From Vicinamibacterales bacterium (GTDB taxonomy: Bacteria > Acidobacteriota > Vicinamibacteria > Vicinamibacterales > UBA2999), in assembly GCA_035626435.1 (NCBI GenBank), contig DASPNQ010000007.1, forward strand, positions 18,451-82,450: a DNA stretch of 64,000 bases, read 5' to 3'. Below, piece by piece: positions 1 through 64,000 of the stretch (positions within the stretch are counted from its first letter, which is position 1; each line of letters starts with the position of its first letter). The notes beneath the pieces are model-generated. The model was given only the letters and a program-made list of their open reading frames with translations, was not told the origin of the DNA and did not search any database. The translations under genes and the position numbers were made by a program.

Positions 1-337
1 GGCGTATGCGCCGCCGATTGACGATGTCGGTGAGCTGCATCCGCGAGCGAAGCTCGTTGGCTTGCACGTGCACCGCGAGGATGCTGACCTGGCTCAGCTC
101 CATGTCGTCGGCGATGACCTTGGGCAAGTCGGTGAGCGGCCGCGTCGCGACGTCCTCGAGCAGGAACAGGCGATGCGGAGCGCCGACGTCGTCGATCTCG
201 GCCACCAGGCTGGCGGCAATATCCTCGCACTCTCGATCGGCGATCACCGTGACGCGCTCGTGCGGCTGCACGGCGAGACAGACGCGAATGGCATTCCGTG
301 CGCCGGGCGAGAGCTCCTTGTCGTAGGCGGTCAACAT
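1..337 (-). CDS. Partial CDS (N-terminal ~112 codons, runs off the left edge); aminopeptidase-T/M29-like family guess
   Basis: My own translation of the minus strand from ATG 337..335 gives MLTAYDKELSPGARNAIRVCLAVQPHERVTVIADRECEDIAASLVAEIDDVGAPHRLFLLEDV... with no stop before position 1. It is absent from the ORF track because there is no stop in the window. It starts 11 nt after the stop of the GCS2 gene. The family call is from memory of M29/NicX-like N-termini. Confidence 0.4.
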   Translation of the reverse strand, partial: MLTAYDKELSPGARNAIRVCLAVQPHERVTVIADRECEDIAASLVAEIDDVGAPHRLFLLEDVATRPLTDLPKVIADDMELSQVSILAVHVQANELRSRMQLTDIVNRRRIR

Positions 338-348
338 CTCTTGAAATT

Positions 349-1452
349 CTATAGGCCGGCGGCGGTTTCCGCGACCATGTATTGGACGACCTTCTTCAGG
401 TCCTGAGTCTTCTCGAAAACCTCGAGCTGGCGTTCGGCGCCGTTGCCGCGCTCGAGGATCTCCCTGACGTAGCCGATTTCTTCACGGCTGTCGAGGTCGT
501 CAAGGACATCATCGACGAAATCGAGATATTCCAGCATCAGCTCGCGCGCGGGCACTTCAATCTCGCGGCCGAAGTCGATCAGCTTGCCGTTCAGGCCGTA
601 GCGCGATGCGCGCCACTTGTTCTCCATGATCAACGCGCGGCTGTACATCCTGAACCCCTGGTTGCGGGAGTGCAGCTTGTACAGCTTGGCCATCGTCGCC
701 TGAATCAACGCGGCGAGGCCGATCGACTCTTCATAGCGCATCGGGATGTCGCAGATCCGCACTTCGATGGTCGAAAAAAACGGGTGCGGCCGCACGTCCC
801 ACCAGATCTTCTTGGCGTTGTCGATTGAGTTGGTGCGCACCAGCAGGTTGACGAAGGTCTCGTAATCCGCCCAGCTCGTGAAGGTGTCTGGAATGTTGGT
901 ACGAGGAAACTTGTCGAACACCTTGCAGCGGTACGACTTCAGGCCGGTATTGAGGCCGATCCAGAACGGCGAGTTCGCTGACAGCGCGAGCAGATGCGGC
1001 AGGAAGTAGCGCATCTGGTTCATCAGGTGGATGGCGGTTTCGCGATCTTCGATGCCGACGTGCACGTGCAGGCCGAAGATCAAGTTCGATCGCGCGACCA
1101 GCTGCATGTCTTCGACGACCTGCAGATAGCGCTCGTCGGGGTAGATGTCCTGCGCGCGCCAGTCGGCGAACGGATGCGTCGCGCCCGCGCACAACAGCAG
1201 TCCGTTATCCTTGGCGAGTTTCACCATCGCCCGCCGAAGATTCAGGATGTCGCTCTTGGCCTCCTTGATGTTGCGGCACACGCCGGTCCCGACCTCGACG
1301 ACGGACTGGTGCATCTCGGCCTTGATTCGCTCGTCGAGCTGCCGTTTGCCCTTGGAGATGATTTCGGCGTTGATGTGCGACCGCAGGTCGTAGGTAACGG
1401 GATCGATCGTCTGATATTCCTCTTCGATGCCGATCGTGAAGGAAGGCGCCAT
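349..1452 (-). CDS. Carboxylate-amine ligase, GCS2/YbdK (glutamate-cysteine ligase family 2)
   Basis: Reads MAPSFTIGIEEEYQ...GLHVHVG...ANSPFW...WWDVRPHP..., typical of the GCS2 family. I moved the start to ATG 1452, which overlaps the upstream stop as ATGA. The 76 codons upstream in the track ORF are Arg-rich junk. Confidence 0.85.
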   Translation of the reverse strand: MAPSFTIGIEEEYQTIDPVTYDLRSHINAEIISKGKRQLDERIKAEMHQSVVEVGTGVCRNIKEAKSDILNLRRAMVKLAKDNGLLLCAGATHPFADWRAQDIYPDERYLQVVEDMQLVARSNLIFGLHVHVGIEDRETAIHLMNQMRYFLPHLLALSANSPFWIGLNTGLKSYRCKVFDKFPRTNIPDTFTSWADYETFVNLLVRTNSIDNAKKIWWDVRPHPFFSTIEVRICDIPMRYEESIGLAALIQATMAKLYKLHSRNQGFRMYSRALIMENKWRASRYGLNGKLIDFGREIEVPARELMLEYLDFVDDVLDDLDSREEIGYVREILERGNGAERQLEVFEKTQDLKKVVQYMVAETAAGL

Positions 1453-2384
1453 CAGTCTCCGCGGAGCAGCGAGTCCCATCGATAGGTAGCCGGCGCCGCC
1501 GGCTCGGTGGCTTTCTTCACGGCGAGGTCGGCGACCGCGTTGACGATCCAGTCGAAGTTGGCTTGTCCGACCGAGTGCAGATCGGCGTCGGGTGCGGGGT
1601 TCATGAAATCGATCGCGTAGGGCACGCCGTCTTCGACCGCGAACTCCACCGTGTTGAGGTCGTAGCCGAGCGCGCGGCACAGCACTTGCGCGTCGCGGCG
1701 GACGCGATCGAGCAACTGTTTCGGATAGTCAGGCGGGTTGCGCATATACCGCTCGTGAAACGGCGCCCGCGGGTCGTACGGCATGATGTGCACCTGATCC
1801 TGGCCGACCACGTAGCAGCGGAAATATTCCGTGAAATCGACGGCGCGCTGCAGCGTCATGCACAGGGTGCGGGTCTGATCGTAGGCGCGGAAAAACTCCT
1901 CGCGGTTGTCGACCTTGTAGACATCGCGCCAGCCGCCACCGTCGAAAGGCTTCAGGAAGGCCGGGAAGCCGACGTAGTCGAAGATGCTCTCCCAGTTGAG
2001 CGGGTAATGCAGGTTGCGCATCGACCGCTCGGTGGTGCCGGTCGGATGCTCCTTGTGCGGCAGCAGCGCCGTCGGCGGGATCGCGACGCCCAGCTTGGTG
2101 GCGAGCGCGTAGTTGAAGAACTTGTCGTCGGCGCTCCACCAGAATGGGTTGTTGATGATGCGCGCGCCGCAGAGCGCCGAATTCTTCAGCCAGGCACGGT
2201 AGAACGGAATGTCGTGCGAAATGCGATCGACGATCACGTCATAGCCGCACGGCTCCGCCATCCGCACGTCGCCGATTTGCACGAACTCGGCGCTGACGCC
2301 GGCGACGTTCATCCCGTTGATGCGCTCGACCAGCGCGGCGGGGAACGTGTTTTCCATTCCGAACAGGACACCGATCTTCTTCAT
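1452..2384 (-). CDS. ATP-grasp domain protein (RimK/glutathione-synthetase-like amidoligase)
   Basis: 310 aa with an ATP-grasp-like layout (FPAFLKPFDGGGWRDVYKV..., VEFAVEDGVPYAIDFMNPAPD). Its stop overlaps the start of the GCS2 gene. Confidence 0.8.
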   Translation of the reverse strand: MKKIGVLFGMENTFPAALVERINGMNVAGVSAEFVQIGDVRMAEPCGYDVIVDRISHDIPFYRAWLKNSALCGARIINNPFWWSADDKFFNYALATKLGVAIPPTALLPHKEHPTGTTERSMRNLHYPLNWESIFDYVGFPAFLKPFDGGGWRDVYKVDNREEFFRAYDQTRTLCMTLQRAVDFTEYFRCYVVGQDQVHIMPYDPRAPFHERYMRNPPDYPKQLLDRVRRDAQVLCRALGYDLNTVEFAVEDGVPYAIDFMNPAPDADLHSVGQANFDWIVNAVADLAVKKATEPAAPATYRWDSLLRGD

Positions 2385-2456
2385 AAGACTCGCGCTGGAA
2401 CGCCGGACCCGGGCCCCGGGACCGGCAGCCGCAACCGGCCCGCAGGTCGAAGCTTA

Positions 2457-2488
2457 CCCCGGTTCCCGGTTCCCCGTTCCCGGCTCCC
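2457..2488 (-). repeat. GGGAGCC/GGGAACC-type G-tract microsatellite directly after the esterase stop codon
   Basis: The minus (sense) strand reads GGGAGCCGGGAACGGGGAACCGGGAACCGGGG. It begins 2 nt after the stop codon at 2491-2493. It shares CCCGGTTCCCCGTTCC with the copy at 55391-55432. Confidence 0.8.
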
Positions 2489-2490
2489 GA

Positions 2491-3201
2491 TCACGGCAGA
2501 TACGCCGACGCCATCGGCCGCCAGTACGGCCAGTCATGTTTCGAGTCGCTCCACACGTGCAGACTGTGCTGAATGCTCTTGGCACGCAGCAGCGCCGAAA
2601 ACTGTTCGTTCGGCGAACGGCAGATGTCGTGATCGCCGGTGACCAACACCCATTTGTTGCGGCGGAACTGATCCAGGTAATAGGCGTCGGCGAGGCCCGG
2701 CAGGAATGACGGGGGATTGAGGAAATAGCAATCCTCGTCGAAGTAGCCGTCGAGAAACTGTGCGACGTCGAACGCCCCGCCCATGGTCACGCACGACGTG
2801 AACGTGTACGGGTGGCGAAGCGCCATTGCCATGGCGTGATACGCGCCAAAGCTGCAACCGGTCACGCCGACCGCGTCGTAGCGCGTCAGGTGCTTGATCA
2901 GCGGGACGACCTCGTTCAGTACGTAATCTTCGTAGCGCAGGTGCCGCTCGACGCGGTGGCGCGGATGAATCTTCTTGCAGTACCAACTCTCGCCGTCGAC
3001 CGACGAGAGACAAAACAGGCGCAGCTTGCCCTGATCAAGCTTGTCGGCGAGCGCGCCGACCATGCCGCGATCCTCGAACTCGAAGAACGCACCCATCGAA
3101 GTCGGAAAGACGACCGTCGGCGGGCCCGCATGGCCGAACGCCAGCAGCTCCATGTCGCGGTTCAGCGACCGCGAAAACCACTTGTGGTAGTCGCGAACCA
3201 T
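2491..3201 (-). CDS. Esterase-family alpha/beta hydrolase (PF00756-like)
   Basis: 236 aa. GxSxG nucleophile elbow in VTGCSFGAYHAMA. General similarity to putative esterase / esterase D-like proteins. Confidence 0.7.
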   Translation of the reverse strand: MVRDYHKWFSRSLNRDMELLAFGHAGPPTVVFPTSMGAFFEFEDRGMVGALADKLDQGKLRLFCLSSVDGESWYCKKIHPRHRVERHLRYEDYVLNEVVPLIKHLTRYDAVGVTGCSFGAYHAMAMALRHPYTFTSCVTMGGAFDVAQFLDGYFDEDCYFLNPPSFLPGLADAYYLDQFRRNKWVLVTGDHDICRSPNEQFSALLRAKSIQHSLHVWSDSKHDWPYWRPMASAYLP

Positions 3202-3233
3202 AGCTAACGAAGCCTATACTGATCTCACTGTCG

Positions 3234-4016
3234 ATGCACCCGCCGGAGAGCCAGCTCCGCCGTCACGAGCAATTCCATTCGCAATATCTCGAACACGACC
3301 GGGACGTCCTGGTTTGGACGCCGCCCGGGTACGCCGAGCAGCCGGCGCGACGCTATCCCGTCCTCTATATGCACGACGGGCAGAACCTGTTCGAACCGGA
3401 CACGGCGTTTCAGAAGGGTGAGTACTGGCGGGTCGGCGAAACCGCGGCGGCCCTGATCGAGGCCCGGCGCATCGAACCCATCATCGTTGTAGGCGTCTAC
3501 AACACCGGCGACGCACGCATCGACGAGTACACGCCGACCGGGGACCACAAGCTCGGCGGCGGCCATGCGGACGATTACGGACGCATGCTGATCGAGGAGC
3601 TGAAGCCGCTAATCGATGCCGAATACCGCACGCTCCCGGAGCGCGACCACACGGGGCTGGCCGGCTCTTCGCTCGGCGGCCTCGTTTCACTGCATCTGGG
3701 CTTCACGCATCCGTCGGTGTTTTCAAAGGTCGCCGCGCTGTCTCCGTCGGTCTGGTGGGATCGCAAAGCGATCCTGCGGACCGTCCGTCAGGCGCGATCC
3801 AAACCGAGGCTCCGCCTGTGGGTCGACATGGGGACGGCCGAAGGCCGCCGCGGACTGGATGACGCGCGATCGCTGAAAGCGGCGTTAGTGGGACTCGGCT
3901 TTGTCGACGGTGTGGATTTGCATTACGCCGAATACGAAGGTGCGACGCATTCCGAACACGCGTGGTCGGAACGCGTCGGCCCGGTGCTGGAGTGGCTGTT
4001 TCCTCGGACGGGGTGA
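3234..4016 (+). CDS. Esterase-family alpha/beta hydrolase (enterochelin-esterase-like, PF00756)
   Basis: 260 aa. Contains YPVLYMHDGQNLF and GSSLGGLVSL (GxSxG). Divergent from the other esterase gene across a 32-bp spacer. Confidence 0.75.
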   Translation: MHPPESQLRRHEQFHSQYLEHDRDVLVWTPPGYAEQPARRYPVLYMHDGQNLFEPDTAFQKGEYWRVGETAAALIEARRIEPIIVVGVYNTGDARIDEYTPTGDHKLGGGHADDYGRMLIEELKPLIDAEYRTLPERDHTGLAGSSLGGLVSLHLGFTHPSVFSKVAALSPSVWWDRKAILRTVRQARSKPRLRLWVDMGTAEGRRGLDDARSLKAALVGLGFVDGVDLHYAEYEGATHSEHAWSERVGPVLEWLFPRTG

Positions 4017-4030
4017 TGCAGCGTCCGGCG

Positions 4031-4501
4031 CTATTTGTGCCGGGCGTAGACGGTCATCTGGCCGTTCTTGGTAAACGCCATCACGTCGTACGGCTCCTTG
4101 ACGCCGCCCTGCTCCATGCCCGGGGATCCGATCGGCATGCCCGGCGCCGCGATGCCGGCAATCGCCGGCTTCTCTTTCAGCATGCGATGGATGTCGGACG
4201 CGGGGACGTGACCCTCGATGACGTAATTGCCGACCTTCGCGGTGTGGCAGGACACGCCTTCGTCAGGGAGCCCGGCCGCCTGGCTGACTTTGCGGACTTC
4301 GGCGGACGAAACGTCGTGGGTCTCCACCGTGAAGCCGTTCGCACGCAAGTGGTCGACCCATACGCGGCAACAACCGCACGTCGCCGTCTTGTACACGACG
4401 GCGGCGACGCGTGACGAGACGGGTTTCGGTTGAGCTGCGAGGGTCAACGCCGCGCCAAAGACAACGGCAGACAATCCCATGACAAAACGTGTCGTGACCA
4501 T
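4031..4501 (-). CDS. DUF411/CopG-family periplasmic copper-binding protein
   Basis: Signal peptide followed by the CxCC motif (TATCGCCRVW), and GMPIGSPGME near the C-terminus, as in DUF411 proteins of cop loci. Confidence 0.8.
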   Translation of the reverse strand: MVTTRFVMGLSAVVFGAALTLAAQPKPVSSRVAAVVYKTATCGCCRVWVDHLRANGFTVETHDVSSAEVRKVSQAAGLPDEGVSCHTAKVGNYVIEGHVPASDIHRMLKEKPAIAGIAAPGMPIGSPGMEQGGVKEPYDVMAFTKNGQMTVYARHK

Positions 4502-4536
4502 TCACAAATGGTACCTGATCATAGTGACACCACGCC

Positions 4537-4850
4537 ATGAAGAAGCTCCCCGCCATGTTGTTCGTCTGGCAGTGCCCTGCCGCTCCGGCGCTGTCGCAGA
4601 CGTTTGCGCCGGCCGGGTGGGCGGACGGGTTGAAAGTTCCTGAGGCACGGATACCAATCCCGAGCCGCGGACCGTCGAGGTGAATCTCGCCGCGAAACTC
4701 GCCGACGTCGAGATCGACGGCAAGGTCGTTCACGCCGGGACCTACAACGGCGGTCTGCCAGGCTCGCTGATCAAGGCGCGCGTCGGCGGTCGCGTCGTCG
4801 TGTATTTCAAAAACGAGCGCACACCCATAAAGCGCAAGAGGCGCGAATGA
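4537..4850 (+). pseudogene. 5-prime remnant of a multicopper oxidase (CopA-like), frameshifted and truncated
   Basis: The frame starting at ATG 4537 reads MKKLPAMLFVWQ...APAGWADGLKVPEAR and then stops at 4681. The -1 frame from 4650 reads DTNPEPRTVEVNLAAKLADVEIDGKVVHAGTYNGGLPGSLIKARVGGRVVVYFKNE, an MCO first-cupredoxin N-terminus. It then diverges and stops at 4848-4850, before any HWHG copper site. Confidence 0.6.
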
Positions 4851-4887
4851 CAATCGATTGCACACCTCGCGCCGGCGGCGCAGCAGA

Positions 4888-7203
4888 ATGACGGACCGCA
4901 TGCGCTGCGCACTTGTGACGCTGGTGCTGTTGTTGGCGATGCCGGCATTTGCGCAAAACCGGCCCGCGGGCAGCTTCGACATCACGACCGTCGATCCCGA
5001 GACGTTTCGGGCCGTCGCGGTGAAGATTGCCGACTCCGAGCGCCCGCACATCGACGGCCGGCTCAACGAAGAGATCTGGGCGCGAGCGCCGGTGCAGGGC
5101 AACTTCATCCAGCGCGAGCCCAATTACGGCGCGGCTGCGACCGAACGCACCGAGTTTCGCATCCTCTACGACGAGCGATCGTTGTACTTCGGCGTGTGGG
5201 TGTGGGACAGCGACGCCGACGGCATCATGGGCAGCGAGATGAAGCGGGACGCGGGGCTCAACAAAGGCGATCAACTGAAAATCGCGATCGACACCTTTCA
5301 CGATCATCGGAACTCGTTCTACTTCAGCACCAACCCGCTGGGCGCCTACAAAGACGCGAACACCATCGAGAACGGCCGCACCATCAACTACGACTGGAAC
5401 GCGGTCTGGAACAACAAGACGTCGCTCGACGAGCGTGGCTGGTACGTCGAGATCGAGATTCCGCTCAGCCAGCTGCGCTTTCGGACCAGTATCGGCGAGA
5501 CTACCTGGGGGCTCAACGTCTGCCGGATCCTGTTCCGCCGGAACGAAGAAGCGTACTGGGTGCCGTTCCCGCGCGAGTGGGGCCCGAATGGGTTCGCGCG
5601 CGTCTCGAACGCCGGCGTCCTCCAGGGCCTGAGCGACCTCAGGTCACGCCGCCGCATCGAATTCGTCCCGTTCGCGGCGCCCGCCGTATCGCGCGACTAC
5701 GTCGCGGGCACCAAGGCCAGCGCCGATGCAAAGTACGGCGGCGACTTCAAGATTGGCCTGACCAACGATCTGATCGCCGACTTCACCTATCACACTGATT
5801 TCGCGCAAGTCGAAGCGGATCAGGAGGTCGTGAACCTGACGCGGTTCAGCCTGTTCTTTCCGGAGAAGCGCCAGTTCTTCACCGAGACCGCCGGGATCTT
5901 CGACTTCGGGAAGTCAGTGGCGGCTGGACTCGGTGGCGAAGCTGCGGCCAACGATCCGGGATTGCTGAACCTGTTCTACAGCCGCCGCATCGGACTGGTC
6001 GACGGGCAACAGGTCCCGATCATCGGCGGTGGCCGCGTGACGGGACGCATTGGCGACTACGCCGTCGGCGTCATGAACATCACCACGGAGGAAGAGACGC
6101 TGACCACCCGCGAGCTGAGCAACGCCAACTTCACGGTCATGCGGTTGAAGCGCAACGTCCTCCGCAATTCGAATATCGGCGCGCTTGTCGTGAACAGCGC
6201 GAATGGCCTGTCCGCGTACAACCGCGCCATCGGCATCGACGGTGGATTTATCCTCGGGCCACGCGTCAGCCTGACCACCGTGATGGCGAAGAGCTTGTCT
6301 CCCGACGCGGCGCAGCGATCGCCGGGATCGGCAACCGCTGAAGCCGGATCGGGCGGGGCAGCGACGATGGCCGGGGTCGTCGACCTTGGCTGGAAGACCG
6401 ACCGGTTCATCGCCGGCGGTCAGTATCTCGATGTCGGGAAGCATTTCAACGCGGAGATGGGCTACATCCCGCGGCTCGATGTGCGCGCGGGACACCTGCG
6501 CGCCGGCTGGACGCCGCGGCCGAAATTTGGCGGCATCCGGCAGTTCACGTTTGCCGGCAGCGCCAACTATTACGAGAACCACGCCGGCATCGTCGATTCG
6601 AAACAGCAGGCGGTGTCGGCGCAGATGCAACGGCAGGACACGTCCGGCGCGTTCGCATCCGTGGTGCGTGAATACGACAGTCTGGCCGTGCCATTTGCGA
6701 CGGCCGGCACAGCGATTGCGGCGGGGAACTATTCGTGGACCTACGCGACGTTGAGTTACTCGTCGAACCGGACCCGCAGATTGTACGGAACCGTCGGCAC
6801 CGACTTTGGCGGTTACTACAGCGGCGAGCGCCGCTCGGTGCGCGCGAACGTGACCATTCAGGCCGGCCGGACGCTGTTATTCGAGCCAGTGTACGTCCAT
6901 AACCGCGTTGCTCTGCCAGGCCGGCCGCTTTACACCAGCAACGTGCTGAACTTCCGTGTCAGCCACTCGTTCTCTCCGGACTTCTACCTGAAGGGCTTCG
7001 TCCAGTACAACGACGATCGTAAGTCGGCAAGTTTCAACTTCCTGTGGTGGTATCACTACAAACCGGGCAGCGATCTCTACGTCGTCTACAACCAGGGCTG
7101 GGACATCGATCTGCCGCTGACGTCGCACGATGCGATCGCGAGCTCGTACCGGGTCCGATCGCGGTCGTTCGCAGTGAAGATGACCTACTGGCTGGCGCGG
7201 TAA
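4888..7203 (+). CDS. CBM9-like + DUF5916 outer-membrane/secreted protein
   Basis: Signal peptide (MRCALVTLVLLLAMPAFAQ), then IDGRLNEEIWARAPVQGNFIQREP...RILYDERSLYFGVW, and a long beta-rich C-terminus ending ...MTYWLAR. The start is ambiguous (TTG 4858, ATG 4888 or ATG 4900). Confidence 0.7.
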   Translation: MTDRMRCALVTLVLLLAMPAFAQNRPAGSFDITTVDPETFRAVAVKIADSERPHIDGRLNEEIWARAPVQGNFIQREPNYGAAATERTEFRILYDERSLYFGVWVWDSDADGIMGSEMKRDAGLNKGDQLKIAIDTFHDHRNSFYFSTNPLGAYKDANTIENGRTINYDWNAVWNNKTSLDERGWYVEIEIPLSQLRFRTSIGETTWGLNVCRILFRRNEEAYWVPFPREWGPNGFARVSNAGVLQGLSDLRSRRRIEFVPFAAPAVSRDYVAGTKASADAKYGGDFKIGLTNDLIADFTYHTDFAQVEADQEVVNLTRFSLFFPEKRQFFTETAGIFDFGKSVAAGLGGEAAANDPGLLNLFYSRRIGLVDGQQVPIIGGGRVTGRIGDYAVGVMNITTEEETLTTRELSNANFTVMRLKRNVLRNSNIGALVVNSANGLSAYNRAIGIDGGFILGPRVSLTTVMAKSLSPDAAQRSPGSATAEAGSGGAATMAGVVDLGWKTDRFIAGGQYLDVGKHFNAEMGYIPRLDVRAGHLRAGWTPRPKFGGIRQFTFAGSANYYENHAGIVDSKQQAVSAQMQRQDTSGAFASVVREYDSLAVPFATAGTAIAAGNYSWTYATLSYSSNRTRRLYGTVGTDFGGYYSGERRSVRANVTIQAGRTLLFEPVYVHNRVALPGRPLYTSNVLNFRVSHSFSPDFYLKGFVQYNDDRKSASFNFLWWYHYKPGSDLYVVYNQGWDIDLPLTSHDAIASSYRVRSRSFAVKMTYWLAR

Positions 7204-7214
7204 CCTCGCCGCGA

Positions 7215-7859
7215 TCAGGCGGCGCGGCGATGTTTGATCATCTCGAAGACAATCGGCAGCACCGAAACGATCACGATCCCGATCGCGACCAGCGAGAAGT
7301 TGTCCTTGATGATCGGCACGTTGCCGAACAGATATCCGGCGCCGGCACATAGCACTACCCAGATGATCGCGCCGATGACGTTGTAGAAGACGAACTTCGA
7401 CGCCGTCATTGACGCTGCGCCGGCGACGAACGGCACGAACGTCCTGACGATCGGCACGAATCGGCCGGAGACGACGGCCATGCCGCCGTGCTTTTCGAAG
7501 AACGCGTGGGCCTTGTCGAGATGATCGCGATTGAGCACGCGATGCAGAAACCCGCGATAGTCGTGCGCGGAGAAGACCTTCGGGCCAACGAAGCGGCCGA
7601 CCGAATAATTGACCGCGTCGCCGGCGATGGCGGCGACGATCAACAACACCACGACGAGCCACATCTCGAGGACGCCGGTTGCGGCCAGTGCGCCCGCCGC
7701 GAAGAGCAGCGAATCGCCCGGCAGGAACGGCCAGATGATCAGGCCGGTTTCAATGAAGATGATTGCAAACAGCATCGCGTAGACCCAGATGCCGTATTGC
7801 GCGACGAATTCCGCGAGGTGAACGTCGAGATGAAGAAACAGGTCGACTAAATATTCCAT
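7215..7859 (-). CDS. DedA-family inner-membrane protein
   Basis: Multi-TM protein with PFLPGDSLLFAAG and GRFVPIVRTFVPFVAG, both hallmark DedA segments. Start taken at ATG 7859 (the track ORF begins at TTG 7865). Confidence 0.85.
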   Translation of the reverse strand: MEYLVDLFLHLDVHLAEFVAQYGIWVYAMLFAIIFIETGLIIWPFLPGDSLLFAAGALAATGVLEMWLVVVLLIVAAIAGDAVNYSVGRFVGPKVFSAHDYRGFLHRVLNRDHLDKAHAFFEKHGGMAVVSGRFVPIVRTFVPFVAGAASMTASKFVFYNVIGAIIWVVLCAGAGYLFGNVPIIKDNFSLVAIGIVIVSVLPIVFEMIKHRRAA

Positions 7860-7921
7860 TCCCAACCGACGATCATATCGCGAGCGCAGGCCGTTCCCGA
7901 CACCGATCGCGATCCGGCCCG

Positions 7922-9256
7922 TTATGGCAGCACGATTGGGCGGCCATTGACGAAGACGTGCTTGATTGCCGTCTTCTCCTCGAACAAATCGCCGTCGGTC
8001 ACGATCACATTGGCGAGCTTGCCGGTGTCGAGCGAGCCGAGACGGTCGGCGGCGCCCGCGACAATCGCGGCATTCAGTGTCAACGCTCTGATCGCCGACT
8101 CTTTCGACAGCCCGTTGCTGACCGTCTTGCGCGCATTGGTCAGGAAGTCCTTGATGTCGCCGAGCCCGGACGACTCGAAGGCGAACACGATGCCGGCCCT
8201 GTCGAGTGCGGCCGGCCCCTTGGGCGCATTCGCGCGATCGCGCAGCACGCTGAGCGGCTCGTCGGCATCGGGCGCCAGCGATGGCCGCCGCGTCGGGAAG
8301 TTCAGGCTATAGATCACCCGGGCGTTGGCAGCCTTGAGATCACTCGCGATGGCATCGACTTCGCGCGCCGACGTGATAATCGGATCGAGCTTGAAAGCCC
8401 TCGCCATGTCGAGCGCGCGCAGCGCTTCTCGCGACGTCGGCGCTCTGAACGCCACCGGCAGCCGGCCGCTGATCGCCAGCTGCATCGCCTCGAGCGCCGG
8501 CGAGTACGGACGCGATGTCGCCTGTTGATACCACTGGGCATCGAGAAAGGCCTGGCGGTTGAACGCGATGATGCCCATCAGCGAATTCGGATACGCGTCG
8601 CCGCCGGCGGGACTGTTCGCGGTGCCGACGTGCAGTGCGACCGGCGTGCGGATCACCAGCGGGCCCTTGCGGTCGTCGGCGAGCGCGCCGATCTGCGGCA
8701 GATCGGCCCCAATCGTCGTGAGCACGAGCGCGCTTTGGCCGCGAATGCCATCACCGCCCGGTGTCGCAAGGATGGCCGCGATGCCGGTCTCGGCGGCTTT
8801 GATGAGCGCATCGGCTTTGGGATTGAGATGGTCGGCCGCGCGCAGATGCGGCCGCAGCAACGTGTCGCGCTTCACACGCTCGACGTCCTCGGTGGTCTGC
8901 GGATTCTCGGCGCGCGGCACCGGCGGCACGTCGACGCCGGCGGCGGATCCCATGTCGATCAGTCCGGGATACACGGTGAGACCTTTGCCGGCAATCGTCA
9001 CGGCGCCGGCCGGCACCGCGGCGTTGGCGCCGACGGCGGTGATTACACCGTCACGGAACACGAGAGTGCCGTTGTCAATCGGCGCGGCCGACACCGGAAC
9101 GATACGCGCGCCAACGATGGCAATGGACATCGGCGCTTCCTGCTGACCACCCGCAGGGGCGGCTACCGACAACGCGACGAGCGCGATGCCGATCAAACTA
9201 CCCATCCAGGAACGATGCTTGGCGGTGGCGCTTCTGGCGCAACTGTTGGCGATCAT
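7922..9256 (-). CDS. Secreted amidohydrolase-fold protein with a degenerate metal site
   Basis: Signal peptide, then ...VYPGLIDMGSAAG where amidohydrolases normally carry HxH. The C-terminus is KLANVIVTDGDLFEEKTAIKHVFVNGRPI. I moved the start to ATG 9256, which overlaps the upstream stop as ATGA. Confidence 0.8.
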   Translation of the reverse strand: MIANSCARSATAKHRSWMGSLIGIALVALSVAAPAGGQQEAPMSIAIVGARIVPVSAAPIDNGTLVFRDGVITAVGANAAVPAGAVTIAGKGLTVYPGLIDMGSAAGVDVPPVPRAENPQTTEDVERVKRDTLLRPHLRAADHLNPKADALIKAAETGIAAILATPGGDGIRGQSALVLTTIGADLPQIGALADDRKGPLVIRTPVALHVGTANSPAGGDAYPNSLMGIIAFNRQAFLDAQWYQQATSRPYSPALEAMQLAISGRLPVAFRAPTSREALRALDMARAFKLDPIITSAREVDAIASDLKAANARVIYSLNFPTRRPSLAPDADEPLSVLRDRANAPKGPAALDRAGIVFAFESSGLGDIKDFLTNARKTVSNGLSKESAIRALTLNAAIVAGAADRLGSLDTGKLANVIVTDGDLFEEKTAIKHVFVNGRPIVLP

Positions 9257-11913
9257 CGCTTGACCTCGGTCGGGCGCGACGAGAAGCGTTCGTACAACTC
9301 GGTGTGCTTGCTCTTGGTTCCGACATCCCGTCCGTTGATGAAGACGTGCGTGAACTGCGTCTTCATTTCCATCGGATCGCCGGTGGCGATGAACAGATTG
9401 GCCACCTTGCCAGGCTCGAGCGACCCGACGCGATCGGCGACGCCGAGAATCGTCGCCGCATCCAGCGTGATCGCGCGTAATGCGCGATCGCGGTCGAGGC
9501 CCCACGCGACTGAAATGGCGGCCTCGTACGGTATCAGCCGATTGTTTGCGGCGCCTCCGGTGCCGAACGCGAAGGTGACGCCGGCCCGCGCCAGTTCACC
9601 CGCAGCCTGGTAGGTCGCCGCATGGTGCGCATCCTCGCGCGCCGGCAAGGTCAGCACGGACCCGAGAATCACTGGAATGTTCTTCTCCCTGAGAAGCGAG
9701 GCTGCAAGTGGCGCCTCGAGGCCGCCGGTGATCACGATGCGAACGCCGGCACGATCGGCGAACGCGACGGCCTCGCGGATGTCGGATTCGGCATTGGCTG
9801 CGACGAACATCGGTTGTTTGCGCTCGGCCACTGGTGCCAGCGCGGCGAGGTTCCAGTCGGTGGCACGTTCTGCCGCCGGCAACAATGCGTAAGCGCGCGC
9901 CCGCGCGATCAGGTCTTCCACTCGCCTGACTTTCGCATCGCGCTCCTTCTTGAGCTCCTCGTATTTGCGATTCGCATCAGTCGCGGCACCGGCGCCCTGC
10001 GTCCGCGCCAGCAGGGGAAACTGAAAGCTGACGCCGGCGACCGGTTCGAGCGTCGCTTCTTCCCAGGTCCAGCCATCGAGATTCATCACGGCGATCTGTC
10101 CGCCGATCAGGCCGCCGGACGGCACCACGGCGACCGTGGTGATGCCGTTGACGCGCGCCACCGGAATGGCGTCGCTGTCGCTCTGATAGGCGACCTGCGC
10201 CTTGATCGCAGCGTTGATGTCGAGCATCTCGTTGGTGTCTTCGAAATTGCGCGGCCCGGGCTCGTTCAAGCCGATCGACGTCCGCGCGTCGATGAAGCCG
10301 GGATACACCTCGCCGCCCTTGGCATCGATCACTTGCGCGCCGGCAGGAACCGTCACGTTCGCGCCGACGGCTTCAATGCGATTGCCGCGGATCAAGACGA
10401 TGCCGCGATCAATCGAGGGCCCGCTGATCGGGAAGATGCGAGCGTTGGTAATTGCCGTCAACGCCCCGCCGCCCGACGGCATTTGCGGTTGTCGCGCCGA
10501 TGCTGCAGCAGATCCAAATGTCTCATCCGGCATCTGTGCCATCTGCGGCCCTGGAGTCTGCGCCTTCTGCGGCCCTGACGTCTGTGCCATCTGCGGCCCT
10601 GCAGTGGGTGGCGCACCAAGCTTCATCTTTTCCCGATTCGCGTCGGACAGGCGCCGCTCTTCCGCCGGACGATCGTAGTACTGCTCGCCATCGATGTAGA
10701 CGCGGTCGACGATTGCGTAGGTGCTCAGCGGATGCTTGTTCCAGATCACGACGTCGGCATCCTTGCCGGCTTCGAGAGAGCCGACGCGGTGGTCGATCTT
10801 CAACTGCTTTGCGGGGTTGATCGTCACGAATGCGAGCGCTTCGTCTTCGCTGACGCCGCCCCAATGAATCGCTTTCGCCGCCTCGGTGTTGAGCCGGCGC
10901 GCATGTTCGGCGCTGTCCGAGTTGATCGACACGAGGACGCCGCGGCGATGCATCAACGCCGCGTTGTACGGGATCGCGTCTTCAGCCTCGATCTTGTAGG
11001 CCCACCAGTCGGAGAATGTCGACCCGCCGACGCCATGCTTCGCCATTTCATCGGCGACCTTGTAGCCTTCGAGCACATGCTGGAACGTCGCGATCGTGAA
11101 GCCGATCTCCTCTGCGAGGCGGATCAGCATCAACGTTTCGTCGGCGCGGTAGGTGTGCGAGTGCACGAGTCGCGTGCCGTCGAGAATTTCCACGAGCGGT
11201 TCGAGCTGGAGGTCGCGCCTCGGCATCGACACGTCTTCGCCGGCGTTCTTCCGGCGCTCGTAGTCACGCCACTCGCGCTGGTATGCCTTCGCGCGGCTGA
11301 ACGCGTCGCGAATCACGAACTCGACGCCCGGCCGCGTCACCGGATACCGCCGTGGCCCGGTCTGTCCGAACTGACGCATGTCCTTCGGGTTCTCGCCGAG
11401 CGCGAACTTGATTCCTGGCGGCGCGCCATCGAACATCAGCCCGCGCGCGTCCTTGCCCCAGCGCAGCTTGATCACCTGGTTCTTGCCGCCAATCGGGTTC
11501 GCGCTGCCATGGAGCACGTTGGCGACCGTCAAGCCCCCGGCGAGGTCGCGGTAGATCGAGACGTCCGTCGGATTCATCACGTCCTCGATGCCGGTCATCG
11601 AGCTCACGGTTGTGCCGCCTTCGTTGATGGAGTCGGCGCCAATGTGAGAGTGCGCGTCGATGATTCCCGGCGTGACGAACCGGCCTTTGGCGTCGACAAT
11701 GTCGGCGCCTGCGGGAACCGGCGTGTTTGGCCCGCCGACGGCGGCGAGTTTGCCGTCTCGCATCACGACGACGCCGTTGTCGATGGTCCCGCGCGTCACG
11801 GTCAGCACGGTGCCGCCGCGAATCGCCACGGCGCGCGACTGCGCCAACGACACGCTTTGGACAGCGACAATCGCGGACACACCGATCAGCAGTCCGCACG
11901 TCGAAGATTTCAT
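9253..11913 (-). CDS. Secreted two-module amidohydrolase (catalytic N-module + degenerate C-module)
   Basis: 886 aa. The N-module has GIIDAHSHIG (HxH). A Pro/Gln/Ala-rich repeat linker follows. The C-module (VYPGFIDARTSIG) is paralogous to the downstream 444-aa protein. Confidence 0.8.
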   Translation of the reverse strand: MKSSTCGLLIGVSAIVAVQSVSLAQSRAVAIRGGTVLTVTRGTIDNGVVVMRDGKLAAVGGPNTPVPAGADIVDAKGRFVTPGIIDAHSHIGADSINEGGTTVSSMTGIEDVMNPTDVSIYRDLAGGLTVANVLHGSANPIGGKNQVIKLRWGKDARGLMFDGAPPGIKFALGENPKDMRQFGQTGPRRYPVTRPGVEFVIRDAFSRAKAYQREWRDYERRKNAGEDVSMPRRDLQLEPLVEILDGTRLVHSHTYRADETLMLIRLAEEIGFTIATFQHVLEGYKVADEMAKHGVGGSTFSDWWAYKIEAEDAIPYNAALMHRRGVLVSINSDSAEHARRLNTEAAKAIHWGGVSEDEALAFVTINPAKQLKIDHRVGSLEAGKDADVVIWNKHPLSTYAIVDRVYIDGEQYYDRPAEERRLSDANREKMKLGAPPTAGPQMAQTSGPQKAQTPGPQMAQMPDETFGSAAASARQPQMPSGGGALTAITNARIFPISGPSIDRGIVLIRGNRIEAVGANVTVPAGAQVIDAKGGEVYPGFIDARTSIGLNEPGPRNFEDTNEMLDINAAIKAQVAYQSDSDAIPVARVNGITTVAVVPSGGLIGGQIAVMNLDGWTWEEATLEPVAGVSFQFPLLARTQGAGAATDANRKYEELKKERDAKVRRVEDLIARARAYALLPAAERATDWNLAALAPVAERKQPMFVAANAESDIREAVAFADRAGVRIVITGGLEAPLAASLLREKNIPVILGSVLTLPAREDAHHAATYQAAGELARAGVTFAFGTGGAANNRLIPYEAAISVAWGLDRDRALRAITLDAATILGVADRVGSLEPGKVANLFIATGDPMEMKTQFTHVFINGRDVGTKSKHTELYERFSSRPTEVKR
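10533..10604 (-). repeat. 3 x 24-bp in-frame tandem repeat inside the amidohydrolase linker
   Basis: Plus-strand units are tctgtgccatctgcggccctggag / tctgcgccttctgcggccctgacg / tctgtgccatctgcggccctgcag. They encode GPQMAQT-SGPQKAQT-PGPQMAQM on the minus strand. Confidence 0.9.
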
Positions 11914-11915
11914 GT

Positions 11916-11959
11916 CAGCTCCCTAGCTCCCTAGCTCCCCAGCTCCCCAGCTCCCCAGC
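11916..11959 (-). repeat. 5.5 x 8-bp tandem repeat (GGGAGCTR) abutting the amidohydrolase start codon
   Basis: The minus strand reads GGGAGCTG GGGAGCTG GGGAGCTA GGGAGCTA GGGAGCTG AC ATG. Each unit carries a Shine-Dalgarno-like GGGAG. The proximal GGGAG lies 5 nt from ATG 11913. Confidence 0.9.
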
Positions 11960-12086
11960 GGTGAGCAGTGCCGCGGCGAACAGAGACGGTGGTCGTCGAG
12001 TGCGTCGGAGTTCCTCGAGTTTGATCGGACGTTCAAGAGGGGGAAGTATAATGAGCGTCGTTTCCTTCTAAAAGGAGCTCGACAGG

Positions 12087-12446
12087 ATGCGAACCGTCAT
12101 CTCTCTGCTCGCGGCAGCCGCGTTTGTGGCGTCGCTGGCGATGCCCGCCCGTGCCGCCGACATGACGGTCAAGGGTGAAGTGGTCGATATCGCCTGTGCG
12201 ACTTCGAAGAAGGACGCCGGCAGGGGTGCCGCCCATGCCGCCTGCGCGATGGCGTGCGCCAAGAAGGGGCAGCCCGTCGGCATCATGACCGCCGACGCCA
12301 TCTACACGGTTACCGGAGATTACGCGGCGAAACGCAACGCGAAGCTGCTCGACTTCGTCGCCAAGACGGTCATCGCGACGGGTGTGGTATCCGAGAAGGA
12401 CGGCATCAAGCAGATCAACATCAAGTCAATCAGGTTGGCCAACTAG
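12087..12446 (+). CDS. Small secreted Cys-containing protein, unknown function
   Basis: AAGGAG lies 7 nt upstream of the ATG. Signal peptide is MRTVISLLAAAAFVASLAMPARA. A strong intrinsic terminator follows. Confidence 0.6.
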   Translation: MRTVISLLAAAAFVASLAMPARAADMTVKGEVVDIACATSKKDAGRGAAHAACAMACAKKGQPVGIMTADAIYTVTGDYAAKRNAKLLDFVAKTVIATGVVSEKDGIKQINIKSIRLAN

Positions 12447-12473
12447 TCTCACCGTCCGGCAGACCGAGAAAAT

Positions 12474-12512
12474 AACGGGCTCGTACTGCGGTGCGAGCCC
12501 GTTTTTCATTTT
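12474..12512 (+). terminator. Rho-independent terminator
   Basis: Perfect 10-bp stem AACGGGCTCG / CGAGCCCGTT with a 10-nt loop, followed by TTTTTCATTTT. It lies 28 nt after the stop at 12444-12446. Confidence 0.8.
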
Positions 12513-12557
12513 CTGGTGCCCGTTTGCCAGCTGTCCGGTTGCCATGTGCCGGTTGCT

Positions 12558-12615
12558 AGGTGCCAGGTACACTCCGCCCAAATTATGGTTATTGGGGGCC
12601 AGGTACACTCCACCC
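12558..12615 (+). repeat. Two copies of a ~22-bp repeat (AGGTGCCAGGTACACTCC..), left arm of an inverted array
   Basis: Copies lie at 12558-12579 and 12594-12615 (core GCCAGGTACACTCC), 36 bp apart. Confidence 0.85.
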
Positions 12616-12744
12616 GCCGGGAGTTCGTACTGGCGTCGGGTTGTCGCTGGTTCCTGGACCCAGTAACCGCACCGGCGCTTGCGCCTCGAGAGTGTAGGCA
12701 ACTAACCCCCAGCAGTGGAATTGCACCTGGCATCTCCAGCCAGC

Positions 12745-12866
12745 GGTTGGAGTGTACCTGGCACCTGGCAGTCAGGTGGTTGGAGTGTACCTGGCACCTA
12801 CTAGCCGCCGGCGGTTGCCGTGTACCTGGCACCTGCCGACGGGTGGTTGGAGTGTACCTGGCACCT
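12745..12866 (+). repeat. Four copies of the reverse-complement 22-mer GGTTGGAGTGTACCTGGCACCT
   Basis: Copies lie at 12745-12766, 12778-12799, 12813-12834 (variant GGTTGCCGTGTACC..) and 12845-12866, with a 32-35-bp period. They lie 51 bp or more upstream of the capA-like ATG. Confidence 0.9.
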
Positions 12867-12916
12867 AGTAACCGGCAGGAGGTTGCGAAGCGGGGCGGTT
12901 ATATACTGCCGCGCCT

Positions 12917-14242
12917 ATGGCCTTTCGCATCGTGATCACGCTCGCCATTGTCCTGTTCGCTGCGCGTCCCGGGGCGCAACGGCCATTCACGCTGGCGCTC
13001 ACCGGCGACTCGATCATCATGCAGCGGCTCTCGGTGTTCACCGAGCCTGAGTTTACGCGCCTGTTCGATCTGATTCGCGGCGCCGACGCGGCGTTCACGA
13101 ATCTCGAAACGCTGTTCCACGATTACGAACCGGCGCCGGCGCACGAGAGCGGCGGCACGTGGATGCGCACCGACCCGCCGATCCTCAAGGAACTGGTATG
13201 GGCGGGATTCGACCTGGTGTCGCGCGCCAACAATCACGCCGGCGATTTCGGGCCGCTGGGCTCGAGGATGACCAGCAAGTACGTGCGCGATGGGGGGCTG
13301 ATCGAAGCTGGCGTCGGCGACAGTCTTGCGGAAGCGCGCGAAGCACGTTTCATCGAGACCCCTGGCGCGCGAGTGGCGTTGATTTCGGCGGCCTCGACGT
13401 TCCCACCGCACTCGCGCGCCGGCAACACACGCGGCGACATGCCGGCGCGCCCGGGCCTGAGTCCGCTGCGCTTCACGACGACTTACGTCGTCACGTCCGA
13501 GCGGCTCGCCGATCTCAGGCGCGTTGCCGCCGAGCTGTCGAACAACCCGCCGAGTAGCGGCGACACATTAACTTTCGCGGGCCGCCGTTACGTCGCCGGC
13601 CCGACACCAGGCACCCGAACCGAGCCAAACAAGCATGACGTCGACGAGATCACCCGCGTCGTCAAGAGCGCATCGTCGCTGGCCGACATCGTCATCGTGT
13701 CGCTGCACTGTCACGAGAGCGGCGTCGACCGATCGGTGCCGGCGGATTTCATTCCGACCTTCGCGCGAGCTGTGATCGATGCCGGCGCCGATGTGTTCGT
13801 CGGCCATGGCCCACACGTCCTGCGAGGCATCGAGATCTACAAAGGCAAGCCAATCTTCTACAGCCTCGCCAACTTCATCTTTCAGAACGAGACCGTGTTG
13901 CGTTTTCCAGAGGACAGCTACGAGCAGTACGAGTTGGATGACGCCGCGCAGCCGTCGGATTACCTCGACGCACGCTACGACAAGGATCGGCGCAGCTTCC
14001 CGGCGGACCGCGAATACTGGGATTCGGTTGCGGTGATCACCAAATGGCAGGGAAGCACGTTCGTGGAAGCGCAGCTGCACCCGATCACGCTGGGCTTTCA
14101 AACGCCGCGGTCGGAACGCGGCCGCCCGAAACTGGCCGCGCCTGCCGATGCCACGCGGATTCTGGAAATGATGGCGGCGCGATCGAAGAGGTTCGGCGCC
14201 ACGGTCACCGTCCGCAACGGGATCGGTGTCGTGACGCCGTAG
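12917..14242 (+). CDS. CapA/PgsA-family protein (PGA_cap metallophosphatase-like)
   Basis: Contains LTGDSIIMQR and RANNHAGDFGPLG (the ANNHxxDxG motif), plus ...VSLHCHES...VGHGPHVLRGIE, typical of the CapA family. Confidence 0.8.
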   Translation: MAFRIVITLAIVLFAARPGAQRPFTLALTGDSIIMQRLSVFTEPEFTRLFDLIRGADAAFTNLETLFHDYEPAPAHESGGTWMRTDPPILKELVWAGFDLVSRANNHAGDFGPLGSRMTSKYVRDGGLIEAGVGDSLAEAREARFIETPGARVALISAASTFPPHSRAGNTRGDMPARPGLSPLRFTTTYVVTSERLADLRRVAAELSNNPPSSGDTLTFAGRRYVAGPTPGTRTEPNKHDVDEITRVVKSASSLADIVIVSLHCHESGVDRSVPADFIPTFARAVIDAGADVFVGHGPHVLRGIEIYKGKPIFYSLANFIFQNETVLRFPEDSYEQYELDDAAQPSDYLDARYDKDRRSFPADREYWDSVAVITKWQGSTFVEAQLHPITLGFQTPRSERGRPKLAAPADATRILEMMAARSKRFGATVTVRNGIGVVTP

Positions 14243-14245
14243 TCG

Positions 14246-15415
14246 CTAGAGAGCGGCGCGGAGCGCGGCGGCCTTGTTGGTGGCCTCCCACGTCAGGTCG
14301 GGATCGTTCTTGCCGAAGTGACCGTAGTTGGTCGTCTTCGAGTAGATCGGCCGACGCAACTTCAGCTGATCGATAATTTCCGCCGGCTGGAAGTTGAAAA
14401 CGCGGTTGATCGCGCGCGTGATCTTCGCGTCCGGCACCGTCGCGGTGCCGAAAGTTTCGACGTGCACGCTCACCGGATCGGGATGGCCGATCGCGTAAGC
14501 GAACTGCACCTCGCACTTCGCCGCGAGCTTCGCGGCCACCACGTTCTTGGCGACCCAGCGCGCCATGTACGCGGCGCTGCGATCGACCTTCGTTGGATCC
14601 TTGCCGGAAAAGGCGCCACCGCCATGACGGCCCATGCCGCCATAGCTGTCGACGATGATCTTGCGGCCGGTGAGCCCGGTGTCACCCTGCGGTCCGCCGA
14701 CGACGAATCGGCCGGTCGGATTGATCAGGAATTCCGTGCCGGCGCTCAGCAACCGCGCCGGCAGCACCGCCCGAATCACTTCGTTGATGCAGAACTTTTC
14801 GATCTTGTCGTGCGTGGCGTCGGCCGCATGCTGCGTCGAGATGACGACGTTCGAAATGCCGACGGGCTTGCCGTCTTCGTAAATCACCGAGACCTGTGAC
14901 TTGGCATCGGGCCGCAGCCACGGCGCGCCTCCGGCCTTGCGAATCTTGGTGAGCCGGCGGCCGAGCCGATGCGCGAACATGATCGGGGCCGGCATCAGCT
15001 CCGGCGTTTCGTTGCTGGCGTAACCGAACATCAGACCCTGATCGCCGGCACCCTGCTTCGACGTTTTCTTCCCTTTGACCTTGCGCGCGTCGACACCCTG
15101 CGCGATATCCGGCGATTGCTGCGTCAGCAACAGGTTCACGAAGACGCGGTCGGCGTGAAATACATCATCGTCATTGACGTAGCCAATCTCGCGGATGGCT
15201 TGCCGGGCGATCTGTTCGACGTCCAGCTTCGCTTTCGTCGTGATCTCGCCGCCGACGATGCAGACGTTGGATTTGACGTAGGTTTCGCAGGCGACGCGGC
15301 TCATCTTGTCCTGCGCGATGCAGGCGTCCAGGACCGCGTCGGAAATCGTGTCGGCAACCTTATCGGGATGCCCTTCTCCGACAGACTCCGAAGAGAAGAT
15401 GTATCGATTACCCAA
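14246..15415 (-). CDS. metK: S-adenosylmethionine synthetase
   Basis: Contains ..[22 protein letters not shown].., [31 protein letters not shown]. There is no in-frame ATG near the conserved N-terminus. In-frame TTG codons at 15415 and 15421 follow GGGAG (15427-15423). The track ORF extension to 15565 is leader sequence. Confidence 0.95.
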
Positions 15416-15430
15416 ATTCAAACTCCCAGA

Positions 15431-15460
15431 AACAAAAAAGCCCGCGATTGGTCGCGGGCC
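15431..15460 (-). terminator. Intrinsic terminator / attenuator in the metK leader
   Basis: The minus strand reads GCCCGCGA-CCAA-TCGCGGGC followed by TTTTTTGTTT. It ends about 6 nt before the metK GGGAG ribosome-binding site. Confidence 0.7.
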
Positions 15461-15465
15461 ATGCT

Positions 15466-15523
15466 CGCGACTTAGATAGTGGTGATACTTGCGCGGCCCA
15501 TCAAGTCGGAGAAATCGCCGCGC
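15466..15523 (-). promoter_or_regulatory. Candidate SAM-responsive H-type pseudoknot aptamer (SAM-II/V-like architecture)
   Basis: P1 is GCGCGGC (15523-15517) paired with GCCGCGC (15497-15491), closing a 19-nt loop GAUUUCUCCGACUUGAUGG. Loop CGACUU (15508-15503) is complementary to the 3-prime AAGUCG (15473-15468). GUCGCG (15471-15466) can alternatively pair with CGCGAC (15456-15451) in the terminator 5-prime arm. Confidence 0.4.
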
Positions 15524-15535
15524 AAACGACCCATC

Positions 15536-15565
15536 AGTATTGCTGCTTATCAGCTCGACTGTCAA
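15536..15565 (-). promoter_or_regulatory. Possible sigma70-type promoter for the metK leader
   Basis: TTGACA (15565-15560), an 18-nt spacer, then AATACT (15541-15536) on the minus strand. Based on the match alone. Confidence 0.3.
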
Positions 15566-15642
15566 TCAAGCGAGCCACCGGCACCCGCATTCGCCAAAGC
15601 GAAATTCAACCCGGACGCGGTAGCTGCGGCGTCCCGCGCCCG

Positions 15643-16164
15643 CTACTTCTTGCGAGTCGCGATGTAGTTCAGCGCAAACTTCTCGAGCGGCTCACCGCGC
15701 AGCCCGATGGCCTTCGCCTCTTCGGTGGCTTTGTCGATGGTCCAGCCATCCTGCAGCACGCGCTTCACGAGCCACAAGGAGCCGACGCGGCTGGCCGACC
15801 CGCAATGGATATACGCCGGTTGATTGCTCTTGTCGGCGACGGCGGCGAGGAACGCGTCGACGACCGCGTCATCCGGCTGCTGCGCGTTGAAAGGAATGTG
15901 GATGTACTTCATGCCGAGCTCTTTCGTCCGCGCGGCATTCTGATCGATGTTGGCGTTGGCCTCGGTAGCCAGGCGCAGGTTGATGACCGACTTGAAGCCG
16001 TCCTTCGCGAGGCCCTCCAGCGCAGAGGTCTCGGTGGCGCCGCCGCACGCCACGACGGCGTCGACTTTACTGAAATTGACGATGCCCGGCCGTTCCTGCT
16101 TGGTGACCTGCGCGGCGGCAGGAATGGCGAGCGCGAGAACGACGAGTGTGGTGACAGATCGCAT
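15643..16164 (-). CDS. Secreted PTP/DSP-fold phosphatase-like protein (DUF442-like)
   Basis: Signal peptide MRSVTTLVVLALAIPAAAQ and a P-loop-like IHCGSASRVG. Start taken at ATG 16164 rather than GTG 16209. Confidence 0.6.
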   Translation of the reverse strand: MRSVTTLVVLALAIPAAAQVTKQERPGIVNFSKVDAVVACGGATETSALEGLAKDGFKSVINLRLATEANANIDQNAARTKELGMKYIHIPFNAQQPDDAVVDAFLAAVADKSNQPAYIHCGSASRVGSLWLVKRVLQDGWTIDKATEEAKAIGLRGEPLEKFALNYIATRKK

Positions 16165-16221
16165 GACGGCCTCCCGGCCGATCATACGTAAAATCCGCCA
16201 GCAAGACACGCGTCGTCGCGG

Positions 16222-17256
16222 CTAATTCTTCTGAACCGTAACCGTCACGGGAGCCTGCATGCGAACCGTGATGGTCGTGCCGGCTGTCAGCGTCGCGGCG
16301 TTGCGATCGTTCGACATCGCCGCCGCTGTGCCGCCGGCAGCGCCCACCGCGCCGCCGATGGCCGCGCCCTTGCCTCCGCCGAGGATGGCGCCGAGAATCG
16401 CGCCGCCGATCGCGGCGCCGCCGACCTTCGCGGCGCTCTCGCCGGCGGGCGACTGCCCTTCACGCACCAACGCGTCGGTCTTCAGCGGCAGCTCAGTGCC
16501 GTCGGCCAGCACGAGCGTGTGGAAACGGACGGCAAGCCGCGCCTTGGCCTTCAGGCGCCCGCCGCGATCAACTTCCGTCACCGACCCGCGCACCGTCGAT
16601 CCGGCCGGAATGGCGATGCGATCGGAGACGCGCACATCGCGCGTCACGCGCGCCTCAACGCGGTCCTCGACACGCGCCAGCTCGCTCGAGACCGTCCGCT
16701 CGATTTGAAGGCCAAGCACGGAGTCGGGCGGTACCGTGACGTCAACGAATTCAGGCGCGGGCGGCGCCGGCGGCGTCGCCGGTTCGGAATCGCGCGTGTA
16801 CTCGGGCGACGACGGTTGGACGCTCGGCCGCGCTTCCCACATCGTCCCCGACGTGCTTGGCGCCGCGGCGGCGGCCGGCGACTCAGAGGGTTGCCCGGAG
16901 CGAGCGACGGTCTGCGTTGACGCCTGACCTTCACGATTGGAACGCGGCACGGCTGCGGGCGTCCGGCCATCGGCGCGGCGGTTCGGTGTGTTCACCACGC
17001 GCGACGCCGGCCGCGATTGCGGGGGTGCCTCCGACGGGCGTGCTGCCTCCGCCGGCTTGGTTGCGTCCGGCGCGATCAATCCTTCCGATTCCGTGACGGG
17101 CTTGGGCGCATCGGTTGGCGCCGACGGTGCGATAGGCGCTGGTTGTGACACCGGCATCGCCGCCGTATTTTGCCGGACCGCGAGGTAGGAGCCGCCGGCG
17201 GCCGCAGCCAGGCACCCCATCGACAACCCCGCAAAGACCAGCTTGTTGAATTCCAT
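16222..17256 (-). CDS. Membrane-anchored Pro/Ala-rich protein with C-terminal glycine-zipper, unknown function
   Basis: Start taken at MEFNKLVFAGLSMGCLAAAAGG (TM anchor). A long P/A/S-rich linker follows, then a beta-rich domain and GGAAIGGAILGAILGGGKGAAIGGAVGAAGG. Confidence 0.55.
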   Translation of the reverse strand: MEFNKLVFAGLSMGCLAAAAGGSYLAVRQNTAAMPVSQPAPIAPSAPTDAPKPVTESEGLIAPDATKPAEAARPSEAPPQSRPASRVVNTPNRRADGRTPAAVPRSNREGQASTQTVARSGQPSESPAAAAAPSTSGTMWEARPSVQPSSPEYTRDSEPATPPAPPAPEFVDVTVPPDSVLGLQIERTVSSELARVEDRVEARVTRDVRVSDRIAIPAGSTVRGSVTEVDRGGRLKAKARLAVRFHTLVLADGTELPLKTDALVREGQSPAGESAAKVGGAAIGGAILGAILGGGKGAAIGGAVGAAGGTAAAMSNDRNAATLTAGTTITVRMQAPVTVTVQKN

Positions 17257-17386
17257 TGCGAATGAACCTCTGCCCGGACTTGAGCAAGTGCCATGCCGGG
17301 GGCGCAGCCGTCCGAGACGCGATTTTACGCCTGTTTCCGGCGAATCGCGCCCGGTCGTACGTCCTGTTCCGAGGAAGGTGTCCCCT

Positions 17387-18289
17387 CTACGAAGCCAGCA
17401 CCTTGCGGCTGCCAAGCGCCGCCATCACGGCTCGATCGAACCGTTCCAGTGTCGCAGCGCGGTGACTGCTGGTGTGCAGCTTCAGGCACTCGGCCTCGAG
17501 CCGGACCTGGTCGCGCGATCGCCAGCGCGCAGCACGACGGCGCAGGTGCCAACCGTAGAGCGTTCGCGATACGCGTTCGCCGACCTGGGCGGGGCCCAAT
17601 GACAGCAGCCGTTCGAACAACGGCCTGGCGCGCGCGCCGTCCGATCCGGGGGCCATCCTGAATTCGAAGTTTGGATAGAAGTCGTGTACGAAAGGGTTGG
17701 ACTTCACAAATGCATCGAACACGGCTTCGCCCTTCACGGGGCGCAGGTGCACGATCTGATTCGCAGAAAACAGATCCTCAGGTTCGACACGAGTGGCACG
17801 CTCGGACACCACGTAATTGAGGCAAATGCGTCGCCGCCACCCGAGCAGCTTGGCGATCACCAGAATCGACACGGTGACCAGCCACACGCGGCGTGGCGCG
17901 GTGATCACAAACAGATCGAGATCGGCGCTGCCTTCAGCGTTCAGATGCGCAAGGCTGCCCGATACCGCAACCATCCGGACGAACGGCATGTTCGACGCCA
18001 GCGAGAGCAGCCGCCGATCATCATCGAGCAGGCCTCGGCTGACGGCTTCCCGGCGCCGTCGTGTATCGAGGAGATCGGCTCGGCCCGCCGGGAAAAACAG
18101 CCCGTCGCGATATTCGACGGTCTCGCGAAGCAGCTCGCTGTTGCGCCACCACACCGGGATGGTTTCGGCGGTCGTGCGAACGCCAATCAGGCTTGCATGC
18201 AACTGCGACAGCGTCAGCGGATAGTCGAACAGCGACGCGTAGATGACCGATCGCAGTACGGCGAGCTCTTCGTGCGGACGCGGCATCAT
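17387..18289 (-). CDS. Nucleotidyltransferase-fold protein, unknown specificity
   Basis: GSLAHLNAEGSADLDLFV resembles the GS...DxD motif of pol-beta-type NTases. Start ATG 18289 overlaps the flippase stop as TGATG. Confidence 0.5.
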   Translation of the reverse strand: MMPRPHEELAVLRSVIYASLFDYPLTLSQLHASLIGVRTTAETIPVWWRNSELLRETVEYRDGLFFPAGRADLLDTRRRREAVSRGLLDDDRRLLSLASNMPFVRMVAVSGSLAHLNAEGSADLDLFVITAPRRVWLVTVSILVIAKLLGWRRRICLNYVVSERATRVEPEDLFSANQIVHLRPVKGEAVFDAFVKSNPFVHDFYPNFEFRMAPGSDGARARPLFERLLSLGPAQVGERVSRTLYGWHLRRRAARWRSRDQVRLEAECLKLHTSSHRAATLERFDRAVMAALGSRKVLAS

Positions 18290-19542
18290 CACAGCGGTTC
18301 GACTCGCGGGCTCACCGCGGGCCGCGACAGCACGCCGCTCCGCACGCTCAACGCATACAGGCACCCCGCAGTGACGACCACTTCCGTGAGAACCGTGCTG
18401 ATCGCCGCGCCGACGAGCCCCTGCGACGGCACGAGCGCGAGGTTTGCCGCGATGTTCGCGACGAGGGCCGCCGCCGCGATGACGAGGTACGCGTATTGAC
18501 CGTCCCAGCCGATCACCTGGTGAGTCAGCGCGTAGTTGAGAAAGAACAACGGCAACGCCAGGCAGAGGATCGCGAAGGCGGGTGACGCGTACGCGAACGC
18601 GTCGCCGTAGATCGCCGGCACCAGCCAGGACGCGCCTACCCCGCCCAGCAGCGCGAGCGCCACACCAACGCCAGTCAGCGCCGCGCCCACACGTTTGACC
18701 AGCATGGCGTCCGTCGATTGCACGAGTACCGGGAACAGCACCGCGAGCACCGCCGCCGGGAGCAACCGCAACGCTTCAACGAGGCGAAACACCGCGTGGT
18801 AACCGCCGACCGGCTGAACGCCATGCCAGTGCTCGATGAAATAGAGGTCGCAGCGGAAATACAACGCCGACAGCAGCACACCGGCGCCGAGCGGCAGCGC
18901 GTTGCGCACGAACGCCGCCGGCGTCAATCGATGCTGCGCAGCGCTGCGATCGACATCGCGCGCCGACATCTGGGTCGCAACGACCATCGCGACGACGGCC
19001 GCGACCAGCGCCGGAACCAGCAACGCGATCGCCAGGTAATCCAGCCGCCGCCAGAACCACAACACCACGAGCGCCCAGATCAGCGTTACGCCGCGTTGAA
19101 CGATGACGATCAACGACTCGAGCTCGCTGCGCTGGACGCCGCGGAAATAATGCGCGACCGTCTCCAGCACGCCACCGGCGAGCTGCGCCAGCGCAATGAC
19201 GATGAATTGCAGACGCCAGTGCGCAGGAACCAATGCCGGCGTCAGCAACGCGATCACGGTCGCGGCAAAAAACGCGAGGCCCGCGCGCAGCGCCACGACG
19301 TCGAGCAGCAGGCGGTAGCTGCGCGTGCGATCGCGCGCGACTTCCCGCGCCAGATGCATCGACAGACCGGCGTCGGTCGCCACGGCCAGCAGCCAGCCGG
19401 TGGCCATCGCGAACGCGAGGATGCCGAACGGATCGGCATTCAGTCGTCGTGCGGCGACGACGGTGATGACGAGCGTCACCGCCTTGCTGCCCGCGTCAGC
19501 CAATACCTTTACGGCGATTACGTCTCGCGAAAGCAGTTTCAC
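18289..19542 (-). CDS. MOP-superfamily polysaccharide/oligosaccharide flippase (Wzx-like)
   Basis: About 417 aa and roughly 12 TM helices from VKLLSRDVIAVKVLADAGSKA... The start was moved to in-frame GTG 19542. The 203-codon A/S/T-rich N-terminal extension in the track overlaps the divergent ligase gene. Confidence 0.75.
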   Translation of the reverse strand: MKLLSRDVIAVKVLADAGSKAVTLVITVVAARRLNADPFGILAFAMATGWLLAVATDAGLSMHLAREVARDRTRSYRLLLDVVALRAGLAFFAATVIALLTPALVPAHWRLQFIVIALAQLAGGVLETVAHYFRGVQRSELESLIVIVQRGVTLIWALVVLWFWRRLDYLAIALLVPALVAAVVAMVVATQMSARDVDRSAAQHRLTPAAFVRNALPLGAGVLLSALYFRCDLYFIEHWHGVQPVGGYHAVFRLVEALRLLPAAVLAVLFPVLVQSTDAMLVKRVGAALTGVGVALALLGGVGASWLVPAIYGDAFAYASPAFAILCLALPLFFLNYALTHQVIGWDGQYAYLVIAAAALVANIAANLALVPSQGLVGAAISTVLTEVVVTAGCLYALSVRSGVLSRPAVSPRVEPL

Positions 19543-19654
19543 GTTCGGAAAGCCATCAATCGCGGGCCCGCCGCGAATCGTGAGTTTACGACCAAGTAAC
19601 CGCGGGAAATGCAGCGAATGTGCCGGTTCACTTCTTGCACTTTGGCCGCCACTC

Positions 19655-21358
19655 TTGGCTGACACCGTCGTTCTTCCCGCGCCGCGCGTGTCGCTGTCAC
19701 GGCCGATCGCCGGCTCCCGCGTGCTCGCCGCGAGCGCGCTGCTGGCCATCGGCGCTGCTCCGTTCGAGCATGTCTTGTCCGGGTCGATCGCCGGGCTGAC
19801 GGTCACGACATCGGAACTCGCGATCGGCGGTGCGTTGTTCGCCGCCGCCATCGCGGCGCTGCGGAGACCCTCGGCCGTCGAGTGGCGCACGCCGATCACC
19901 GCGCCGCTGGCTGCGGTGCTGATTGTCGCCGCCGCGGCCGCCGCGTTGGCGCCCGAGTATCGCGTGGAATCAATTCGTGTCGTCGCACGACTGTGCGTCG
20001 CCGCGACGCTGTTCGTGTTCGTTGCCAACATCGCGCGCGACACCACAGTTGCGGCGATGCTGACGGCGGTGATGCTCACGGCGGCCGCGGCCGTCGCCGT
20101 CGTCGCCGTACTCGAGCTCACGCAACACCCGGCCGTACTCGACGCGCTCAAGGCATTTCGCCCGGGCTTCCACGTCGTCGGCGGCCAGATGCGGGCGACG
20201 TCGACATTCGTCTATCCGACGATTGCGTCGATGTTTCTCGAGATCGCGTTCGCGCTCGGATTGGTCTGGATCGGCAGGAGCCGTCTCGCGATCGTGGCGT
20301 TGTCCGTCGTCGCCGCTGGAATCGTCGCCACGTTTACGAGAGCGGGGCTGATCACGATGGCGATGAGCCTGCTGATCTATGGCGCGATCGTCTACTGGCG
20401 GCGCGGCTGGCTGAGCGAGCATGTTCGGCTGATTGCGCTGGCCGCGATCGTCGCCGGACTGGTATTGCTGTCGCGGTCGCCGCAACTGCTCGTCGCGCGT
20501 ATGAGCGCGGAGGGATCGCAGGAGTGGTACGGCGCCTCGTACCGGGTACCCCAGCGCTTGAGCCTTCGCGCTGACGCGTTCAGCGAGGTTCCCGTCGTGC
20601 TGACGAACCACGGGCGCCTGACCTGGCAATCGGCGTCCGCACCGCCGTTCGCACTGTCGTACCACTGGCTGACCGGCGACACCGAGGCGCTCGTGAGTTA
20701 CGACGGGTTGCGGACTCCGTTCGTGGAACCAGTGGCCCCTGGAAAGCAGGTTTCAATGCAGGCACGGGTCCGCGCGCCGAACTATCCGGGCCGCTACGTC
20801 CTGGTCTGGGACGTTGTGCAAGAGCATCGAACGTGGTTGAGCCTCGAAGGCGTGTTGCCCGGTCGCACGATTGTCGATGTTGCGGGGCCCGCGGCCGGTG
20901 GCCCGCCGGTCACGTATGGGCGGATGCCCGGCTCCAACATGCGGATGCCGAGACGCGTGTTGTGGCAGACCGCTGCACGCATTGCCGGCGACCATCCCGT
21001 TCTCGGCATTGGTCCGGACAATTTTCGTCGCGTCTATGGGCGTGTGCTTGGTCTCGAGACGTGGGACACGCGGGTCCATGCCAACAACACCTATCTCGAA
21101 GTGCTGGTCGGGATGGGCAGCCTCGGTGCCCTGGCGATGGCGTGGCTGATCGTCGTCGCGGTGCGCGCAGTGCCGCGCATCCTGGCGTCTGCACGCGATG
21201 ATCGTCTGGCCATTGCCGCTGCGGCGACGGCGGCGTGCGTGGCGATCGCGGCGCACGGCATGGTGGACTCGTTTGTCACTTTTACGCCGGCCTACGCCGC
21301 CTTTGCGGTGGCGGCCGGATTGCTGTTCGCACGTTCACGGAGCACCGCATGCGCATAG
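19655..21358 (+). CDS. O-antigen-ligase-like (Wzy_C) membrane protein with a large inserted soluble domain
   Basis: Polytopic protein with ...ATSTFVYPTIASMFLE...FTRAGLITMA... and C-terminal ...HANNTYLEVLVGMGSLG... A soluble insert of roughly 190 aa lies between them (WYGASYRVP...VLVWDVVQEHRTWLS...). The start is uncertain (in-frame TTG 19655, GTG 19688 or GTG 19721). Confidence 0.7.
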   Translation: MADTVVLPAPRVSLSRPIAGSRVLAASALLAIGAAPFEHVLSGSIAGLTVTTSELAIGGALFAAAIAALRRPSAVEWRTPITAPLAAVLIVAAAAAALAPEYRVESIRVVARLCVAATLFVFVANIARDTTVAAMLTAVMLTAAAAVAVVAVLELTQHPAVLDALKAFRPGFHVVGGQMRATSTFVYPTIASMFLEIAFALGLVWIGRSRLAIVALSVVAAGIVATFTRAGLITMAMSLLIYGAIVYWRRGWLSEHVRLIALAAIVAGLVLLSRSPQLLVARMSAEGSQEWYGASYRVPQRLSLRADAFSEVPVVLTNHGRLTWQSASAPPFALSYHWLTGDTEALVSYDGLRTPFVEPVAPGKQVSMQARVRAPNYPGRYVLVWDVVQEHRTWLSLEGVLPGRTIVDVAGPAAGGPPVTYGRMPGSNMRMPRRVLWQTAARIAGDHPVLGIGPDNFRRVYGRVLGLETWDTRVHANNTYLEVLVGMGSLGALAMAWLIVVAVRAVPRILASARDDRLAIAAAATAACVAIAAHGMVDSFVTFTPAYAAFAVAAGLLFARSRSTACA

Positions 21359-22551
21359 CGTTCGACGGCACGACGCTGACGCGCGGGCGCACCGGCGTCG
21401 GCTACTACACCGAACACCTGCTGCAGCACCTCGCCCAGGAGGTCGCGCAGACGGGCGACGAGCTGATCGTTGTCTCGAACAAGGCGATCGACACGCAATG
21501 CCCGTTACCAAGGCATGTGCGTGTGCACGAGGGGCATCGCTTTCCGGTTCGCATCGGCTGGATGCAGCTGTGCGCATCGACGGCGCTCGAATCGCTGCGG
21601 CCCGATGTCGCGCACTTCACGAACGGCATGATCCCGATGGGGTCGCCGTCGCCGACGGTGGTGACGGTGCACGACATGAGCCTGCGCTTGTATCCGCGCT
21701 GTCATCCGGTCAGGCGGCTGCTGTTGAACCGCCCACTGATGCGTCTGGCGATTCGCGACGCGTCGGCGATCGTCACGGTGTCGCACAGCGCACGGCGCGA
21801 TCTGCTGCGCCTGCATGGCGTGGCCGCCGATCGCGTGTCTGTCGTGCATGAAGCGGCCAGCCCTGCGTTCAGGCCGATCGGCGATCGGCCGAAGCTCGCG
21901 GACATCCGCGCGCGTTACAGCCTGCCCGACCGATTCATCCTGTACGTCGGCACGATCGAGCCGCGGAAGAACCTGCTGCGATTGATGGCGGCCTTCGCTC
22001 AAGCGCGGCGGTCCGGCGTACCGCAACAACTGATTTGCGTCGGACCGTACGGTTGGTCGTCTCGCGATCTGTCCGGATGCATCGAGCGCCTTGGACTTCG
22101 CGATTCGGTGCGGTTTACCGGCTACGTGCCGTTCGAGGACCTGCCGGCGATCTACAACCTTGGCGACTTCTTCGTGTTCCCCTCGCTCTACGAGGGTTTT
22201 GGTTTGCCGGTCGTCGAAGCGATGGCCTCCGGCCTGCCCGTGCTGACGTCGAACACGTCCTCGCTCGGTGAGATCGCCGGCGATGCCGCGGAGACCGTCG
22301 ACCCGACCAGCGTCGACGCGATCGCCGACGCGATCATCCGCCTTGCCGGGAGCGCGGAGCTGCGCCGCGAGCGCGCCGAACGCGGGTTGCAGCGTGCGCG
22401 ATCGTTCTCGTGGGCGCAGACCGCCAGGCAGATGCTGGCCGTCTACCACCGCGCGGCAGGAGTCACGGTCGCCGATGCCGCGGCGGTCAGCGCCGACGCG
22501 CGGGATCATTCCGTCGCGGTCAAATCGATGTCGCGGAGCGAAATGTCGTGA
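21349..22551 (+). CDS. Glycosyltransferase family 4 (GT-B)
   Basis: Contains MRIAFDGTTLTRGRTGVGYYTEHL... and ...FVFPSLYEGFGLPVVEAMASGLPVLTSN (EX7E region). Start ATG 21349 overlaps the ligase gene by 10 nt. Confidence 0.85.
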   Translation: MRIAFDGTTLTRGRTGVGYYTEHLLQHLAQEVAQTGDELIVVSNKAIDTQCPLPRHVRVHEGHRFPVRIGWMQLCASTALESLRPDVAHFTNGMIPMGSPSPTVVTVHDMSLRLYPRCHPVRRLLLNRPLMRLAIRDASAIVTVSHSARRDLLRLHGVAADRVSVVHEAASPAFRPIGDRPKLADIRARYSLPDRFILYVGTIEPRKNLLRLMAAFAQARRSGVPQQLICVGPYGWSSRDLSGCIERLGLRDSVRFTGYVPFEDLPAIYNLGDFFVFPSLYEGFGLPVVEAMASGLPVLTSNTSSLGEIAGDAAETVDPTSVDAIADAIIRLAGSAELRRERAERGLQRARSFSWAQTARQMLAVYHRAAGVTVADAAAVSADARDHSVAVKSMSRSEMS

Positions 22552-23366
22552 GGACGGCCCACCTGGCATTCGATCGCCTGGCGCCCACCTACGACCAGCT
22601 CGCCTCCGGCGATGCGTTCCAGCTGCAGCGTCAACAGACGCACGCCGCGTTTGGCCGGTGGATCCGTCCTGGCTCTCGCGTACTCGAGATCGGCTGCGGC
22701 ACCGGGCGCGATACCGAGTATCTCGCCAGGCTTGGCGCGCGCGTGGTCGCCTGCGATCCATCCGAGGCGATGCTGACGCTCACGGCGCGTCGCGTCGCCA
22801 ACGCCGGATATGCCGATCGCGTCACGATCTTTGCGTGCGACCTTCACGATCTGCCGAGGTTCCTCGACGCGCTCGATCACGACGAAGGCTTTGACGCCGT
22901 CGTGTCGAACTTCGGCCCGCTGAACTGCGCGCCGTCGCTCGAGCCGCTTGCGCAAATCGGCGGCCGTCATCTGCGTAGCGGCGGCGCGATGGCGATCGGG
23001 CTGATCGGCCGCTTCTGCCTCTGGGAAATGCTGTATTTCACACTGCGCGGCGATCGCCGCCGCGCGTCCCGGCGCCGGGTTGCGACCGCGGCGCTGCCGG
23101 TCGCCGGCCTCGAGGTCGACACCTACTACTATCGCACCAGGGATATCGCCGCCGCGCTGGGAACCGGGTTCGTCCATGACGCCACGATCGGGATTGGCGT
23201 GATGGTGCCGCCGCCCTATCTCGAATCACGATGGCAACAAGTGCCGGCGGGTCTGCGCCGGGCCGCGGCCGCCATCGATCGCATTGCCGCAGGCTGGCCG
23301 GTGGTCAACAGGCTCGGCGACCACACGCTGACGCGCTGGGTGAAACGACGGAACGCCAATGCCTGA
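22548..23366 (+). CDS. Class I SAM-dependent methyltransferase
   Basis: Motif I VLEIGCGTGRDTEYLARLGARVVACDPS. Start GTG 22548 overlaps the GT4 stop as GTGA. Confidence 0.8.
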   Translation: MRTAHLAFDRLAPTYDQLASGDAFQLQRQQTHAAFGRWIRPGSRVLEIGCGTGRDTEYLARLGARVVACDPSEAMLTLTARRVANAGYADRVTIFACDLHDLPRFLDALDHDEGFDAVVSNFGPLNCAPSLEPLAQIGGRHLRSGGAMAIGLIGRFCLWEMLYFTLRGDRRRASRRRVATAALPVAGLEVDTYYYRTRDIAAALGTGFVHDATIGIGVMVPPPYLESRWQQVPAGLRRAAAAIDRIAAGWPVVNRLGDHTLTRWVKRRNANA

Positions 23367-24825
23367 CGTGCTGCTCGGCCAGGCGTATTACCTGCGTTTC
23401 GATCCGAAACTGCATCAGGCGCAACAGCCGTATGCGCCGCTCGGCACCTTGTACGCCGCCACGTTCCTCCGGCAGCGCGGACACCGTGTCGCGCTGTTCG
23501 ATGCGATGCTCGCACGGTCCGTCGCCGACTGGACCACCGCGCTGCAACACCATCAGCCGCGCCTCGCCGCCATTTACGAGGACAGCTTCAATTACCTGAG
23601 CAAGATGTGTCTGCTGCGGATGCGGGAGGCTGCGTTCGAGATGATCGATCGCGCTCGCGCGGTTCGCGTCCCGGTCGTGGTGTCGGGCTCGGATGCCACC
23701 GACCATCCCGAGCTCTACCTGCGACGCGGCGCCGCGGCCGTGATTCTCGGCGAAGGCGAGCTCACGCTCGCCGAGCTCGCCGAACGTTTACTCGCCGGCA
23801 GCACCATCGACGCGGTGCCAGGCATCGCTTATCTCGACGATACGTGTGCGCTGCACAGGACCGCGCCGCGGCCTTTCATCAAGTCCCTCGACGAACTGCC
23901 ATTCCCGGCGTGGGACCTCGTCGACACCAACCGCTATCGCGAGATCTGGCACGCGCGTCACGGCTATTACTCGATGAACATTGCGACGACGCGCGGCTGT
24001 CCTTATCACTGCAACTGGTGTGCGAAGCCGATTTACGGCCAGCGCTATGCCACGCGTGCAGCCAAGGCCGTCGTCGAGGAGATCGCGTGGCTGAAGCATC
24101 ACTTCGCGCCGGATCACTTGTGGATCGTCGACGACGTCTTTGGTTTGAAACCAGGGTGGGTCGAGGAATTCGCGGCGCTGGTCAACGAACAAGGCGCGCA
24201 GATACCGTTTCGATGTTTGATGCGCGCCGACCAGGTCACGCCGGCGGTGGCGCGCGCACTGGCGTCCGCCGGTTGCCGCATGCTGTGGATGGGCGCCGAA
24301 TCCGGCTCGCAAAAGGTGCTCGATGCGATGGAGAAGGGGCTGCGCGTCGACGACATCCGCGCCGCGAATCGAGCATTGCAGGCACACGGCATCAACGTCG
24401 GCGTGTTCCTGCAATTTGGCTACCCGGGGGAAACCTGGGAGGACATCGAAGCCACGCTGCAACTGGCGCGTGAGCTGAAGCCGGCCGACATCGGTGTGTC
24501 GGTGTCGTACCCGCTGCCGGGCACCGGATTCTACGAGCGGGTCCGCCAGGAACTCGGCGTCAAGCAGAACTGGATCGATTCCAGCGATCTGTCGACGATG
24601 TACAAGGCAACCTACGCGCCGGCGGTCTACCGTCGTGTGCATGGACTCGTGCACCACGAGTTTCGTGCCCGCAAGTCCGCGGATGCGCTGAGCGCGATGT
24701 TGCGGGCGCCGTGGCAGCTCCGGCCGGTGCACGCCCGTCGCGCGGCATCATGGTTCTACAACCGGGCAGCGCTGGCCCTGATGCGACGGCACGTGTCGCA
24801 ACTCCGGATCGAATCATCATGCTGA
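23359..24825 (+). CDS. B12-binding-domain radical SAM enzyme (class B), type A paralogue 1
   Basis: N-terminal Rossmann-like domain (PLGTLYAATFLRQRGHRVALFD). CX3CX2C motif in TTRGCPYHCNWCAKP. Also GAESGSQKVLDAM. Overlaps the upstream gene by 8 nt. Confidence 0.85.
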   Translation: MPDVLLGQAYYLRFDPKLHQAQQPYAPLGTLYAATFLRQRGHRVALFDAMLARSVADWTTALQHHQPRLAAIYEDSFNYLSKMCLLRMREAAFEMIDRARAVRVPVVVSGSDATDHPELYLRRGAAAVILGEGELTLAELAERLLAGSTIDAVPGIAYLDDTCALHRTAPRPFIKSLDELPFPAWDLVDTNRYREIWHARHGYYSMNIATTRGCPYHCNWCAKPIYGQRYATRAAKAVVEEIAWLKHHFAPDHLWIVDDVFGLKPGWVEEFAALVNEQGAQIPFRCLMRADQVTPAVARALASAGCRMLWMGAESGSQKVLDAMEKGLRVDDIRAANRALQAHGINVGVFLQFGYPGETWEDIEATLQLARELKPADIGVSVSYPLPGTGFYERVRQELGVKQNWIDSSDLSTMYKATYAPAVYRRVHGLVHHEFRARKSADALSAMLRAPWQLRPVHARRAASWFYNRAALALMRRHVSQLRIESSC

Positions 24826-26219
24826 CGCCTCGCGCACGGCCCTCGTTGCCGACGGCCCGCCCGCGCGTCGTGCTCTACAACCCGCGAGCGGTGTTTTTCA
24901 CGATGCCGCTGGCTTTGGTGGCGCTCGCGTCGGCATTGAATCGCCGCGAGATTGACGTCGTCATCATCGACGGCCGGCTCGAAGCCGATCCAGTCCGAGC
25001 GGTGGTCGAGGCCTCGCGCGGCGCATTGTGCGTCGGCATCACCGTCCTGACCGGCGCGCCGATCCACGATGCGCTCGCTGTCTCACGCGCGGTGAAGGCG
25101 GCACAGCCGTCGTGCCCGGTGATCTGGGGAGGCTGGCACCCGTCGCTGTTCGCCGGCGAGTGTCTCGAAGAGCCGTCGGTGGATGTTGTCGTCAAGGGCC
25201 AGGGTGAAGCCGCGTTCCGCGGCATCGTCGAGCAATTGATCAACGGCGAATCGCCGGCATCGGTGGTCTCGATGCCGTTGCGCGATCTCAACGAATTCCC
25301 CGCGCATGACTACTCGCTGATCGCGGTCGACCGTTACTTTGCCCTGAAAGGCACGCGCCAGGTCGACTTCATCTCGTCGCAGGGATGCCGCTTCCGGTGC
25401 GCGTTCTGCGCGGATCCCGCCGTCTACGAACGCGGCTGGACGGGATTGCGCCCCGAGCGCGTTGTAGACGAAATCAGTGCTCTGCATCACACCTACCGCA
25501 TGCAGGACGTCGCCTTCCAGGACGAGACCTTCTTTACGCATGCCGCCAGGGTCGACGCGCTCGCCGAGCGGCTGATACAGAAGCGCATCCCGATCACCTG
25601 GACGGCGACGTTGCGGGCGGATCAAGCGTGCCGGCTCGGCGAGGAGCTGTTCGCGAAAGTTGTACGATCGGGCCTCCGCCGTGTGATGGTCGGCGTCGAA
25701 TCAGGCTCCCAGGCGACGCTCGATCGCCTTCACAAGGACATGAAGCTCGAGCAGGTGACCAAGACCGCAGAGTTGTGCGCACGCCACGGAGTCGGCGCAA
25801 TCTTCAACTTCATCGTCGGCTTTCCCGGCGAGTCAGAGCACAGCATGAAGGCGACGATGGCGCTGGCAAAGGATCTGCGTCGTTGGAACGCGGACTTCGA
25901 GACCCCGATCTTTTATTACCGGCCCTACCCGGGGAACCCGATGGCGGAGGTATCCGCCGCTAATGGCTATCAGTTTCCGCGCGGCCTGGAACAATGGGCG
26001 GACTTCGACTACGTCGGCGGCCGCGGTCCCTGGTTGACCGCCGAGCAATGGCGCACAGTCGAGCGATTCAAGTTCTATTCGCGCCATGCGTGGAAGCCGG
26101 GGGCGTGGCGGTGGCCGCTGCGCGTGACGTCGCGGTGGCGTTGCCGGCATGACCGATACGAGCTGCCGGTCGAGAAGCTGATCGCCGACTTCGTACGTCC
26201 GCCGCAGCAGGTGTCGTGA
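24819..26219 (+). CDS. B12-binding-domain radical SAM enzyme, type B paralogue 1
   Basis: Contains VVLYNPRAVFFTMPLALVALASAL..., VIWGGWHPS, SSQGCRFRCAFCADP and GVESGSQATLDRL. Start ATG 24819 overlaps the upstream gene by 7 nt. Confidence 0.8.
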   Translation: MLTPRARPSLPTARPRVVLYNPRAVFFTMPLALVALASALNRREIDVVIIDGRLEADPVRAVVEASRGALCVGITVLTGAPIHDALAVSRAVKAAQPSCPVIWGGWHPSLFAGECLEEPSVDVVVKGQGEAAFRGIVEQLINGESPASVVSMPLRDLNEFPAHDYSLIAVDRYFALKGTRQVDFISSQGCRFRCAFCADPAVYERGWTGLRPERVVDEISALHHTYRMQDVAFQDETFFTHAARVDALAERLIQKRIPITWTATLRADQACRLGEELFAKVVRSGLRRVMVGVESGSQATLDRLHKDMKLEQVTKTAELCARHGVGAIFNFIVGFPGESEHSMKATMALAKDLRRWNADFETPIFYYRPYPGNPMAEVSAANGYQFPRGLEQWADFDYVGGRGPWLTAEQWRTVERFKFYSRHAWKPGAWRWPLRVTSRWRCRHDRYELPVEKLIADFVRPPQQVS

Positions 26220-27613
26220 TGGACGTGCTGCTCGCGCACGGCTACTTCCTGTCGCTCGATGCGGCCGAACAGCGCATCATGCGGCCACATCCGCCGCTCG
26301 GACTCCTGTATCTGTCGTCGCATCTGAAGTCGAAGCACATCCGCGTCGGCATCTTCGACGGAACCTTCCGCACGATCGCAGACTTCGCGGCCACGCTGGA
26401 CCATGAGCGGCCGCCCGTCGTTGGGATTGCCGTCAACCTGATGACGAAGCGTGCCGCGCTGAAGATGATCGCGCTGGCAAAGCAGAGCGGCGCGCGCGTC
26501 GTGATCGGCGGGCCCGATCCCCCGCATCACGCCGAAGCGTATCTTTCCGCGGGGGCGGACGTCGTCGTGATCGGCGAAGGCGAGCGAACGCTCGAAGCGC
26601 TGATCCCGATGCTTCGAGCAGAAACACCGGATCTGTCTTCGGTCGACGGCATTGCGTTCACGGCGGAGGACGGCTCGGTCGTGCGAACGCGGCCGCGGGC
26701 GTTGATTGCGGATCTGGACGCCCAGCCGCATCCGGATCGAGACGCCATCGACATGACGGCGTATTTGAATGCATGGCGCGGCCGTCACGGCGTTGGAACG
26801 GTGTCCCTGATCACCGCGCGCGGCTGTCCGTACACCTGCACCTGGTGCAGCCGTTCGGTGTTCGGCGCGACGCACCGGCGGCGATCGGTCGGCAATGTCG
26901 CCGACGAAGTCGAGAGCATCGTCGATCGATATCAACCGGAGCGGCTCTGGTACGCGGACGACGTGTTTGGCATCCACCGGACGTGGACGATCGACTATGC
27001 GCGGGAACTCGAGAGGCGTCGCATCAGACGGCCGTTCGAATGCATTTCGCGCGCGGAGCGAATCGACGACGACGTTGCGGCGGCGCTGGCGAGCCTCGGA
27101 TGTTTTCGCGTCTGGATCGGTTCCGAGAGCGGCTCGCAGCGCGTTCTCGACGCCATGCAGCGGCGGGTGTCAGTGGAGCAAGTGCACGAAAGCGCGATGC
27201 GGCTGCGCCGCCACGGCATCGAAGTCGGCATGTTCATCATGCTTGGCTATGACGGCGAACAGCTCGAAGATCTGCGGGCGACCGTCGATCATCTCAAGCG
27301 CACGGCTCCGGATGTGTTTCTGACAACGGTGTCGTATCCCATCAAGGGGACGCCGTACTACGACCAGGTGGCGGCCAGGCTCGCCCCGCAGGAGTGGCGC
27401 GAAGGCAGCGATCGTGATCTTGTCGTGCGCGGCCGACCTGTGAAGACGTATTACGATTTTGCGCGCCGATGGATGACCGCCGAGGTCGCGCGCCATGAAC
27501 ATTGGCGGCGGCGGCGATATGGAAGCGCTGTTCGCGCCGCATTCTCGGCGATCGTCGGGCGCATCGGAATGACCCTCACCGCCGGCAGCCACGAATCGGT
27601 GAGGCCGTCATGA
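26216..27613 (+). CDS. B12-binding-domain radical SAM enzyme, type A paralogue 2
   Basis: Contains PLGLLYLSSHLKSKHIRVGIFD, TARGCPYTCTWCSRS and GSESGSQRVLDAM. Colinear with the 23359 gene. The GTGATG start overlaps the upstream stop. Confidence 0.85.
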   Translation: MMDVLLAHGYFLSLDAAEQRIMRPHPPLGLLYLSSHLKSKHIRVGIFDGTFRTIADFAATLDHERPPVVGIAVNLMTKRAALKMIALAKQSGARVVIGGPDPPHHAEAYLSAGADVVVIGEGERTLEALIPMLRAETPDLSSVDGIAFTAEDGSVVRTRPRALIADLDAQPHPDRDAIDMTAYLNAWRGRHGVGTVSLITARGCPYTCTWCSRSVFGATHRRRSVGNVADEVESIVDRYQPERLWYADDVFGIHRTWTIDYARELERRRIRRPFECISRAERIDDDVAAALASLGCFRVWIGSESGSQRVLDAMQRRVSVEQVHESAMRLRRHGIEVGMFIMLGYDGEQLEDLRATVDHLKRTAPDVFLTTVSYPIKGTPYYDQVAARLAPQEWREGSDRDLVVRGRPVKTYYDFARRWMTAEVARHEHWRRRRYGSAVRAAFSAIVGRIGMTLTAGSHESVRPS

Positions 27614-28245
27614 GCCTGTTACAGCGCGCCATTCTCGGCCGCCGCGTCGGCCGCCTGGTGCTGGAGCAGCTGAACGACTTTGACCTCGTGATCCTGCCGG
27701 ACGTCTTCAATCCGGCCGTCTTCAGAACGACACCCCTGCTGCTCGAATCGGTCGTCGCGCACGTCGGCGGTGATCGTCGCGTGCTCGACGTTGGCACCGG
27801 CAGCGGCGCGCTGGCCATTCAAGCCGCGGCCTGCGGCGCCCGCGTGACGGCCGTCGATATCAATCCGGAGGCTATCCGTTGCGCGCGCATCAACGCCACG
27901 CTCAATCGCGTCGACGATCGCGTCGATCTCCGCGAAGGTGATCTGTTCGAGCCGCTAGGCGGCGAAATGTTCGATGTGGTGGTCTGTAACCCTCCGTTTT
28001 TTCAGGGCACGCCAGGCAGCGCTCTCGACGCCGCGTGGCGAAGCCGCGATTTTCTTGCGCGGTTCTGCGGCGGCCTCGAGTCCGTAGTGGCCCCGGGCGG
28101 TTGTGCACTCGTGGTGTTTTCGAATCATGCCGATGAGCGTGGCCTCCTCGCGAGGCTGGCCAGCTGGCGTGTGGCCGTCGATCGGTCGCGAGCGCTGCGC
28201 AACGAAACCATCACCGTTTACCGCATTCTGCGCCGGGAGCGGTGA
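27610..28245 (+). CDS. HemK/PrmC-like (NPPF-motif) SAM-dependent methyltransferase
   Basis: Motif I VLDVGTGSGALAIQAA and motif IV VVCNPPFF (the N-methyltransferase signature). ATGA overlap with the upstream gene. Confidence 0.75.
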   Translation: MSLLQRAILGRRVGRLVLEQLNDFDLVILPDVFNPAVFRTTPLLLESVVAHVGGDRRVLDVGTGSGALAIQAAACGARVTAVDINPEAIRCARINATLNRVDDRVDLREGDLFEPLGGEMFDVVVCNPPFFQGTPGSALDAAWRSRDFLARFCGGLESVVAPGGCALVVFSNHADERGLLARLASWRVAVDRSRALRNETITVYRILRRER

Positions 28246-29744
28246 TGTCTTCACCACCGCTCGTGTTGCTGATCAACCCCCGTATGTGCACGCCACGACG
28301 CGTGCGATTGCCGTTATCACTGCTGACGCTGGCGGCGAAGCTTCAAGGGCGGTATCGATACCAGGTTGTCGACGGCAATGTCGCCGACGTGAATGCTTCG
28401 ATCGGTGCGACACTGGGCGATTCGGCGCTGGCCATGGCGGCGGTCTCCGTGATGCCCGGGCCGCAGGTGCCGCCGGCGATAGAAGTCAGCCGCACCATCC
28501 GCGCGGTCCGCCCCGACGTTCCGGTGGTGTGGGGCGGCTATTTCCCAACGCTCTATCCAGACGCCGCGATCAACGCGCCCTACGTCGATGCGGTAGTTCG
28601 CGGACCCGGCGAAGACACTCTGCTCGAGTTGCTCGAGCATTGGCCGTCGGCTGCACACATCAACGGCGTCACGTGGCGCGACGGGAACCGCATCGTTCAC
28701 AACGCCGAACGCGCGCTTGCGTCGCCAACCGCTCTGCCGCCGCTGCCGTACGACGCGCTTCCCGACCTCGAGCCGTATTTGCGGCCAACCTTTCTTGGCC
28801 GCAGAACCGCCGTGCACCAGGCGGCAATTGGCTGCCGGTACCGTTGCCGCTTCTGCGGCGTCGTCTCGATGTTCAACGGCCAGACGCGTCTGCAACATGC
28901 CGACCGCGTGATCCGCGACCTGGCGCACCTGCAGCACCATTGCGGTGCTGACAGCGTGCAGTTTTACGATCACAACTTCTTCGATCGACAGCAGACGAGC
29001 GAGGAGACCCTGGAGGCACTTGCGCAGGTGCGCTTGCCGTGGTGGTGCTACGCGCGCGCGGATGCGCTGGCCGCGTTCACACCTCGCATGTGGTCACTCG
29101 CGCGGGAGAGCCGGATGCGGATGGCCTACATCGGCGCCGAAACCGGCAGCAACGAGGCACTACGGAGAATGCAGAAGGGCGGCCGTGTGGAAACGACGCT
29201 GGAAGTGGCGGCCAGGCTGCGCGAGAACGGCATCACACCGGAGTTCTCGTTCGTGCTGGGCGGCCCCGACGATCCTGAAGCCGATACCGAGGCGACCTTC
29301 GAGTTCATCCGTCGGCTCAAGCGCGCGCACCCCGCCTGCGAGGTGGTTCTCTATTTCTATAGTCCCACTCCGCAACGCGACCCGCGGTCGGCCGCGCGCG
29401 ACGGCGCCGCGAGTCTCCCGCGCCTGGAGCGGTATGGCCCTGCCGGTCCGGCGCTGCCGACAACGCCCGAGGAATGGAGCGAGCCGCGGTGGGTGCGATG
29501 GGTATGTCATCAAGATGCACCGTGGCTGACGCCGCGTCTTCGGCAGCGCGTGCGGGACTTTGCGCGTGTGCTCGAGTGCCGGTTTCCAACCGTTCAGGAT
29601 CACCACACGCCCGGCTGGCAAAAGAGCGTATTACGCGAGATGGCGCGATGGCGATGGGCGACCAGAACCTATGCGCGGCCGCTCGAGCTGGCGCTCGCTC
29701 GTAAGGGCATTGCGCTGCGCCAGCCGCAGGTTGAGAGTTTGTGA
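28242..29744 (+). CDS. B12-binding-domain radical SAM enzyme, type B paralogue 2
   Basis: Contains LVLLINPRM...LPLSLLTLAAKL, VVWGGYFPT, AAIGCRYRCRFCGVV and GAETGSNEALRRM. Colinear with the 24819 gene. The GTGATG start overlaps the upstream stop. Confidence 0.8.
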   Translation: MMSSPPLVLLINPRMCTPRRVRLPLSLLTLAAKLQGRYRYQVVDGNVADVNASIGATLGDSALAMAAVSVMPGPQVPPAIEVSRTIRAVRPDVPVVWGGYFPTLYPDAAINAPYVDAVVRGPGEDTLLELLEHWPSAAHINGVTWRDGNRIVHNAERALASPTALPPLPYDALPDLEPYLRPTFLGRRTAVHQAAIGCRYRCRFCGVVSMFNGQTRLQHADRVIRDLAHLQHHCGADSVQFYDHNFFDRQQTSEETLEALAQVRLPWWCYARADALAAFTPRMWSLARESRMRMAYIGAETGSNEALRRMQKGGRVETTLEVAARLRENGITPEFSFVLGGPDDPEADTEATFEFIRRLKRAHPACEVVLYFYSPTPQRDPRSAARDGAASLPRLERYGPAGPALPTTPEEWSEPRWVRWVCHQDAPWLTPRLRQRVRDFARVLECRFPTVQDHHTPGWQKSVLREMARWRWATRTYARPLELALARKGIALRQPQVESL

Positions 29745-30784
29745 GGGCCATGGGCGCCAGTCCAGGTGAAATCGTCCGACGTGCTCGCGGGCGTATCAGC
29801 GGACGGCTCGAGAGCCTGCCGATTCTTGCGCTCAGCGTCCACAGCGCCTGCAACTGCCGCTGCGTGATGTGCGATATCTGGAAAGCCAATGCCGACAAGC
29901 GCGAAATTTCCGCGGCGGACCTCGATCGGCACGTCGAGTCGATCCGCGCGTTGCGCGTCCAGCGCGTCATGCTCACCGGTGGCGAGCCGCTGTTGCATCG
30001 CAATTTATGGGCGCTCTGTGCGCGGCTCCGCGAGTTGCGGATTCGCATCACTCTGGTGACGACAGGGCTGTTGATCGCGCAGCACGCGGCCGATATCGCG
30101 GCGGCCGTCGACACGGTGGTGATTTCGCTCGACGGGGACCGCGACGTGCATGATGCGCTGCGCGCCGTCAAAGGCGGATTCGATCGAATCACCGCCGGCG
30201 TGACGGCGCTGCGCGCAACGCAGCCAACCCCGCGCCTGATCGCCCGCTCTGTCGTCCAATGCGGCAATTACCAGTCACTGGCCGACACCATCGCAGCGGC
30301 CCATCGCGTCGGCTTCGACGAGATCTCCTTCCTGGCCGCCGACGTCACGTCGCCGGCCTTCAATCGCCCGACGCCATGGCCGGCCGATCGTGTCGCACAG
30401 ATCGCGGTCCGCGATTACGCGGCCCTATCGTCCGCGATCGATCACGCGGTCACCACACTCCCGGATCTCTTCGATAACGGCTTCGTCGTGGGAGGGCGGC
30501 CGGCGCTCGATCGCGTTCGCAAGTATTACGAAGGGCTGGCAGGCGCCGGTGACTTCCCCGACGTGCAGTGCAACGCCCCGTGGGTGTCGGCCGTCCTCGA
30601 GCCTGACGGCGCTGTGAGGCCGTGTTTCTTCCAACCTGCCTACGGCTCCGCCGCTGAGGGGCTGATGAACGCCGTGAATTCGCCGTCGGCGATCGCGTTC
30701 CGGCGCGCCCTCGACGTCATGTCGAATGCGACATGCGAGCGCTGCGTATGCAGTCTGCACTTGCCGCTCACGAAATCGGTCTAG
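29741..30784 (+). CDS. Radical SAM enzyme with C-terminal SPASM/twitch-like Cys-rich domain
   Basis: Contains SVHSACNCRCVMCDIW (CX3CX2C) and LTGGEPLL. The C-terminus has C-X12-G-X4-C (QCNAPWVSAVLEPDGAVRPC) and then CERCVC. Start is GTG 29741 or ATG 29750; the former overlaps the upstream stop. Confidence 0.8.
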   Translation: MRAMGASPGEIVRRARGRISGRLESLPILALSVHSACNCRCVMCDIWKANADKREISAADLDRHVESIRALRVQRVMLTGGEPLLHRNLWALCARLRELRIRITLVTTGLLIAQHAADIAAAVDTVVISLDGDRDVHDALRAVKGGFDRITAGVTALRATQPTPRLIARSVVQCGNYQSLADTIAAAHRVGFDEISFLAADVTSPAFNRPTPWPADRVAQIAVRDYAALSSAIDHAVTTLPDLFDNGFVVGGRPALDRVRKYYEGLAGAGDFPDVQCNAPWVSAVLEPDGAVRPCFFQPAYGSAAEGLMNAVNSPSAIAFRRALDVMSNATCERCVCSLHLPLTKSV

Positions 30785-31887
30785 ACCAGACTCCGATACA
30801 AACGATCAAACTGCGCCGCCGACCACTCGACATCGTGCGCGAGCGAAAAGCTCCGCGCGAGCCCGGCAATCGACTGCCGCCGCCCGGTGTCGACGCATAA
30901 AAGAACGATCGCGGCCGCCAGCGACCCCGGAGTCGCGTCCCGAATCGCTAGCGCCTGCACCGGCGCCCAGTCGGCGACATAACCGGCCATCGTCCCGACT
31001 GCCGGCACACCGTGCGCCGCAGCCTCGAGCACCGCCACACCGGCAGCCTCGTGGAGTGACGATTGGACGTAGAGATCAGACGCCGACAGGATGTCGTGCA
31101 CGCGTGACTGCGGCAAGAAGCCGTGGAAGGTGACGTGCTCGGCAATGCCGACTCTCGCGGCGTGCCTCTGCAGGGCGCCGCCAAGCATGTCGTCACCAAT
31201 CAGATCGAGCCTGGCGTCGACCGATTCCCGGACGATCCGGAATGCGTCGAGCAGCAGGCGCTGATTCTTGACGCGGCTGAGAGTGGCGACCTGCACAAGT
31301 CGGTAGCCGTCCTGCAATCGGGGCGATCGCGCTTTGACTGCCGCCGGCGTCACGGATGTCAACGGTATGACGGTGGCCTGGATGTTACGCGCCCGCGCCA
31401 GATTGGACATGAACTGCGTACAAACGTGAACGCGCGTCGCGAGTGCGCACGCTTCATTCACCGCCTGCCGTCCCGTCGATGTTCGCTGTGAACCGTAGTC
31501 AATGGCGGGCAGCGAGACGAATTCGCCGCTGTCGCAGGTGACGACGCTTGGCACACCGAGCCGATGAGCCGCGCGAGCGGCAAGCTGTCCAGCGGGATCC
31601 GCGTGAAATCCGTGTATGAGATCGAATGGCCCCGTCGCCTCGAATGCGGCGGCCAGCGCTCTATCCTGCGCCCGCCGAGTCATCCCCGGCAGCCCGGACG
31701 GTCGACCAAGATCGTGAACGGTGAAACCGCGCAATTGGTAGGTCTGCGGCGTATGCAGATGCCGGAGCGCGAAGGCGTGAACGTCATGCGATCGCGACAG
31801 CGCTTCGAACAAGGCCAGCCACGATGGCACGACTTGAACCTCGCCGCTCGGGTGCAGCCCGCCGGGCACGACCATTGCGAGTTTCAT
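30781..31887 (-). CDS. Glycosyltransferase family 4
   Basis: Start taken at MKLAMVVPGGLHPSGE... Contains ...YVQSSLHEAAGVAVLEAAAHGVPAVGT. Its stop shares the tetranucleotide CTAG with the convergent radical-SAM gene stop. Confidence 0.8.
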   Translation of the reverse strand: MKLAMVVPGGLHPSGEVQVVPSWLALFEALSRSHDVHAFALRHLHTPQTYQLRGFTVHDLGRPSGLPGMTRRAQDRALAAAFEATGPFDLIHGFHADPAGQLAARAAHRLGVPSVVTCDSGEFVSLPAIDYGSQRTSTGRQAVNEACALATRVHVCTQFMSNLARARNIQATVIPLTSVTPAAVKARSPRLQDGYRLVQVATLSRVKNQRLLLDAFRIVRESVDARLDLIGDDMLGGALQRHAARVGIAEHVTFHGFLPQSRVHDILSASDLYVQSSLHEAAGVAVLEAAAHGVPAVGTMAGYVADWAPVQALAIRDATPGSLAAAIVLLCVDTGRRQSIAGLARSFSLAHDVEWSAAQFDRLYRSLV

Positions 31888-31993
31888 GGTTGTTGGCCGT
31901 AAATGATAGTGGTCCGGCGATGGTGGTTGGGGGTTTGTGGTCGGCCGCTGGCTGTCTGTTGGATGAGAATGCGACTCACGCAACCACGATCCA

Positions 31994-33130
31994 CTAACCG
32001 CCAACCAACGATTGGTATTCGGCGATGGTGCGCGCAGCGAGTGCGGGCCAGCTGAGGTCGCGATCGAATCGAGCCTTGGTCGCCGCGCGTTGCGTAGCAA
32101 GATTGCCGTGGCAGACGTCGACCAGTGCGCGCGCAAAGGCGTCCGCGTCGCCCGCCGGCCACCGCTGTCCGCAGTCGCCCGCGATGGCGCGAAACGGCGG
32201 AATCGCTGTCACCACCGGGACAACGCCGGACGCCATTGCCTCGATCAGCGCATAACCGCTGCCTTCGGAGTGACTGCCGCTGACGAAGACGTCCGCGGCT
32301 CCGTAGTAATTCGGCATCTCGTCCCGCGGCACTCGCCCGACGACCACGACGGCGCGTTGCAGCAACTCGGAGGCTGCAATCCGCTGTTCGACGACCGGCA
32401 GCAGCGTATCGTCGCCGAACACCATCACGACGCGCGCGTCGGGTAATTGCGGCAACGCGTGTTCGAGCCCCGCGAGCACCGTCAACGGATCTTTATTGGT
32501 AGTCAGGCGACCGACCCACAGGATGACTGGTTCGGCGTCGACCGATAGCGCACTGCGCGCGCGCGTACGATTCACTGTTCGCAATGTAGTGCTGGCCTCG
32601 ACGATTTCGAGAACCCGCTGGTCACCAAGGACGCCGGCTTCGCGCCACGGTTGCGCCTGCTCCGCGGCTGTGAACGACACGGCGCTGGCCGCCATCAGGC
32701 CGCCCTTCCAGCCGCGGCGCTGCCACATGCCCACCAGACCCGATCCGCGAACCGGAAACTCACCGCCGTGATGCTGCACGACGATCGGCGTGCGCGCGCC
32801 AATCGCTCTGCGGACCGCCGCGACGAGTTGCGGAAAGATCAGCCCATTGATGTGGACGACGTCAGCAGGATGACTGGCGATCGCGCCGACGAATGCCGGC
32901 GGCGCCGCCGTCGTCGAAAGCCACGGTGGCTCCCGGTCGGCCGTGAACTGATACGACACACCATCTCGCTCGATCCTCGCCGTAGTGTGGAACCGCTGAA
33001 CGACCGCCACCGACGCACCCGCGGCAGTAAGCGCGCTGCTCCATTCGGTCAACGTGTGGTAGGCGTCGAGTAGCGCCGCCGCCGTCTTGAGCGAACCGTC
33101 ATAGGCCGCGTTCGCGACTACAATGCGCAT
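31994..33130 (-). CDS. Glycosyltransferase family 4/1
   Basis: Contains ...VGRLTTNKDP... and FVSGSHSEGSGYALIEAMASGVVPVVT. The ATG directly follows the tetR stop (TGAATG). Confidence 0.8.
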   Translation of the reverse strand: MRIVVANAAYDGSLKTAAALLDAYHTLTEWSSALTAAGASVAVVQRFHTTARIERDGVSYQFTADREPPWLSTTAAPPAFVGAIASHPADVVHINGLIFPQLVAAVRRAIGARTPIVVQHHGGEFPVRGSGLVGMWQRRGWKGGLMAASAVSFTAAEQAQPWREAGVLGDQRVLEIVEASTTLRTVNRTRARSALSVDAEPVILWVGRLTTNKDPLTVLAGLEHALPQLPDARVVMVFGDDTLLPVVEQRIAASELLQRAVVVVGRVPRDEMPNYYGAADVFVSGSHSEGSGYALIEAMASGVVPVVTAIPPFRAIAGDCGQRWPAGDADAFARALVDVCHGNLATQRAATKARFDRDLSWPALAARTIAEYQSLVGG

Positions 33131-33805
33131 TCACTTGCGCGCGATGGCTCGCATGCCGCCGAGCGAAAACTCGACGATGTGATCGACCGCGGCTGCGAGA
33201 TCGCGCATCGCCGGTCCGAACGATTTTTCGATCGCTGCCGGCAGCGTCCGCACCGCCATCAGGCACTGCGTCTGGAGGCTCGCGACGCACCGAGTCACCC
33301 GGTGGTCGGATGGCGGCAGCTCCATCAACGCGCCGACGACGCCGCTCAGATATTCCAGACGCGGCTTGTAGACATGAATCATCACCAGCTCGAGTGCTTC
33401 CGTCGGACTTTCCATTTCGCGGGCCATCAACTTGTGGATCCAGACCGTGGGTCCGCTGCCCGTCAACCGCGCCACAAACACGCGTACGAAGCTGCGAATC
33501 TGCTCCTCGGGTGACAGACCTTCGCCGGCTCGCTGCGTCAATTCGTTCGTTTCCTGCATTGACTGGATCGCGAATGTGACGACGGCACGATACAGTCCGG
33601 CCTTGTCGCCGAAATGGTAGTTGACGGCCGCGACGTTCGCGTCAGAAGCCTTGCAGATCTCGCGCACCGTGACATTGTCGAACCCGCGTTCGGCGAACAG
33701 CACGGCTGCGGCATCGATGAGTCGCTGGCGGGTGTCGGAGGACGCCGGATTGGTCTTAGGTCGCCTGGCAGCGACCACTGTTGAGGTGTTGGACTCGAGG
33801 CTCAT
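33131..33805 (-). CDS. TetR/AcrR-family transcriptional regulator
   Basis: N-terminal HTH RQRLIDAAAVLFAERGFDNVTVREICKASDANVAAVNYHFGDKAGLY. First gene of a TetR-GT4-GT4 unit. Confidence 0.9.
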   Translation of the reverse strand: MSLESNTSTVVAARRPKTNPASSDTRQRLIDAAAVLFAERGFDNVTVREICKASDANVAAVNYHFGDKAGLYRAVVTFAIQSMQETNELTQRAGEGLSPEEQIRSFVRVFVARLTGSGPTVWIHKLMAREMESPTEALELVMIHVYKPRLEYLSGVVGALMELPPSDHRVTRCVASLQTQCLMAVRTLPAAIEKSFGPAMRDLAAAVDHIVEFSLGGMRAIARK

Positions 33806-33818
33806 ATCGGCACCGAAG

Positions 33819-33847
33819 AAACAAACGTATAAAACAAATGTTTAAAC
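33819..33847. promoter_or_regulatory. AT-rich island with direct repeat AAACAAA(C/T)G x2 and palindrome GTTTAAAC; candidate operator/promoter
   Basis: AAACAAACG lies at 33819-33827 and AAACAAATG at 33832-33840. AAACA-N2-TGTTT and GTTTAAAC lie at 33832-33847. The island sits in the 94-bp divergent tetR/addB spacer, within otherwise GC-rich DNA. Confidence 0.25.
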
Positions 33848-33899
33848 GGTGTCAATGACCTCGCGTGGCAGGGCGGAGAGGTAATCTGTCAATTCTCCA

Positions 33900-36800
33900 G
33901 TGCCGCCCATCACCTCGATCATCGAGCCGTCAGCCGATGCGCGCCTTGCCGCCGCTCGAACCCTGACGCTCGCGCTCGAGCCCCCGGCTTTGATCGTGGC
34001 GTCGACGCGCTCGGCCGCCGACGAATTTGCGTTGAGCCTGGCAGCAGTCCGTGGCGCGACGTTCGGGATCACGCGCGCCAGCCTCGCAGAGGTGGTCGTC
34101 GGGATTGCCATTCCCGCGCTCTCTCGCAACGGGTTGACGCCGAGCGCACCGTTGAGCGACGAGGCGGTTTCGGCCCGCGTCGCCGACCACCTGCTGACGA
34201 AGAACGGCCTCAAGTACTTCGCCCCGGTCGCCGGCCTTCCTGGATTTCCGCGAGCACTCAGCCGCACGCTCAGCGAGTTGCGGATGGCAGGAGTTGCCCC
34301 GTCACGATTGTCTGGACACGACGCGAACGACGACCTTTCGGCTTTGCTCGCACATGCGATCGACGAGCGGCACAAATCCGGCGCCGTGGACTACGCGACG
34401 ATGCTCGCGACCGCGACAGAGGAGCTGACCCAGCGGCCGGACGCTTTCGCAGATCGACACCTGGTCCTTCTCGACGTGCCTGTTACTTCGAAGGCTGAAG
34501 CCGCGTTCATCCAGGCGCTGATCGCCGGTGCCCGCAGCGCGATCGTCACCGCAGCCGAAGGCGACCGGCGCACGATCGCCGAGTTGAACCTCGCGCCGGA
34601 CACCGCAGCGGCCTCGCCAGGGCCGGCCGGCGACGGGTCGGCCTTGCGCCGGCTGCAAAAATTCCTTTTCACCGAGCATCCTCCACCCGCCGGCGCGATC
34701 GACTCGTCCGTCGAACTGTTTTCCGCTCCCGGAGAAGGCCGGGAAGCGATCGAGATCGTCCGGCGCGTGATGCGTGAAGCATCGCGTGGCGTGCCCTTCG
34801 ATCAGATGGCGGTGCTGCTGCGCGCGCCGCAGACGTATCTCGGTGTGCTGGAACATGCATTGGAGCGCGCCGGTGTGCCCGCATGGTTTCATCGCGGCAC
34901 GCGTCGTCCCGACGCCGCCGGCCGGGCGTTGCTCGCGTTGCTGGCGTGCGCAGACGACGACCTCTCTGCCCGTCGATTCGCGGAGTACATCTCGCTTGGC
35001 CAGGTGCCGCTGAGCGAAGCCGGCAACGCCGATTTATGGTCGCCGCCGGCAGACGAGGTGATCGAAGCAGTGTTGCCGTTGGCCGAGCGCGCCGCCGACG
35101 TCCAGCCGGAAGAAGAAGCGGCCGAGCAGGCCCGTCGTGGTGAATCCGATCGTGACCTCGCCGGCACGCTTCGGGCGCCGTGGCGATGGGAAGATCTGAT
35201 CGTCGAGGCGGCCGTGATCGGCCGCCTGGATCGATGGCAGCGCCGCCTCAAAGGTCTCGAGCACGAGTACGATCGCCGGTTGCGCGAGGCGGCGTCGGAG
35301 GATCCGGACGCCTCGAGGGTGCGCGCGCTGCGTCGCGATCGCGAACAGCTTCGCGCCTTGCGCGGGTTTGCCGAGCCGATCCTTTCCGAGATGGCCGAGT
35401 GGCCTCGCCACCAGTTGTGGGGTGACTGGTTGAAGGCGCTCGAACAACTCGCGCCGCGGGTGATCGCGAAGCCCGAGCGCGTTCTGCGAGTGTTGAGAGA
35501 GCTGACGCCGCTTGCGGCAATCGGCCCCGTCACGCTGCGCGAAGTTCGCGATGTGTTGACACCGCGACTGTCGACCCTGACGCATGAGCCGCCGCGCCGG
35601 CGGCAGGGACGGGTGTTCATCGGCACACCCGGCGCGGCGCGCGGCCGCTCGTTTCGAGTTGTGTTCGTGCCGGGACTCGCGGAGCGGATGTTCCCACAAC
35701 GGATTCGCGAGGACGCGCTCCTGCCGGATCGGCGCCGTGAGCCAATCGATCCGACGCTGGCGACACAACCGCGTCGCGCCGCTGACGAACGACTGCAATT
35801 GACGCTTGCGGTAGGCGCCGCGTCCGAGCGGCTCTACGTCTCGTTTCCGCGGGTCGAGCTGAACGAATCGCGCCAGCGCGTCCCGTCGTTTTACGTGCTC
35901 GACATTGCCCGCGCGATCGAGGGCCGCATCCCGCCCGCGTCGCTGCTGGCCGCCCGTGCGTCGGAGACTGGCGGCGCCACGCTGGCGTGGCCGGCACCAC
36001 GCGACGCCGACACCGCGATCGACGATTTCGAGCACGATTTGGCGACGATGGCGGCCCTGCTTCGCAACACCAGCGACAGTGTCAAGGGCCGCGCGCGTTA
36101 TTTGTACGAGCTGAGTCCCGAGTTGCAGCGGTCGCTGTCTTCGCGCTGGCTGCGCTGGCACCGCAAGCAATGGGACCCCGCTGACGGCATCATCCGCACG
36201 ACCGAGACGACGCGCGCCGCCCTCGCCGCTCAGCGCCTGGGCGCGCGTCCGTACTCCTTGACCGCGCTGCAGCGATACTCGGCGTGTCCATACCAATTTC
36301 TGATGGCCGCTGTCTATCGGCTGGCGCCGCTCGAAGCGCCGGCGCCTTTGCAAAAGATGGATCCGCTGACGCGCGGTGATTTGTTCCATCAGATGCAGGC
36401 GGGAGCGCTGCGACGCTTACAAAACGACGGGCTGTTGCCGCTCTCCGCAGAGCGCCTCGCGGATGCGCAACAGCGTCTCACGGACGCGATTCGCGACGTC
36501 CACGATCGCGAGTACGACCGCCTCAACCCGGCGATCGAACGCGTCTGGCAGGACGAAATCGCCGCGATGACACAGGACTTGCGCATGTGGCTCGAGAAGC
36601 TCGCCGAAGAAGGGGTCGAGTGGACGCCGGAGCGTTTCGAGTTTGCGTTCGGCCTCAGCGAGTTGGAAGGTCGAGACGAACACAGCACGCCGGAGCCGGC
36701 GCTGGTTGACGGCCGCTTCCGGCTGCGTGGCTCGATCGACATGATCGAGCGTCATCGCAAGACCGGTTTTCTGCGGGTCACCGATCACAAGACCGGCAAG

Positions 36801-37172
36801 AACCGCACGCAGCAGGGTCGCACGGTGGTCGACGGCGGCCGCGTGCTTCAGCCGGTCGTCTACGGGCTCGCCTTGAAAGCGCTGTTCCCTTCGGAAACGG
36901 TGTTCTCCGGCCGCCTGTTTTACTGCACCAGCGCGGGTGGCTTCTATCCTTATGAAATTCCGTTGATGGGCGAAGCGCCGAAGCGCGGTGTCGAAGTGCT
37001 TGAAATCATCGATCGCGCGATCGCGCACGGTGCGCTGGCGGCGCGGCCGGCCGCCAGAACCTGCGAGTGGTGCGACTATCAGGTGGTCTGCGGCGGCCAG
37101 GAAGAACGCCGCACCCGCCGCAAGGACGCGAAGCTGTTCAGCGATCTCGACACCATGAGGGAGATGCCGTGA
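33900..37172 (+). CDS. addB: AddB-type helicase-nuclease subunit (PD-(D/E)XK nuclease with Fe-S cysteines)
   Basis: 1090 aa. The C-terminal nuclease has RVTDHKTGK and a four-Cys set (YSACPYQF ... CEWCDYQVVC), as in AddB. It is followed by a coupled AddA gene. Confidence 0.8.
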   Translation: MPPITSIIEPSADARLAAARTLTLALEPPALIVASTRSAADEFALSLAAVRGATFGITRASLAEVVVGIAIPALSRNGLTPSAPLSDEAVSARVADHLLTKNGLKYFAPVAGLPGFPRALSRTLSELRMAGVAPSRLSGHDANDDLSALLAHAIDERHKSGAVDYATMLATATEELTQRPDAFADRHLVLLDVPVTSKAEAAFIQALIAGARSAIVTAAEGDRRTIAELNLAPDTAAASPGPAGDGSALRRLQKFLFTEHPPPAGAIDSSVELFSAPGEGREAIEIVRRVMREASRGVPFDQMAVLLRAPQTYLGVLEHALERAGVPAWFHRGTRRPDAAGRALLALLACADDDLSARRFAEYISLGQVPLSEAGNADLWSPPADEVIEAVLPLAERAADVQPEEEAAEQARRGESDRDLAGTLRAPWRWEDLIVEAAVIGRLDRWQRRLKGLEHEYDRRLREAASEDPDASRVRALRRDREQLRALRGFAEPILSEMAEWPRHQLWGDWLKALEQLAPRVIAKPERVLRVLRELTPLAAIGPVTLREVRDVLTPRLSTLTHEPPRRRQGRVFIGTPGAARGRSFRVVFVPGLAERMFPQRIREDALLPDRRREPIDPTLATQPRRAADERLQLTLAVGAASERLYVSFPRVELNESRQRVPSFYVLDIARAIEGRIPPASLLAARASETGGATLAWPAPRDADTAIDDFEHDLATMAALLRNTSDSVKGRARYLYELSPELQRSLSSRWLRWHRKQWDPADGIIRTTETTRAALAAQRLGARPYSLTALQRYSACPYQFLMAAVYRLAPLEAPAPLQKMDPLTRGDLFHQMQAGALRRLQNDGLLPLSAERLADAQQRLTDAIRDVHDREYDRLNPAIERVWQDEIAAMTQDLRMWLEKLAEEGVEWTPERFEFAFGLSELEGRDEHSTPEPALVDGRFRLRGSIDMIERHRKTGFLRVTDHKTGKNRTQQGRTVVDGGRVLQPVVYGLALKALFPSETVFSGRLFYCTSAGGFYPYEIPLMGEAPKRGVEVLEIIDRAIAHGALAARPAARTCEWCDYQVVCGGQEERRTRRKDAKLFSDLDTMREMP

Positions 37173-40100
37173 CGCCGGCCCCGTTGCGGCGTCCCCGGCA
37201 GGAGAACCGCGAACTGATCGCGGAGGCGCTGGATCGCACCCTAATCGTCGAAGCAGCCGCCGGCACCGGCAAGACCACCGAACTGGTGGGCCGGATCGTT
37301 GCGCTGATCGAACACCGCCGCGCGACGATCGGACAGATCGTGGCCGTGACCTTCAGCGAGAAAGCGGCTGGTGAATTAAAACTGCGGCTTCGCGAAGAAC
37401 TGGAACGCGCGCGATCGCGGCGCGCGGACGATCCGGAAGCCGGGCGCCTGCTCGACGCCGCCGTCCACGATTTCGAGGAAGCGCATATCAGCACGATCCA
37501 CACGTTCTGCGCCGATCTCCTGCGCGAGCGGCCGGTCGAGGCTCATGTCGATCCGGCGTTTACCGTGCTGACGGATACGCAGGCAGACCGTCTGTTCGAC
37601 GAGGTGTTTACGGCGTGGCTGCAGGATCAGCTGGCGAAACCTCAGGAAGGCGTGCGGCGTTCGCTGCGCAGGCCGGTGAAGTGGCGCTTCGACGACGACA
37701 ACGACGACGGACCGATCGAGCGGCTGCGAACCGCGGCGCGCGGGCTTCGCGAGTGGCGCGATCACGACGCTCCCTGGAGGCGGCCGGCGTACGACCGCCA
37801 GTCGATGATTCGCGCGCTCGCGGCGCAGCTCAAGGCCTTTGCCGACCTCGTCTCGAAGCCGATCAAACGTGACGACAAGTTCGCGGCGTCGACGGCCGCA
37901 GCACGCGTTGCCAGCCTCGATCTCGAGCGTCAAAAGCGCATGGTCGGCGACATGGTGCCCGACGGCGTGTGGGATGGCTGGGAAGCGGCGCTGATTGGGC
38001 TCGCCGAGAATCGCGACTTCGCGCATCCGAGGAAGGGCACCGGCGGGGCGTTCGCGATTGGCGTTACGCGCGAGGATGCGATCGCCGCGCACGGCGCGTT
38101 GCTGCAGGCACTGCGCGATTTTCGCGATCTCGCAGACGCCGATCTGGCCGCGCTGCTGCACGAGGAGATGCGCGCGTGCCTGGCGCGTTACGAGGAACGC
38201 AAGCACGAGGCGGGCGCGCTGGATTTTCTCGATCTGTTGATCAAGGCGCGTAATCTCGTTTGCGATAACGCGGATGTGTGCCGCGAATTTCGCGAGCGCT
38301 TCCGCGTCATCCTGGTCGACGAGTTTCAGGACACCGATCCGCTACAGGCCGAATTGCTGTTGTGCCTCGCCGGAAAGGGCGACGGCACGCTGCGCCCCGG
38401 TGCCCTCTTCATCGTCGGCGACCCGAAACAATCGATCTACCGGTTCCGCCGGGCCGACGTCGGCGCGTATCGGCGCATTGCCGATCGGCTAGGCGCTGAC
38501 GGCGCCTCGGCGGTGACGCTGCAGACATCATTTCGGAGCGTCCCCGAGATACAGCATTTCGTGAACGCCGCGTTTCAGGATGAGATGAACGGCGATCTCG
38601 AGTCGCTGCAGGCCGAGTACGTGCCGCTGTTGCCACACCGCGGCGATGTGCCCGAGCAGCCGGCGATCGTCGCGCTGCCGATTGCGTATCCGTACGGCAA
38701 GAGCGTCTACGGCCCGCCACAAGTCACCCAGACTGCATTGAACGAAGCGCAACCGACCGCGATTGGCGCGTTCGTGGCCTGGTTGCTGTCGCCGGAGTGC
38801 ACGTGGACGGTTGCTGAGGGCGCGACTCGCCGAAAGATTGTCGCGAGTGACGTGTGCCTGCTGTTCCGCCGGTTCCTGCATTTCGGGAAGGACATTACGC
38901 GCGACTACGTCGATTCGCTGGAAGCGCGCGGCATCCCGCACCTGCTGGTCGGCGGCAAGACGTTTCACGAGCGCGAAGAGGTAGACGCCGTTCGCACGGC
39001 GTTGACCGCGATCGAATGGCCGGAAGACGAGCTGTCCGTGTACGCAACACTGCACGGGCCGCTGTTTGCGATCGGCGAGGAAGAGCTGCTCGAGTATCAC
39101 TCAATTGCCAGGGGCTTTCATCCATACCGCGTCCCGGATGGGCTGCCGGATCGTTTGCAGCCGGCTGCAAAGGCGCTCCTGGCGCTTCGCGAGCTGCACG
39201 CAGCGCGCAATCACCGGCCGGTTGCCGACACCATCGGCCGCTTGATCGCGATGACGCGCGCGCACGCGTGCTTCATTCTGTGGCGCGGCGGCGAGCAGGT
39301 TCTTGCCAACGTGCTGCACATTTCGGATCTGGCGCGCCGCTACGAAGCGGAGGGCGGCCTGTCGTTTCGCGGTTTCGTCGACATGTTGCACGACGCGTCG
39401 AGCCGCGCCGACTCTCCGGAAGCGCCGATCCTCGAAGAAGGCAGCGACGGCGTACGCCTGATGACCGTCCACAAAGCAAAGGGCCTCGAGTTTCCGGTCG
39501 TCATCCTTGCCGATATCGCATGCAAGCTCAGTCTCGAGGATGCGTCGCGATATCTCGATCCGGCCAAGCGCCTGTGCGCGGTACGAATCGGTGGCTGGTC
39601 GCCGCTCGACCTTCAGGAACATAACGACGAAGAAGCCAGGCGCGACCAGGCCGAGGGTGTGCGTCTTGCCTATGTGGCTGCAACGCGCGCCCGCGATCTG
39701 CTGGTCGTTCCCGGCGTCGGCGACGGTCCGTACGAAAAGGGCTGGGTGCGCCCGTTGAACCGGGCCCTGTATCCGCCGCGTCAGATGTGGCAATCGCCGG
39801 AGCCAGCGAGAGGCGTGCCCTTATTCAAAGGGAAGCACACGATCATGCCGGATGCGCGAGCCGACGGGCAGCCGGTTGACGACACGATCCGGCCGGGCAG
39901 CTACCGCATGACGGACCCGGCGACCGGGCACACCTACTCGGTCGTGTGGTGGGATCCGCTGCTGTTACAGGCGGCGCCCGACGATGCGCGCGGTTTGAGG
40001 CGTGATGACTTGATCTCGAAATCCGCACCGGCTGAAACGGTGGCGGCCGATCGAGCGAACTACGATCGCTGGCGCGAGCAGCGCGCCGTCACCCGACAGG

Positions 40101-40666
40101 CGGGCGCCGCGGTGTCGCTGCGCGTGTCGACGGCGACGGAGTTGTCGGACGACCGGGTGGCGGCCGTCGATGTCGTGATCACCGAGGACGCCGGCTTCGG
40201 CGTACTGCGTCCGTCCGGGAAACGGTTCGGCACGCTCGTCCATGCGCTCCTCGCGACCATCCCGCTCGATGCCGGCGCGTCTGACGTCGAAGAGCTCGCC
40301 TCGATGCACGCGAAATTATTTGGCGCCGCAGACGACGAACGTGAAGCGGCCCAGGGTATTGCGGTGAAGCTGCTGGCGCATCCGCGGATGGCCGCGGCGC
40401 GCGCCGCTCAGGCCGCAGGCCGCCGCGTGTGGCGCGAGATGCCCGTCTCGCTGCGCCTCACCGAGCCCGGTCAGCCGGCACATATCGTCGACGGACAGGT
40501 CGACCTTGCCTACGAAACAGAGCAGGGCTGGGTGATTGTCGACTTCAAAACCGACATCGAGATCGCTTCCGCCCACGAAGCCTACACGCAGCAGGTGGCA
40601 CTCTATGTCGAGGCCGTGACCCGCGCGACGGGTCAACCGGCGCGGGGCGTGCTGCTGAAAGTGTGA
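37169..40666 (+). CDS. addA: AddA-type UvrD-family helicase with C-terminal PD-(D/E)XK nuclease
   Basis: Contains Walker A EAAAGTGKTT, VDEFQDTDP, MTVHKAKGLEFPVV and the C-terminal VDLAYETEQGWVIVDFKTD. Start GTG 37169 overlaps the addB stop as GTGA. Confidence 0.85.
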   Translation: MTPAPLRRPRQENRELIAEALDRTLIVEAAAGTGKTTELVGRIVALIEHRRATIGQIVAVTFSEKAAGELKLRLREELERARSRRADDPEAGRLLDAAVHDFEEAHISTIHTFCADLLRERPVEAHVDPAFTVLTDTQADRLFDEVFTAWLQDQLAKPQEGVRRSLRRPVKWRFDDDNDDGPIERLRTAARGLREWRDHDAPWRRPAYDRQSMIRALAAQLKAFADLVSKPIKRDDKFAASTAAARVASLDLERQKRMVGDMVPDGVWDGWEAALIGLAENRDFAHPRKGTGGAFAIGVTREDAIAAHGALLQALRDFRDLADADLAALLHEEMRACLARYEERKHEAGALDFLDLLIKARNLVCDNADVCREFRERFRVILVDEFQDTDPLQAELLLCLAGKGDGTLRPGALFIVGDPKQSIYRFRRADVGAYRRIADRLGADGASAVTLQTSFRSVPEIQHFVNAAFQDEMNGDLESLQAEYVPLLPHRGDVPEQPAIVALPIAYPYGKSVYGPPQVTQTALNEAQPTAIGAFVAWLLSPECTWTVAEGATRRKIVASDVCLLFRRFLHFGKDITRDYVDSLEARGIPHLLVGGKTFHEREEVDAVRTALTAIEWPEDELSVYATLHGPLFAIGEEELLEYHSIARGFHPYRVPDGLPDRLQPAAKALLALRELHAARNHRPVADTIGRLIAMTRAHACFILWRGGEQVLANVLHISDLARRYEAEGGLSFRGFVDMLHDASSRADSPEAPILEEGSDGVRLMTVHKAKGLEFPVVILADIACKLSLEDASRYLDPAKRLCAVRIGGWSPLDLQEHNDEEARRDQAEGVRLAYVAATRARDLLVVPGVGDGPYEKGWVRPLNRALYPPRQMWQSPEPARGVPLFKGKHTIMPDARADGQPVDDTIRPGSYRMTDPATGHTYSVVWWDPLLLQAAPDDARGLRRDDLISKSAPAETVAADRANYDRWREQRAVTRQAGAAVSLRVSTATELSDDRVAAVDVVITEDAGFGVLRPSGKRFGTLVHALLATIPLDAGASDVEELASMHAKLFGAADDEREAAQGIAVKLLAHPRMAAARAAQAAGRRVWREMPVSLRLTEPGQPAHIVDGQVDLAYETEQGWVIVDFKTDIEIASAHEAYTQQVALYVEAVTRATGQPARGVLLKV

Positions 40667-41286
40667 TGACGAACGAGACGCCGGCCGGCGGTGGGGGAAC
40701 CCGCATGCGACGGGTATGTGTGTTCTGTGGATCGAGCATTGGTGCGCGCATTGAATATGAACACGCCGCTCGCGAGATGGGGAAGGTGCTGGCGTATCGA
40801 GGCATCGGGCTCGTATACGGCGGCGGTAACGTCGGTCTGATGGGTGCGATTGCCGACGCGGCAGTGGACGCCGGCGGTGAAGTCATCGGCGTGATCCCGA
40901 GCGCCCTGGCCGATCGGGAAATTGCACACACCGGGGTCACCGACCTCCGGGTCGTCGACTCGATGCACACGCGCAAGGCGATGATGGCGGACCTGTCGGA
41001 TGCGTTCATTGCGATGCCCGGCGGGGTCGGTACCTTCGAGGAATTTTTCGAAGCGGTGACGTGGACGCAATTGGGTGTGCACCGCAAGCCGTGTGGGTTG
41101 TTGAACGTCGCGAATTTCTACACGCCGCTCGTGGAGTTCGTCGATCGCGCCGTGCTCGAGGGTTTCCTTCGACCGGTGCATCGGGCCGCGATCGTCGTCG
41201 ACAGCGACCCGGTCCGGCTGCTCGACGCATTGAGCGCCGTGGAGCTTCCCGACGTGCCGAAGTGGATCCGGCGGGACGAGACGTAA
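40666..41286 (+). CDS. LOG-family (TIGR00730) Rossmann protein, cytokinin riboside 5-prime-monophosphate phosphoribohydrolase-like
   Basis: Contains VFCGSS, GLVYGGGNVGLMG and AMPGGVGTFEEFFE (the PGGxGTxxE motif). The ATG overlaps the addA stop as TGATG. Confidence 0.9.
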   Translation: MTNETPAGGGGTRMRRVCVFCGSSIGARIEYEHAAREMGKVLAYRGIGLVYGGGNVGLMGAIADAAVDAGGEVIGVIPSALADREIAHTGVTDLRVVDSMHTRKAMMADLSDAFIAMPGGVGTFEEFFEAVTWTQLGVHRKPCGLLNVANFYTPLVEFVDRAVLEGFLRPVHRAAIVVDSDPVRLLDALSAVELPDVPKWIRRDET

Positions 41287-41317
41287 TTACGTCTGGCGCG
41301 AATGGAGTTGAAGCGCT

Positions 41318-42010
41318 TCACCCGGCGAACTTGTAGCCGAGCCCGTGGACCGTCAGGATGTACTGCGGCACGCGAGGGTTGGGCTCGAGCTTCTGGCGCA
41401 GCCACGCGACGTGGACGTCGACGGTCCGTGTTGACGGCGCGTTGGTGTAACCCCACACCTGATGCAGCAGCTCGTCGCGGGAAATCGTCGCGCCGCGATG
41501 CTCGATGAAGTACTTCAGCAGTTGAAATTCCTTCGCGGACAAATCGAGCGGCCGGCCGTTGCTGGTGATTTCCGCCTTGCGAACGTCGACGGTCACGTCT
41601 CCGAACTGATATCGCTCCAGCGACACGCCCGACGAGCCCGAAGGGGCGCGGCGCATCAATGCTTCGATGCGCGCGAGCAGCTCGATCGTTTCGAACGGCT
41701 TGGTGAGGTAGTCGTCGGCACCCAGCTTCAGCCCGACCACGCGATCGACGACTTGCGTGCGTGCGGTCAACATCAGGATCGGGGTCGAGATGCCTTGCCC
41801 GCGAATCGTCTTGGCAACGTCGAAGCCGTCGCGGCCCGGCAGCATGACGTCCAGCACGATGATGTCGAACGGCTCGCCGGTGGCGCGAGCGATGGCGGCA
41901 TTGCCGTCGGAGGCGGTCTCGACGGCAAAGCCTTCGGCAGCCAACCGATCGCTCAACGCCAGCTGCAGGCCCGGCTCGTCTTCAACGAGTAGTAGTCGCT
42001 TCTCGGGCAA
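41318..42010 (-). CDS. OmpR-family response regulator
   Basis: Receiver domain LLLVEDEPGL / DIIVLDVMLPGRDG, and a winged-helix C-terminus (...ILTVHGLGYKF). The only in-frame start upstream of the receiver domain is TTG 42010, giving a 29-nt overlap with the kinase gene. Confidence 0.9.
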   Translation of the reverse strand: MPEKRLLLVEDEPGLQLALSDRLAAEGFAVETASDGNAAIARATGEPFDIIVLDVMLPGRDGFDVAKTIRGQGISTPILMLTARTQVVDRVVGLKLGADDYLTKPFETIELLARIEALMRRAPSGSSGVSLERYQFGDVTVDVRKAEITSNGRPLDLSAKEFQLLKYFIEHRGATISRDELLHQVWGYTNAPSTRTVDVHVAWLRQKLEPNPRVPQYILTVHGLGYKFAG

Positions 42011-44153
42011 GGGTCAGCGCTTCCGGCGAGGTGCGATCGTGACTGGCGGGTACTGACAGGGTGAATACGCTGCCTTGGCCCGGTTCGCTGGCAACGTCGA
42101 GGCGCCCGCCATGCGCTTCCGCAATCCGCAGCACCAGGTTCAGGCCGAGCCCGCTTCCCTGAATCTGTTGCGCGACCGCATCGCGGCCGCGATAGAACGG
42201 TTCGAAGATGTGCTTGCGGTCTTCGGCATCGATGCCAAGGCCGCGGTCTTCGACGGCAAACGTCACCTCCGGTGCCGGCAGCCGGCGGCCGGGCGCCGTG
42301 CGCGCCGATACGCGAAGCCACCGTGCCTGACCGCCGTACTTGACGCCATTGCTGATCAAATTCTGCAGTGCGGCTTTCAGCGCGGTCGCGTCGCCGGCGA
42401 TGTGCGGCAGGTTGTCGGCAATCGACACTTCAACGGCGACGCCGGCCTTCTCGATTTCGTTCCGGCACGCGGCGATCGATTCATGAACCAGCTCCGCCGG
42501 GCTGATTGGCGTCTGCGCCGCGGCGGCCGTGCCGGCGGCAATGCCGGCCAGTTGCAGCACGCGCTCGACCGTCTCACCAAGACGGCGCGCTTCGTTTTGA
42601 ATGGTCTCGCCGTACTTGCGCACCCGCTGGGGATCGCCAACCACGCCGTCGGCAAGGTTACCGGCTGCGGCGCCAATCACCGAAACCGGAGTGCGAAGCT
42701 CGTGTGAGACCGCTGCGACGAACTCGATCTGCTGTCGTGCCAGCGCCTGCGCCCGCCGCGCCGACACCACGATCAAGCCGACCGCCAGCGTCAGCAGAAT
42801 CAGTACGCTCGAACTGATCAGCAGATTGCGCAGGCGCACCGCCGCGACGGCATTTTCGAGGGACCCGGCGCGATGCTTGGCCATCAACAGCCACCGGCCC
42901 TCACTGGGAAACGCACCGCTACGCGCAATGATGCGGCCGCCACGCCCGTCCCGACGCTCTTCGCGCTCGATCATCGAGACCACGATGTCTTCTTTCCGAG
43001 CGCCGGGACCTGGGAACCGGGAGCCGGAGTTGTGCAGGGTTTCGCCGGTGCCGGACGCGTGCTCCCGGTTCGCGGCTCCCGGCTCCCGGCTGCCGGGATT
43101 GTGCGTGGCTTCGAGTTCCCCAGCTGCCCGTTGACGGCTCCCGGCTCCCGTCTCCCGGCTCCCGGGCGGAGGTGTGGGCGGTGGAACGGCCACGGTCTGC
43201 GTGGTGACGTCGCCACGCAAGTTGCGTGCGAACAGGAACATCTGATCCGGCCGCGGGCCCATGAAGGTTTGCGCGACATCGGGCGCGGCCGCGATCGCAG
43301 GGGCAATGCCCGGTTCGGATTCCCACACGACGTTCGCTGCATCGTCGCGCTGAACCACCGCCACGCGATAAGCGGACTCGAATTCGTCGCCGTGAAAGTG
43401 GCGCGCCGCCAAAGACGCGAGGATTGTCTCGCGGATGATCGCTGGGTCGAGCCGGACGATCGTGAAGCCGAGAATGGAAATTTTCGGCGGTCCTGGCCGC
43501 TCGTCGGAGACTTCGAACAGTGTCACTGGTGAGATCAGCGTGTTGTCATCGCCGATCGTCATCGACATGGTGGCTTCCCGGCGCGTTGCCATCGAGCCGT
43601 CGCCGCGGCGAGTCTGTGGCAAATGCAGTCCAATGAAGCGCGCCGCGAGCGAATCGCGAACCTTGAGCAGATCTTCAGGCCACGGCGATTCCTCGAAAGA
43701 GAGCGTTCCAGGATTCCATCGTCGCGCGCGGAGGCGGTCGATCGGGATTGCCGCGCCGCGTTCGAGTGACATCGGATCCGGCAGCGGTGTGCCGGGTAGG
43801 GTGTCGACCAGCCACACCTCGCGGACCAGTCGCGGCTCGCTGGCGCTGCTCACCCAGGCGGAATAGCGTTGCGCGTAAGCCGCCCAGTTCTGGTCTCGAA
43901 TGGTCTGGCCATCGACCTGAAGACTCACCAGCGTGCGCGACAGTTCGCCGTCGAATTCGGTCGCGAACTGGGCGGCGGCGGTTCGGAGCGTGCGCTGCAT
44001 GCGCTCCCTTTCGGCAGTGCTCAACTGGCCGAGCCACTGGTACTGCATCCACGCGAGCGCCGGCACGAGCAGCATGACGATGCCGACGAGGATCGTCACT
44101 GCCGAGACACGCCGCCGTCCGGCATGCAGCGCCGCGCGCCTGCCGAAGATCAT
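41982..44153 (-). CDS. Sensor histidine kinase (two TM segments, large extracytoplasmic domain)
   Basis: H-box AAVSHELRTPVSV, N-box LISNGVKYG, and DRGLGI / GSGLGL. The sensor domain carries a low-complexity insert encoded by GGGAGCC-type repeats. Confidence 0.85.
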   Translation of the reverse strand: MIFGRRAALHAGRRRVSAVTILVGIVMLLVPALAWMQYQWLGQLSTAERERMQRTLRTAAAQFATEFDGELSRTLVSLQVDGQTIRDQNWAAYAQRYSAWVSSASEPRLVREVWLVDTLPGTPLPDPMSLERGAAIPIDRLRARRWNPGTLSFEESPWPEDLLKVRDSLAARFIGLHLPQTRRGDGSMATRREATMSMTIGDDNTLISPVTLFEVSDERPGPPKISILGFTIVRLDPAIIRETILASLAARHFHGDEFESAYRVAVVQRDDAANVVWESEPGIAPAIAAAPDVAQTFMGPRPDQMFLFARNLRGDVTTQTVAVPPPTPPPGSRETGAGSRQRAAGELEATHNPGSREPGAANREHASGTGETLHNSGSRFPGPGARKEDIVVSMIEREERRDGRGGRIIARSGAFPSEGRWLLMAKHRAGSLENAVAAVRLRNLLISSSVLILLTLAVGLIVVSARRAQALARQQIEFVAAVSHELRTPVSVIGAAAGNLADGVVGDPQRVRKYGETIQNEARRLGETVERVLQLAGIAAGTAAAAQTPISPAELVHESIAACRNEIEKAGVAVEVSIADNLPHIAGDATALKAALQNLISNGVKYGGQARWLRVSARTAPGRRLPAPEVTFAVEDRGLGIDAEDRKHIFEPFYRGRDAVAQQIQGSGLGLNLVLRIAEAHGGRLDVASEPGQGSVFTLSVPASHDRTSPEALTLAREATTTR
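42998..43175 (-). repeat. GGGAGCC-type repeat block inserted in-frame in the kinase sensor domain
   Basis: The sense strand carries runs such as GGGAGCCGGGAGACGGGAGCCGGGAGCC and GGCAGCCGGGAGCCGGGAGCCGCGAACCGGGAG. They encode PGSRETGAGSRQ..ATHNPGSREPGAANRE..TLHNSGSRFPGPG. Confidence 0.85.
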
Positions 44154-44314
44154 GCGCTGAGTCTAGCACGCTTCAAAATCGTGTAAATCCAGCAAAATCA
44201 ATGATTTAACAAACTTTACAACCTCTTTGCCGTCTCTTAACGACTCCCGAACCAGCCGCCTCGTATTATCGAAAAGAGGCGGGGTTCCCGTCACGAAGGT
44301 CTGAGGGAGCACAG

Positions 44315-45283
44315 ATGCGTAATGTGATTTCAGCCGGCGTCATGGTCCTTGCGGCGTTGTTCGTAGAGTTCGACGGAGTTTCGGTGACACCGCTGGCTCA
44401 GGACCGCGTTGCGGGCATTCTGGCGGCGACGCGCAAGGCAATGGGCGGTGAAGACAAGGTTGCCGGAGTCAAGACGCTGACCGCGGAAGGTCCGTTCCGA
44501 CGAATGATGGGGCAGCGCGCCATGGAGGGCATGGTCATGCTGACGATCGCGCGGCCCGACAAGATGCATCGACTCGAAGACATGGCGCTCGGCGGCATGG
44601 TCGGCGGCCCCTCGATGGAGCGCACCATGGTGCTCAACGGGACCACGTCCTGGGAGGATTCGCAGAATCGCGGCGGCATGGGCGGCGGCATGCGCATCAT
44701 GATGGCGGGTCCCGGCGGACCTGCTGGAGCGGCGGCCACGCCTGAACAGGTCAACGAAGCGCGGACGCGCCGGATGCGCGTCCAACTCCAGCGTTTGTCC
44801 GCGGCGCTGTTTGCGGACGCCGGGGTGCCGTGGGTCGATGCCGGCGTCGCCGAGTCGCCCGACGGCAAGGCCGACATTCTGGAGGCTAAAGAAGAGACCG
44901 GGCGTACGCTGCGCCTGTTCATCGATCAGAACAGCCGGCTGCCGCTGATGGTGCAGTACCAAGATCCGAAACCGATGGTGATGATCAACGGCGGCCCCGG
45001 CGGACGTGGCCCTGGCGGTCCAGGCGCACCAGGTGCCGCGGGCGGTCCACCGCCGGCGCCTCCGACACCGGAGGAGATGCAGCGCCGCATGGCCGAAATG
45101 CAGCGCAACCCACCGCAGCTCGGCACGTTTGCGATGCATTTGAGCGATTACAAGAAGGTCGACGGCATCATGCTGCCGCACAAGATTGAAACTTCACTCG
45201 ACGGCGAGCCGAACGAGGAGTGGACGATCGAGAAGTTCAAAGTCAATCCGCAGGTCAAGGCTGATCTGTTCGAAAAGAAATAG
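44315..45283 (+). CDS. Secreted Gly/Pro/Met-rich protein, unknown function
   Basis: GAGGGAG lies upstream of the ATG. N-terminal hydrophobic signal; low-complexity GGMGGGM and GGPGGRGPGGPGAPG tracts. Directly followed by the OMP gene. Confidence 0.55.
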   Translation: MRNVISAGVMVLAALFVEFDGVSVTPLAQDRVAGILAATRKAMGGEDKVAGVKTLTAEGPFRRMMGQRAMEGMVMLTIARPDKMHRLEDMALGGMVGGPSMERTMVLNGTTSWEDSQNRGGMGGGMRIMMAGPGGPAGAAATPEQVNEARTRRMRVQLQRLSAALFADAGVPWVDAGVAESPDGKADILEAKEETGRTLRLFIDQNSRLPLMVQYQDPKPMVMINGGPGGRGPGGPGAPGAAGGPPPAPPTPEEMQRRMAEMQRNPPQLGTFAMHLSDYKKVDGIMLPHKIETSLDGEPNEEWTIEKFKVNPQVKADLFEKK

Positions 45284-45304
45284 TTGCTGAGTCGAGTGCG
45301 AGTC

Positions 45305-47971
45305 ATGAGAAAGGTGATCAGGGGCTTCACGGCAGCGGCGATCCTGTTCGGGATCGCTTCGACGGCCGTGGCCGCCGCCGGCACTGAGGTCGCGCAAGTG
45401 GTCCAGGGCAGCGGCATCGGCGGTTCGCTGCGGGTCACGGTGCTGGATCAAACCGAAGCCGCGCTGATCATCGCGCAGGTCACGATCGTCGACGGCCGCG
45501 GCACCGAACGCTCGCTGGCCGTCGACGATCGCGGCATCGCGGTGTTCGAAGGTCTCGAACCCGGCGTCTATCAGGTGCGTGCGACTGCAGACAGCTTCCG
45601 GCCCATCACTACGCCGGTGAACGTGCGGCGTGGAGAGAATCGGACGACGCTGCGGCTGGCGGTTGCGGCAGTCGAACAGACCGTCGTCGTGCAGGAGCAG
45701 GACGCCGCGAATCGCCGCGACAACGGTTTTACGCAGACCCTGTCGCAGGAGCAGATCGATGCGCTTCCGGATGATCCGGAAGAGATGGCCGACGAACTGA
45801 TGCGCATGGCCGGCCCGGGCGCCCAGATTTTCGTCAACGGGTTCCGCGGCGGGCGGCTGCCGCCGAAAGATCAAATCCAGCAGATCCGCTTTCATACCAA
45901 TTCCTTCTCGGCCGAATATCACGACGCGGGCATGGTTCGCGTCGAGGTGATCACCAAGCCAGGCCTCGGCGGCTGGCGCGGCATGACGAACTTCGGCTTC
46001 CGCGACGAGTCACTGAACGCGAAGCAGCATTTCGCCGACGAGAAGGGCGCCGAGCAGATGCGGCGTTACATGCTCAACTTCCAAGGCCCCATCGTGGCCG
46101 GCCGTACCGGGCTGACGGTCTCGTTTGACGGCAACAGCGCCTACGAGTCACGCACCATCAACGCGCTCTCGTCGTCGGGTGCGAGGGTGACCGGCCTCGC
46201 ACAGGCGCCGACGGATGCGATGAACTTCAACGCGCGCGTCGAGCATTTGATTGGCGGTCAAAGCCAGATCCAGGCTGAATACTCGCGCCGTCAGAACGAC
46301 CGCAGCAACCTCGGCGTCGGCGACTTCGATCTTCCCGAACGCGCGTTCGCGACCGACAACGCCACCGACACCTTCCGAATCCGTTCGACCAGCGTGATCG
46401 GCAAGAAAGTCTTCAGCGAGCTGCGCTTTTCGGTCATCGATTCGGTGCTGTCGACGACGTCGCTGTCGACCCAGCCGACGATCCGGGTCAACGAAGCCTT
46501 CAACTCCGGCGGTGCGGGGCAGATGGGCGATCGCCGCGCCCGCGAAATCGAAGTCGCGCAGAACTTCGATTTCACGATCGGCCGCCGCCACTCGATGCGC
46601 GCCGGAGTGTTGCTGGAAGCCGGTTGGTGGAACAGCAATCAGCGCTCGAACGCGTTCGGGACGTATACCTTCACGAGTCTCGAGGCTTACCGCGCGGGCA
46701 CGCCGGCGACGTACTCGATCCGCACCGGCGACCCGGTGGTCGAGTACTCGCAAGTCAAGGCCGGCTGGTTCGTGCAGGATGATTTTCGGCCGTCGCGAGC
46801 GCTGCAGCTGAGTGTCGGCCTGCGTCAGGAGATCCAGACGCAGGTTGATTCGCGCTGGAACCTCGCGCCCCGAGGCGCCTTTACCTGGAACGCGACTCGC
46901 ACCACCACCGTGCGCGGCGGCTACGGCATCTTCTACGATTGGTACGACGCCGCGCTGCACGAGCAGACGATCCGCGTCGATGGCAACCATCAGGTCGATC
47001 TGATCGTCCAGAACCCGGCGTTCCCGGTCACCGACGCGGCCGGTCAGCGCCTGCCGCCCAGCGTGATCCGCGCCGGTCACATCGAGCAGCCGCTCATTCA
47101 GCAGGCGTCGATCGGCGTCGAACGGCCGCTGGCGCCGTGGGCCGACTTCCGCAGCGATTACATGTGGACGCGTGGCCGCAACACGCTGCGATCGATCAAT
47201 GTCAACGCGCCGATCAACGGCGTGCGGCCGAATCCCGAGGTCGGCAACGTCAGTGAGATCCAGGCAACCGGCAAGCGCGCCTCGGATCGTTTCACCGTGG
47301 CAGTCAACGCGCGCTACATGCCGCGGCGGCTGATGGGCATGGTGATGTACCAGTACAACAACGCGCGCAATTTCGCCGACTCGCCGACGGCGTTGCCGTC
47401 GGACAGCACCAACCCGGACGCGGACTGGGGACCGTCGGCGCAGGACGTTCGCCACCGTATCTTTTTCAACGTCAACGCGCCGCTGGTCAACGGCGTTCGT
47501 GTCGGGCTGAACGTGCAGGGTTCGTCGCCGCTGCCCTACAACATCACCACCGGCTTCGACAACAACGGCGACACGGTGTTCAACGATCGCGCTCCTGGGG
47601 TAACGCGCAACAGCGGCCGTGGCGCCGCGCAGTGGACCACCAATATCCGTTTCAACAAGTCGATCGGTCTCGGCGGTCTGCGCCAGGGGCCGCCGAACAT
47701 GCCGATGCCGCCGACTCCGCCCCCGTCGGGCGGCGCGATGAACCAACGCGTCGGCGGTGGTGCTCCTGGCGGCGGCGAGGGCCCGCAAATGGTGGTCATG
47801 GAAGGCGGCAACACGAAGTACCGGTTTGACTTGTTCCTGAACATCCAGAATGCGTTCAACAACGTCAACTACAACGCGTTCGTCGGCAATCAACTGTCGC
47901 CGTTCTTTGGCACGGCAACATCCGCCGCCGCACCCCGGCGCGTCGAAGTCGGTTTCTCGCTCGGTTTCTGA
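45305..47971 (+). CDS. CarboxypepD_reg + TonB-dependent-receptor-like outer-membrane beta-barrel
   Basis: Signal peptide, then an N-terminal Ig-like region (GSLRVTVLDQTEAALIIAQVTIVDGRGTERS...GVYQVRATADSFRP). A long beta-rich body ends ...VEVGFSLGF, with an aromatic final residue. Confidence 0.75.
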   Translation: MRKVIRGFTAAAILFGIASTAVAAAGTEVAQVVQGSGIGGSLRVTVLDQTEAALIIAQVTIVDGRGTERSLAVDDRGIAVFEGLEPGVYQVRATADSFRPITTPVNVRRGENRTTLRLAVAAVEQTVVVQEQDAANRRDNGFTQTLSQEQIDALPDDPEEMADELMRMAGPGAQIFVNGFRGGRLPPKDQIQQIRFHTNSFSAEYHDAGMVRVEVITKPGLGGWRGMTNFGFRDESLNAKQHFADEKGAEQMRRYMLNFQGPIVAGRTGLTVSFDGNSAYESRTINALSSSGARVTGLAQAPTDAMNFNARVEHLIGGQSQIQAEYSRRQNDRSNLGVGDFDLPERAFATDNATDTFRIRSTSVIGKKVFSELRFSVIDSVLSTTSLSTQPTIRVNEAFNSGGAGQMGDRRAREIEVAQNFDFTIGRRHSMRAGVLLEAGWWNSNQRSNAFGTYTFTSLEAYRAGTPATYSIRTGDPVVEYSQVKAGWFVQDDFRPSRALQLSVGLRQEIQTQVDSRWNLAPRGAFTWNATRTTTVRGGYGIFYDWYDAALHEQTIRVDGNHQVDLIVQNPAFPVTDAAGQRLPPSVIRAGHIEQPLIQQASIGVERPLAPWADFRSDYMWTRGRNTLRSINVNAPINGVRPNPEVGNVSEIQATGKRASDRFTVAVNARYMPRRLMGMVMYQYNNARNFADSPTALPSDSTNPDADWGPSAQDVRHRIFFNVNAPLVNGVRVGLNVQGSSPLPYNITTGFDNNGDTVFNDRAPGVTRNSGRGAAQWTTNIRFNKSIGLGGLRQGPPNMPMPPTPPPSGGAMNQRVGGGAPGGGEGPQMVVMEGGNTKYRFDLFLNIQNAFNNVNYNAFVGNQLSPFFGTATSAAAPRRVEVGFSLGF

Positions 47972-48103
47972 CGCGTGCTTTCGGCGGCAACGGCGATCGC
48001 GCGGTTGGTTCTGCCGCGAGGTCGTCTCAGGTCGCGCGGCACCGCCGACCGTCGCCCCGCACGCGATTCCACTCCGAACGGAGTCGCACGATATTCTTAG
48101 AGA

Positions 48104-49216
48104 GTGAATCGGCCGTCGGTGATCGTCGTCGGTGCCGGCATCGTCGGATGCACCGTCGCCTATGAGCTCGCGAAAGCCGGTGCGCGAGTGCAGGTGCTGG
48201 AGACTCGCTCACCCGGACAGGGCGCGACGCGCGCGTCGGCGGGAATCCTCGCGCCGTTCATCGAAGGGCACGGCTCGGAGCGTCTTCGCGAACTCGGCGC
48301 GCGCAGCCTCGACCTGTACGACGACTTCATCGCCCGGCTTCGCGAAGACGGCGAAGATCTCGTCTATCAGCGCAACGGGACGTTCGAGCTGGCGTTTTCA
48401 GATGCCGACGTCAGCCGCTTGAACGAACTGGCCGGCGGACTGTCAGACCGCGGCATCGAGACACGTTGGATCGATGCCGGTGGATTCGGCGACGTGGAGC
48501 CGCTGGCCAATCCGCGAGCGATCGGCGGTCTGTTGATCCCGGCACACGGCTTTGTCGGTGTGACGTCACTAACCCTCGCCGCCGCGGCCGCCGCGAAAAA
48601 ACTTCATGCGCGGTTTCGGACAGAGACCGGTGCCATCCATATCTTTGGGATGTCGAACGCTCGCATCGGCGTCAAGACGGCGCGTGCCATCTGGGAAGCC
48701 GATCGCGTTGTCATGGCCGCCGGCAGCTGGTCTTCGTCCATCACGATCGAAGGCGCCGATCGCATACCGGTGAAGCCGATCCGCGGGCAGTTGATTCAGT
48801 TGCAGACGGAGCCGGGTTCGATCGGTCGAGTGCTCTGGGGTCCTGACGGCTATCTGGTGCCGTGGCCCGACGGGTCGGTGCTGGCGGGATCGACCGTGGA
48901 AGACGTCGGCTTCGATGAGACGCACACCGCGGAGGCTGTCGAGTCGTTGCGGTCCGCGGCGGCCGCGCTGGTGCCGAGCCTCGGTTCGGCCGCGTTGACC
49001 GAGGTGAGGACGGGCTTGCGGCCGAAAGGCCCCGACGATTTACCGATACTGGGGATGTCGCGTGTACTGCCGGGCGTGATCTACGCCACCGCCCATTACC
49101 GGAATGGCGTGCTGTTCACGCCGTTGACAATGCAGCTGGTGCGCGATCTGGTGTTCGATCGCGACACCGACCCGGCATTGCGCGATCTCGATCCGTCGCG
49201 GGTCGGAACGCTATAA
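48104..49216 (+). CDS. FAD-dependent oxidoreductase, glycine/D-amino-acid oxidase (ThiO/DAO) family
   Basis: Contains VIVVGAGIVGCTVAYELAKAGARVQVLE (GxGxxG) and ASAGILAP, with overall DAO-family colinearity. GTG start. Confidence 0.8.
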   Translation: MNRPSVIVVGAGIVGCTVAYELAKAGARVQVLETRSPGQGATRASAGILAPFIEGHGSERLRELGARSLDLYDDFIARLREDGEDLVYQRNGTFELAFSDADVSRLNELAGGLSDRGIETRWIDAGGFGDVEPLANPRAIGGLLIPAHGFVGVTSLTLAAAAAAKKLHARFRTETGAIHIFGMSNARIGVKTARAIWEADRVVMAAGSWSSSITIEGADRIPVKPIRGQLIQLQTEPGSIGRVLWGPDGYLVPWPDGSVLAGSTVEDVGFDETHTAEAVESLRSAAAALVPSLGSAALTEVRTGLRPKGPDDLPILGMSRVLPGVIYATAHYRNGVLFTPLTMQLVRDLVFDRDTDPALRDLDPSRVGTL

Positions 49217-49230
49217 CATCTGCATCAGTC

Positions 49231-49545
49231 ATGGCATTGCTCACCCCTGAAGAGATCGCCGAGCGGTTGAAGAGCCTCGACGGCTGGTCGCTGCATGGCG
49301 CCGCCATCAAGAAGCAGTTCACGTTCCAGGATTTTCCCGAAGCGGTGCTGTTCGTGAGCGCGCTCGTGCCGGGCGCCGAGGACGCCGATCATCATCCCGA
49401 CATCGAGATTCACTACAAGCGCGTGATTCTGAGTTACACGACGCACGACGAGGGCGGGCTGACGCAAAAGGACCTCGACGGCGCGGCCATGGCCGAGGCG
49501 GTCGCGGCGAACCTTCCTCATCTCGAGGAGTTCGGCGACGGATGA
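49231..49545 (+). CDS. phhB: Pterin-4a-carbinolamine dehydratase
   Basis: 104 aa. Contains LDGWSL...FTFQDF..A..FV..V...AEDADHHPDIEIHYKRV, the PCD signature. Confidence 0.9.
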   Translation: MALLTPEEIAERLKSLDGWSLHGAAIKKQFTFQDFPEAVLFVSALVPGAEDADHHPDIEIHYKRVILSYTTHDEGGLTQKDLDGAAMAEAVAANLPHLEEFGDG

Positions 49546-50042
49546 AGCTGAAGAAGCTGTACTCGTCGCGCGAGGTGGCACAGCTCACCGGACTCACGGC
49601 CAGGCAGCTTCAGTGGTGGGCGAAGCGGAATCTCTTCGCGCCGACGGTTCCCTCACACAAAACCGAAGCGGGCGGCTTCACCGAGCGGCGCTACACGCCG
49701 ATCGAGCTCCTCGAGTTGATGGTGCTCGCGGATCTGCGGCGCAAAGGCTTCAGCGTCGCGCGCATCCGCAAACTGCTGCAGGTGCTGCGGACGCGTTTCA
49801 AGACCCGTCTCTACGACGCCATCGAGGGCGGTGGTCCGGTGACACTGTACATCGACGGGGACAACATCTATGCGCGCACCGCCGACGGCGAATTGTTCAG
49901 CATTCTCGACAACGCCGCGCAACCGCTGATGATGATGGGCGAAGACATCAAGCTGCGTCAGCTGATCGCGCGCGAACGACCGGCGCGTCGCGCTGCGAAG
50001 GGTGTGGCGGCGTCCGGCAAGCGTGGAGCACCGCGCCCGTAA
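49542..50042 (+). CDS. MerR-like HTH transcriptional regulator
   Basis: N-terminal YSSREVAQLTGLTARQLQWWAKRNLF..., followed by RRYTPIELLELMVLADLRRKGFS. ATGA overlap with phhB. Confidence 0.7.
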   Translation: MKLKKLYSSREVAQLTGLTARQLQWWAKRNLFAPTVPSHKTEAGGFTERRYTPIELLELMVLADLRRKGFSVARIRKLLQVLRTRFKTRLYDAIEGGGPVTLYIDGDNIYARTADGELFSILDNAAQPLMMMGEDIKLRQLIARERPARRAAKGVAASGKRGAPRP

Positions 50043-50050
50043 GCCGGCCG

Positions 50051-50359
50051 TCAGGCCTTTGGCTTGAGCATCGGGAAGATCTTTTCGAGGTCTTCAACCG
50101 GGCGGGGGATGACGTGGACACCAATCAACTCGCCGACGCGCCGCGCAGCGGCGGCGCCGGCGTCGGTCGCGGCTTTTACCGAGCCGACATCGCCGCGGAC
50201 GATCGCGGTGACCAGGCCTGCGTCGACCTTTTGCCAGCCGACGAACACCACATTGGCCGCCTTCACCATCGCGTCCGATGCTTCGATCATGCCGATCAGG
50301 CCGCGCGTCTCGACCATCCCCAGCGCTTCGCCGACGATCTCGTTGTTCTTCGATGCCAC
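50051..50359 (-). CDS. Bacterial microcompartment shell protein, BMC-H (PduA/EutM/CcmK-type, PF00936)
   Basis: [77 protein letters not shown] is near-colinear with PduA-type hexamer proteins. Confidence 0.9.
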
Positions 50360-50390
50360 GCTCGAAGTTTATATCAACTGTTTTCCGGCC

Positions 50391-51503
50391 TCAGGTGATC
50401 TTTCCTCGCGCGGCAATGGCCAGCGGCTCGACGGTGTCCCCGTCGACGAGCCAGGCCTGATCGACCAGGTTCGACACCACACACGAATGATTCGGAATGA
50501 TCCGCACACGGTCGCCCGGTTCGAGAGCGGTCGATCCGGTCACTTTCACCGTGGCGTGCTCTTCCGACAAGCGCTCGACCAGCAGGTTGTCGTGGCCGAT
50601 CACCGCGCCGAAACCCGGCGCCGGCACGAAACCCCGGGCGCCGTCATTGGTCAGCGTCTTGCTGCCGCTGTCGAGGATGATGCGATCTCTCGCGGGCTTG
50701 CTGACGACGGTGGCAAGCACGGTCAGCGCGCAGTCGTCGACGGCAGCGGCGCCAAGCGCAACTTGCGTCCGATCGAAGTAAACGTAGTTGCCCGGTCGGT
50801 ATTCGGTGAATTCCTTTTGCGTGAGCGAGAAGCGCGCCGGCGGTGTGGCGCCGGCACTCACTTCCTCAACGGCTACCCCATTTTTCCGGCACCGCTCGGC
50901 GAGGTCCGACAGCGTCCGCGCCTCCGCGTCGGCCATCCGGCGCAGTTCGTCTTCGGAGTGGGCATGATAGGTCTGTCCGGCGTGTGACAGCAGGCCGCGG
51001 AATGTCAATCCCGGGAGCTCGGCGATCTCTTTGAACATCCGCAGCGCCTCGCGCGAGTCCGGATCGATGCCGCAGCGATGAAACCCGACGTCGACTTTGA
51101 TCAGAACGTCGACCATCCGGCCGGCGCGAGTCATCTCGGTGGACCATTGCCGGGCAACGGCCAGGTTGTCGACGATGAATGACAGGCGTGTGCGGTCGAG
51201 TAACGCGACGACGCGGTCCGCGTTGGAGGGATTGATCGGATAGGGCAGGCGGATGTCGGTGAACCCGGCATCGGCAAACACCTCGGCTTCCCCGAGCTTC
51301 GCGCAGCAGATGCCGGTGGCGCCGCGATCGATCTGCCACCGCGCGATCACCGGCGACTTGTGCGTCTTGGTGTGAGGACGAAGGCGAATGCCGCCGGCAT
51401 TCGCCGCAGCCTGCATGCGGTCGAGATTGCGAAGCGCCGCGGCCTTGTCGATCAGGACCGCCGGTGTCCGCAGCGAATCGACGCTGTCGAGGGTGCCGGG
51501 CAC
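50391..51503 (-). CDS. PLP-dependent D-threonine aldolase / DSD1 D-serine dehydratase family (alanine racemase N-domain fold)
   Basis: Contains TPAVLIDKAAALRNLDRM and LRPHTKTHKS (the PLP-lysine motif of the family). The C-terminal beta domain has ...RIIPNHSCVVSNL. GTG start lies 1 nt after the upstream stop. Confidence 0.8.
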   Translation of the reverse strand: MPGTLDSVDSLRTPAVLIDKAAALRNLDRMQAAANAGGIRLRPHTKTHKSPVIARWQIDRGATGICCAKLGEAEVFADAGFTDIRLPYPINPSNADRVVALLDRTRLSFIVDNLAVARQWSTEMTRAGRMVDVLIKVDVGFHRCGIDPDSREALRMFKEIAELPGLTFRGLLSHAGQTYHAHSEDELRRMADAEARTLSDLAERCRKNGVAVEEVSAGATPPARFSLTQKEFTEYRPGNYVYFDRTQVALGAAAVDDCALTVLATVVSKPARDRIILDSGSKTLTNDGARGFVPAPGFGAVIGHDNLLVERLSEEHATVKVTGSTALEPGDRVRIIPNHSCVVSNLVDQAWLVDGDTVEPLAIAARGKIT

Positions 51504-51504
51504 C

Positions 51505-52647
51505 CTATTGCTGCGTCTTCTTCTTGGCGGCTTCGCGTTCGTGCGCCCGCGCCCCGCTCATGACACCCTCCAGGCCGTAATTGGCCTCGTGACACGCGTA
51601 CTCGTAGACCATTTCGCCTGGCGCCATCGCATTGAAGACCAGTTCACCGGTGAACGGCGCCGTGAAGGTCGTCGGATCTTCGACCGTAAACCGATAGTTG
51701 ATCGTGTTCTGATCGCGCCGCGTCAGCCGCTCGGTCACCTTGAGGTGCTCCCAGGCGCCACGTAATCCGTGATTCGGGTGGAAGTTCGTCGTTTCGATGA
51801 CCAGCGTGTCGCCCTCCCAGCGTCCGATCGAATCGCCGAACCACTTGCGCAGTGCGGCAGGCGGATGCGTGCCGTTGATGCGGACGATGCGGGCGTCGTG
51901 CACCATTTCGGTGAGGATCACCACCGTGTCCTTCGACTGCACGATGGTGTAGCTGTTGTTGTAGTAGTAGTTCGGCAGCATCGGCGGTCCGGCGTTGTTG
52001 CCGAACGAGGTGATGCACCGCTCGCCGAGCGGCCGCAGCTCGGGATGATCGAACTCGCCGCCCTGGCTCTTGCGGATCTCGGCAGCCTTCGCCATCCGCG
52101 CGCGGGCAGCCTCGGTATACGGCGGGATACGGCCATTCTTCGGGTCGATGATCATCGAACTGCGTGGTTGTCCGTCGACACGCAATACGCGATCGCCGGG
52201 ATCGATCCAGAACGAGTTGTAGCCGCCGACCACGCCGGCCCCACCCTGCCACACCCGTTCGAGATAGGTCGGCTCGGCATTCGGGCTCTTGCGAAGCTCG
52301 CCGCCGACCGGCGGGGCGGCGCGATTCGGGTCGCTCGGCTGCTCGCGGAATTCCACCGCGGCGCGGGTCTTGGTTTCTTCATCTCGCGCCACGTCCTCGG
52401 TGATCACCAGCGGCGTGTTCGGGCGCAGGCGTTCGAGTGGCGTGATGGTGGCGTTCGTCCAATTGCCCTGCAGGTCTGGGCGCCCGTCCGGCATACGCGG
52501 GATCGCGCGTGGCGCCGCTGTTGCGCGACGTGCCGCGGGCTTCTGCGTAGCCGGTGCCTGCGCCACCGCGAAGCCGGCGGCCAGAACGATCGCGGCGAGT
52601 GTCGCGCCGGCGATCTGGAGTTGGGTGACGGCATATGGGCGGCTCAT
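51505..52647 (-). CDS. Secreted protein of unknown function (paralogue 2)
   Basis: Signal peptide. Shared motifs with the upstream gene: GRPDLQGNW, IGRWEGDTLVIETTNF, LKVTERLTRRDQNTINYRFTVEDPTTFTAPF. ATGA overlap with the upstream gene. Confidence 0.6.
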   Translation of the reverse strand: MSRPYAVTQLQIAGATLAAIVLAAGFAVAQAPATQKPAARRATAAPRAIPRMPDGRPDLQGNWTNATITPLERLRPNTPLVITEDVARDEETKTRAAVEFREQPSDPNRAAPPVGGELRKSPNAEPTYLERVWQGGAGVVGGYNSFWIDPGDRVLRVDGQPRSSMIIDPKNGRIPPYTEAARARMAKAAEIRKSQGGEFDHPELRPLGERCITSFGNNAGPPMLPNYYYNNSYTIVQSKDTVVILTEMVHDARIVRINGTHPPAALRKWFGDSIGRWEGDTLVIETTNFHPNHGLRGAWEHLKVTERLTRRDQNTINYRFTVEDPTTFTAPFTGELVFNAMAPGEMVYEYACHEANYGLEGVMSGARAHEREAAKKKTQQ

Positions 52648-53513
52648 TTCAACGGCTCCTTCCGCAGGTGGCCGTACATTAACTCAGTCACGAACTCGAC
52701 GCATTTGAACTGGCCGAGCTGGGCGTTCTTCTCGACGCGGCGGTAGAGCGGCATGCTCATCTTCCATGGACGCGTGTAGGTCCCAGGATCGTCGAGCGTT
52801 GCCTCGTAGTTGATGTGATCCGCATCCGTCATGGTGAAGCGCTCCGTGACTTTGAGGCGCTCGGAGTGATGATTGCCAGCGCGATCGAGCCACGTCTGGC
52901 CGTTGAATCCCGAGGTCTCGACCACGAAGGTGTCGCCTTCCCAACGGCCGTGGGAAATGCCCATCCAGCTGTCGACCTGCGGCGGACCGGGATCTTTCGG
53001 GTAAATGTGGCGGACCGCGCCGGCGTACTCATACGCGATGAAGGTGGCGTAGCTGCTCTGAGTAATCTGAAAAGGAAAGGGCATATAGGTCGCCCGCGGC
53101 ACGCCGGGAAGGTAACACTTGATTTCAGGATCCCGTGTCAGCCAGTTCGCCTGGTTCTCCTGTTTTTTCTTCAGGCCCTCGGGCGTGTAGGGAATTTCAT
53201 CGCCTTCGACCACGCCAAGCCCGCCCGGAACGGCGCCGACCGCACCGAGTGCGATCACTTCCTTTGCCGGCACGGGCACGATCGGTCCCGGTCGCATCGC
53301 GAGTGCCGGTTTGGCCATGTGCGCCTGGATGTCCCAGTTCGCGGTATTCACCGCCTGCCACAGGCCGTTGAGATCCGGTTTGCCGTTCAGGCGCGGCACC
53401 GCGCCGGCTCGCGCCTGTCCTTCGACGGCCGGGTTTGATACCAATGCGAACGTCGCCGCGGCCACGCCGGCGACGATGGACAGTTGTAGTACGGACGACC
53501 AACGCATACGCAC
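52644..53513 (-). CDS. Secreted protein of unknown function (paralogue 1)
   Basis: Signal peptide. Motifs: GKPDLNGLW, HGRWEGDTFVVETSGF, LKVTERFTMTDADHINYEATLDDPGTYTRPW. Confidence 0.6.
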   Translation of the reverse strand: MRMRWSSVLQLSIVAGVAAATFALVSNPAVEGQARAGAVPRLNGKPDLNGLWQAVNTANWDIQAHMAKPALAMRPGPIVPVPAKEVIALGAVGAVPGGLGVVEGDEIPYTPEGLKKKQENQANWLTRDPEIKCYLPGVPRATYMPFPFQITQSSYATFIAYEYAGAVRHIYPKDPGPPQVDSWMGISHGRWEGDTFVVETSGFNGQTWLDRAGNHHSERLKVTERFTMTDADHINYEATLDDPGTYTRPWKMSMPLYRRVEKNAQLGQFKCVEFVTELMYGHLRKEPLK

Positions 53514-53595
53514 CTCGAAGGGCGGATTATACGCGGGGTAGGTCCAGCGCTCGCGACACGGCCCTGCCGTTCGGCAAATGCGCTAGCGTAGGCGG

Positions 53596-54567
53596 ATGCC
53601 GCTACAGGTGGTTCCCGCCGTTGGCCCGGTCCTGGACCAAATCCTTGCCGATACGCACCCGCTGTGGCATGACGGACTGTCGCTCGCCAATTATGCGAAA
53701 GCCTGGCACGCGCAGCTCAAGACGCCATGGGGCATGCAACATCTCGATCGCGTAGCGCTGATCGACGGCCCGCATGTCCTGGCCAGTGCCAAACGGTACG
53801 ACCTGTCGGTACGGTTCGACGGCCGGATCCGGCGCGTGCTCGGCATTGGCGCCGTCTTCACCCCCGACGCACACCGCGGCCGGGGCTTCGCGCGTGAGTT
53901 GATCACGCGGATGCTGGACACTGCCGTCACCGAAGGACAGGAGTTCGCCATGCTGTTCTCCGAAATCTCGCCGGCGTTTTACGAGCGGCTCGATTTCGTG
54001 CCGGTGCCGTTGATTGAATCCACACTCGAAGTCGATCAGAAGCGCGGCGGCGCGCCCGCCATGCTCGTCCGCAGCGGCGACGACAAGGATCTGCCCGCGA
54101 TCGCCGAGATGAGCGCCGCACGCGCAGTCGACGCACGTCTCGCGCTGGATCGCGCCGAGGACTTCATCCGCTTCAACATCACGCGCAAGCGCTTGCAGTC
54201 GGGACTGGCACCTCTCGGCACGCGCCACACCGAGTTTCTGGTCGTCGAAGAAGGCCACCAGGCGGTGGCGTATCTGGTGAGCACCGAACAGGACGGCCGC
54301 TGGATGATCGAAGAGGCGGGCGATCGCGATCCGGCCGGCGCGCGTCTCGGCGCCATGCTGCAGGTGATGCTGGCTCGCTATCCGAGCGAGCGTCTGCCGG
54401 AGATCAAGTGCTGGTGGCCGCGCGCATTGGTGCCACCGCAGGTGCGCGTCGCGGCCGCGATACCGACCCAGTCGGTTCTGATGATCAGGCCATTACGCGA
54501 CCGCATCCTGCCCCTGCCGCCGCTTGCCGCCGCGGAAGTCGTGTATTGGCATGCGGACTATTTCTAA
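53596..54567 (+). CDS. GNAT-family N-acetyltransferase (multi-domain)
   Basis: GAVFTPDAHRGRGFARELITRML matches the acetyl-CoA-binding R-x-x-G-x-G/A region. 323 aa. Confidence 0.65.
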   Translation: MPLQVVPAVGPVLDQILADTHPLWHDGLSLANYAKAWHAQLKTPWGMQHLDRVALIDGPHVLASAKRYDLSVRFDGRIRRVLGIGAVFTPDAHRGRGFARELITRMLDTAVTEGQEFAMLFSEISPAFYERLDFVPVPLIESTLEVDQKRGGAPAMLVRSGDDKDLPAIAEMSAARAVDARLALDRAEDFIRFNITRKRLQSGLAPLGTRHTEFLVVEEGHQAVAYLVSTEQDGRWMIEEAGDRDPAGARLGAMLQVMLARYPSERLPEIKCWWPRALVPPQVRVAAAIPTQSVLMIRPLRDRILPLPPLAAAEVVYWHADYF

Positions 54568-54570
54568 CCG

Positions 54571-54790
54571 AGAGCCGGGAGCCGGGAGCCGGGAACCGGG
54601 ATTCGGAAGCCGGGAGCCGGGAGCCGGGAGCCGGGAACCGGCAGCGGCGAGCGGGGGATCGTAGACCGCGGAGCCGGGCGGGGGTCGGGGTGGCGATCCG
54701 GGAGCGGGCCTGGGAGCCGGCAGCGGGAATCCGGGAGCGGCGAGCGGAGAGTGGCAGCGCGGCGCCGCGCGGGCGAGGGGGTCGCAGCGA
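54571..54790 (+). repeat. Largest GGGAGCC/GGGAACC microsatellite array (two canonical G3N4 x4 blocks plus degenerate copies)
   Basis: The array starts 4 nt after the GNAT stop. It reads AGAGCCGGGAGCCGGGAGCCGGGAACCGGGATTCGGAAGCCGGGAGCCGGGAGCCGGGAGCCGGGAACCGG... and then degenerates (GGAGCCGGGCGGGGGTCGGGG..). Confidence 0.9.
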
Positions 54791-54823
54791 GGGACGTTGG
54801 AGCGCGAGCCCTCGCCCCGCGCC

Positions 54824-55204
54824 CTACTCGATCGTGCGTGATGCGAGAGACTCGTGCAGTCTATAAAGCATCGCGCCCACGCGATCACTCGTCGCGAGCA
54901 GATGGGAGCAGGTAGCTTCGTCCATTAGCGCGTTACGCCGGGCAATTTCGATGTGAGTTTCCAATTCGCCTTGAGAGCCCATCGCGATGGACACGTGGTT
55001 CTGATATGCCGATGTGCGCTTCTTTCGTCGATAGCCCTCCGCCACATTCGACGGAATTGACGCAGCGGCACGACGAATTTGCCGCCGGAGATCGAAATCG
55101 GCGCGCGGCAGCTGCCTTGTCGATACGTAAACCAAATCTACAAGATCCATAGAGACCTGCCACACCTCAAGATCGCGGAATGAGCTCGGCGTCGCTGCAC
55201 ACAT
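54824..55204 (-). CDS. Four-helix-bundle protein (23S rRNA intervening-sequence protein / TIGR02436 family)
   Basis: Contains FRDLEVWQVSMDLVDLVY, LRRQIRRAAASIPSNVAEGYRR and ..SIAMGSQGELETHIEIARR, the typical family signature. Confidence 0.85.
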   Translation of the reverse strand: MCAATPSSFRDLEVWQVSMDLVDLVYVSTRQLPRADFDLRRQIRRAAASIPSNVAEGYRRKKRTSAYQNHVSIAMGSQGELETHIEIARRNALMDEATCSHLLATSDRVGAMLYRLHESLASRTIE

Positions 55205-55390
55205 GCGAGCGTTTTGTGCAGATGTTGTGCCTGGCGGAATCGTTGCGATATGCGCCGCGAGCCGGCGCCGCTGTAAACAACAGTTGCATACGCGCGAATT
55301 TCCCGCCGGGAATCTCTGCTACTTCCGTTTGCGTGATGCAACTGGAGTGGCACTGTGTTGGGTGGCTGCGAATGGCTTGGGCGCCCAACG

Positions 55391-55432
55391 CCCTCGCGCC
55401 CGGCTCCCAGCTCCCGGTTCCCCGTTCCGGGG
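55391..55432 (-). repeat. GGGAGCC-type G-tract repeat directly after the stop of the small Cys protein gene
   Basis: The minus (sense) strand reads CCCCGGAACGGGGAACCGGGAGCTGGGAGCCGGGCGCGAGGG, starting 4 nt after the stop at 55436-55438. Its orientation is inverted relative to the 54571 array. Confidence 0.85.
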
Positions 55433-55435
55433 TCG

Positions 55436-55675
55436 TTACTTCTCCTGCATCCGGCCGCGCAGCCCGCCGAGATCGAACACTCCCGATCGATCGCCGGCCT
55501 TGAGGTAATCGGCCAGGCACTTGCGCGAGCAGAACAGGCCGGCATCTTCGAGCTGATCGCTGTGAGTCATGCCGTCCGGATCTGCCGGCAGCATTTTGTG
55601 GCGCCGCAATTCGAACGTGTCGAACGGCTGATTCTTGGGGAAGGACTCCGCGCACTGTTTGCAACGCATGCTCAT
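55436..55675 (-). CDS. Small Cys4 (zinc-ribbon-like) protein, unknown function
   Basis: 79 aa with CKQC ... CSRKC pairs. It starts 6 nt after the upstream gene stop. Confidence 0.45.
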   Translation of the reverse strand: MSMRCKQCAESFPKNQPFDTFELRRHKMLPADPDGMTHSDQLEDAGLFCSRKCLADYLKAGDRSGVFDLGGLRGRMQEK

Positions 55676-55681
55676 CGTGGC

Positions 55682-57400
55682 CTACCTGGTTGCCGAGAGT
55701 TTAACGTCAACGGCCTTGGATTCGCCGTCGCCAATCTCGAGCCTCGCCGCCGACTCCCTGATTGCCGCCAGGAATTCAGCGTCGCCGGCCTGCCCGTCTT
55801 CGAGACCTTGCACAGCAACGATGTAGTAGGTCGCTGTTGGTAGCGCGGACAGGCGATAGCGTCCCTCCTGATCCGGCCGCGCCGCCTTGATGAATCGCGA
55901 CTGATACGTCCACAACTGTTCGTTGGTCGGAAAGACGACGACGGCTGCGTCGAGTACTGGATTGCCCTTCGAGTCCGTTACCAGCCCGCTGAGCGAGGTC
56001 ACCTTTTTCGTCAGAACAATCTGCGCGCCCGAGATGATTTGACCCGCGGGAAACTCTGACGGCGTATCCGTAATGTCCTGTCCTGCGACGATAACGGCCT
56101 TCATCGTCCAGCCTGGCGGCGTCGTCGCGCGCACCAGCGCGAAATCGCTCACGTTGCGCAACGCAAAAGACCAGTCGGCGGCAACGCGGGCTGTCGTCGC
56201 AGGTCCGCCCGGACCTCCGAACGCATCGGGTGATCCCGGCCGCAATCCGATCTGCAACTGCTCGGGACGGAAGTCGAACGGTTCGCCGGTATCGCTCACC
56301 ACAGTGCCGGTGATCGTCGCCGGCCGCGCCGCCACCAGCGTCAGACCGTCCACGTCGTCGTTGCCGACCGAAAGATCCATGCGTGCGAGTTCGAATTCGC
56401 GGCCGCCAACAACCGCGCGGACCTGATAACGGCCGGGGGCGACGTTGCTGACCCGGAATGCGCCGGTGCGGTCGATGCGGTTGCCGGCGCTGCCTTGCGG
56501 CATCGCCATCGCTGAACGGCCCCCGGCGGCAGGCACCAGCATCACTGTTCCACCGGTCGCCGGCGCGCCATCCGAGCCGAGGACCTGACCGCTCACGCGT
56601 ACGAGCCTGGTGGCGATCAATCCGAAATTGATGCCGGTGTTTTCCTGCGACACGCTCAGCATGATGCGTGCTGCTTCGGCGACGTTGGTGGTGCCGGGAA
56701 AGTAGGTCGCCGCATACCCCGAGGCTTCACCGGCGGGATCCGTAATTTCAGGACCGCCGGAACGCAGTGTCGCGCTGACGTAGTACTCGCCTGGCGGCAG
56801 ACCGAAGAGACGGAAGTGGCCCTGATCGTCGGTGGTGTCCCGGCTGTTCTGACCGGCCGGCGTCAAGCGGCGCACGCCGGCGGCGTAGGCATAGCGCCAC
56901 GCGCTGACGCTCGCGTTGGCGACGGGTTCACCGAATTCGTCGGTGATGCGGCCGCCGAGGACGCTGCCGCGCGGCAGCGCAATCGTGATCTTGTCGATGG
57001 TTTGCGCGTCCGCCAGTTCAATCGGCGTGCCTGACTCGGATGGGCGGCGCTGACCGTACTGCAACGCCACGAATCCGCCCTTGCTAGCGGTCACGGTGTA
57101 GCGACCGGCCGGCAACTCCCTGATCTCGAACCGCCCCTGCACGTCCGTCGTCGCGACACGTGATTCGCGCGCATCGGGCGACGACAGCCGCACCTGCGCG
57201 CGGCGGATCGGCGACCCATTGTCAACCGCGATGATCTGGCCGCGAAGCACGGCGGTGCCTCTCGGTGTGTCGACGCGCTCTGATTGCGCACGCATCGGGC
57301 GCTGTCCGCGCCCGGCCGCACCTTGCGGTGGTGCGGTCTGGGCCATAGCCAGGGACAGGAATGAACAGACCAGCAGGACGCACAACGCGACGTATTTCAT
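55682..57400 (-). CDS. Secreted multi-repeat carboxypeptidase-regulatory-like (CarboxypepD_reg) protein
   Basis: Signal peptide MKYVALCVLLVCSFLSLAMA. Repeated G.V.D..G.P...A.V....(G.Y.V.A) modules, for example TDVQGRFEIRELPAGRYTVTASKGGF. Confidence 0.75.
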   Translation of the reverse strand: MKYVALCVLLVCSFLSLAMAQTAPPQGAAGRGQRPMRAQSERVDTPRGTAVLRGQIIAVDNGSPIRRAQVRLSSPDARESRVATTDVQGRFEIRELPAGRYTVTASKGGFVALQYGQRRPSESGTPIELADAQTIDKITIALPRGSVLGGRITDEFGEPVANASVSAWRYAYAAGVRRLTPAGQNSRDTTDDQGHFRLFGLPPGEYYVSATLRSGGPEITDPAGEASGYAATYFPGTTNVAEAARIMLSVSQENTGINFGLIATRLVRVSGQVLGSDGAPATGGTVMLVPAAGGRSAMAMPQGSAGNRIDRTGAFRVSNVAPGRYQVRAVVGGREFELARMDLSVGNDDVDGLTLVAARPATITGTVVSDTGEPFDFRPEQLQIGLRPGSPDAFGGPGGPATTARVAADWSFALRNVSDFALVRATTPPGWTMKAVIVAGQDITDTPSEFPAGQIISGAQIVLTKKVTSLSGLVTDSKGNPVLDAAVVVFPTNEQLWTYQSRFIKAARPDQEGRYRLSALPTATYYIVAVQGLEDGQAGDAEFLAAIRESAARLEIGDGESKAVDVKLSATR

Positions 57401-57525
57401 CGGGCTACTTCCTCAATTCGTGCGGTCGATATTGCCGTCGGCTGGCGCGGTCATCAGCCGGCGGGCGCGGAAACTGGTAGCGCCCGCAGCATAGTGTTAG
57501 ACGCCCGGCCGGCGACTTCGTTGTG

Positions 57526-59136
57526 TCAAGACAACTCGCGCGCGATCTCCCTCGCGGCGTTGATGCCGGATCCGCCGGTCAGTCCGGTCCCGGGGTGCGC
57601 GCCCGAGCTGCACAGGAATAGGCCCTTGATCGGGGTGCGGTACTGCCCAAAGCCCAGCAGCGGCCGCATCGCAAAAAACTGATCGAGCGACAGCTCGCCG
57701 TGGAAGATGTGGCCTCCGGTCAGGCCCCAGCCACGCTCGAGATCGAGCGGCGTGATCACCTGCCGTTCGACGATCAACGCTCCGAGGTCGGGCGCGTACT
57801 GCGATAGCGCGCGAATCACCGCATCGCCGAGCGCGTCCCGCGCCGCATCCCACCCGCCCGAGACCCGGGTGTCCGCATCGCCGTCGCTCGCCGGAGCCCG
57901 CAACCGGTACGGCGCGAACTGCGCATAGGCAGACAGGACATGCGCGCCTGGCGGCGCCAGGGATGGATCGCCAAGCGACGGAATCGTGAACTCGATCCAT
58001 GGTTCCGGCGAGAACCTGCCGTACTTCGCATGATCGAAAGCGCGCTCGAGGTAGTCGAGGTCCGGCGCCAGCCGGACGCGGCTGGCGAGCATTTCTCTCG
58101 ACGCGCCGGCGAAGGATGGCAACGATGACAGCGCGAGATTGACTTTCGCCAGCGTGCCGCGCGATCGGTAATGCTTCATGCGCCACAGAAATTCCGGCGG
58201 CAGGTGATCCGCCTCGCACAGTGTCAGGAAGGTGCGCCGGGGGTCGACACCCGACACGATCGCGCGTGCCTCGATGCGGGCGCCGCCGTCGAGCGTCACG
58301 CCGGTCGCCCGCTCGTCGTCGACGTCGATGCGTGTCACGTGACAACCGGTTCGGATCTCGACGCCGAAACGGTGTGCCGCCGCGGTCAGCGAGCGAGCCG
58401 CCGCCGCCGGACCGCCGCTGACGTGCCGGCCGGCGGGCCAGGCGAGCGCGCGGTTGGCGGCCGAGAGGAGCAGCTGTAATCCACTGCCTGCCGACCACGG
58501 TCCCAGCATCGATCCGAAAATGCCGTCGGCGGCGACCGTGGCGCGCAGCAGCTCCGTGTCGAACGCTTCGCCGACCAAATCGGCAACCGCCATCGGTCCC
58601 CATCGCAGCAGCCGCCATTGATCGTCCTTCGGCATCGCGCGGAAATCGCCGAGGACGTGCATCAAGGCAAAAACGTCGCGACCTGACGGCGCATCGACGG
58701 ACGGTGGCGTGCTGATGAATAGAGAGCCGATCAACGCGCCAAGCCGCTGCAGCGTCACCTGGAATGGCTGCCAACGCTGCGCATCGCGCGGCGACCAGGC
58801 GCGCAGAGCTTCGGCGGTCTTACGCGGATCGTCGTAGATCGCCAGCGCGCCGCCGTCGGGAGCCAGCGCGCTCATCTGGATCGAGGGATCGCTGAATTTC
58901 AGATCGTGCACATATAGCTGCAGCTCTTCGACGACGTCGCGCCGCAGCGGCCCGGTGGCGTGCGCGAGCACCGGGGCGCGGAACCCAGGCGAGATCTCCA
59001 TCTCCGCGGCGCATCCGCCAAGTTCGTCGCGTTGTTCGAGAAGCAGCGTGCGGGCACCACCGCGGGCCAGCATCGCCGCGCAGGTCAGGCCGTTGACTCC
59101 TCCACCTATGACGAGTGCGTCGAACTTCGCCGCCAT
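57526..59136 (-). CDS. FAD/NAD(P)-dependent oxidoreductase, phytoene-desaturase (CrtI-like) family
   Basis: FDALVIGGGVNGLTCAAMLARGGARTLLLEQRDELGG is a dinucleotide-binding motif. The C-terminus has GLFLCSSGAHPGTGLTG. Start ATG 59136 overlaps the upstream stop as TAATG. Confidence 0.8.
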   Translation of the reverse strand: MAAKFDALVIGGGVNGLTCAAMLARGGARTLLLEQRDELGGCAAEMEISPGFRAPVLAHATGPLRRDVVEELQLYVHDLKFSDPSIQMSALAPDGGALAIYDDPRKTAEALRAWSPRDAQRWQPFQVTLQRLGALIGSLFISTPPSVDAPSGRDVFALMHVLGDFRAMPKDDQWRLLRWGPMAVADLVGEAFDTELLRATVAADGIFGSMLGPWSAGSGLQLLLSAANRALAWPAGRHVSGGPAAAARSLTAAAHRFGVEIRTGCHVTRIDVDDERATGVTLDGGARIEARAIVSGVDPRRTFLTLCEADHLPPEFLWRMKHYRSRGTLAKVNLALSSLPSFAGASREMLASRVRLAPDLDYLERAFDHAKYGRFSPEPWIEFTIPSLGDPSLAPPGAHVLSAYAQFAPYRLRAPASDGDADTRVSGGWDAARDALGDAVIRALSQYAPDLGALIVERQVITPLDLERGWGLTGGHIFHGELSLDQFFAMRPLLGFGQYRTPIKGLFLCSSGAHPGTGLTGGSGINAAREIARELS

Positions 59137-60734
59137 TACCGAGAGGTCCTCAGGATGCGCTCGGCCGCGTTCTTGCCGGGCGCGCCCATGATGCCGCCCC
59201 CGGGATGCGTCGCCGATCCGCACATGTACAACCGATCGATCGGTGTCTGATACTGCGCCCAGCCCGGCACCGGCCGCAGGAAGAACAGCTGCTCGAGCGT
59301 CAGCTCGCCTTGAAAGATGTTGCCCTCGGTCAAACCGAAGTCACGCTCGATATCGAGCGGCGTCAACACCTGTTTGTGGAGGATGATGTCTTTGATATTT
59401 GGCGCGTACTCCGCGAGCGTGTTGATCACCGTGTCGCCGAACGCATCGCGCTGACTGTCCCACAACGACGGGTCTCTGGCGCCGGTGTTCGGGTCTCGCA
59501 GATCGTACGGCGCGTATTGGACAAAGCACGACATCACGTGTTTTCCAGGCGGCGCGACCGACGGATCGGTCAGCGACGGGATCACCATGTCGATGTACGG
59601 CCGCCGCGAGAACTGCCCGTACTTCGCATCGTCGTAGGCGCGCTCCATATAGTCGATGCTCGGTGAAATAGAGATGGCGCCTCGCAGGTGCGGGCCCGGG
59701 CCTGGTAGACACGTGAAATTCGGCAACGCATCGAGCGCGAGGTTGACTTTGCCCGACGAGCCGCGGAACTTGTAACGGCGCACGCCCTCGACGAACTCGC
59801 CAGGCAGGTCGCGCTCGTCCATGAATTTCAGGAACGTCACATGCGGATCGACGCTCGACACGACGATCTTCGCGGCAATCTCGTCGCCGTTGTCGAGCAC
59901 GACACCAGTCGCGCGGCCGTTGCGCGTCAGGATGCGCGCCACCGGCGCTTCCGTGCGGATGTCGACGCCAAACTCTCGTGCCGCCGCAGCGATGGCATTC
60001 GAGACCGCGCCGGTGCCGCCGCGCGACAGTCCCCACGATCGAAAGGCGCCGTCGATCTCGCCCATGTAGTGATGCAGCAGCACGTAGGCGGTTCCCGGCG
60101 ATCGCACGCCGAGAAACGTGCCAATGATGCCTGACGCCGACATCGTCGCTTTCAGCACATCCGTCTCGAACCACTGATCGAGGAAGTCGACGGCGCTCAT
60201 CGTCAACAGCTGCACCTGATTCACACGATCGTGAACCCGCATGCCGCGGAAACGCCGGCCGATGCCGAGCAATTCGAGCAGGCCGCGCGGATCGAGGGAG
60301 GTCGGGTCCGGCGGCAACATCGACAGGATCGGCTTCGCAAAGCGCCCCATCTCGACCATCGCCTTGCCGTATTCGTCGTACGCCTCGGCGTCGAGCCGAG
60401 AGTGCCGGGCGATTTCGCGCCGGGTCTTGTAGTGGTCGTTGACGCGCCAGAGGTAATCGCCGTTCGGCATCGGGGTCAGCGTACCGTCCAGCGGCAGCAG
60501 CTCCATGCCGTGGCGCGGCAAGTCGAGCTCGCGAATAATCTCCGGCCGCAGCAGCGAGACGACGTACGAGCAGACGGAGAACTTGAAGCCTGGGAACACC
60601 TCCTCCGTCACGGCGGCGCCGCCGAGCACGTGCCGGCGCTCGAGCACCAGCACCTTGCGCCCTGCGCGTGCCAGATACGCCGCGCACGTCAGCCCGTTGT
60701 GGCCGCCACCGATGACGATCGCGTCGTAGCGCAC
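59136..60734 (-). CDS. FAD/NAD(P)-dependent oxidoreductase, CrtI-like family (tandem paralogue)
   Basis: YDAIVIGGGHNGLTCAAYLARAGRKVLVLERRHVLGG; C-terminal RLYMCGSATHPGGGIMG. Start taken at GTG 60734, preceded by GGGGGA. ATG 60806 is possible. Confidence 0.8.
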   Translation of the reverse strand: MRYDAIVIGGGHNGLTCAAYLARAGRKVLVLERRHVLGGAAVTEEVFPGFKFSVCSYVVSLLRPEIIRELDLPRHGMELLPLDGTLTPMPNGDYLWRVNDHYKTRREIARHSRLDAEAYDEYGKAMVEMGRFAKPILSMLPPDPTSLDPRGLLELLGIGRRFRGMRVHDRVNQVQLLTMSAVDFLDQWFETDVLKATMSASGIIGTFLGVRSPGTAYVLLHHYMGEIDGAFRSWGLSRGGTGAVSNAIAAAAREFGVDIRTEAPVARILTRNGRATGVVLDNGDEIAAKIVVSSVDPHVTFLKFMDERDLPGEFVEGVRRYKFRGSSGKVNLALDALPNFTCLPGPGPHLRGAISISPSIDYMERAYDDAKYGQFSRRPYIDMVIPSLTDPSVAPPGKHVMSCFVQYAPYDLRDPNTGARDPSLWDSQRDAFGDTVINTLAEYAPNIKDIILHKQVLTPLDIERDFGLTEGNIFQGELTLEQLFFLRPVPGWAQYQTPIDRLYMCGSATHPGGGIMGAPGKNAAERILRTSR

Positions 60735-60787
60735 GGCGGAATTATCCCCCAAGCGTCCGGCGCCGAAGGCCGCAGTAATATTTCCCT

Positions 60788-61984
60788 GTGCCGGTCGGTT
60801 CCGCATTCCACACGCGCACGCTCGAGCTGTGCGAGAGCCTCAGCTATCGCGACTGGGCGGGCTACTACGCCGTGAGCGCGTTCGAGACCCATCACGAGCA
60901 CGAGTACAACGCGATCCGCAACGCCTGCGCCCTGATCGACATTTCACCGCTCTACAAGTACCGCATTGACGGTCCTGACGCGGTTCGGCTGGTGAACCGT
61001 GTGATCACCCGCGACGCGGCGAAGATGGCCGTGGGCCAGGTCTACTACACGCCATGGTGCGATGAGGATGGGAAGGTCATCGACGATGGCACCGTCACCC
61101 GCGTGGCCGATTGCGCCTTCCGATGGACGGCAGCGGATCCGACGCTGCGATGGCTCACTGAAAATTCAGCCGGCTTGAACGTCCGCATCGAAGATATCTC
61201 CGAGAGTGTGGCGGCGCTTGCCCTGCAGGGACCGACGTCAGCGCGCCTGCTGGGTGAGGTCTGCGACGCAGACCTGTCGCGACTCAAATACTTTCGCGCG
61301 ACCAGCGGTCATATCGCCGGCATACCGGTGGACATTTCCCGAACCGGCTACACCGGCGATCTGGGATACGAAATCTGGATGCCCTGGCAATCGGCGTTGC
61401 CGGTGTGGGACGCGATCGTCGCCGCCGGTGGCGCGTTCGACCTGCACCCGGCGGGAATGCTGGCCCTCGACATCGCCCGGATCGAGGCGGGCTTGCTGCT
61501 GATCGATGTCGATTTCCACAGCAGCCGCAAAGCTCTGATTGAACCGCAAAAGTATTCGCCGTACGAGCTTGGCCTGGCGCGGCTCGTCGATCTCAAGAAG
61601 GGGCCATTCATCGGCCGCGCCGCGCTCATGAACGAAGTGAAGCGCGGCATCGCGCGGCAGATCGTCGGACTCGAGATCGAATGGACCGAAGTCGAGAAGC
61701 TTTACGAAGCGGTCGGGCTGCCCCCGACCGCGCCGCCCGGGACATCCCGGGTTGCCGTACCGATTTACAAGGGCCGCACGCATGTCGGCAAAGCGACGTC
61801 GACGACGTGGTCGACGATGCTGAAGAAGCTGGTTGCGCTGGCGACGATTGACGCGCCGTATTACTCGTTGGGTACGAAACTGAAGATGGAAATCACGGTG
61901 GAAGCAGTCCGCTATCGCGCGACGGCCACCGTCGTGCCGACCCCGTTTTTCAACCCGTCGCGCAAGACCGCGTTACCCGCCTGA
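60788..61984 (+). CDS. Aminomethyltransferase (GcvT-fold, folate-binding) family protein
   Basis: Contains YNAIRNACALIDISPLYKYRIDGPDA, LALQGPTS, ISRTGYTGDLGYEIW and GGKLIGLE-like RQIVGLEIEW. GTG start. Confidence 0.8.
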   Translation: MPVGSAFHTRTLELCESLSYRDWAGYYAVSAFETHHEHEYNAIRNACALIDISPLYKYRIDGPDAVRLVNRVITRDAAKMAVGQVYYTPWCDEDGKVIDDGTVTRVADCAFRWTAADPTLRWLTENSAGLNVRIEDISESVAALALQGPTSARLLGEVCDADLSRLKYFRATSGHIAGIPVDISRTGYTGDLGYEIWMPWQSALPVWDAIVAAGGAFDLHPAGMLALDIARIEAGLLLIDVDFHSSRKALIEPQKYSPYELGLARLVDLKKGPFIGRAALMNEVKRGIARQIVGLEIEWTEVEKLYEAVGLPPTAPPGTSRVAVPIYKGRTHVGKATSTTWSTMLKKLVALATIDAPYYSLGTKLKMEITVEAVRYRATATVVPTPFFNPSRKTALPA

Positions 61985-62335
61985 GCGTGCGCGGCGCGCC
62001 GCCGCGAACGACTGCACGCCTTTGGCGACATAGACCAGCAGCAACACGCCCATCACGATCTGCGAAATGACCGCCGGGCGCGACACGCCGCCGCTGATCG
62101 CTGCCGGAACGGCACGGCCGAGCGCGGCAAGCGCGCCGATCAGGCCGAGCGCGACCGCGGCGTGCATCGCATGCTTGCGCGCGGCTTCGTTGCGCGCAAT
62201 CAACGCGCAAATTACCAGCGCGGCGCCGAAGAATGCGGGAATCATGGCCGTGATGCTGGTCCGACCGGTCACGACGTAGCTGGCGACGCCGAGCACGATG
62301 AGCAGAAGGCCAAACAAGCGAGTGGTTGCGGGCAT
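61973..62335 (-). CDS. Small 4-TM membrane protein, unknown function
   Basis: 120 aa with four hydrophobic helices. Its 3-prime end overlaps the convergent GcvT-like gene by 12 nt. Confidence 0.5.
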   Translation of the reverse strand: MPATTRLFGLLLIVLGVASYVVTGRTSITAMIPAFFGAALVICALIARNEAARKHAMHAAVALGLIGALAALGRAVPAAISGGVSRPAVISQIVMGVLLLVYVAKGVQSFAAARRARSGG

Positions 62336-62425
62336 GCCCGAATTCTACTTCGGTGTCGCGGACGCGACGGCGATCGAATTTCCACCGCGTGGCCGGCGCC
62401 GCGCGAAGAATAATACTGCGCAGCC

Positions 62426-63250
62426 ATGAAGATAGCGGTCATTCAGCAGCACGCGACCAGGGATAAGCAGGCCAACGTTGCGCGCGGCCTCGCGGCGCTC
62501 GAAACGGCGGCTCGCCACGGTGCCTCGGTCGCATGCTTTGCGGAACTGGCGTTCGAGTGGTTCTATCCGCAGCGGCCGGCCGGTGCGGGGGTGCGCGAGT
62601 TGGCGGAACCGCTTGACGGTCCAACCGTCACCGCGTTCCAGCGAAAAGCGCGGGAGCTCGGCATCGTGACCGCGATCAATCTCTACGAACGCGATGGCGA
62701 CGGCACCTACGACAGTTCCCCGGTGATCGACGCAGACGGGACGCTCCTCGGCGTGACGCGCATGATCCACATCACCGATTACCCGTGTTTCCACGAGCAG
62801 GGTTATTACACTCCGGGCGACACCGGCGCGCCTGTCTACCGGAGCAAAGCCGGCGCGATCGGCGTTGCGATCTGCTACGACCGGCATTTCCCGGAGTACA
62901 TGCGCGCACTCGCGCTCAACGGTGCCGACCTGGTGATCGTCCCGCAAGCGGGCGCCGTCGATGAATGGCCGGAAGGGTTATACGAGGCCGAGATGCGTGT
63001 CGCCGCGTTCCAGAACGGCTACTTTACGGCGCTGTGCAATCGCGTCGGGAAAGAGGAGTGCCTCGATTTTGCCGGCGAGTCGTTCGTCTGCGGACCCGAT
63101 GGTGCGGTGATCGCTCGCGGGCCGAAGATGGCGGACGCGATCGTCTACGCCGATCTCGACGTCGCGGCGTTGCCGCAGTCAAGTGCGCGCAGCCTGTTCA
63201 TGAAACACCGCAGGCCGGAGCTGTACGCCGGCTGGATTGCGAAAGCGTGA
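62426..63250 (+). CDS. Carbon-nitrogen hydrolase (nitrilase superfamily)
   Basis: Contains MKIAVIQQ..., CFAELAF (catalytic Glu region) and GVAICYDRHFPE (Cys nucleophile). Confidence 0.85.
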   Translation: MKIAVIQQHATRDKQANVARGLAALETAARHGASVACFAELAFEWFYPQRPAGAGVRELAEPLDGPTVTAFQRKARELGIVTAINLYERDGDGTYDSSPVIDADGTLLGVTRMIHITDYPCFHEQGYYTPGDTGAPVYRSKAGAIGVAICYDRHFPEYMRALALNGADLVIVPQAGAVDEWPEGLYEAEMRVAAFQNGYFTALCNRVGKEECLDFAGESFVCGPDGAVIARGPKMADAIVYADLDVAALPQSSARSLFMKHRRPELYAGWIAKA

Positions 63251-63252
63251 AT

Positions 63253-64000
63253 CTACCGGCGCGACGTGCGGGACAGGACGAACTGATCGAACTCCCAGAG
63301 TTGGCGTTCCCGCTCCGCGTACGGCCCCGGCACGTAACCGCGTGAGCTGATCCCCAGGTAGGACTGTTCCGAGATCGCCCAGTCCTCTCGATTCGTGCGA
63401 TGCCAGAATTCAATCGCGTCCTCGCAGACGAAATCCGGCTTCGCCATCTCGTCCGGGTGGAAGTGCCACTCCGCGATCAGCCGGGTGCGGCCGGCGTCGA
63501 CCGGCCAGATCGTAATCGTCATCACGTAATCGGGATGCAGCGTCAGCAGGAAGTTGGGGTAAATCGCGTAGTAGTGCACCAGCGCGCGGTCGCGCGCATC
63601 GAGTCCCGGCAGGAACGCGCGCCGCCGCTTGCCGTCGGCGCTCAACGTTTCAATGCCGTCCTTGAACCCCATGGCGCCCCCGCAATAGGTGGCGGTCGAC
63701 GGCACGTTCTCAGCGCCCAGGTAATGATGCATGCGGTTGAGCAGCGGGTGAATGACAGGACAGTGCAGGCACTCGTTGTAGTTCTGGACGACGAGCTTCC
63801 AGTTGGTGGCGACGTCGTAGTCGATGCGTCGGGCGAGCCGCAGGTCCTGCATGCGCCACGGCGCGAAGCGCGCCGGCAGATCCCCGAGTTGTGCGCTCAG
63901 GGGATCAGGTTGATCTCCGAGATTGATGAAGACGTGCCCGTCCCAGGTGTCGCACGCAATCGCGCGCAGCGCATACTCGTCGCGATCGAACCCGGCGGCA
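63253..64000 (-). CDS. Rieske-type oxygenase alpha subunit, C-terminal catalytic domain (partial; N-terminus off the right edge)
   Basis: The frame stays open upstream of the track Met (…ACDTWDGHVFINLGDQPDPL…PWRMQDL…). It contains NYNECLHCPVIHP and the SRPBCC-like catalytic domain of ring-hydroxylating / N-demethylating oxygenases. Confidence 0.75.
   Translation of the reverse strand, partial: AAGFDRDEYALRAIACDTWDGHVFINLGDQPDPLSAQLGDLPARFAPWRMQDLRLARRIDYDVATNWKLVVQNYNECLHCPVIHPLLNRMHHYLGAENVPSTATYCGGAMGFKDGIETLSADGKRRRAFLPGLDARDRALVHYYAIYPNFLLTLHPDYVMTITIWPVDAGRTRLIAEWHFHPDEMAKPDFVCEDAIEFWHRTNREDWAISEQSYLGISSRGYVPGPYAERERQLWEFDQFVLSRTSRR

Follow-up and report, generated by a model that had tools for sequence, protein, structure and literature searches.

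The window analysed here is a 64-kb stretch of DNA from a Vicinamibacterales bacterium, in which a BMC-H shell gene lies beside a gene for a PLP enzyme and two genes for exported proteins. This arrangement raises the question of which microcompartment, if any, the shell protein serves, and whether its neighbours take part in it.

Organization of the locus

An ORF check of the 64-kb window placed the four minus-strand genes as listed below, together with the flanking plus-strand genes.

48104–49216, plus strand: ThiO-type glycine oxidase (TIGR02352, 262.7 bits; cutoff 250.8)
49231–49545, plus strand: pterin-4a-carbinolamine dehydratase (NF002017, 103 bits; cutoff 80)
49542–50042, plus strand: MerR-family regulator (PF13411, 1.1e-12)
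50051–50359, minus strand: probable satellite BMC-H shell protein, 102 aa, GTG start, edge motif PRPV (PF00936)
50360–50390, minus strand: 31-nt spacer between the PLP and BMC-H genes (promoter, terminator and fold scans)
50391–51503, minus strand: fold-type III PLP enzyme, 370 aa, DSD1/D-threonine-aldolase superfamily (PF01168 and PF14031)
51505–52647, minus strand: exported protein, 380 aa, no assigned function (signal-peptide-like N-terminus)
52644–53513, minus strand: 289-aa exported protein, paralogous to the 380-aa one, at the start of the unit (BLASTP)
53596–54567, plus strand: GNAT acetyltransferase (PF13527, 7.1e-13)

The gene coordinates and junctions agree with those of a first-pass annotation of this DNA: the 289-aa and 380-aa genes share an ATGA overlap (52644–52647), a 1-nt gap at 51504 (TAG-G-GTG) separates the 380-aa gene from the PLP gene, and the 31-nt gap (50360–50390) precedes the BMC-H gene. 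Sigma-70 and terminator scans found no minus-strand promoter or terminator in this 31-nt spacer, and the RNA fold of positions 50340–50420 is not significant (z = -1.73), with no stable hairpin in the gap. The PLP and BMC-H genes are therefore probably co-transcribed, and the four minus-strand genes would form one operon.

The MerR gene is convergent with the BMC-H gene, at a distance of 8 nt. The glycine oxidase and pterin-4a-carbinolamine dehydratase genes (48104–49545) are a flanking block conserved in synteny, which is not shell-related. The GNAT gene is divergent from the operon and is kept in seven of the compared loci (L009, L015, L018, L020, L084, L086 and L090); it is a conserved boundary of the syntenic block.

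The shell gene had been described as the only BMC gene of the window, and the searches bear this out. In tblastn of the 64 kb, the BMC-H sequence matched itself alone, and no BMC-P, aldolase, 2-hydroxyacid dehydrogenase, small encapsulation peptide (EP) protein or aldehyde dehydrogenase (AldDh) of the ACI type was found. A Pfam sweep of some 45 window ORFs gave no match to PF00171, PF06130, PF00596 or PF03319; ORFs 16222–18364 and 34302–36389, among the few without a Pfam match, may be mis-called. The metabolosome core, composed of AldDh (PF00171), phosphotransacylase (PF06130) and BMC-P (PF03319), is thus absent beside the shell gene.

The shell protein and its relatives in the order

The 102-aa product is a genuine BMC-H shell hexamer. 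It matches PF00936 over profile positions 1–75 of 75 (E 5.5e-27; 94 bits against a cutoff of 24.5), is alignable over its entire length with PduA (3NGK, E 2e-35), aligns also with the EutM and HO-5815 structures, and scores 130.8 bits with the EutM equivalog model, slightly below its cutoff of 133. No start other than the GTG at 50359 lies 5′ of the conserved EALG strand, and a TAA occurs 12 nt farther upstream.

The protein had been called a canonical PduA-like hexamer, which is right for its family and its alignment with PduA, but not for its pore and its edge. The pore loop reads K44-V45-D46-A47-G48 (KVDAG, against KIGSG or KIG[SA]G), with D46 at the position of G39 and A47 at that of S40 of PduA; such a loop would line the pore with a ring of six Asp. 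The edge motif is PRPV instead of the canonical PRPH, and this loss of His could weaken lattice contacts. The lysine of the DxxxK motif and the Arg of PRPH form the hexamer–hexamer contacts in PduA and CcmK structures. Both lattice motifs, D29-A-M-V-K33 and P-R-P, are kept by the window protein and every copy of its closest class (group A, below), so tiling should be possible.

Comparison of 80 fetched genome loci distinguished three classes of BMC-H: group A, the ACI main type and the AldDh-satellite type. Group A is a tight paralogue clade found only in Vicinamibacterales, whose members in 15 species share 76–86% identity with the window BMC-H. They present a short C-terminus, the KVDAG loop is invariant in every copy, including those from metagenomes, and the PRPH His is missing throughout. 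The ACI main-type proteins are 67–74% identical to the window protein, and the fixed differences between the two classes (group A/main type) include D46/G, V45/I and N36/K. The main-type gene has an aldolase gene before it and a BMC-P triplet directly after. The full main locus contains a class II aldolase with EP, BMC-H, three BMC-P, a small EP protein and a D-2-hydroxyacid dehydrogenase, an architecture that Pfam bore out on L059, as did independent gene calls for L087–L089.

No BMC-P, aldolase or AldDh gene occurs within 10 kb of the group A loci of the 15 species. Group A genes are always away from the ACI main locus, and from the AldDh satellite too, and one metagenome-assembled genome, SMAG_U3631, combines a group A locus (L015) with an ACI main locus (L041). 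On these two grounds, we propose, with a probability of roughly 0.6, that the 102-aa gene is a satellite shell gene of an ACI-type microcompartment encoded elsewhere, and not a new or orphan organelle. The first-pass annotation had left a choice between a satellite locus and a non-canonical use of BMC-H, and it is the former option that fits. In the present genome, of which 64 kb were examined, the main locus would be expected from its relatives.

The host and all its close relatives are Vicinamibacterales of subdivision 6, which fits the host range of the ACI type, exclusive to Acidobacteria and mainly to subdivisions 4 and 6 (PMC8217296). The ACI compartments and satellites catalogued by Sutter et al. 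(2021; PMC8217296) belong to the same phylum and order. In this catalogue, solitary extra BMC-H genes of ACI genomes are already filed as satellites, and satellite loci joining a shell protein and enzymes are an accepted category; like the occasional extra BMC-H listed there, the window gene stands alone, away from the BMC-P triplet. The KVDAG pore and the PRPx edge are not described in the available text of the catalogue. Similarly, CcmK3 and CcmK4 of beta-carboxysomes are shell hexamer paralogues obligately distal from the main locus (PMC5853843; Sutter et al. 2021), with a presumed role in adjusting the permeability of the shell via separate regulation (PMC5853843; PMC8217296). However, those paralogues belong to another compartment type, whereas the putative satellite described here has an acidic pore and is placed in a probably catabolic operon beside one enzyme.

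The same data bear on a use of the hexamer outside any closed shell, as a sheet, a scaffold or a partner of MerR-regulated genes, in hosts whose genomes may lack a complete BMC. The absence of BMC-P and cargo genes, both from the 64 kb here and from the 10 kb around every group A locus, would agree with such a use, as would the lost PRPH His and the count of group A genomes in which a main locus was seen (at least one of 15, SMAG_U3631). On the other hand, Vicinamibacterales is the home order of ACI compartments, both loci coexist in SMAG_U3631, the Lys and Arg of the lattice are retained, and the catalogue treats solitary BMC-H genes in ACI genomes as satellites. We consider a BMC-independent role quite unlikely.

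The PLP enzyme and its pairing with the shell gene

The shell gene and the PLP enzyme gene are a mutually conserved two-gene cassette. Seen from the shell side, the PLP gene lies upstream on the same strand in 13 of the 15 group A species. Seen from the enzyme side, a shell gene adjoins in 59 of 65 informative metagenome contigs (PLP enzymes 59–83% identical): 55 carry a KVDAG BMC-H gene downstream in the same direction and four an inverted one, and the other six are without BMC-H. The spacing is mostly 10–130 nt across enzyme identities of 59–84%, and the outer neighbours vary. The earlier suggestion that the two genes belong together is thereby strengthened.

Inverted shell genes, found in L086, L090 and the four metagenome contigs, are co-directional with the MerR gene, a neighbour of most group A BMC-H genes; in L086 and L090 the BMC-H gene lies downstream of it. 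In addition, the PLP gene is missing from L008 and L016, where the shell gene persists. Because of these inversions and losses, co-transcription of the pair is not obligatory. Even so, when the enzymes are some 60% identical, so strong a pairing points to a functional link closer than co-expression. Among the neighbouring genes, a RidA-like gene and an M19 dipeptidase gene occur beside an A-like BMC-H gene in L067, and L084 includes an S15 peptidase gene.

The PLP enzyme had been placed in the family of D-threonine aldolase and DSD1 D-serine dehydratase, which PF01168 and PF14031 confirm. The aldolase references were two D-threonine aldolases (EC 4.1.2.42; AxDTA and FmDTA) and the D-3-hydroxyaspartate aldolase BhcC; those for the dehydratases were chicken D-serine dehydratase (3ANU) and D-threo-3-hydroxyaspartate dehydratase (3WQC). 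AxDTA (4V15) is the best PDB match, at full length (2.7e-52), and 3ANU (E 1e-43) and 3WQC (E 2e-42) are weaker. The window enzyme is thus nearer to 4V15 overall; it shares the superfamily with AxDTA and BhcC and aligns through the C-terminal domain to the very end. At the position of the AxDTA catalytic base His193, the window enzyme has His and its orthologues have Gly or Ser.

The motifs show the opposite affinity, since four of the four that separate aldolases from dehydratases are dehydratase-type. PNH-S-C, SHAGxxY, GATP and YFD-RTQ of the PLP enzyme match their counterparts in 3ANU, 3WQC and a DSD1-family protein, with which RPHTKTHK (PLP lysine), SHAGQTY, GATP and PNHSC of the window sequence align. 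With the Zn-dependent D-serine dehydratases (chicken 3ANU, yeast Dsd1p) and 3WQC, the enzyme shares the PF01168 and PF14031 fold, the PLP lysine motif, the His-x-Cys site, HxGxxY, G[ST]TP and the lack of an insertion after the YxFxD strand. The aldolase set common to AxDTA, FmDTA and BhcC (HxD, YxGxxQH, GGTGS and FMDxDY) is absent. The metal site is PNH-S-C in the window enzyme and in all orthologues, and H-x-D in the three aldolases. In the AxDTA paper the metal ligands are His347 and Asp349, both reported to be conserved in the aligned D-threonine aldolases, Asp349 in 19 of 19; the equivalent of Asp349 here is Cys. The BhcC model NF045642 gave 169.1 bits, against a cutoff of 690. Judged by these residues, the active site is dehydratase-type and not aldolase-type, which corrects the annotation as a D-threonine-aldolase-family enzyme.

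An encapsulation peptide had been proposed as a check on the enzyme. Neither the window enzyme nor any of 14 aligned orthologues has such an extension at the N- or C-terminus: about 10 residues lie before the first conserved strand and three after the end of the 4V15 alignment, and the termini are flush with those of the crystallised enzymes. The ACI aldolase of L059, by contrast, has a C-terminal extension of about 100 aa.

The first-pass annotation had seen metabolosome logic in an aldehyde-releasing enzyme beside a shell protein, with a D-threonine aldolase producing acetaldehyde to be handled in a compartment built with this BMC-H. The full-length match to 4V15, the PGAP name 'D-TA family' on the closest plasmid homologues and the acylating AldDh that ACI has, on another satellite, would speak for it. 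However, the metal ligand Asp349 is replaced by Cys, the other three aldolase motifs are replaced by dehydratase-type ones, the residue equivalent to His193 varies among orthologues, and the BhcC score is far below its cutoff. Since the motifs are dehydratase-type and the enzyme has no EP, this logic fails, and we regard such a metabolosome as very improbable.

A second possibility is a dedicated module in which the PLP enzyme cooperates physically with the Asp-pored BMC-H and would thereby broaden the range of substrates open to the ACI compartment. The enzyme could dock on the ACI shell, or be enclosed by it, without a canonical encapsulation peptide, and the acidic pore could be a conduit for a zwitterionic or cationic substrate or product, such as a D-amino acid or NH4+. 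The mutual adjacency across such enzyme divergence, with varying flanking genes, the invariant pore Asp, the accepted category of shell-protein and enzyme satellites, and the peptide and D-amino-acid themes near the clade (L067 and L084) point this way. Against it, neither a terminal extension nor an amphipathic EP is present in any orthologue, the shell gene is inverted in some loci and survives without the enzyme in others, an acidic pore would disfavour the 2-oxo-acid anions expected as products, and the link to the known ACI enzymes is speculation. We hold physical cooperation of this kind to be unlikely, and its specific form, in which the Asp-ringed BMC-H of a dedicated ACI module serves a non-encapsulated DSD-type enzyme for D-beta-hydroxy amino acids as selective gate or docking tile, to be slightly less likely still. 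If true, it would offer a first handle on ACI metabolism in abundant soil Acidobacteria, and an example of a shell protein genetically tied to a cargo-less partner enzyme.

A precedent is the EUT module (EutABC and EutL) of HO and SPU BMCs (Sutter et al. 2021; PMC8217296), likewise a satellite of shell protein and enzyme that could extend function. That module, however, joins known BMC signature enzymes to a gated-pore BMC-T shell protein, whereas the window enzyme lacks an EP and its family appears new to BMC loci; PF01168 and PF14031 are not mentioned in the supplementary text of the ACI catalogue (PMC8217296), where matches to '14031' are fragments of locus tags.

Under the satellite reading that we prefer, the PLP and BMC-H genes are a cassette that closes a four-gene operon on the minus strand at its 3′ end. 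The PLP enzyme is most likely cytosolic and, from its motifs, would convert a D-beta-hydroxy amino acid (D-Ser, D-Thr or a D-3-hydroxyaspartate-like compound) to a 2-oxo acid and ammonia. Co-transcription would supply the acid-pored tile as a minor facet component when the catabolic operon is expressed, and its incorporation into the ACI shell would presumably alter shell permeability. This reading names no functional link beyond co-expression, though the pairing suggests a closer one. The enigmatic ACI compartments are found in Vicinamibacteria and Blastocatellia, two groups of very high abundance in soil. A shell paralogue whose acidic pore is fixed, and which is retained across the order beside one specific D-amino-acid-type enzyme, is a concrete, testable lead on the tuning of ACI permeability or substrate range.

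The exported paralogues

The two upstream genes had been described as signal-peptide-bearing paralogues, in agreement with our results. The 289-aa and 380-aa proteins align by BLASTP (3e-18; 35% identity over 127 C-terminal residues), share a PDLxGxW motif and exactly two Cys each, and both have a hydrophobic, signal-peptide-like N-terminal segment (Kyte–Doolittle 2.3 over 15 aa), with an AxA site in the 380-aa protein.

The 380-aa protein has no sequence match in Pfam, NCBIfam or PDB. Its AlphaFold2 model (pLDDT 82.6) has a predicted alpha/loop N-terminal region and a predicted C-terminal calycin-like beta-barrel, and Foldseek gave weak matches alone, to streptavidin and fatty-acid-binding proteins. 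Its family comprises 12,007 cluster representatives at E ≤ 1e-3 (clusters at 50% identity), a very large group to be without a Pfam model, in which C211 and C352 are invariant.

Secreted proteins had been judged unfitting for a cytoplasmic organelle, and their distribution agrees: beside the shell cassette the pair is confined to the sub-lineage of the window, it also occurs in isolation (L091), and DUF1800/DUF1501 genes occupy its position in relatives. As a two-gene module specific to this lineage, the exported paralogues represent this uncharacterised family; they were probably inserted upstream of the cassette, and have nothing to do with the organelle.

Organization of the shell-gene unit

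The BMC-H shell gene is part of a unit of four minus-strand ORFs, which on re-checking lie at the coordinates of the first-pass annotation.

Genes of the minus-strand unit
52644-53513, minus: exported paralogue, 289 aa (ORF call)
51505-52647, minus: exported paralogue, 380 aa (ORF call)
50391-51503, minus: PLP enzyme, 370 aa, PF01168 and PF14031 (Pfam)
50051-50359, minus: BMC-H shell protein, 102 aa, PF00936, 5.5e-27 (Pfam)

The close spacing is also seen in the nucleotide sequence, with an ATGA overlap, a 1-nt gap (TAG-G-GTG) and a 31-nt gap. Motif scans and RNA folding of the 31-nt gap between the PLP and BMC-H genes revealed no sigma-70-like promoter, terminator or significant hairpin, and read-through from the operon into BMC-H would be the simplest expectation. 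Metagenome contigs, 73 and 162 kb long, carry the locus too, and the strain of the window is also represented by contig k141_176686 of ERZ27257312.

The absence of further microcompartment genes from the window, reported earlier, was upheld. In tblastn searches BMC-H matches itself alone, and the BMC-P, class II aldolase, 2-hydroxyacid dehydrogenase, small encapsulation-peptide protein and acylating aldehyde dehydrogenase (AldDh) of related loci of the Acidobacteria-type compartment (ACI) gave no match in the window. Likewise, PF00171, PF06130, PF00596 and PF03319 are absent from the approximately 45 window ORFs in a Pfam sweep.

Other features of the window include a tandem heptamer CCGGGAG (12.7 copies, 54568-54656) in the spacer after a GNAT gene; complement-type repeats GCTCCCG/CGGCTCC, encoding a low-complexity insert, within a histidine-kinase gene (43056-43165); and a 32/68-bp repeat array (12725-12886). 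A four-helix-bundle protein of the 23S rRNA-intervening-sequence type (PF05635; 54824-55204, minus) is encoded between the GNAT and CarboxypepD_reg genes, and is also found in L090, a contig close to the window. Three successive B12-binding radical-SAM genes (24711-26219, 26216-27613 and 28242-29744) precede a SPASM radical-SAM gene (29741-30784) and a glycosyltransferase gene (30781-32136, minus), with a methyltransferase (22410-23366) and a Wzy/O-antigen-ligase-like protein (19325-21358) nearby; a gene cluster for a modified peptide or a polysaccharide is conceivable here.

Shell protein classes and pairing with the PLP gene

The close relatives of the window proteins all belong to Vicinamibacterales, that is, Acidobacteriota subdivision 6. 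The ACI type is restricted to Acidobacteria, chiefly subdivisions 4 and 6, and its AldDh is encoded on a satellite (Sutter et al. 2021, PMC8217296). The window BMC-H was searched against species-representative genomes, which gave at least 80 loci, and three classes were defined among the matches listed.

Classes of BMC-H among the matches listed
Group A: 15 Vicinamibacterales species among the matches listed; 76-86% identity to the window protein, which it includes
Main-locus type: 67-74% identity to the window protein; aldolase before, three BMC-P directly after
AldDh-satellite type: pore loop KEYIGAGYV; 580-608-aa PF00171 protein after (L071, L073, L078, L081)

The main-locus architecture was verified by Pfam on one locus (L059) and by independent gene calls on three others (L087-L089). 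PROSITE ALDH patterns were dropped as a test for AldDh, since the real ACI AldDh genes of L078 and L081 escaped them, and tblastn with the L081 AldDh was used in their place. Within 10 kb, the group A loci of the 15 species listed contain no BMC-P, no aldolase and no AldDh. Among the matches listed, group A and main loci occur together in one MAG, SMAG_U3631 (L015 and L041, respectively).

The pore loop is K-V-D-A-G in every group A copy, whereas main-type copies have K-I-G-[AS]-G. Fixed differences between the two include D46/G, V45/I and N36/K; in group A the His of PRPH is lost (PRP[VASG]) and the C-terminus comes shortly after IFP. Aligned to PduA, D46 and A47 of the window protein correspond to G39 and S40, residues that line the pore in established PduA structures. 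The lattice residues Lys (of DxxxK) and Arg (of PRP) are kept in group A; a role of BMC-H independent of any microcompartment is considered improbable. A divergent group-A-like BMC-H (RVDAG pore, PRPA), with no adjoining PLP gene, occurs in a Vicinamibacterales chromosome (L067, OZ252293.1, 8257-12026), flanked by a RidA/YjgF-like protein and an S33/S15-type hydrolase on one side and an M19 dipeptidase on the other; this neighbourhood has a peptide or enamine-detoxification theme, recalling dehydratase chemistry.

The pairing of the shell gene with the PLP enzyme gene is real. From the shell side, a PLP gene (58-67% identical) lies upstream on the same strand in 13 of the 15 group A loci, mostly at a distance of 130 nt or less, and is absent from L008 and L016. 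From the enzyme side, a metagenome scan gave 80 contigs with PLP genes 59-83% identical, 15 of which had too little downstream sequence; among the 65 informative contigs, a KVDAG BMC-H is co-directionally downstream in 55, inverted in four and missing in six. The flanks of the pair vary: in most relatives the PLP gene is preceded by DUF1800 and DUF1501 genes, and a MerR-PCD-ThiO block lies downstream at variable distance. An intact single BMC-H in inverted orientation is found in L086 and L090 (PLP 82% and 78%), two contigs of Mb scale that are close to the window.

Inverted BMC-H genes
L086, 12190-12456: co-directional, downstream of MerR
L090, 9105-9371: co-directional, downstream of MerR

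In L086 a DUF481 gene also separates the PLP gene from BMC-H. Because of these inversions, co-transcription with the PLP gene is not obligatory, although adjacency is strongly conserved. No link of BMC shell genes to the family of the PLP enzyme or to Vicinamibacteria was found in the literature searched, and the text supplementary files of the 2021 BMC catalogue (PMC8217296) make no mention of PF01168 or PF14031.

Some individual loci deserve comment. A frameshift splits the PLP gene of L010 (8843-9999), which represents a pseudogene or a long-read error. L016 (CAYNUO010000015.1) is labelled 'Bifidobacteriaceae' and shows Vicinamibacterales-type synteny (BMC-H, MerR, PCD, ThiO) instead; judging from this gene order, it is probably mis-binned or mislabelled. 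The PCD neighbour of MerR in the window (49231-49545), though two genes from the shell gene, was rejected as an acRAF-like carboxysome assembly factor; it scores above the PCD equivalog cutoff and has the complete catalytic HHP...Y...H...D motif, and is thus a genuine pterin-4a-carbinolamine dehydratase.

Dehydratase-type motifs and the role of the shell gene

The solved structure closest to the PLP enzyme is the D-threonine aldolase AxDTA (4V15, 2.7e-52), followed by chicken D-serine dehydratase (3ANU) and D-threo-3-hydroxyaspartate dehydratase (3WQC). According to the AxDTA structure paper, all D-threonine aldolases aligned by its authors share His347 and Asp349, which bind Mn, and the base His193, while the dehydratase has His and Cys ligands and lacks His193. 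In an alignment of the window enzyme and orthologues with the solved structures, two 3-hydroxy-D-aspartate aldolases (BhcC), and plasmid DSD1-family and 'D-TA family' proteins, four motifs part aldolases from dehydratases cleanly.

Motifs of the PLP enzymes (metal site; second; third; fourth)
Aldolases (AxDTA, FmDTA, BhcC): H-x-D; YxGxxQH; GGTGS; FMDxDY
Dehydratases (3ANU, 3WQC, DSD1-family): H-A-C; HxGxxY; GSTP; F[FY]D, no insertion
Window enzyme and orthologues: PNH-S-C; SHAGxxY; GATP; YFD-RTQ

All four motifs of the window enzyme are of the dehydratase type. The position of AxDTA His193 is His in the window enzyme and Gly or Ser in several orthologues, and the BhcC equivalog model gives 169 bits against a cutoff of 690. 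On these motifs, the likeliest reaction, at odds of roughly two in three, would be the conversion of a D-beta-hydroxy amino acid by beta-elimination into a 2-oxo acid and ammonia. The first-pass argument, that an aldehyde-releasing enzyme beside a shell protein fits metabolosome logic, therefore falls, and we regard an aldolase metabolosome as highly improbable.

An encapsulation peptide on the enzyme was also sought. In every orthologue the N- and C-termini line up with those of the crystallised enzymes, leaving no room for such a peptide, whereas the ACI aldolase carries a long tail at its C-terminus. A true module of shell and enzyme is favoured by the strength of the pairing, yet we hold it to be rather unlikely.

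The best-supported reading is a satellite BMC locus, a known category. We propose, with a probability of about 0.6, that the window BMC-H belongs to the ACI compartment as a satellite shell gene, a specialised acidic-pore paralogue co-expressed with a cytosolic DSD-type enzyme. As the last gene of a catabolic operon, it would normally be expressed along with this enzyme, and when the operon is on it would alter the permeability of the ACI shell; the same logic has been proposed for CcmK3/K4 and other satellites. The earlier observations (ORFs, spacing, no other BMC gene) stand, as does part of their interpretation, without its aldolase-metabolosome argument. Two features are undocumented and deserve specialist attention: the conservation of a partner enzyme, and a pore Asp that does not vary.

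The closest proteobacterial homologues of the enzyme, named 'D-TA family' and 40-44% identical to the best matches, are encoded on Phaeobacter (L175, 1-1107) and Rhizobium (L177, 1-1122) plasmids; they contain PNH-x-C-VVSNL and lack SHAGxxY. Both genes (2/2 examined) lie directly 3' of a gene for an M81 (MlrC-like) metallopeptidase, and this position is suggestive of peptide-derived amino-acid catabolism.

The exported paralogues

The 289-aa and 380-aa proteins have no match in Pfam or NCBIfam. They are paralogous (BLASTP 3e-18, 35% over the C-terminal 127 residues, with PDLxGxW common to both), and each has a strongly hydrophobic, signal-peptide-like N-terminal segment and exactly two Cys. 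Their family is very large, comprising 12,007 cluster representatives (50% identity) at E<=1e-3, with two invariant Cys and a conserved YEYACHEGNY motif; sequence searches of Pfam and PDB, profile searches included, gave no match to it. The pair (51505-53513) is a candidate for a new domain family without a Pfam model.

An AlphaFold model of the 380-aa protein from a shallow alignment (at least 74% identity to the query) was discarded (pLDDT 40.9); a diverse alignment gave a confident one (pLDDT 82.6, pTM 0.78). Its predicted C-terminal eight-strand domain has weak Foldseek matches to calycin-type barrels (streptavidin, FABP, CRABP; E ~2e-3, TM on target 0.45-0.5). From this model, the paralogues are best described as putative exported small-molecule-binding-like proteins.

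The paralogues share the operon of the window and are outside the conserved shell/PLP cassette: they occur in none of the 15 group A species loci among the matches listed, and the pair accompanies the PLP gene only in the sub-lineage of the window. A 'replacement' of DUF1800/DUF1501 by the exported pair was rejected, as both pairs co-occur in three related loci (L084, L086, L090), and the window has therefore simply lost DUF1800/DUF1501. In these three loci the exported pair lies between DUF1501 and the PLP gene, as does a VapBC pair in L084 and L086. The same exported pair stands alone, in another context, in L091.

Follow-up and report, generated by a model that had tools for sequence, protein, structure and literature searches.

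Tandem G-rich heptamers, GGGAGCC and GGGAACC, follow the stop codon of an acetyltransferase gene on a Vicinamibacterales contig, and the initial annotation had suggested, for them and for related copies, a function in RNA or DNA such as 3' end formation or stability, or the formation of G-quadruplex (G4) or R-loop structures. The locus thus raises the question of what these arrays are and why they lie beside stop codons in a preferred orientation. In the window, i.e. the whole 64-kb stretch of DNA that was analysed, the repeats look like the fold-back arms of a movable cassette and not like stand-alone G-quadruplex signals.

G-rich heptamer arrays in the window

A search for GGGARCCGGGARCC with up to two mismatches returned 28 matches in the 64-kb window against 2.76 ± 1.72 in shuffles. 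Five heptamer arrays were located at three sites, together with an array of an 8-nt unit at a fourth, and the further copies listed by the initial annotation were recovered at 2457-2489, 11917-11955, 42996-43165 and 55380-55432. Canonical G4 motifs numbered seven versus 1.5 expected, six of them within GGGARCC-type arrays, and the two quoted blocks do have the form (G3N1-7)x4, at 54577-54600 and 54612-54635. With their 7-nt unit, tracts of three or more G, at least two units and dispersed occurrence, the arrays resemble in sequence the class of G-rich heptameric SSRs, whose proximity to stop codons and frequent convergent G-then-C pairs they also share. Three inverted pairs were found, and in each of them the G-rich arm precedes the C-rich one (54570-54766/55391-55432, 2396-2440/2457-2489 and 42996-43027/43060-43165).

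Each of the three intergenic copies begins within 2-10 nt of a stop codon, in agreement with the earlier claim, the exceptions to this placement being a copy internal to a kinase gene and the 8-mer array in a 5' UTR. The reported absence of a U-tract terminator was likewise borne out, as sites with a hairpin plus a U-tract were not above chance. The statement that the G-rich strand is the sense strand in every case fails twice, for a gene at 54824-55204 and for the kinase arm at 42996-43027. The functional reading is retained in part: stop-codon placement and non-random orientation are real, while G4 as a conserved feature is argued against by the comparison with relatives given below. Length polymorphism was seen at the cassette site, where unit number varies, whereas the esterase and 8-mer sites are identical in the only other contigs found; array lengths may, moreover, be collapsed in short-read assemblies. 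Such assemblies are broken by these arrays, and many contigs end inside them.

Anatomy of the element after the acetyltransferase gene

The left flanking host gene (53596-54567, plus strand) is an ORF for a GNAT-type acetyltransferase (Pfam PF13527), whose homologues, 82-90% identical and also named GNAT, are assigned to Vicinamibacterales. Its TAA stop codon occupies 54565-54567 and lies 2 nt before the period-7 array that begins right downstream. The outer, near-perfect part of this plus-strand array (54570-54639) consists of about ten GGGAGCC/GGGAACC heptamers and includes the two canonical G4-motif blocks. The inner part (54640-54766) is decayed into G-rich, heptamer-derived units such as GGCAGCG, GCGAGCG and GGGAGCG, and remains complementary to a second array further along (inverted pairs I8, I11, I14 and I15). 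This partner, the short arm, is a heptamer array at 55391-55434 that is G-rich on the minus strand; it starts 4 nt past the stop of the right flanking host gene (55436-55675, minus strand), which encodes a 79-aa CxxC protein and is found at this locus whether the site is filled or empty. The two arms are up to 92% complementary over 24 nt (pairs I1-I9), and the MFE and centroid folds predicted for the 892-nt RNA agree in pairing the 5' G-array with the C-array at the 3' side, although the z-score for the whole element is a modest -1.6 (20 shuffles).

Between the arms, a 126-aa cargo protein is encoded on the minus strand at 54824-55204. Its stop codon abuts the array, which is thus also the 3' flank of this gene and is C-rich on its sense strand. 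An imperfect GC-rich hairpin follows directly after the stop codon (54767-54822; arms 54767-54785 and 54804-54822, 74% complementary) and shows no T run or other terminator-type tail. The intrinsic terminator test returned one weak site on the wrong strand, equal to chance expectation, and the single match in an Rfam scan of 54300-55800, for which the threshold was set permissively, was sub-threshold and attributable to chance, so that neither an rRNA nor any other Rfam family was found.

The segment from 54577 to 55436 (860 bp) is missing as a whole from strain L003, which is 99.5% identical and carries 6 nt in its place. We consider it highly probable that the array at 54568-54823 forms an inverted pair with 55391-55434, in which the former is the long and partly decayed arm and the latter the short one, and that the two arms enclose 860 bp inserted where the stop codons of two convergent host genes nearly abut.

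The cargo gene and its predicted promoter

The gene at 54824-55204 had been overlooked in the first reading of the sequence. Its product belongs to the family of 23S rRNA intervening-sequence proteins (Pfam PF05635, E 1.4e-27; TIGR02436, E 1.7e-25) and matches PDB 2gsc (XCC0516; E 1.6e-15). Searches of Pfam and NCBIfam with the cargo protein returned four-helix-bundle families only and no RAYT (HUH Y1 transposase), and no family among the PADLOC defence models matched either this protein or its 79-aa neighbour. The composition of the gene is atypical, with a GC content of 56% and a GC3 of 61% versus 65% and 79% for the host. Identity with the DGR accessory gene (Avd) was considered and rejected: the match of a close cargo homologue to bAvd was weak (E 2e-4, below the cutoff) and no reverse transcriptase lies nearby.

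A sigma-54 type promoter of the form GG-N10-GC, AGGCACAACATCTGCA, is present upstream of the cargo gene (55217-55232, minus strand), with GGC/TGC columns that are invariant in an alignment of 18 loci (A2). The motif occurs in 43 of 56 loci versus 0.002 per 100 nt in controls, and its distance from the ATG is 12-13 nt in 30 of these 43. In the window 13 nt separate the -12 TGC from the ATG, which implies an mRNA close to leaderless. Further upstream (55233-55390, minus strand), the alignment consensus shows degenerate copies of the palindrome GCAAC-N4-5-GTTGC, at least two of which are found in 20 of 56 loci, compared with 0.015 per 240 nt in controls. On sequence grounds these copies are candidate sites for an enhancer-binding protein. 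The locus thus has the TGGCAC-N5-TTGC sequence, the fixed distance from the start and the candidate upstream activator sites that characterise sigma-54 promoters, and the cargo gene is predicted to be transcribed from a promoter of its own into a nearly leaderless mRNA.

Gain, loss and apparent movement of the cassette

The empty site in the near-identical strain is not isolated: in the more distant relatives L196, L197 and L200 only 3-6 nt separate the two stop codons. In a further relative, L198, the site is filled and the arms are built of GGGATCC. Unit numbers vary between samples, the GGCTCCC units being 3+2 in the window and 2+4 in L188. Among metagenomic relatives the gene is held in both orientations at the same syntenic sites, and gene clades at 70% identity or above span different sites. 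No target-site duplication was detected at filled versus empty junctions, and no transposase or recombinase lies in or beside the cassette, in which the PF05635 gene is the only ORF. The element thus shares its inverted arms with DNA transposons and MITEs and lacks their other two hallmarks, a transposase and a target-site duplication.

These data bear on the idea that the arms are arrays of protein-binding sites with a CGGGAG-like core, inverted as in the ends of Tn7 or Mu. They would be bound by a recombinase whose gene lies at another locus, or else by the four-helix-bundle protein, which would then move or regulate the cassette. The occurrence of the cassette at several sites, with close gene relatives at different ones, is consistent with such a role, as are the joint gain and loss of the whole element including its arms, the CGGGR core common to 7-nt and 18-20-nt units, and the weak, sub-threshold match of the cargo homologue to bAvd, a nucleic-acid-binding protein. 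RAYT genes, too, lie between inverted copies of the REP sequences for whose dispersal they are responsible. However, the missing recombinase and target-site duplication weigh against it, the unit sequence varies widely among close protein relatives, and an activator-dependent sigma-54 promoter would be unusual for a mobility gene. We regard this explanation as very improbable.

Arms and their polarity among relatives of the cargo gene

The comparison set comprised 61 metagenomic relatives of the cargo gene, and the arms were evaluated in the 44 loci that retain both flanks. Significant inverted tandem-repeat arms were found in 30 of the 44, built of heptamers, 18-20-mers or 45-mers, while 14 had no detectable arms. 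The G-rich arm was the 5' (upstream) one in 29 of the 30 armed cassettes. Strict period-7 arrays gave the same picture: upstream, G-arrays were present in 17 of 54 loci and C-arrays in none; downstream, C-arrays occurred in 22 of 50 and G-arrays in none. The G-arm of related loci begins 2-30 nt past the upstream stop codon and the C-arm ends 2-14 nt from the convergent stop. Both the bracket architecture and the G-first polarity persist down to about 45% gene identity and across unrelated unit sequences. In locus L132 the two arms share a two-tier order, with heptamers outside and 9-mers inside. The cargo ORF of L077 carries an in-frame stop.

A pair with the G-rich arm first reads alike on both strands, so that a gene entering the element from either side meets a G-rich array after its stop codon, and a gene inside meets a C-rich one. 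This constant polarity, in which the 5' arm is the G-rich one whichever strand is read, is enough to produce the rule of G-rich sense strands after stop codons; the rule is a matter of geometry and not of selection acting on each gene. A reading of the arms as separate 3' arrays of convergent genes was rejected, since pairs were also seen where the neighbouring genes are co-directional and beside an RNA gene.

The same loci allow the G4 or R-loop explanation to be weighed, according to which a gene that reads into the array causes its G-rich non-template strand to adopt a G4 or a stable RNA-DNA hybrid, with the effect that transcription is stopped or paused or the 3' end becomes more stable; as a corollary, the arms would be two inward-facing one-way blocks that insulate what lies between them. 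The G-rich arm does face incoming transcription in nearly all armed cassettes, a polarity that pairing alone does not predict, and one G3-4 tract with a CGGGR core is retained in almost all unit types, the 18-20-mers among them. Canonical G4 motifs occur in both arms of the window element. Among the 30 armed cassettes, however, only 10 have such a motif, (G3N1-7)x4, in both arms, while 8 have it in one arm and 12 in neither, and some arms are devoid of any G3 tract (GACGGCA in L140, GATTACA-like units in L184). The formation of a G4 would also face competition from the complementary partner arm, which is there in almost all cases. In the literature, related units form K+-dependent G4 in vitro and transcripts of Xanthomonas, as seen in X. 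citri RNA-seq, start or stop at G4-capable repeats more often than at controls, yet this effect was found on both strands and no regulatory role emerged (PMC4692102). A functional G4 or R-loop is thus, in our judgement, unlikely to be the basis of the arrays.

The agreement between the arms does not in itself point to selection on a stem. The arms are only about 83% complementary, transversions make up most of the differences between them (170 of 277 mismatches) and G-U-compatible (wobble) changes are not enriched, a pattern that gives no sign of selection on RNA pairing. The score of a locus against its own arm was 2-3 times the median obtained with the arms of other loci and ranked first in only 11 of 44, since one and the same unit is common to related genomes. 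As the repeat unit appears uniform within a genome, arm agreement could reflect genome-specific units or gene conversion.

Other arrays in the window and in other phyla

Two further sites in the window carry fold-backs devoid of cargo. The first (2396-2489, minus strand) lies between an esterase stop (2491) and the start of the next gene (2384) and consists, on the sense strand, of a G-arm at 2489-2457 and, separated from it by 16 nt, a decayed C-arm at 2440-2396; another contig, L194, has an identical copy, and the fold-back folds no better than shuffles (z -0.7). The second (42996-43165, minus strand) is located in the linker of a histidine kinase, inside a 723-aa ORF, with G-arms at 43165-43135 and 43096-43060 followed on the sense strand by a C-arm at 43027-42996. 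The latter is G-rich on the plus strand and the kinase gene is on the minus strand, hence it is C-rich in the sense orientation. The fold-back is translated as PGSRE...GSRFPGPG and has a fold z-score of -2.4. An exact protein look-up of the kinase gave no match; its orthologues carry GSREPGxG...GSRLxxPG in the same hypervariable linker, and the DNA of one that is 71% identical contains the same G-then-C heptamer hairpin. The G-rich heptamer of this Vicinamibacterales lineage therefore also forms cargo-less fold-backs, in a 3' untranslated region and in a kinase linker.

The fourth site is an array of five 8-nt units, (R)GGGAGCT (11917-11955, minus strand), directly upstream of the ATG of an amidohydrolase gene, for which the last unit supplies the GGGAG ribosome-binding site. 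The array is identical in contig L201, no partner arm for it was found, and it is probably a separate microsatellite.

In a genome collection scanned for (GGGAGCC)3, at least 120 loci matched, the majority of them in Streptomyces, Kitasatospora and Actinoplanes. By a crude gene call, the arrays of other phyla divided into 20 sense-G versus 21 sense-C after stop codons and 38 versus 44 in coding regions, and their pairing polarity showed no bias (74 versus 75 pairs). No adjacent PF05635 gene was present at the scanned loci except in a Vicinamibacterales MAG. Since these arrays have neither strand bias nor polarity nor a PF05635 neighbour, the unit alone does not define the phenomenon; the lack of strand bias also counts against the G4 explanation. 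A gemmatimonadete locus, L030, was discarded as a cassette, its array being inside the coding region of a signal peptide.

The wide distribution of (GGGAGCC)n in many high-GC phyla, with no order, would agree with neutral, slippage-prone microsatellites, in which heptamers tend to expand because of the replication machinery of the lineage, inverted duplication or gene conversion gives rise to the pairs, and stop-adjacent sequence is simply tolerated non-coding DNA. The variation in unit number between samples, the decay of the inner half of the long arm, the apparently intact state of strains and species that lack the element at the site and the arm mismatches, which reveal no pairing selection, are of the kind that such neutrality would produce. 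It does not account for an architecture and polarity kept to such low gene identity across unrelated units, nor for a kinase-linker fold-back that stays in frame at the same position across orthologues. Adjacent pairs in the lineage loci, moreover, are 19 G-then-C versus 4 C-then-G, the latter being simply neighbouring elements. We consider neutrality of the whole pattern quite unlikely.

Proposed mechanism

Returning to the fold-back cassette, its two arms would pair into a long GC-rich stem in transcripts that cross the element, and could form a cruciform at the DNA level. By analogy with ORF-bearing rRNA intervening sequences, whose complementary ends make up a substrate of RNase III, the stem would serve to mark the 3' ends of the neighbouring messages, or to process them, and would keep the transcript of the cassette separate. 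The arms would be slippage-prone, which would explain the different unit numbers between samples, and recombination-prone, in which case the cassette could flip, be lost whole or move between array-bearing intergenic sites with no transposase of its own. We give this stem and recombination mechanism somewhat less than an even chance. The explanation that we prefer overall, which combines the anatomy with this mechanism, stands at about even odds. Base pairing gives no explanation for the G-first polarity.

Comparison with known systems

The architecture resembles that of the foldback (FB) transposons of Drosophila and other eukaryotes, which have long terminal inverted repeats made of short tandem repeats, with variable and unequal arm lengths, include many copies with no coding capacity, and promote inversions and deletions. 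FB elements, however, are eukaryotic and much larger, and their autonomous copies encode a transposase; there is no homology, and the likeness is one of architecture only.

The REP, BIME and REPIN sequences of Proteobacteria and their RAYT genes are similar in being dispersed extragenic palindromic elements just past stop codons, in forming inverted, hairpin-forming doublets and in characteristically flanking a single gene; their hairpins act as 3' stabilisers of mRNA or as recombination sites. Here, in contrast, the arms are tandem heptamers and not a unique palindrome of 20-40 nt, the flanked gene encodes a four-helix-bundle protein with no HUH/Y1 nuclease motifs, and several gene copies are found at several sites instead of one RAYT per family.

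A parallel to the arms themselves is provided by the G-rich heptamers GGGAATC of Xanthomonas and GGGGAYT of Nostoc (Rehm 2015, PLoS One, PMC4692102), which lie near stop codons, often as convergent pairs, and for which no function was found. They share with the present arrays the 7-nt unit with a G3-4 tract, the match to the G4 motif, many convergent inverted pairs (70-75 cases in that study) and lengths that vary between close relatives, and are dispersed and mostly intergenic, with 2-26 units. One Xanthomonas GGGAATC array, between the bccP stop and XCC0516 (the PDB 2gsc homologue), adjoins a homologue of the present cargo gene. The arrays described here differ in belonging to Acidobacteriota, Vicinamibacterales, and in their GGGAGCC/GGGAACC unit, and in that paper the pairs are brought into no connection with PF05635 genes, a sigma-54 promoter or the gain and loss of a cassette. 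In the literature, no description was found of a link between heptamer arms and a PF05635 cassette.

The cargo, in turn, relates the element to the 23S rRNA intervening sequences (IVS) of Coxiella burnetii and Leptospira (Warrier et al. 2016, PMC4990558). In the Coxiella IVS an ORF of the PF05635 family ("S23p") lies between complementary termini, whose 28-bp stem is cut by RNase III (PMC4990558). As in those elements, which are regarded as selfish or of mobile origin, a single small ORF that can decay is enclosed in a stem by complementary termini, although complementarity is here imperfect. Unlike an IVS, which is inserted in helix 45 of the rRNA, the cassette sits between two protein-coding genes, those of the GNAT and the 79-aa protein; its arms are tandem-repeat arrays of 40-200 nt instead of a unique 28-bp stem; and its gene has a predicted sigma-54 promoter of its own.

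Two puzzles are thereby connected, namely the G-rich heptamers that were found in 2015 to hug stop codons, and the origin of ORF-bearing rRNA IVS together with the role of their four-helix-bundle protein: in most of the soil-bacterial relatives repeat arms enclose a PF05635-family gene, and the unit has a regulated (sigma-54) promoter, differs in presence between near-identical strains, and varies in site and orientation. Tentatively, and as a joint reading that we hold to be doubtful as a whole, PF05635 genes might be the cargo of an unrecognised bacterial fold-back cassette, a sigma-54-driven leaderless gene between inverted arms of the host's G-rich unit, that flips, is lost whole and moves beside stop codons with no transposase, perhaps via recombination between dispersed arrays. 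ORF-bearing IVS of the 23S rRNA would then represent this entity after its arrival in an rRNA helix. The heptamers of Xanthomonas, Nostoc and Vicinamibacterales would derive from it by loss of the cargo, or would be its landing pads, and the arms would be what the protein acts on. For matches to the G4 motif in bacteria, the comparison suggests that a partner arm should be looked for before the match is read as a quadruplex function.

The inverted arms and their cargo gene

The GNAT acetyltransferase gene (53596-54567, plus strand) is followed, 2 nt past its stop codon, by the period-7 array reported in the initial annotation, which proved to be one arm of a cassette of about 860 bp. About ten near-perfect GGGAGCC/GGGAACC units (54570-54639) give way to decayed G-rich heptamers up to about 54766 and directly thereafter to an imperfect GC-rich hairpin (54767-54822). 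An ORF overlooked until now (54824-55204, minus strand) is a real gene encoding a four-helix-bundle protein of 126 aa, whose family takes its name from 23S rRNA intervening sequences (IVS); it matched Pfam PF05635 over its full length (E 1.4e-27), TIGR02436 (E 1.7e-25) and Xanthomonas XCC0516, PDB 2gsc (E 1.6e-15). The stop codon of this cargo gene abuts the long-array region, which is therefore C-rich on the gene's sense strand. Upstream of the gene, the array at 55391-55434 is the inverted complement of the long one, thus placing the cargo between two inverted heptamer arms. The outermost unit of this short arm (55423-55432) differs by two bases between assemblies, reading GACCCCGGAAC in the window and contig L189 and GAGCCGGGAAC in contigs L187, L188 and L190-L193; two metagenome contigs match the window, ENA ERZ27257312 k141_176686 and ERZ27252495 k141_518163, and owing to this difference the window is not identical to k141_176686 there. 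In the source records the proteins of the window are assigned to Vicinamibacterales (Acidobacteriota).

Dimers of GGGARCC with at most two mismatches occurred 28 times in the window (GC content 65%) against 2.76 in shuffled sequences, and canonical G-quadruplex (G4) motifs seven times against 1.5 expected. Six of the seven lie within heptamer arrays, including the two blocks previously singled out; the related copies were also found at their annotated positions, and no terminator made of a hairpin and a U tract was present beyond the chance level, as had been stated. Inverted pairs that likewise begin with the G-rich arm were also located between an esterase stop codon and the next gene (2396-2440 with 2457-2489) and inside a histidine-kinase ORF (42996-43027 with 43060-43165). 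Since such a pair looks alike from either strand, every gene that is read into it encounters a G-rich array right behind its own stop codon. The proposal that the arrays are always G-rich on the sense strand thus follows from the geometry of inverted pairs, and the rule itself breaks down for the enclosed cargo gene and in one of the kinase arms.

Other repeats were also observed in the window. Five 8-nt units, (R)GGGAGCT (11917-11955, minus strand), end at the ribosome-binding site of an 886-aa amidohydrolase gene, so that several copies of a Shine-Dalgarno-like GGGAG precede the ATG; the array is unchanged in the sole other contig found, L201. TRF detected a 24-nt repeat, TCTGTGCCATCTGCGGCCCTGAAG, in three copies within the amidohydrolase coding region (10533-10605), and four to five copies of GGTTGGAGTGTACCTGGCACCT (periods 32 and 68) in the intergenic region 12500-12890, with GGTGCC/GGTTGCC 14-nt repeats ahead and a repeated CCTGGCAC similar to the sigma-54 -24 element.

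Presence and absence at the GNAT site

On the GNAT side, 1845 nt of contig L003 align with the window at 99.5% identity, and on the opposite side 207 nt align at 97.6%; this contig carries 6 nt in place of window positions 54577-55436, leaving TAG-CCGGGAGCCTGGTG-CTA between both stop codons. Unbiased sampling of the site through GNAT homologues (82-87% identical) returned three empty sites with 3-6 nt between convergent stops and no array (L196, L197, L200), a filled site with GGGATCC arms (L198) and a lone GGGTGCC array (L195). The filled and empty states indicate that arms and gene are gained or lost together. Unit number also varies across samples (GGCTCCC 3+2 in the window, 2+4 in L188), and several contigs terminate within arrays. 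Contigs bearing the GNAT or the four-helix-bundle gene mostly measured 0.5-3 kb, as would fit breaks in short-read assembly at the flanking arrays; binned genomes therefore probably under-represent the cassettes.

The kinase ORF (41982-44153, minus strand) carries its fold-back (42996-43165) in frame, in a hypervariable linker. Among orthologues 65-75% identical, the position is constant, linker length differs by tens of residues, and the linker often encodes GSREPGxG...GSRLxxPG, i.e. translated G- and C-arrays. One orthologue carries an equivalent G-then-C heptamer hairpin in its DNA (L199, 1290-1400) in a genome whose GNAT site is empty, showing that fold-backs exist independently of the cassette.

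Conservation among relatives of the cargo gene

With the 126-aa protein as query, a scan of metagenomes returned 61 loci, mostly short metagenome contigs in which short-read assembly may collapse array lengths. Of 54 upstream flanks of the gene, 17 contained a strict period-7 G-array and none a C-array; of 50 downstream flanks, 22 contained a C-array and none a G-array. When the upstream flank was aligned locally with the reverse-complemented downstream one, significant arms emerged in 30 of the 44 loci having both flanks, with the G-rich arm upstream in 29. The arms are tandem repeats of heptamers (GGGAGCC, GGGAACC, GGGAGTC, GGGATCC, GGGAATC, GACGGCA), of 18-20-nt units with a CGGGR core or of a 45-nt unit; a GATTACA-like unit came from an AT-rich organism. 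Both arms of locus L132 are ordered alike, with heptamers on the outside and 9-mers on the inside. Adjacent stop codons, as placed by a crude GC3-based gene caller, lie 2-30 nt from the start of the arms. Canonical G4 motifs were present in both arms of 10 loci, one arm of 8 and neither arm of 12. The (GGGAGCC)n arrays of other phyla behave differently from those of this lineage. The cassette of locus L129 (670-990) is longer by about 280 nt of AT-richer DNA between the gene and the C-arm, which may represent another small ORF, encoded on the opposite strand.

When 18 upstream regions were aligned, the GGC...TGC columns proved invariant, fitting the sigma-54 promoter TGGCAC-N5-TTGC. This motif, conserved as GGCAY-N5-NTGC, lies at 55217-55232 (minus strand) in the window and was detected in 43 of 56 loci; its frequency in controls was 0.002 per 100 nt. 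Its distance from the ATG is 12-13 nt in 30 of the 43, implying a nearly leaderless cargo mRNA. Further upstream (55233-55390), the palindrome GCAAC-N4-5-GTTGC occurs two or three times. At one of the recurrent sites, the adjoining gene itself encodes an NtrC-type sigma-54 activator.

Signs of mobility and possible role of the arms

Clustering of flanks yielded a few recurrent sites, such as GNAT/79-aa CxxC protein gene and NtrC-type regulator/RNase P RNA, each with both gene orientations, and members of a gene clade (at least 70% identity) occupy different sites and lie in either orientation. GC content is 56% and GC3 61% in the cargo, compared with 65% and 79% in the host. Neither a transposase nor a target-site duplication was found at the cassette. 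In the Vicinamibacterales relatives L077 (5738-6362) and L162 (2914-3400) the cassette lies between the NtrC-type regulator and RNase P RNA genes; an in-frame stop interrupts the L077 cargo ORF, which is probably a pseudogene.

On the favoured reading, the arms would supply the homology for flipping, loss and relocation of the cassette. They would also pair into a long stem, in DNA or in RNA, the latter as an IVS-like RNase III substrate. In the predicted fold of an 892-nt transcript the 5' G-array pairs with the 3' C-array in both minimum-energy and centroid structures (z-score -1.6, 20 shuffles). Against a selected RNA stem count the arm complementarity of about 83%, mismatches that are mostly transversions with no enrichment of wobble pairs, and the G-first polarity, which base pairing leaves unexplained. 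This polarity could reflect inward-facing G-rich blocks acting through R-loops or G4, an unpaired C-arm serving as putative Rho loading site in the cargo gene's own transcript, or mere common descent, each of which would fit.

Comparison with known systems

A full-text search with partial coverage of the literature returned no paper linking heptamer repeats to four-helix-bundle genes. Dispersed, intergenic repeats with 70-75 convergent pairs have been described from Xanthomonas, as (GGGAATC)n, and from Nostoc, as (GGGGAYT)n, by Rehm et al. 2015 (PMC4692102). These repeats form G4 in vitro and show more transcript starts and stops than controls on either strand; the authors found no function. 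Their table lists an array 6 nt past the bccP stop codon that overlaps the annotated start of XCC0516 (PMC4692102), and XCC0516 is the 2gsc homologue of our cargo gene. The Coxiella IVS (Warrier et al. 2016, PMC4990558) consists of an ORF, of the same protein family as the cargo gene, between complementary termini that pair over 28 bp into a stem cleaved by RNase III.
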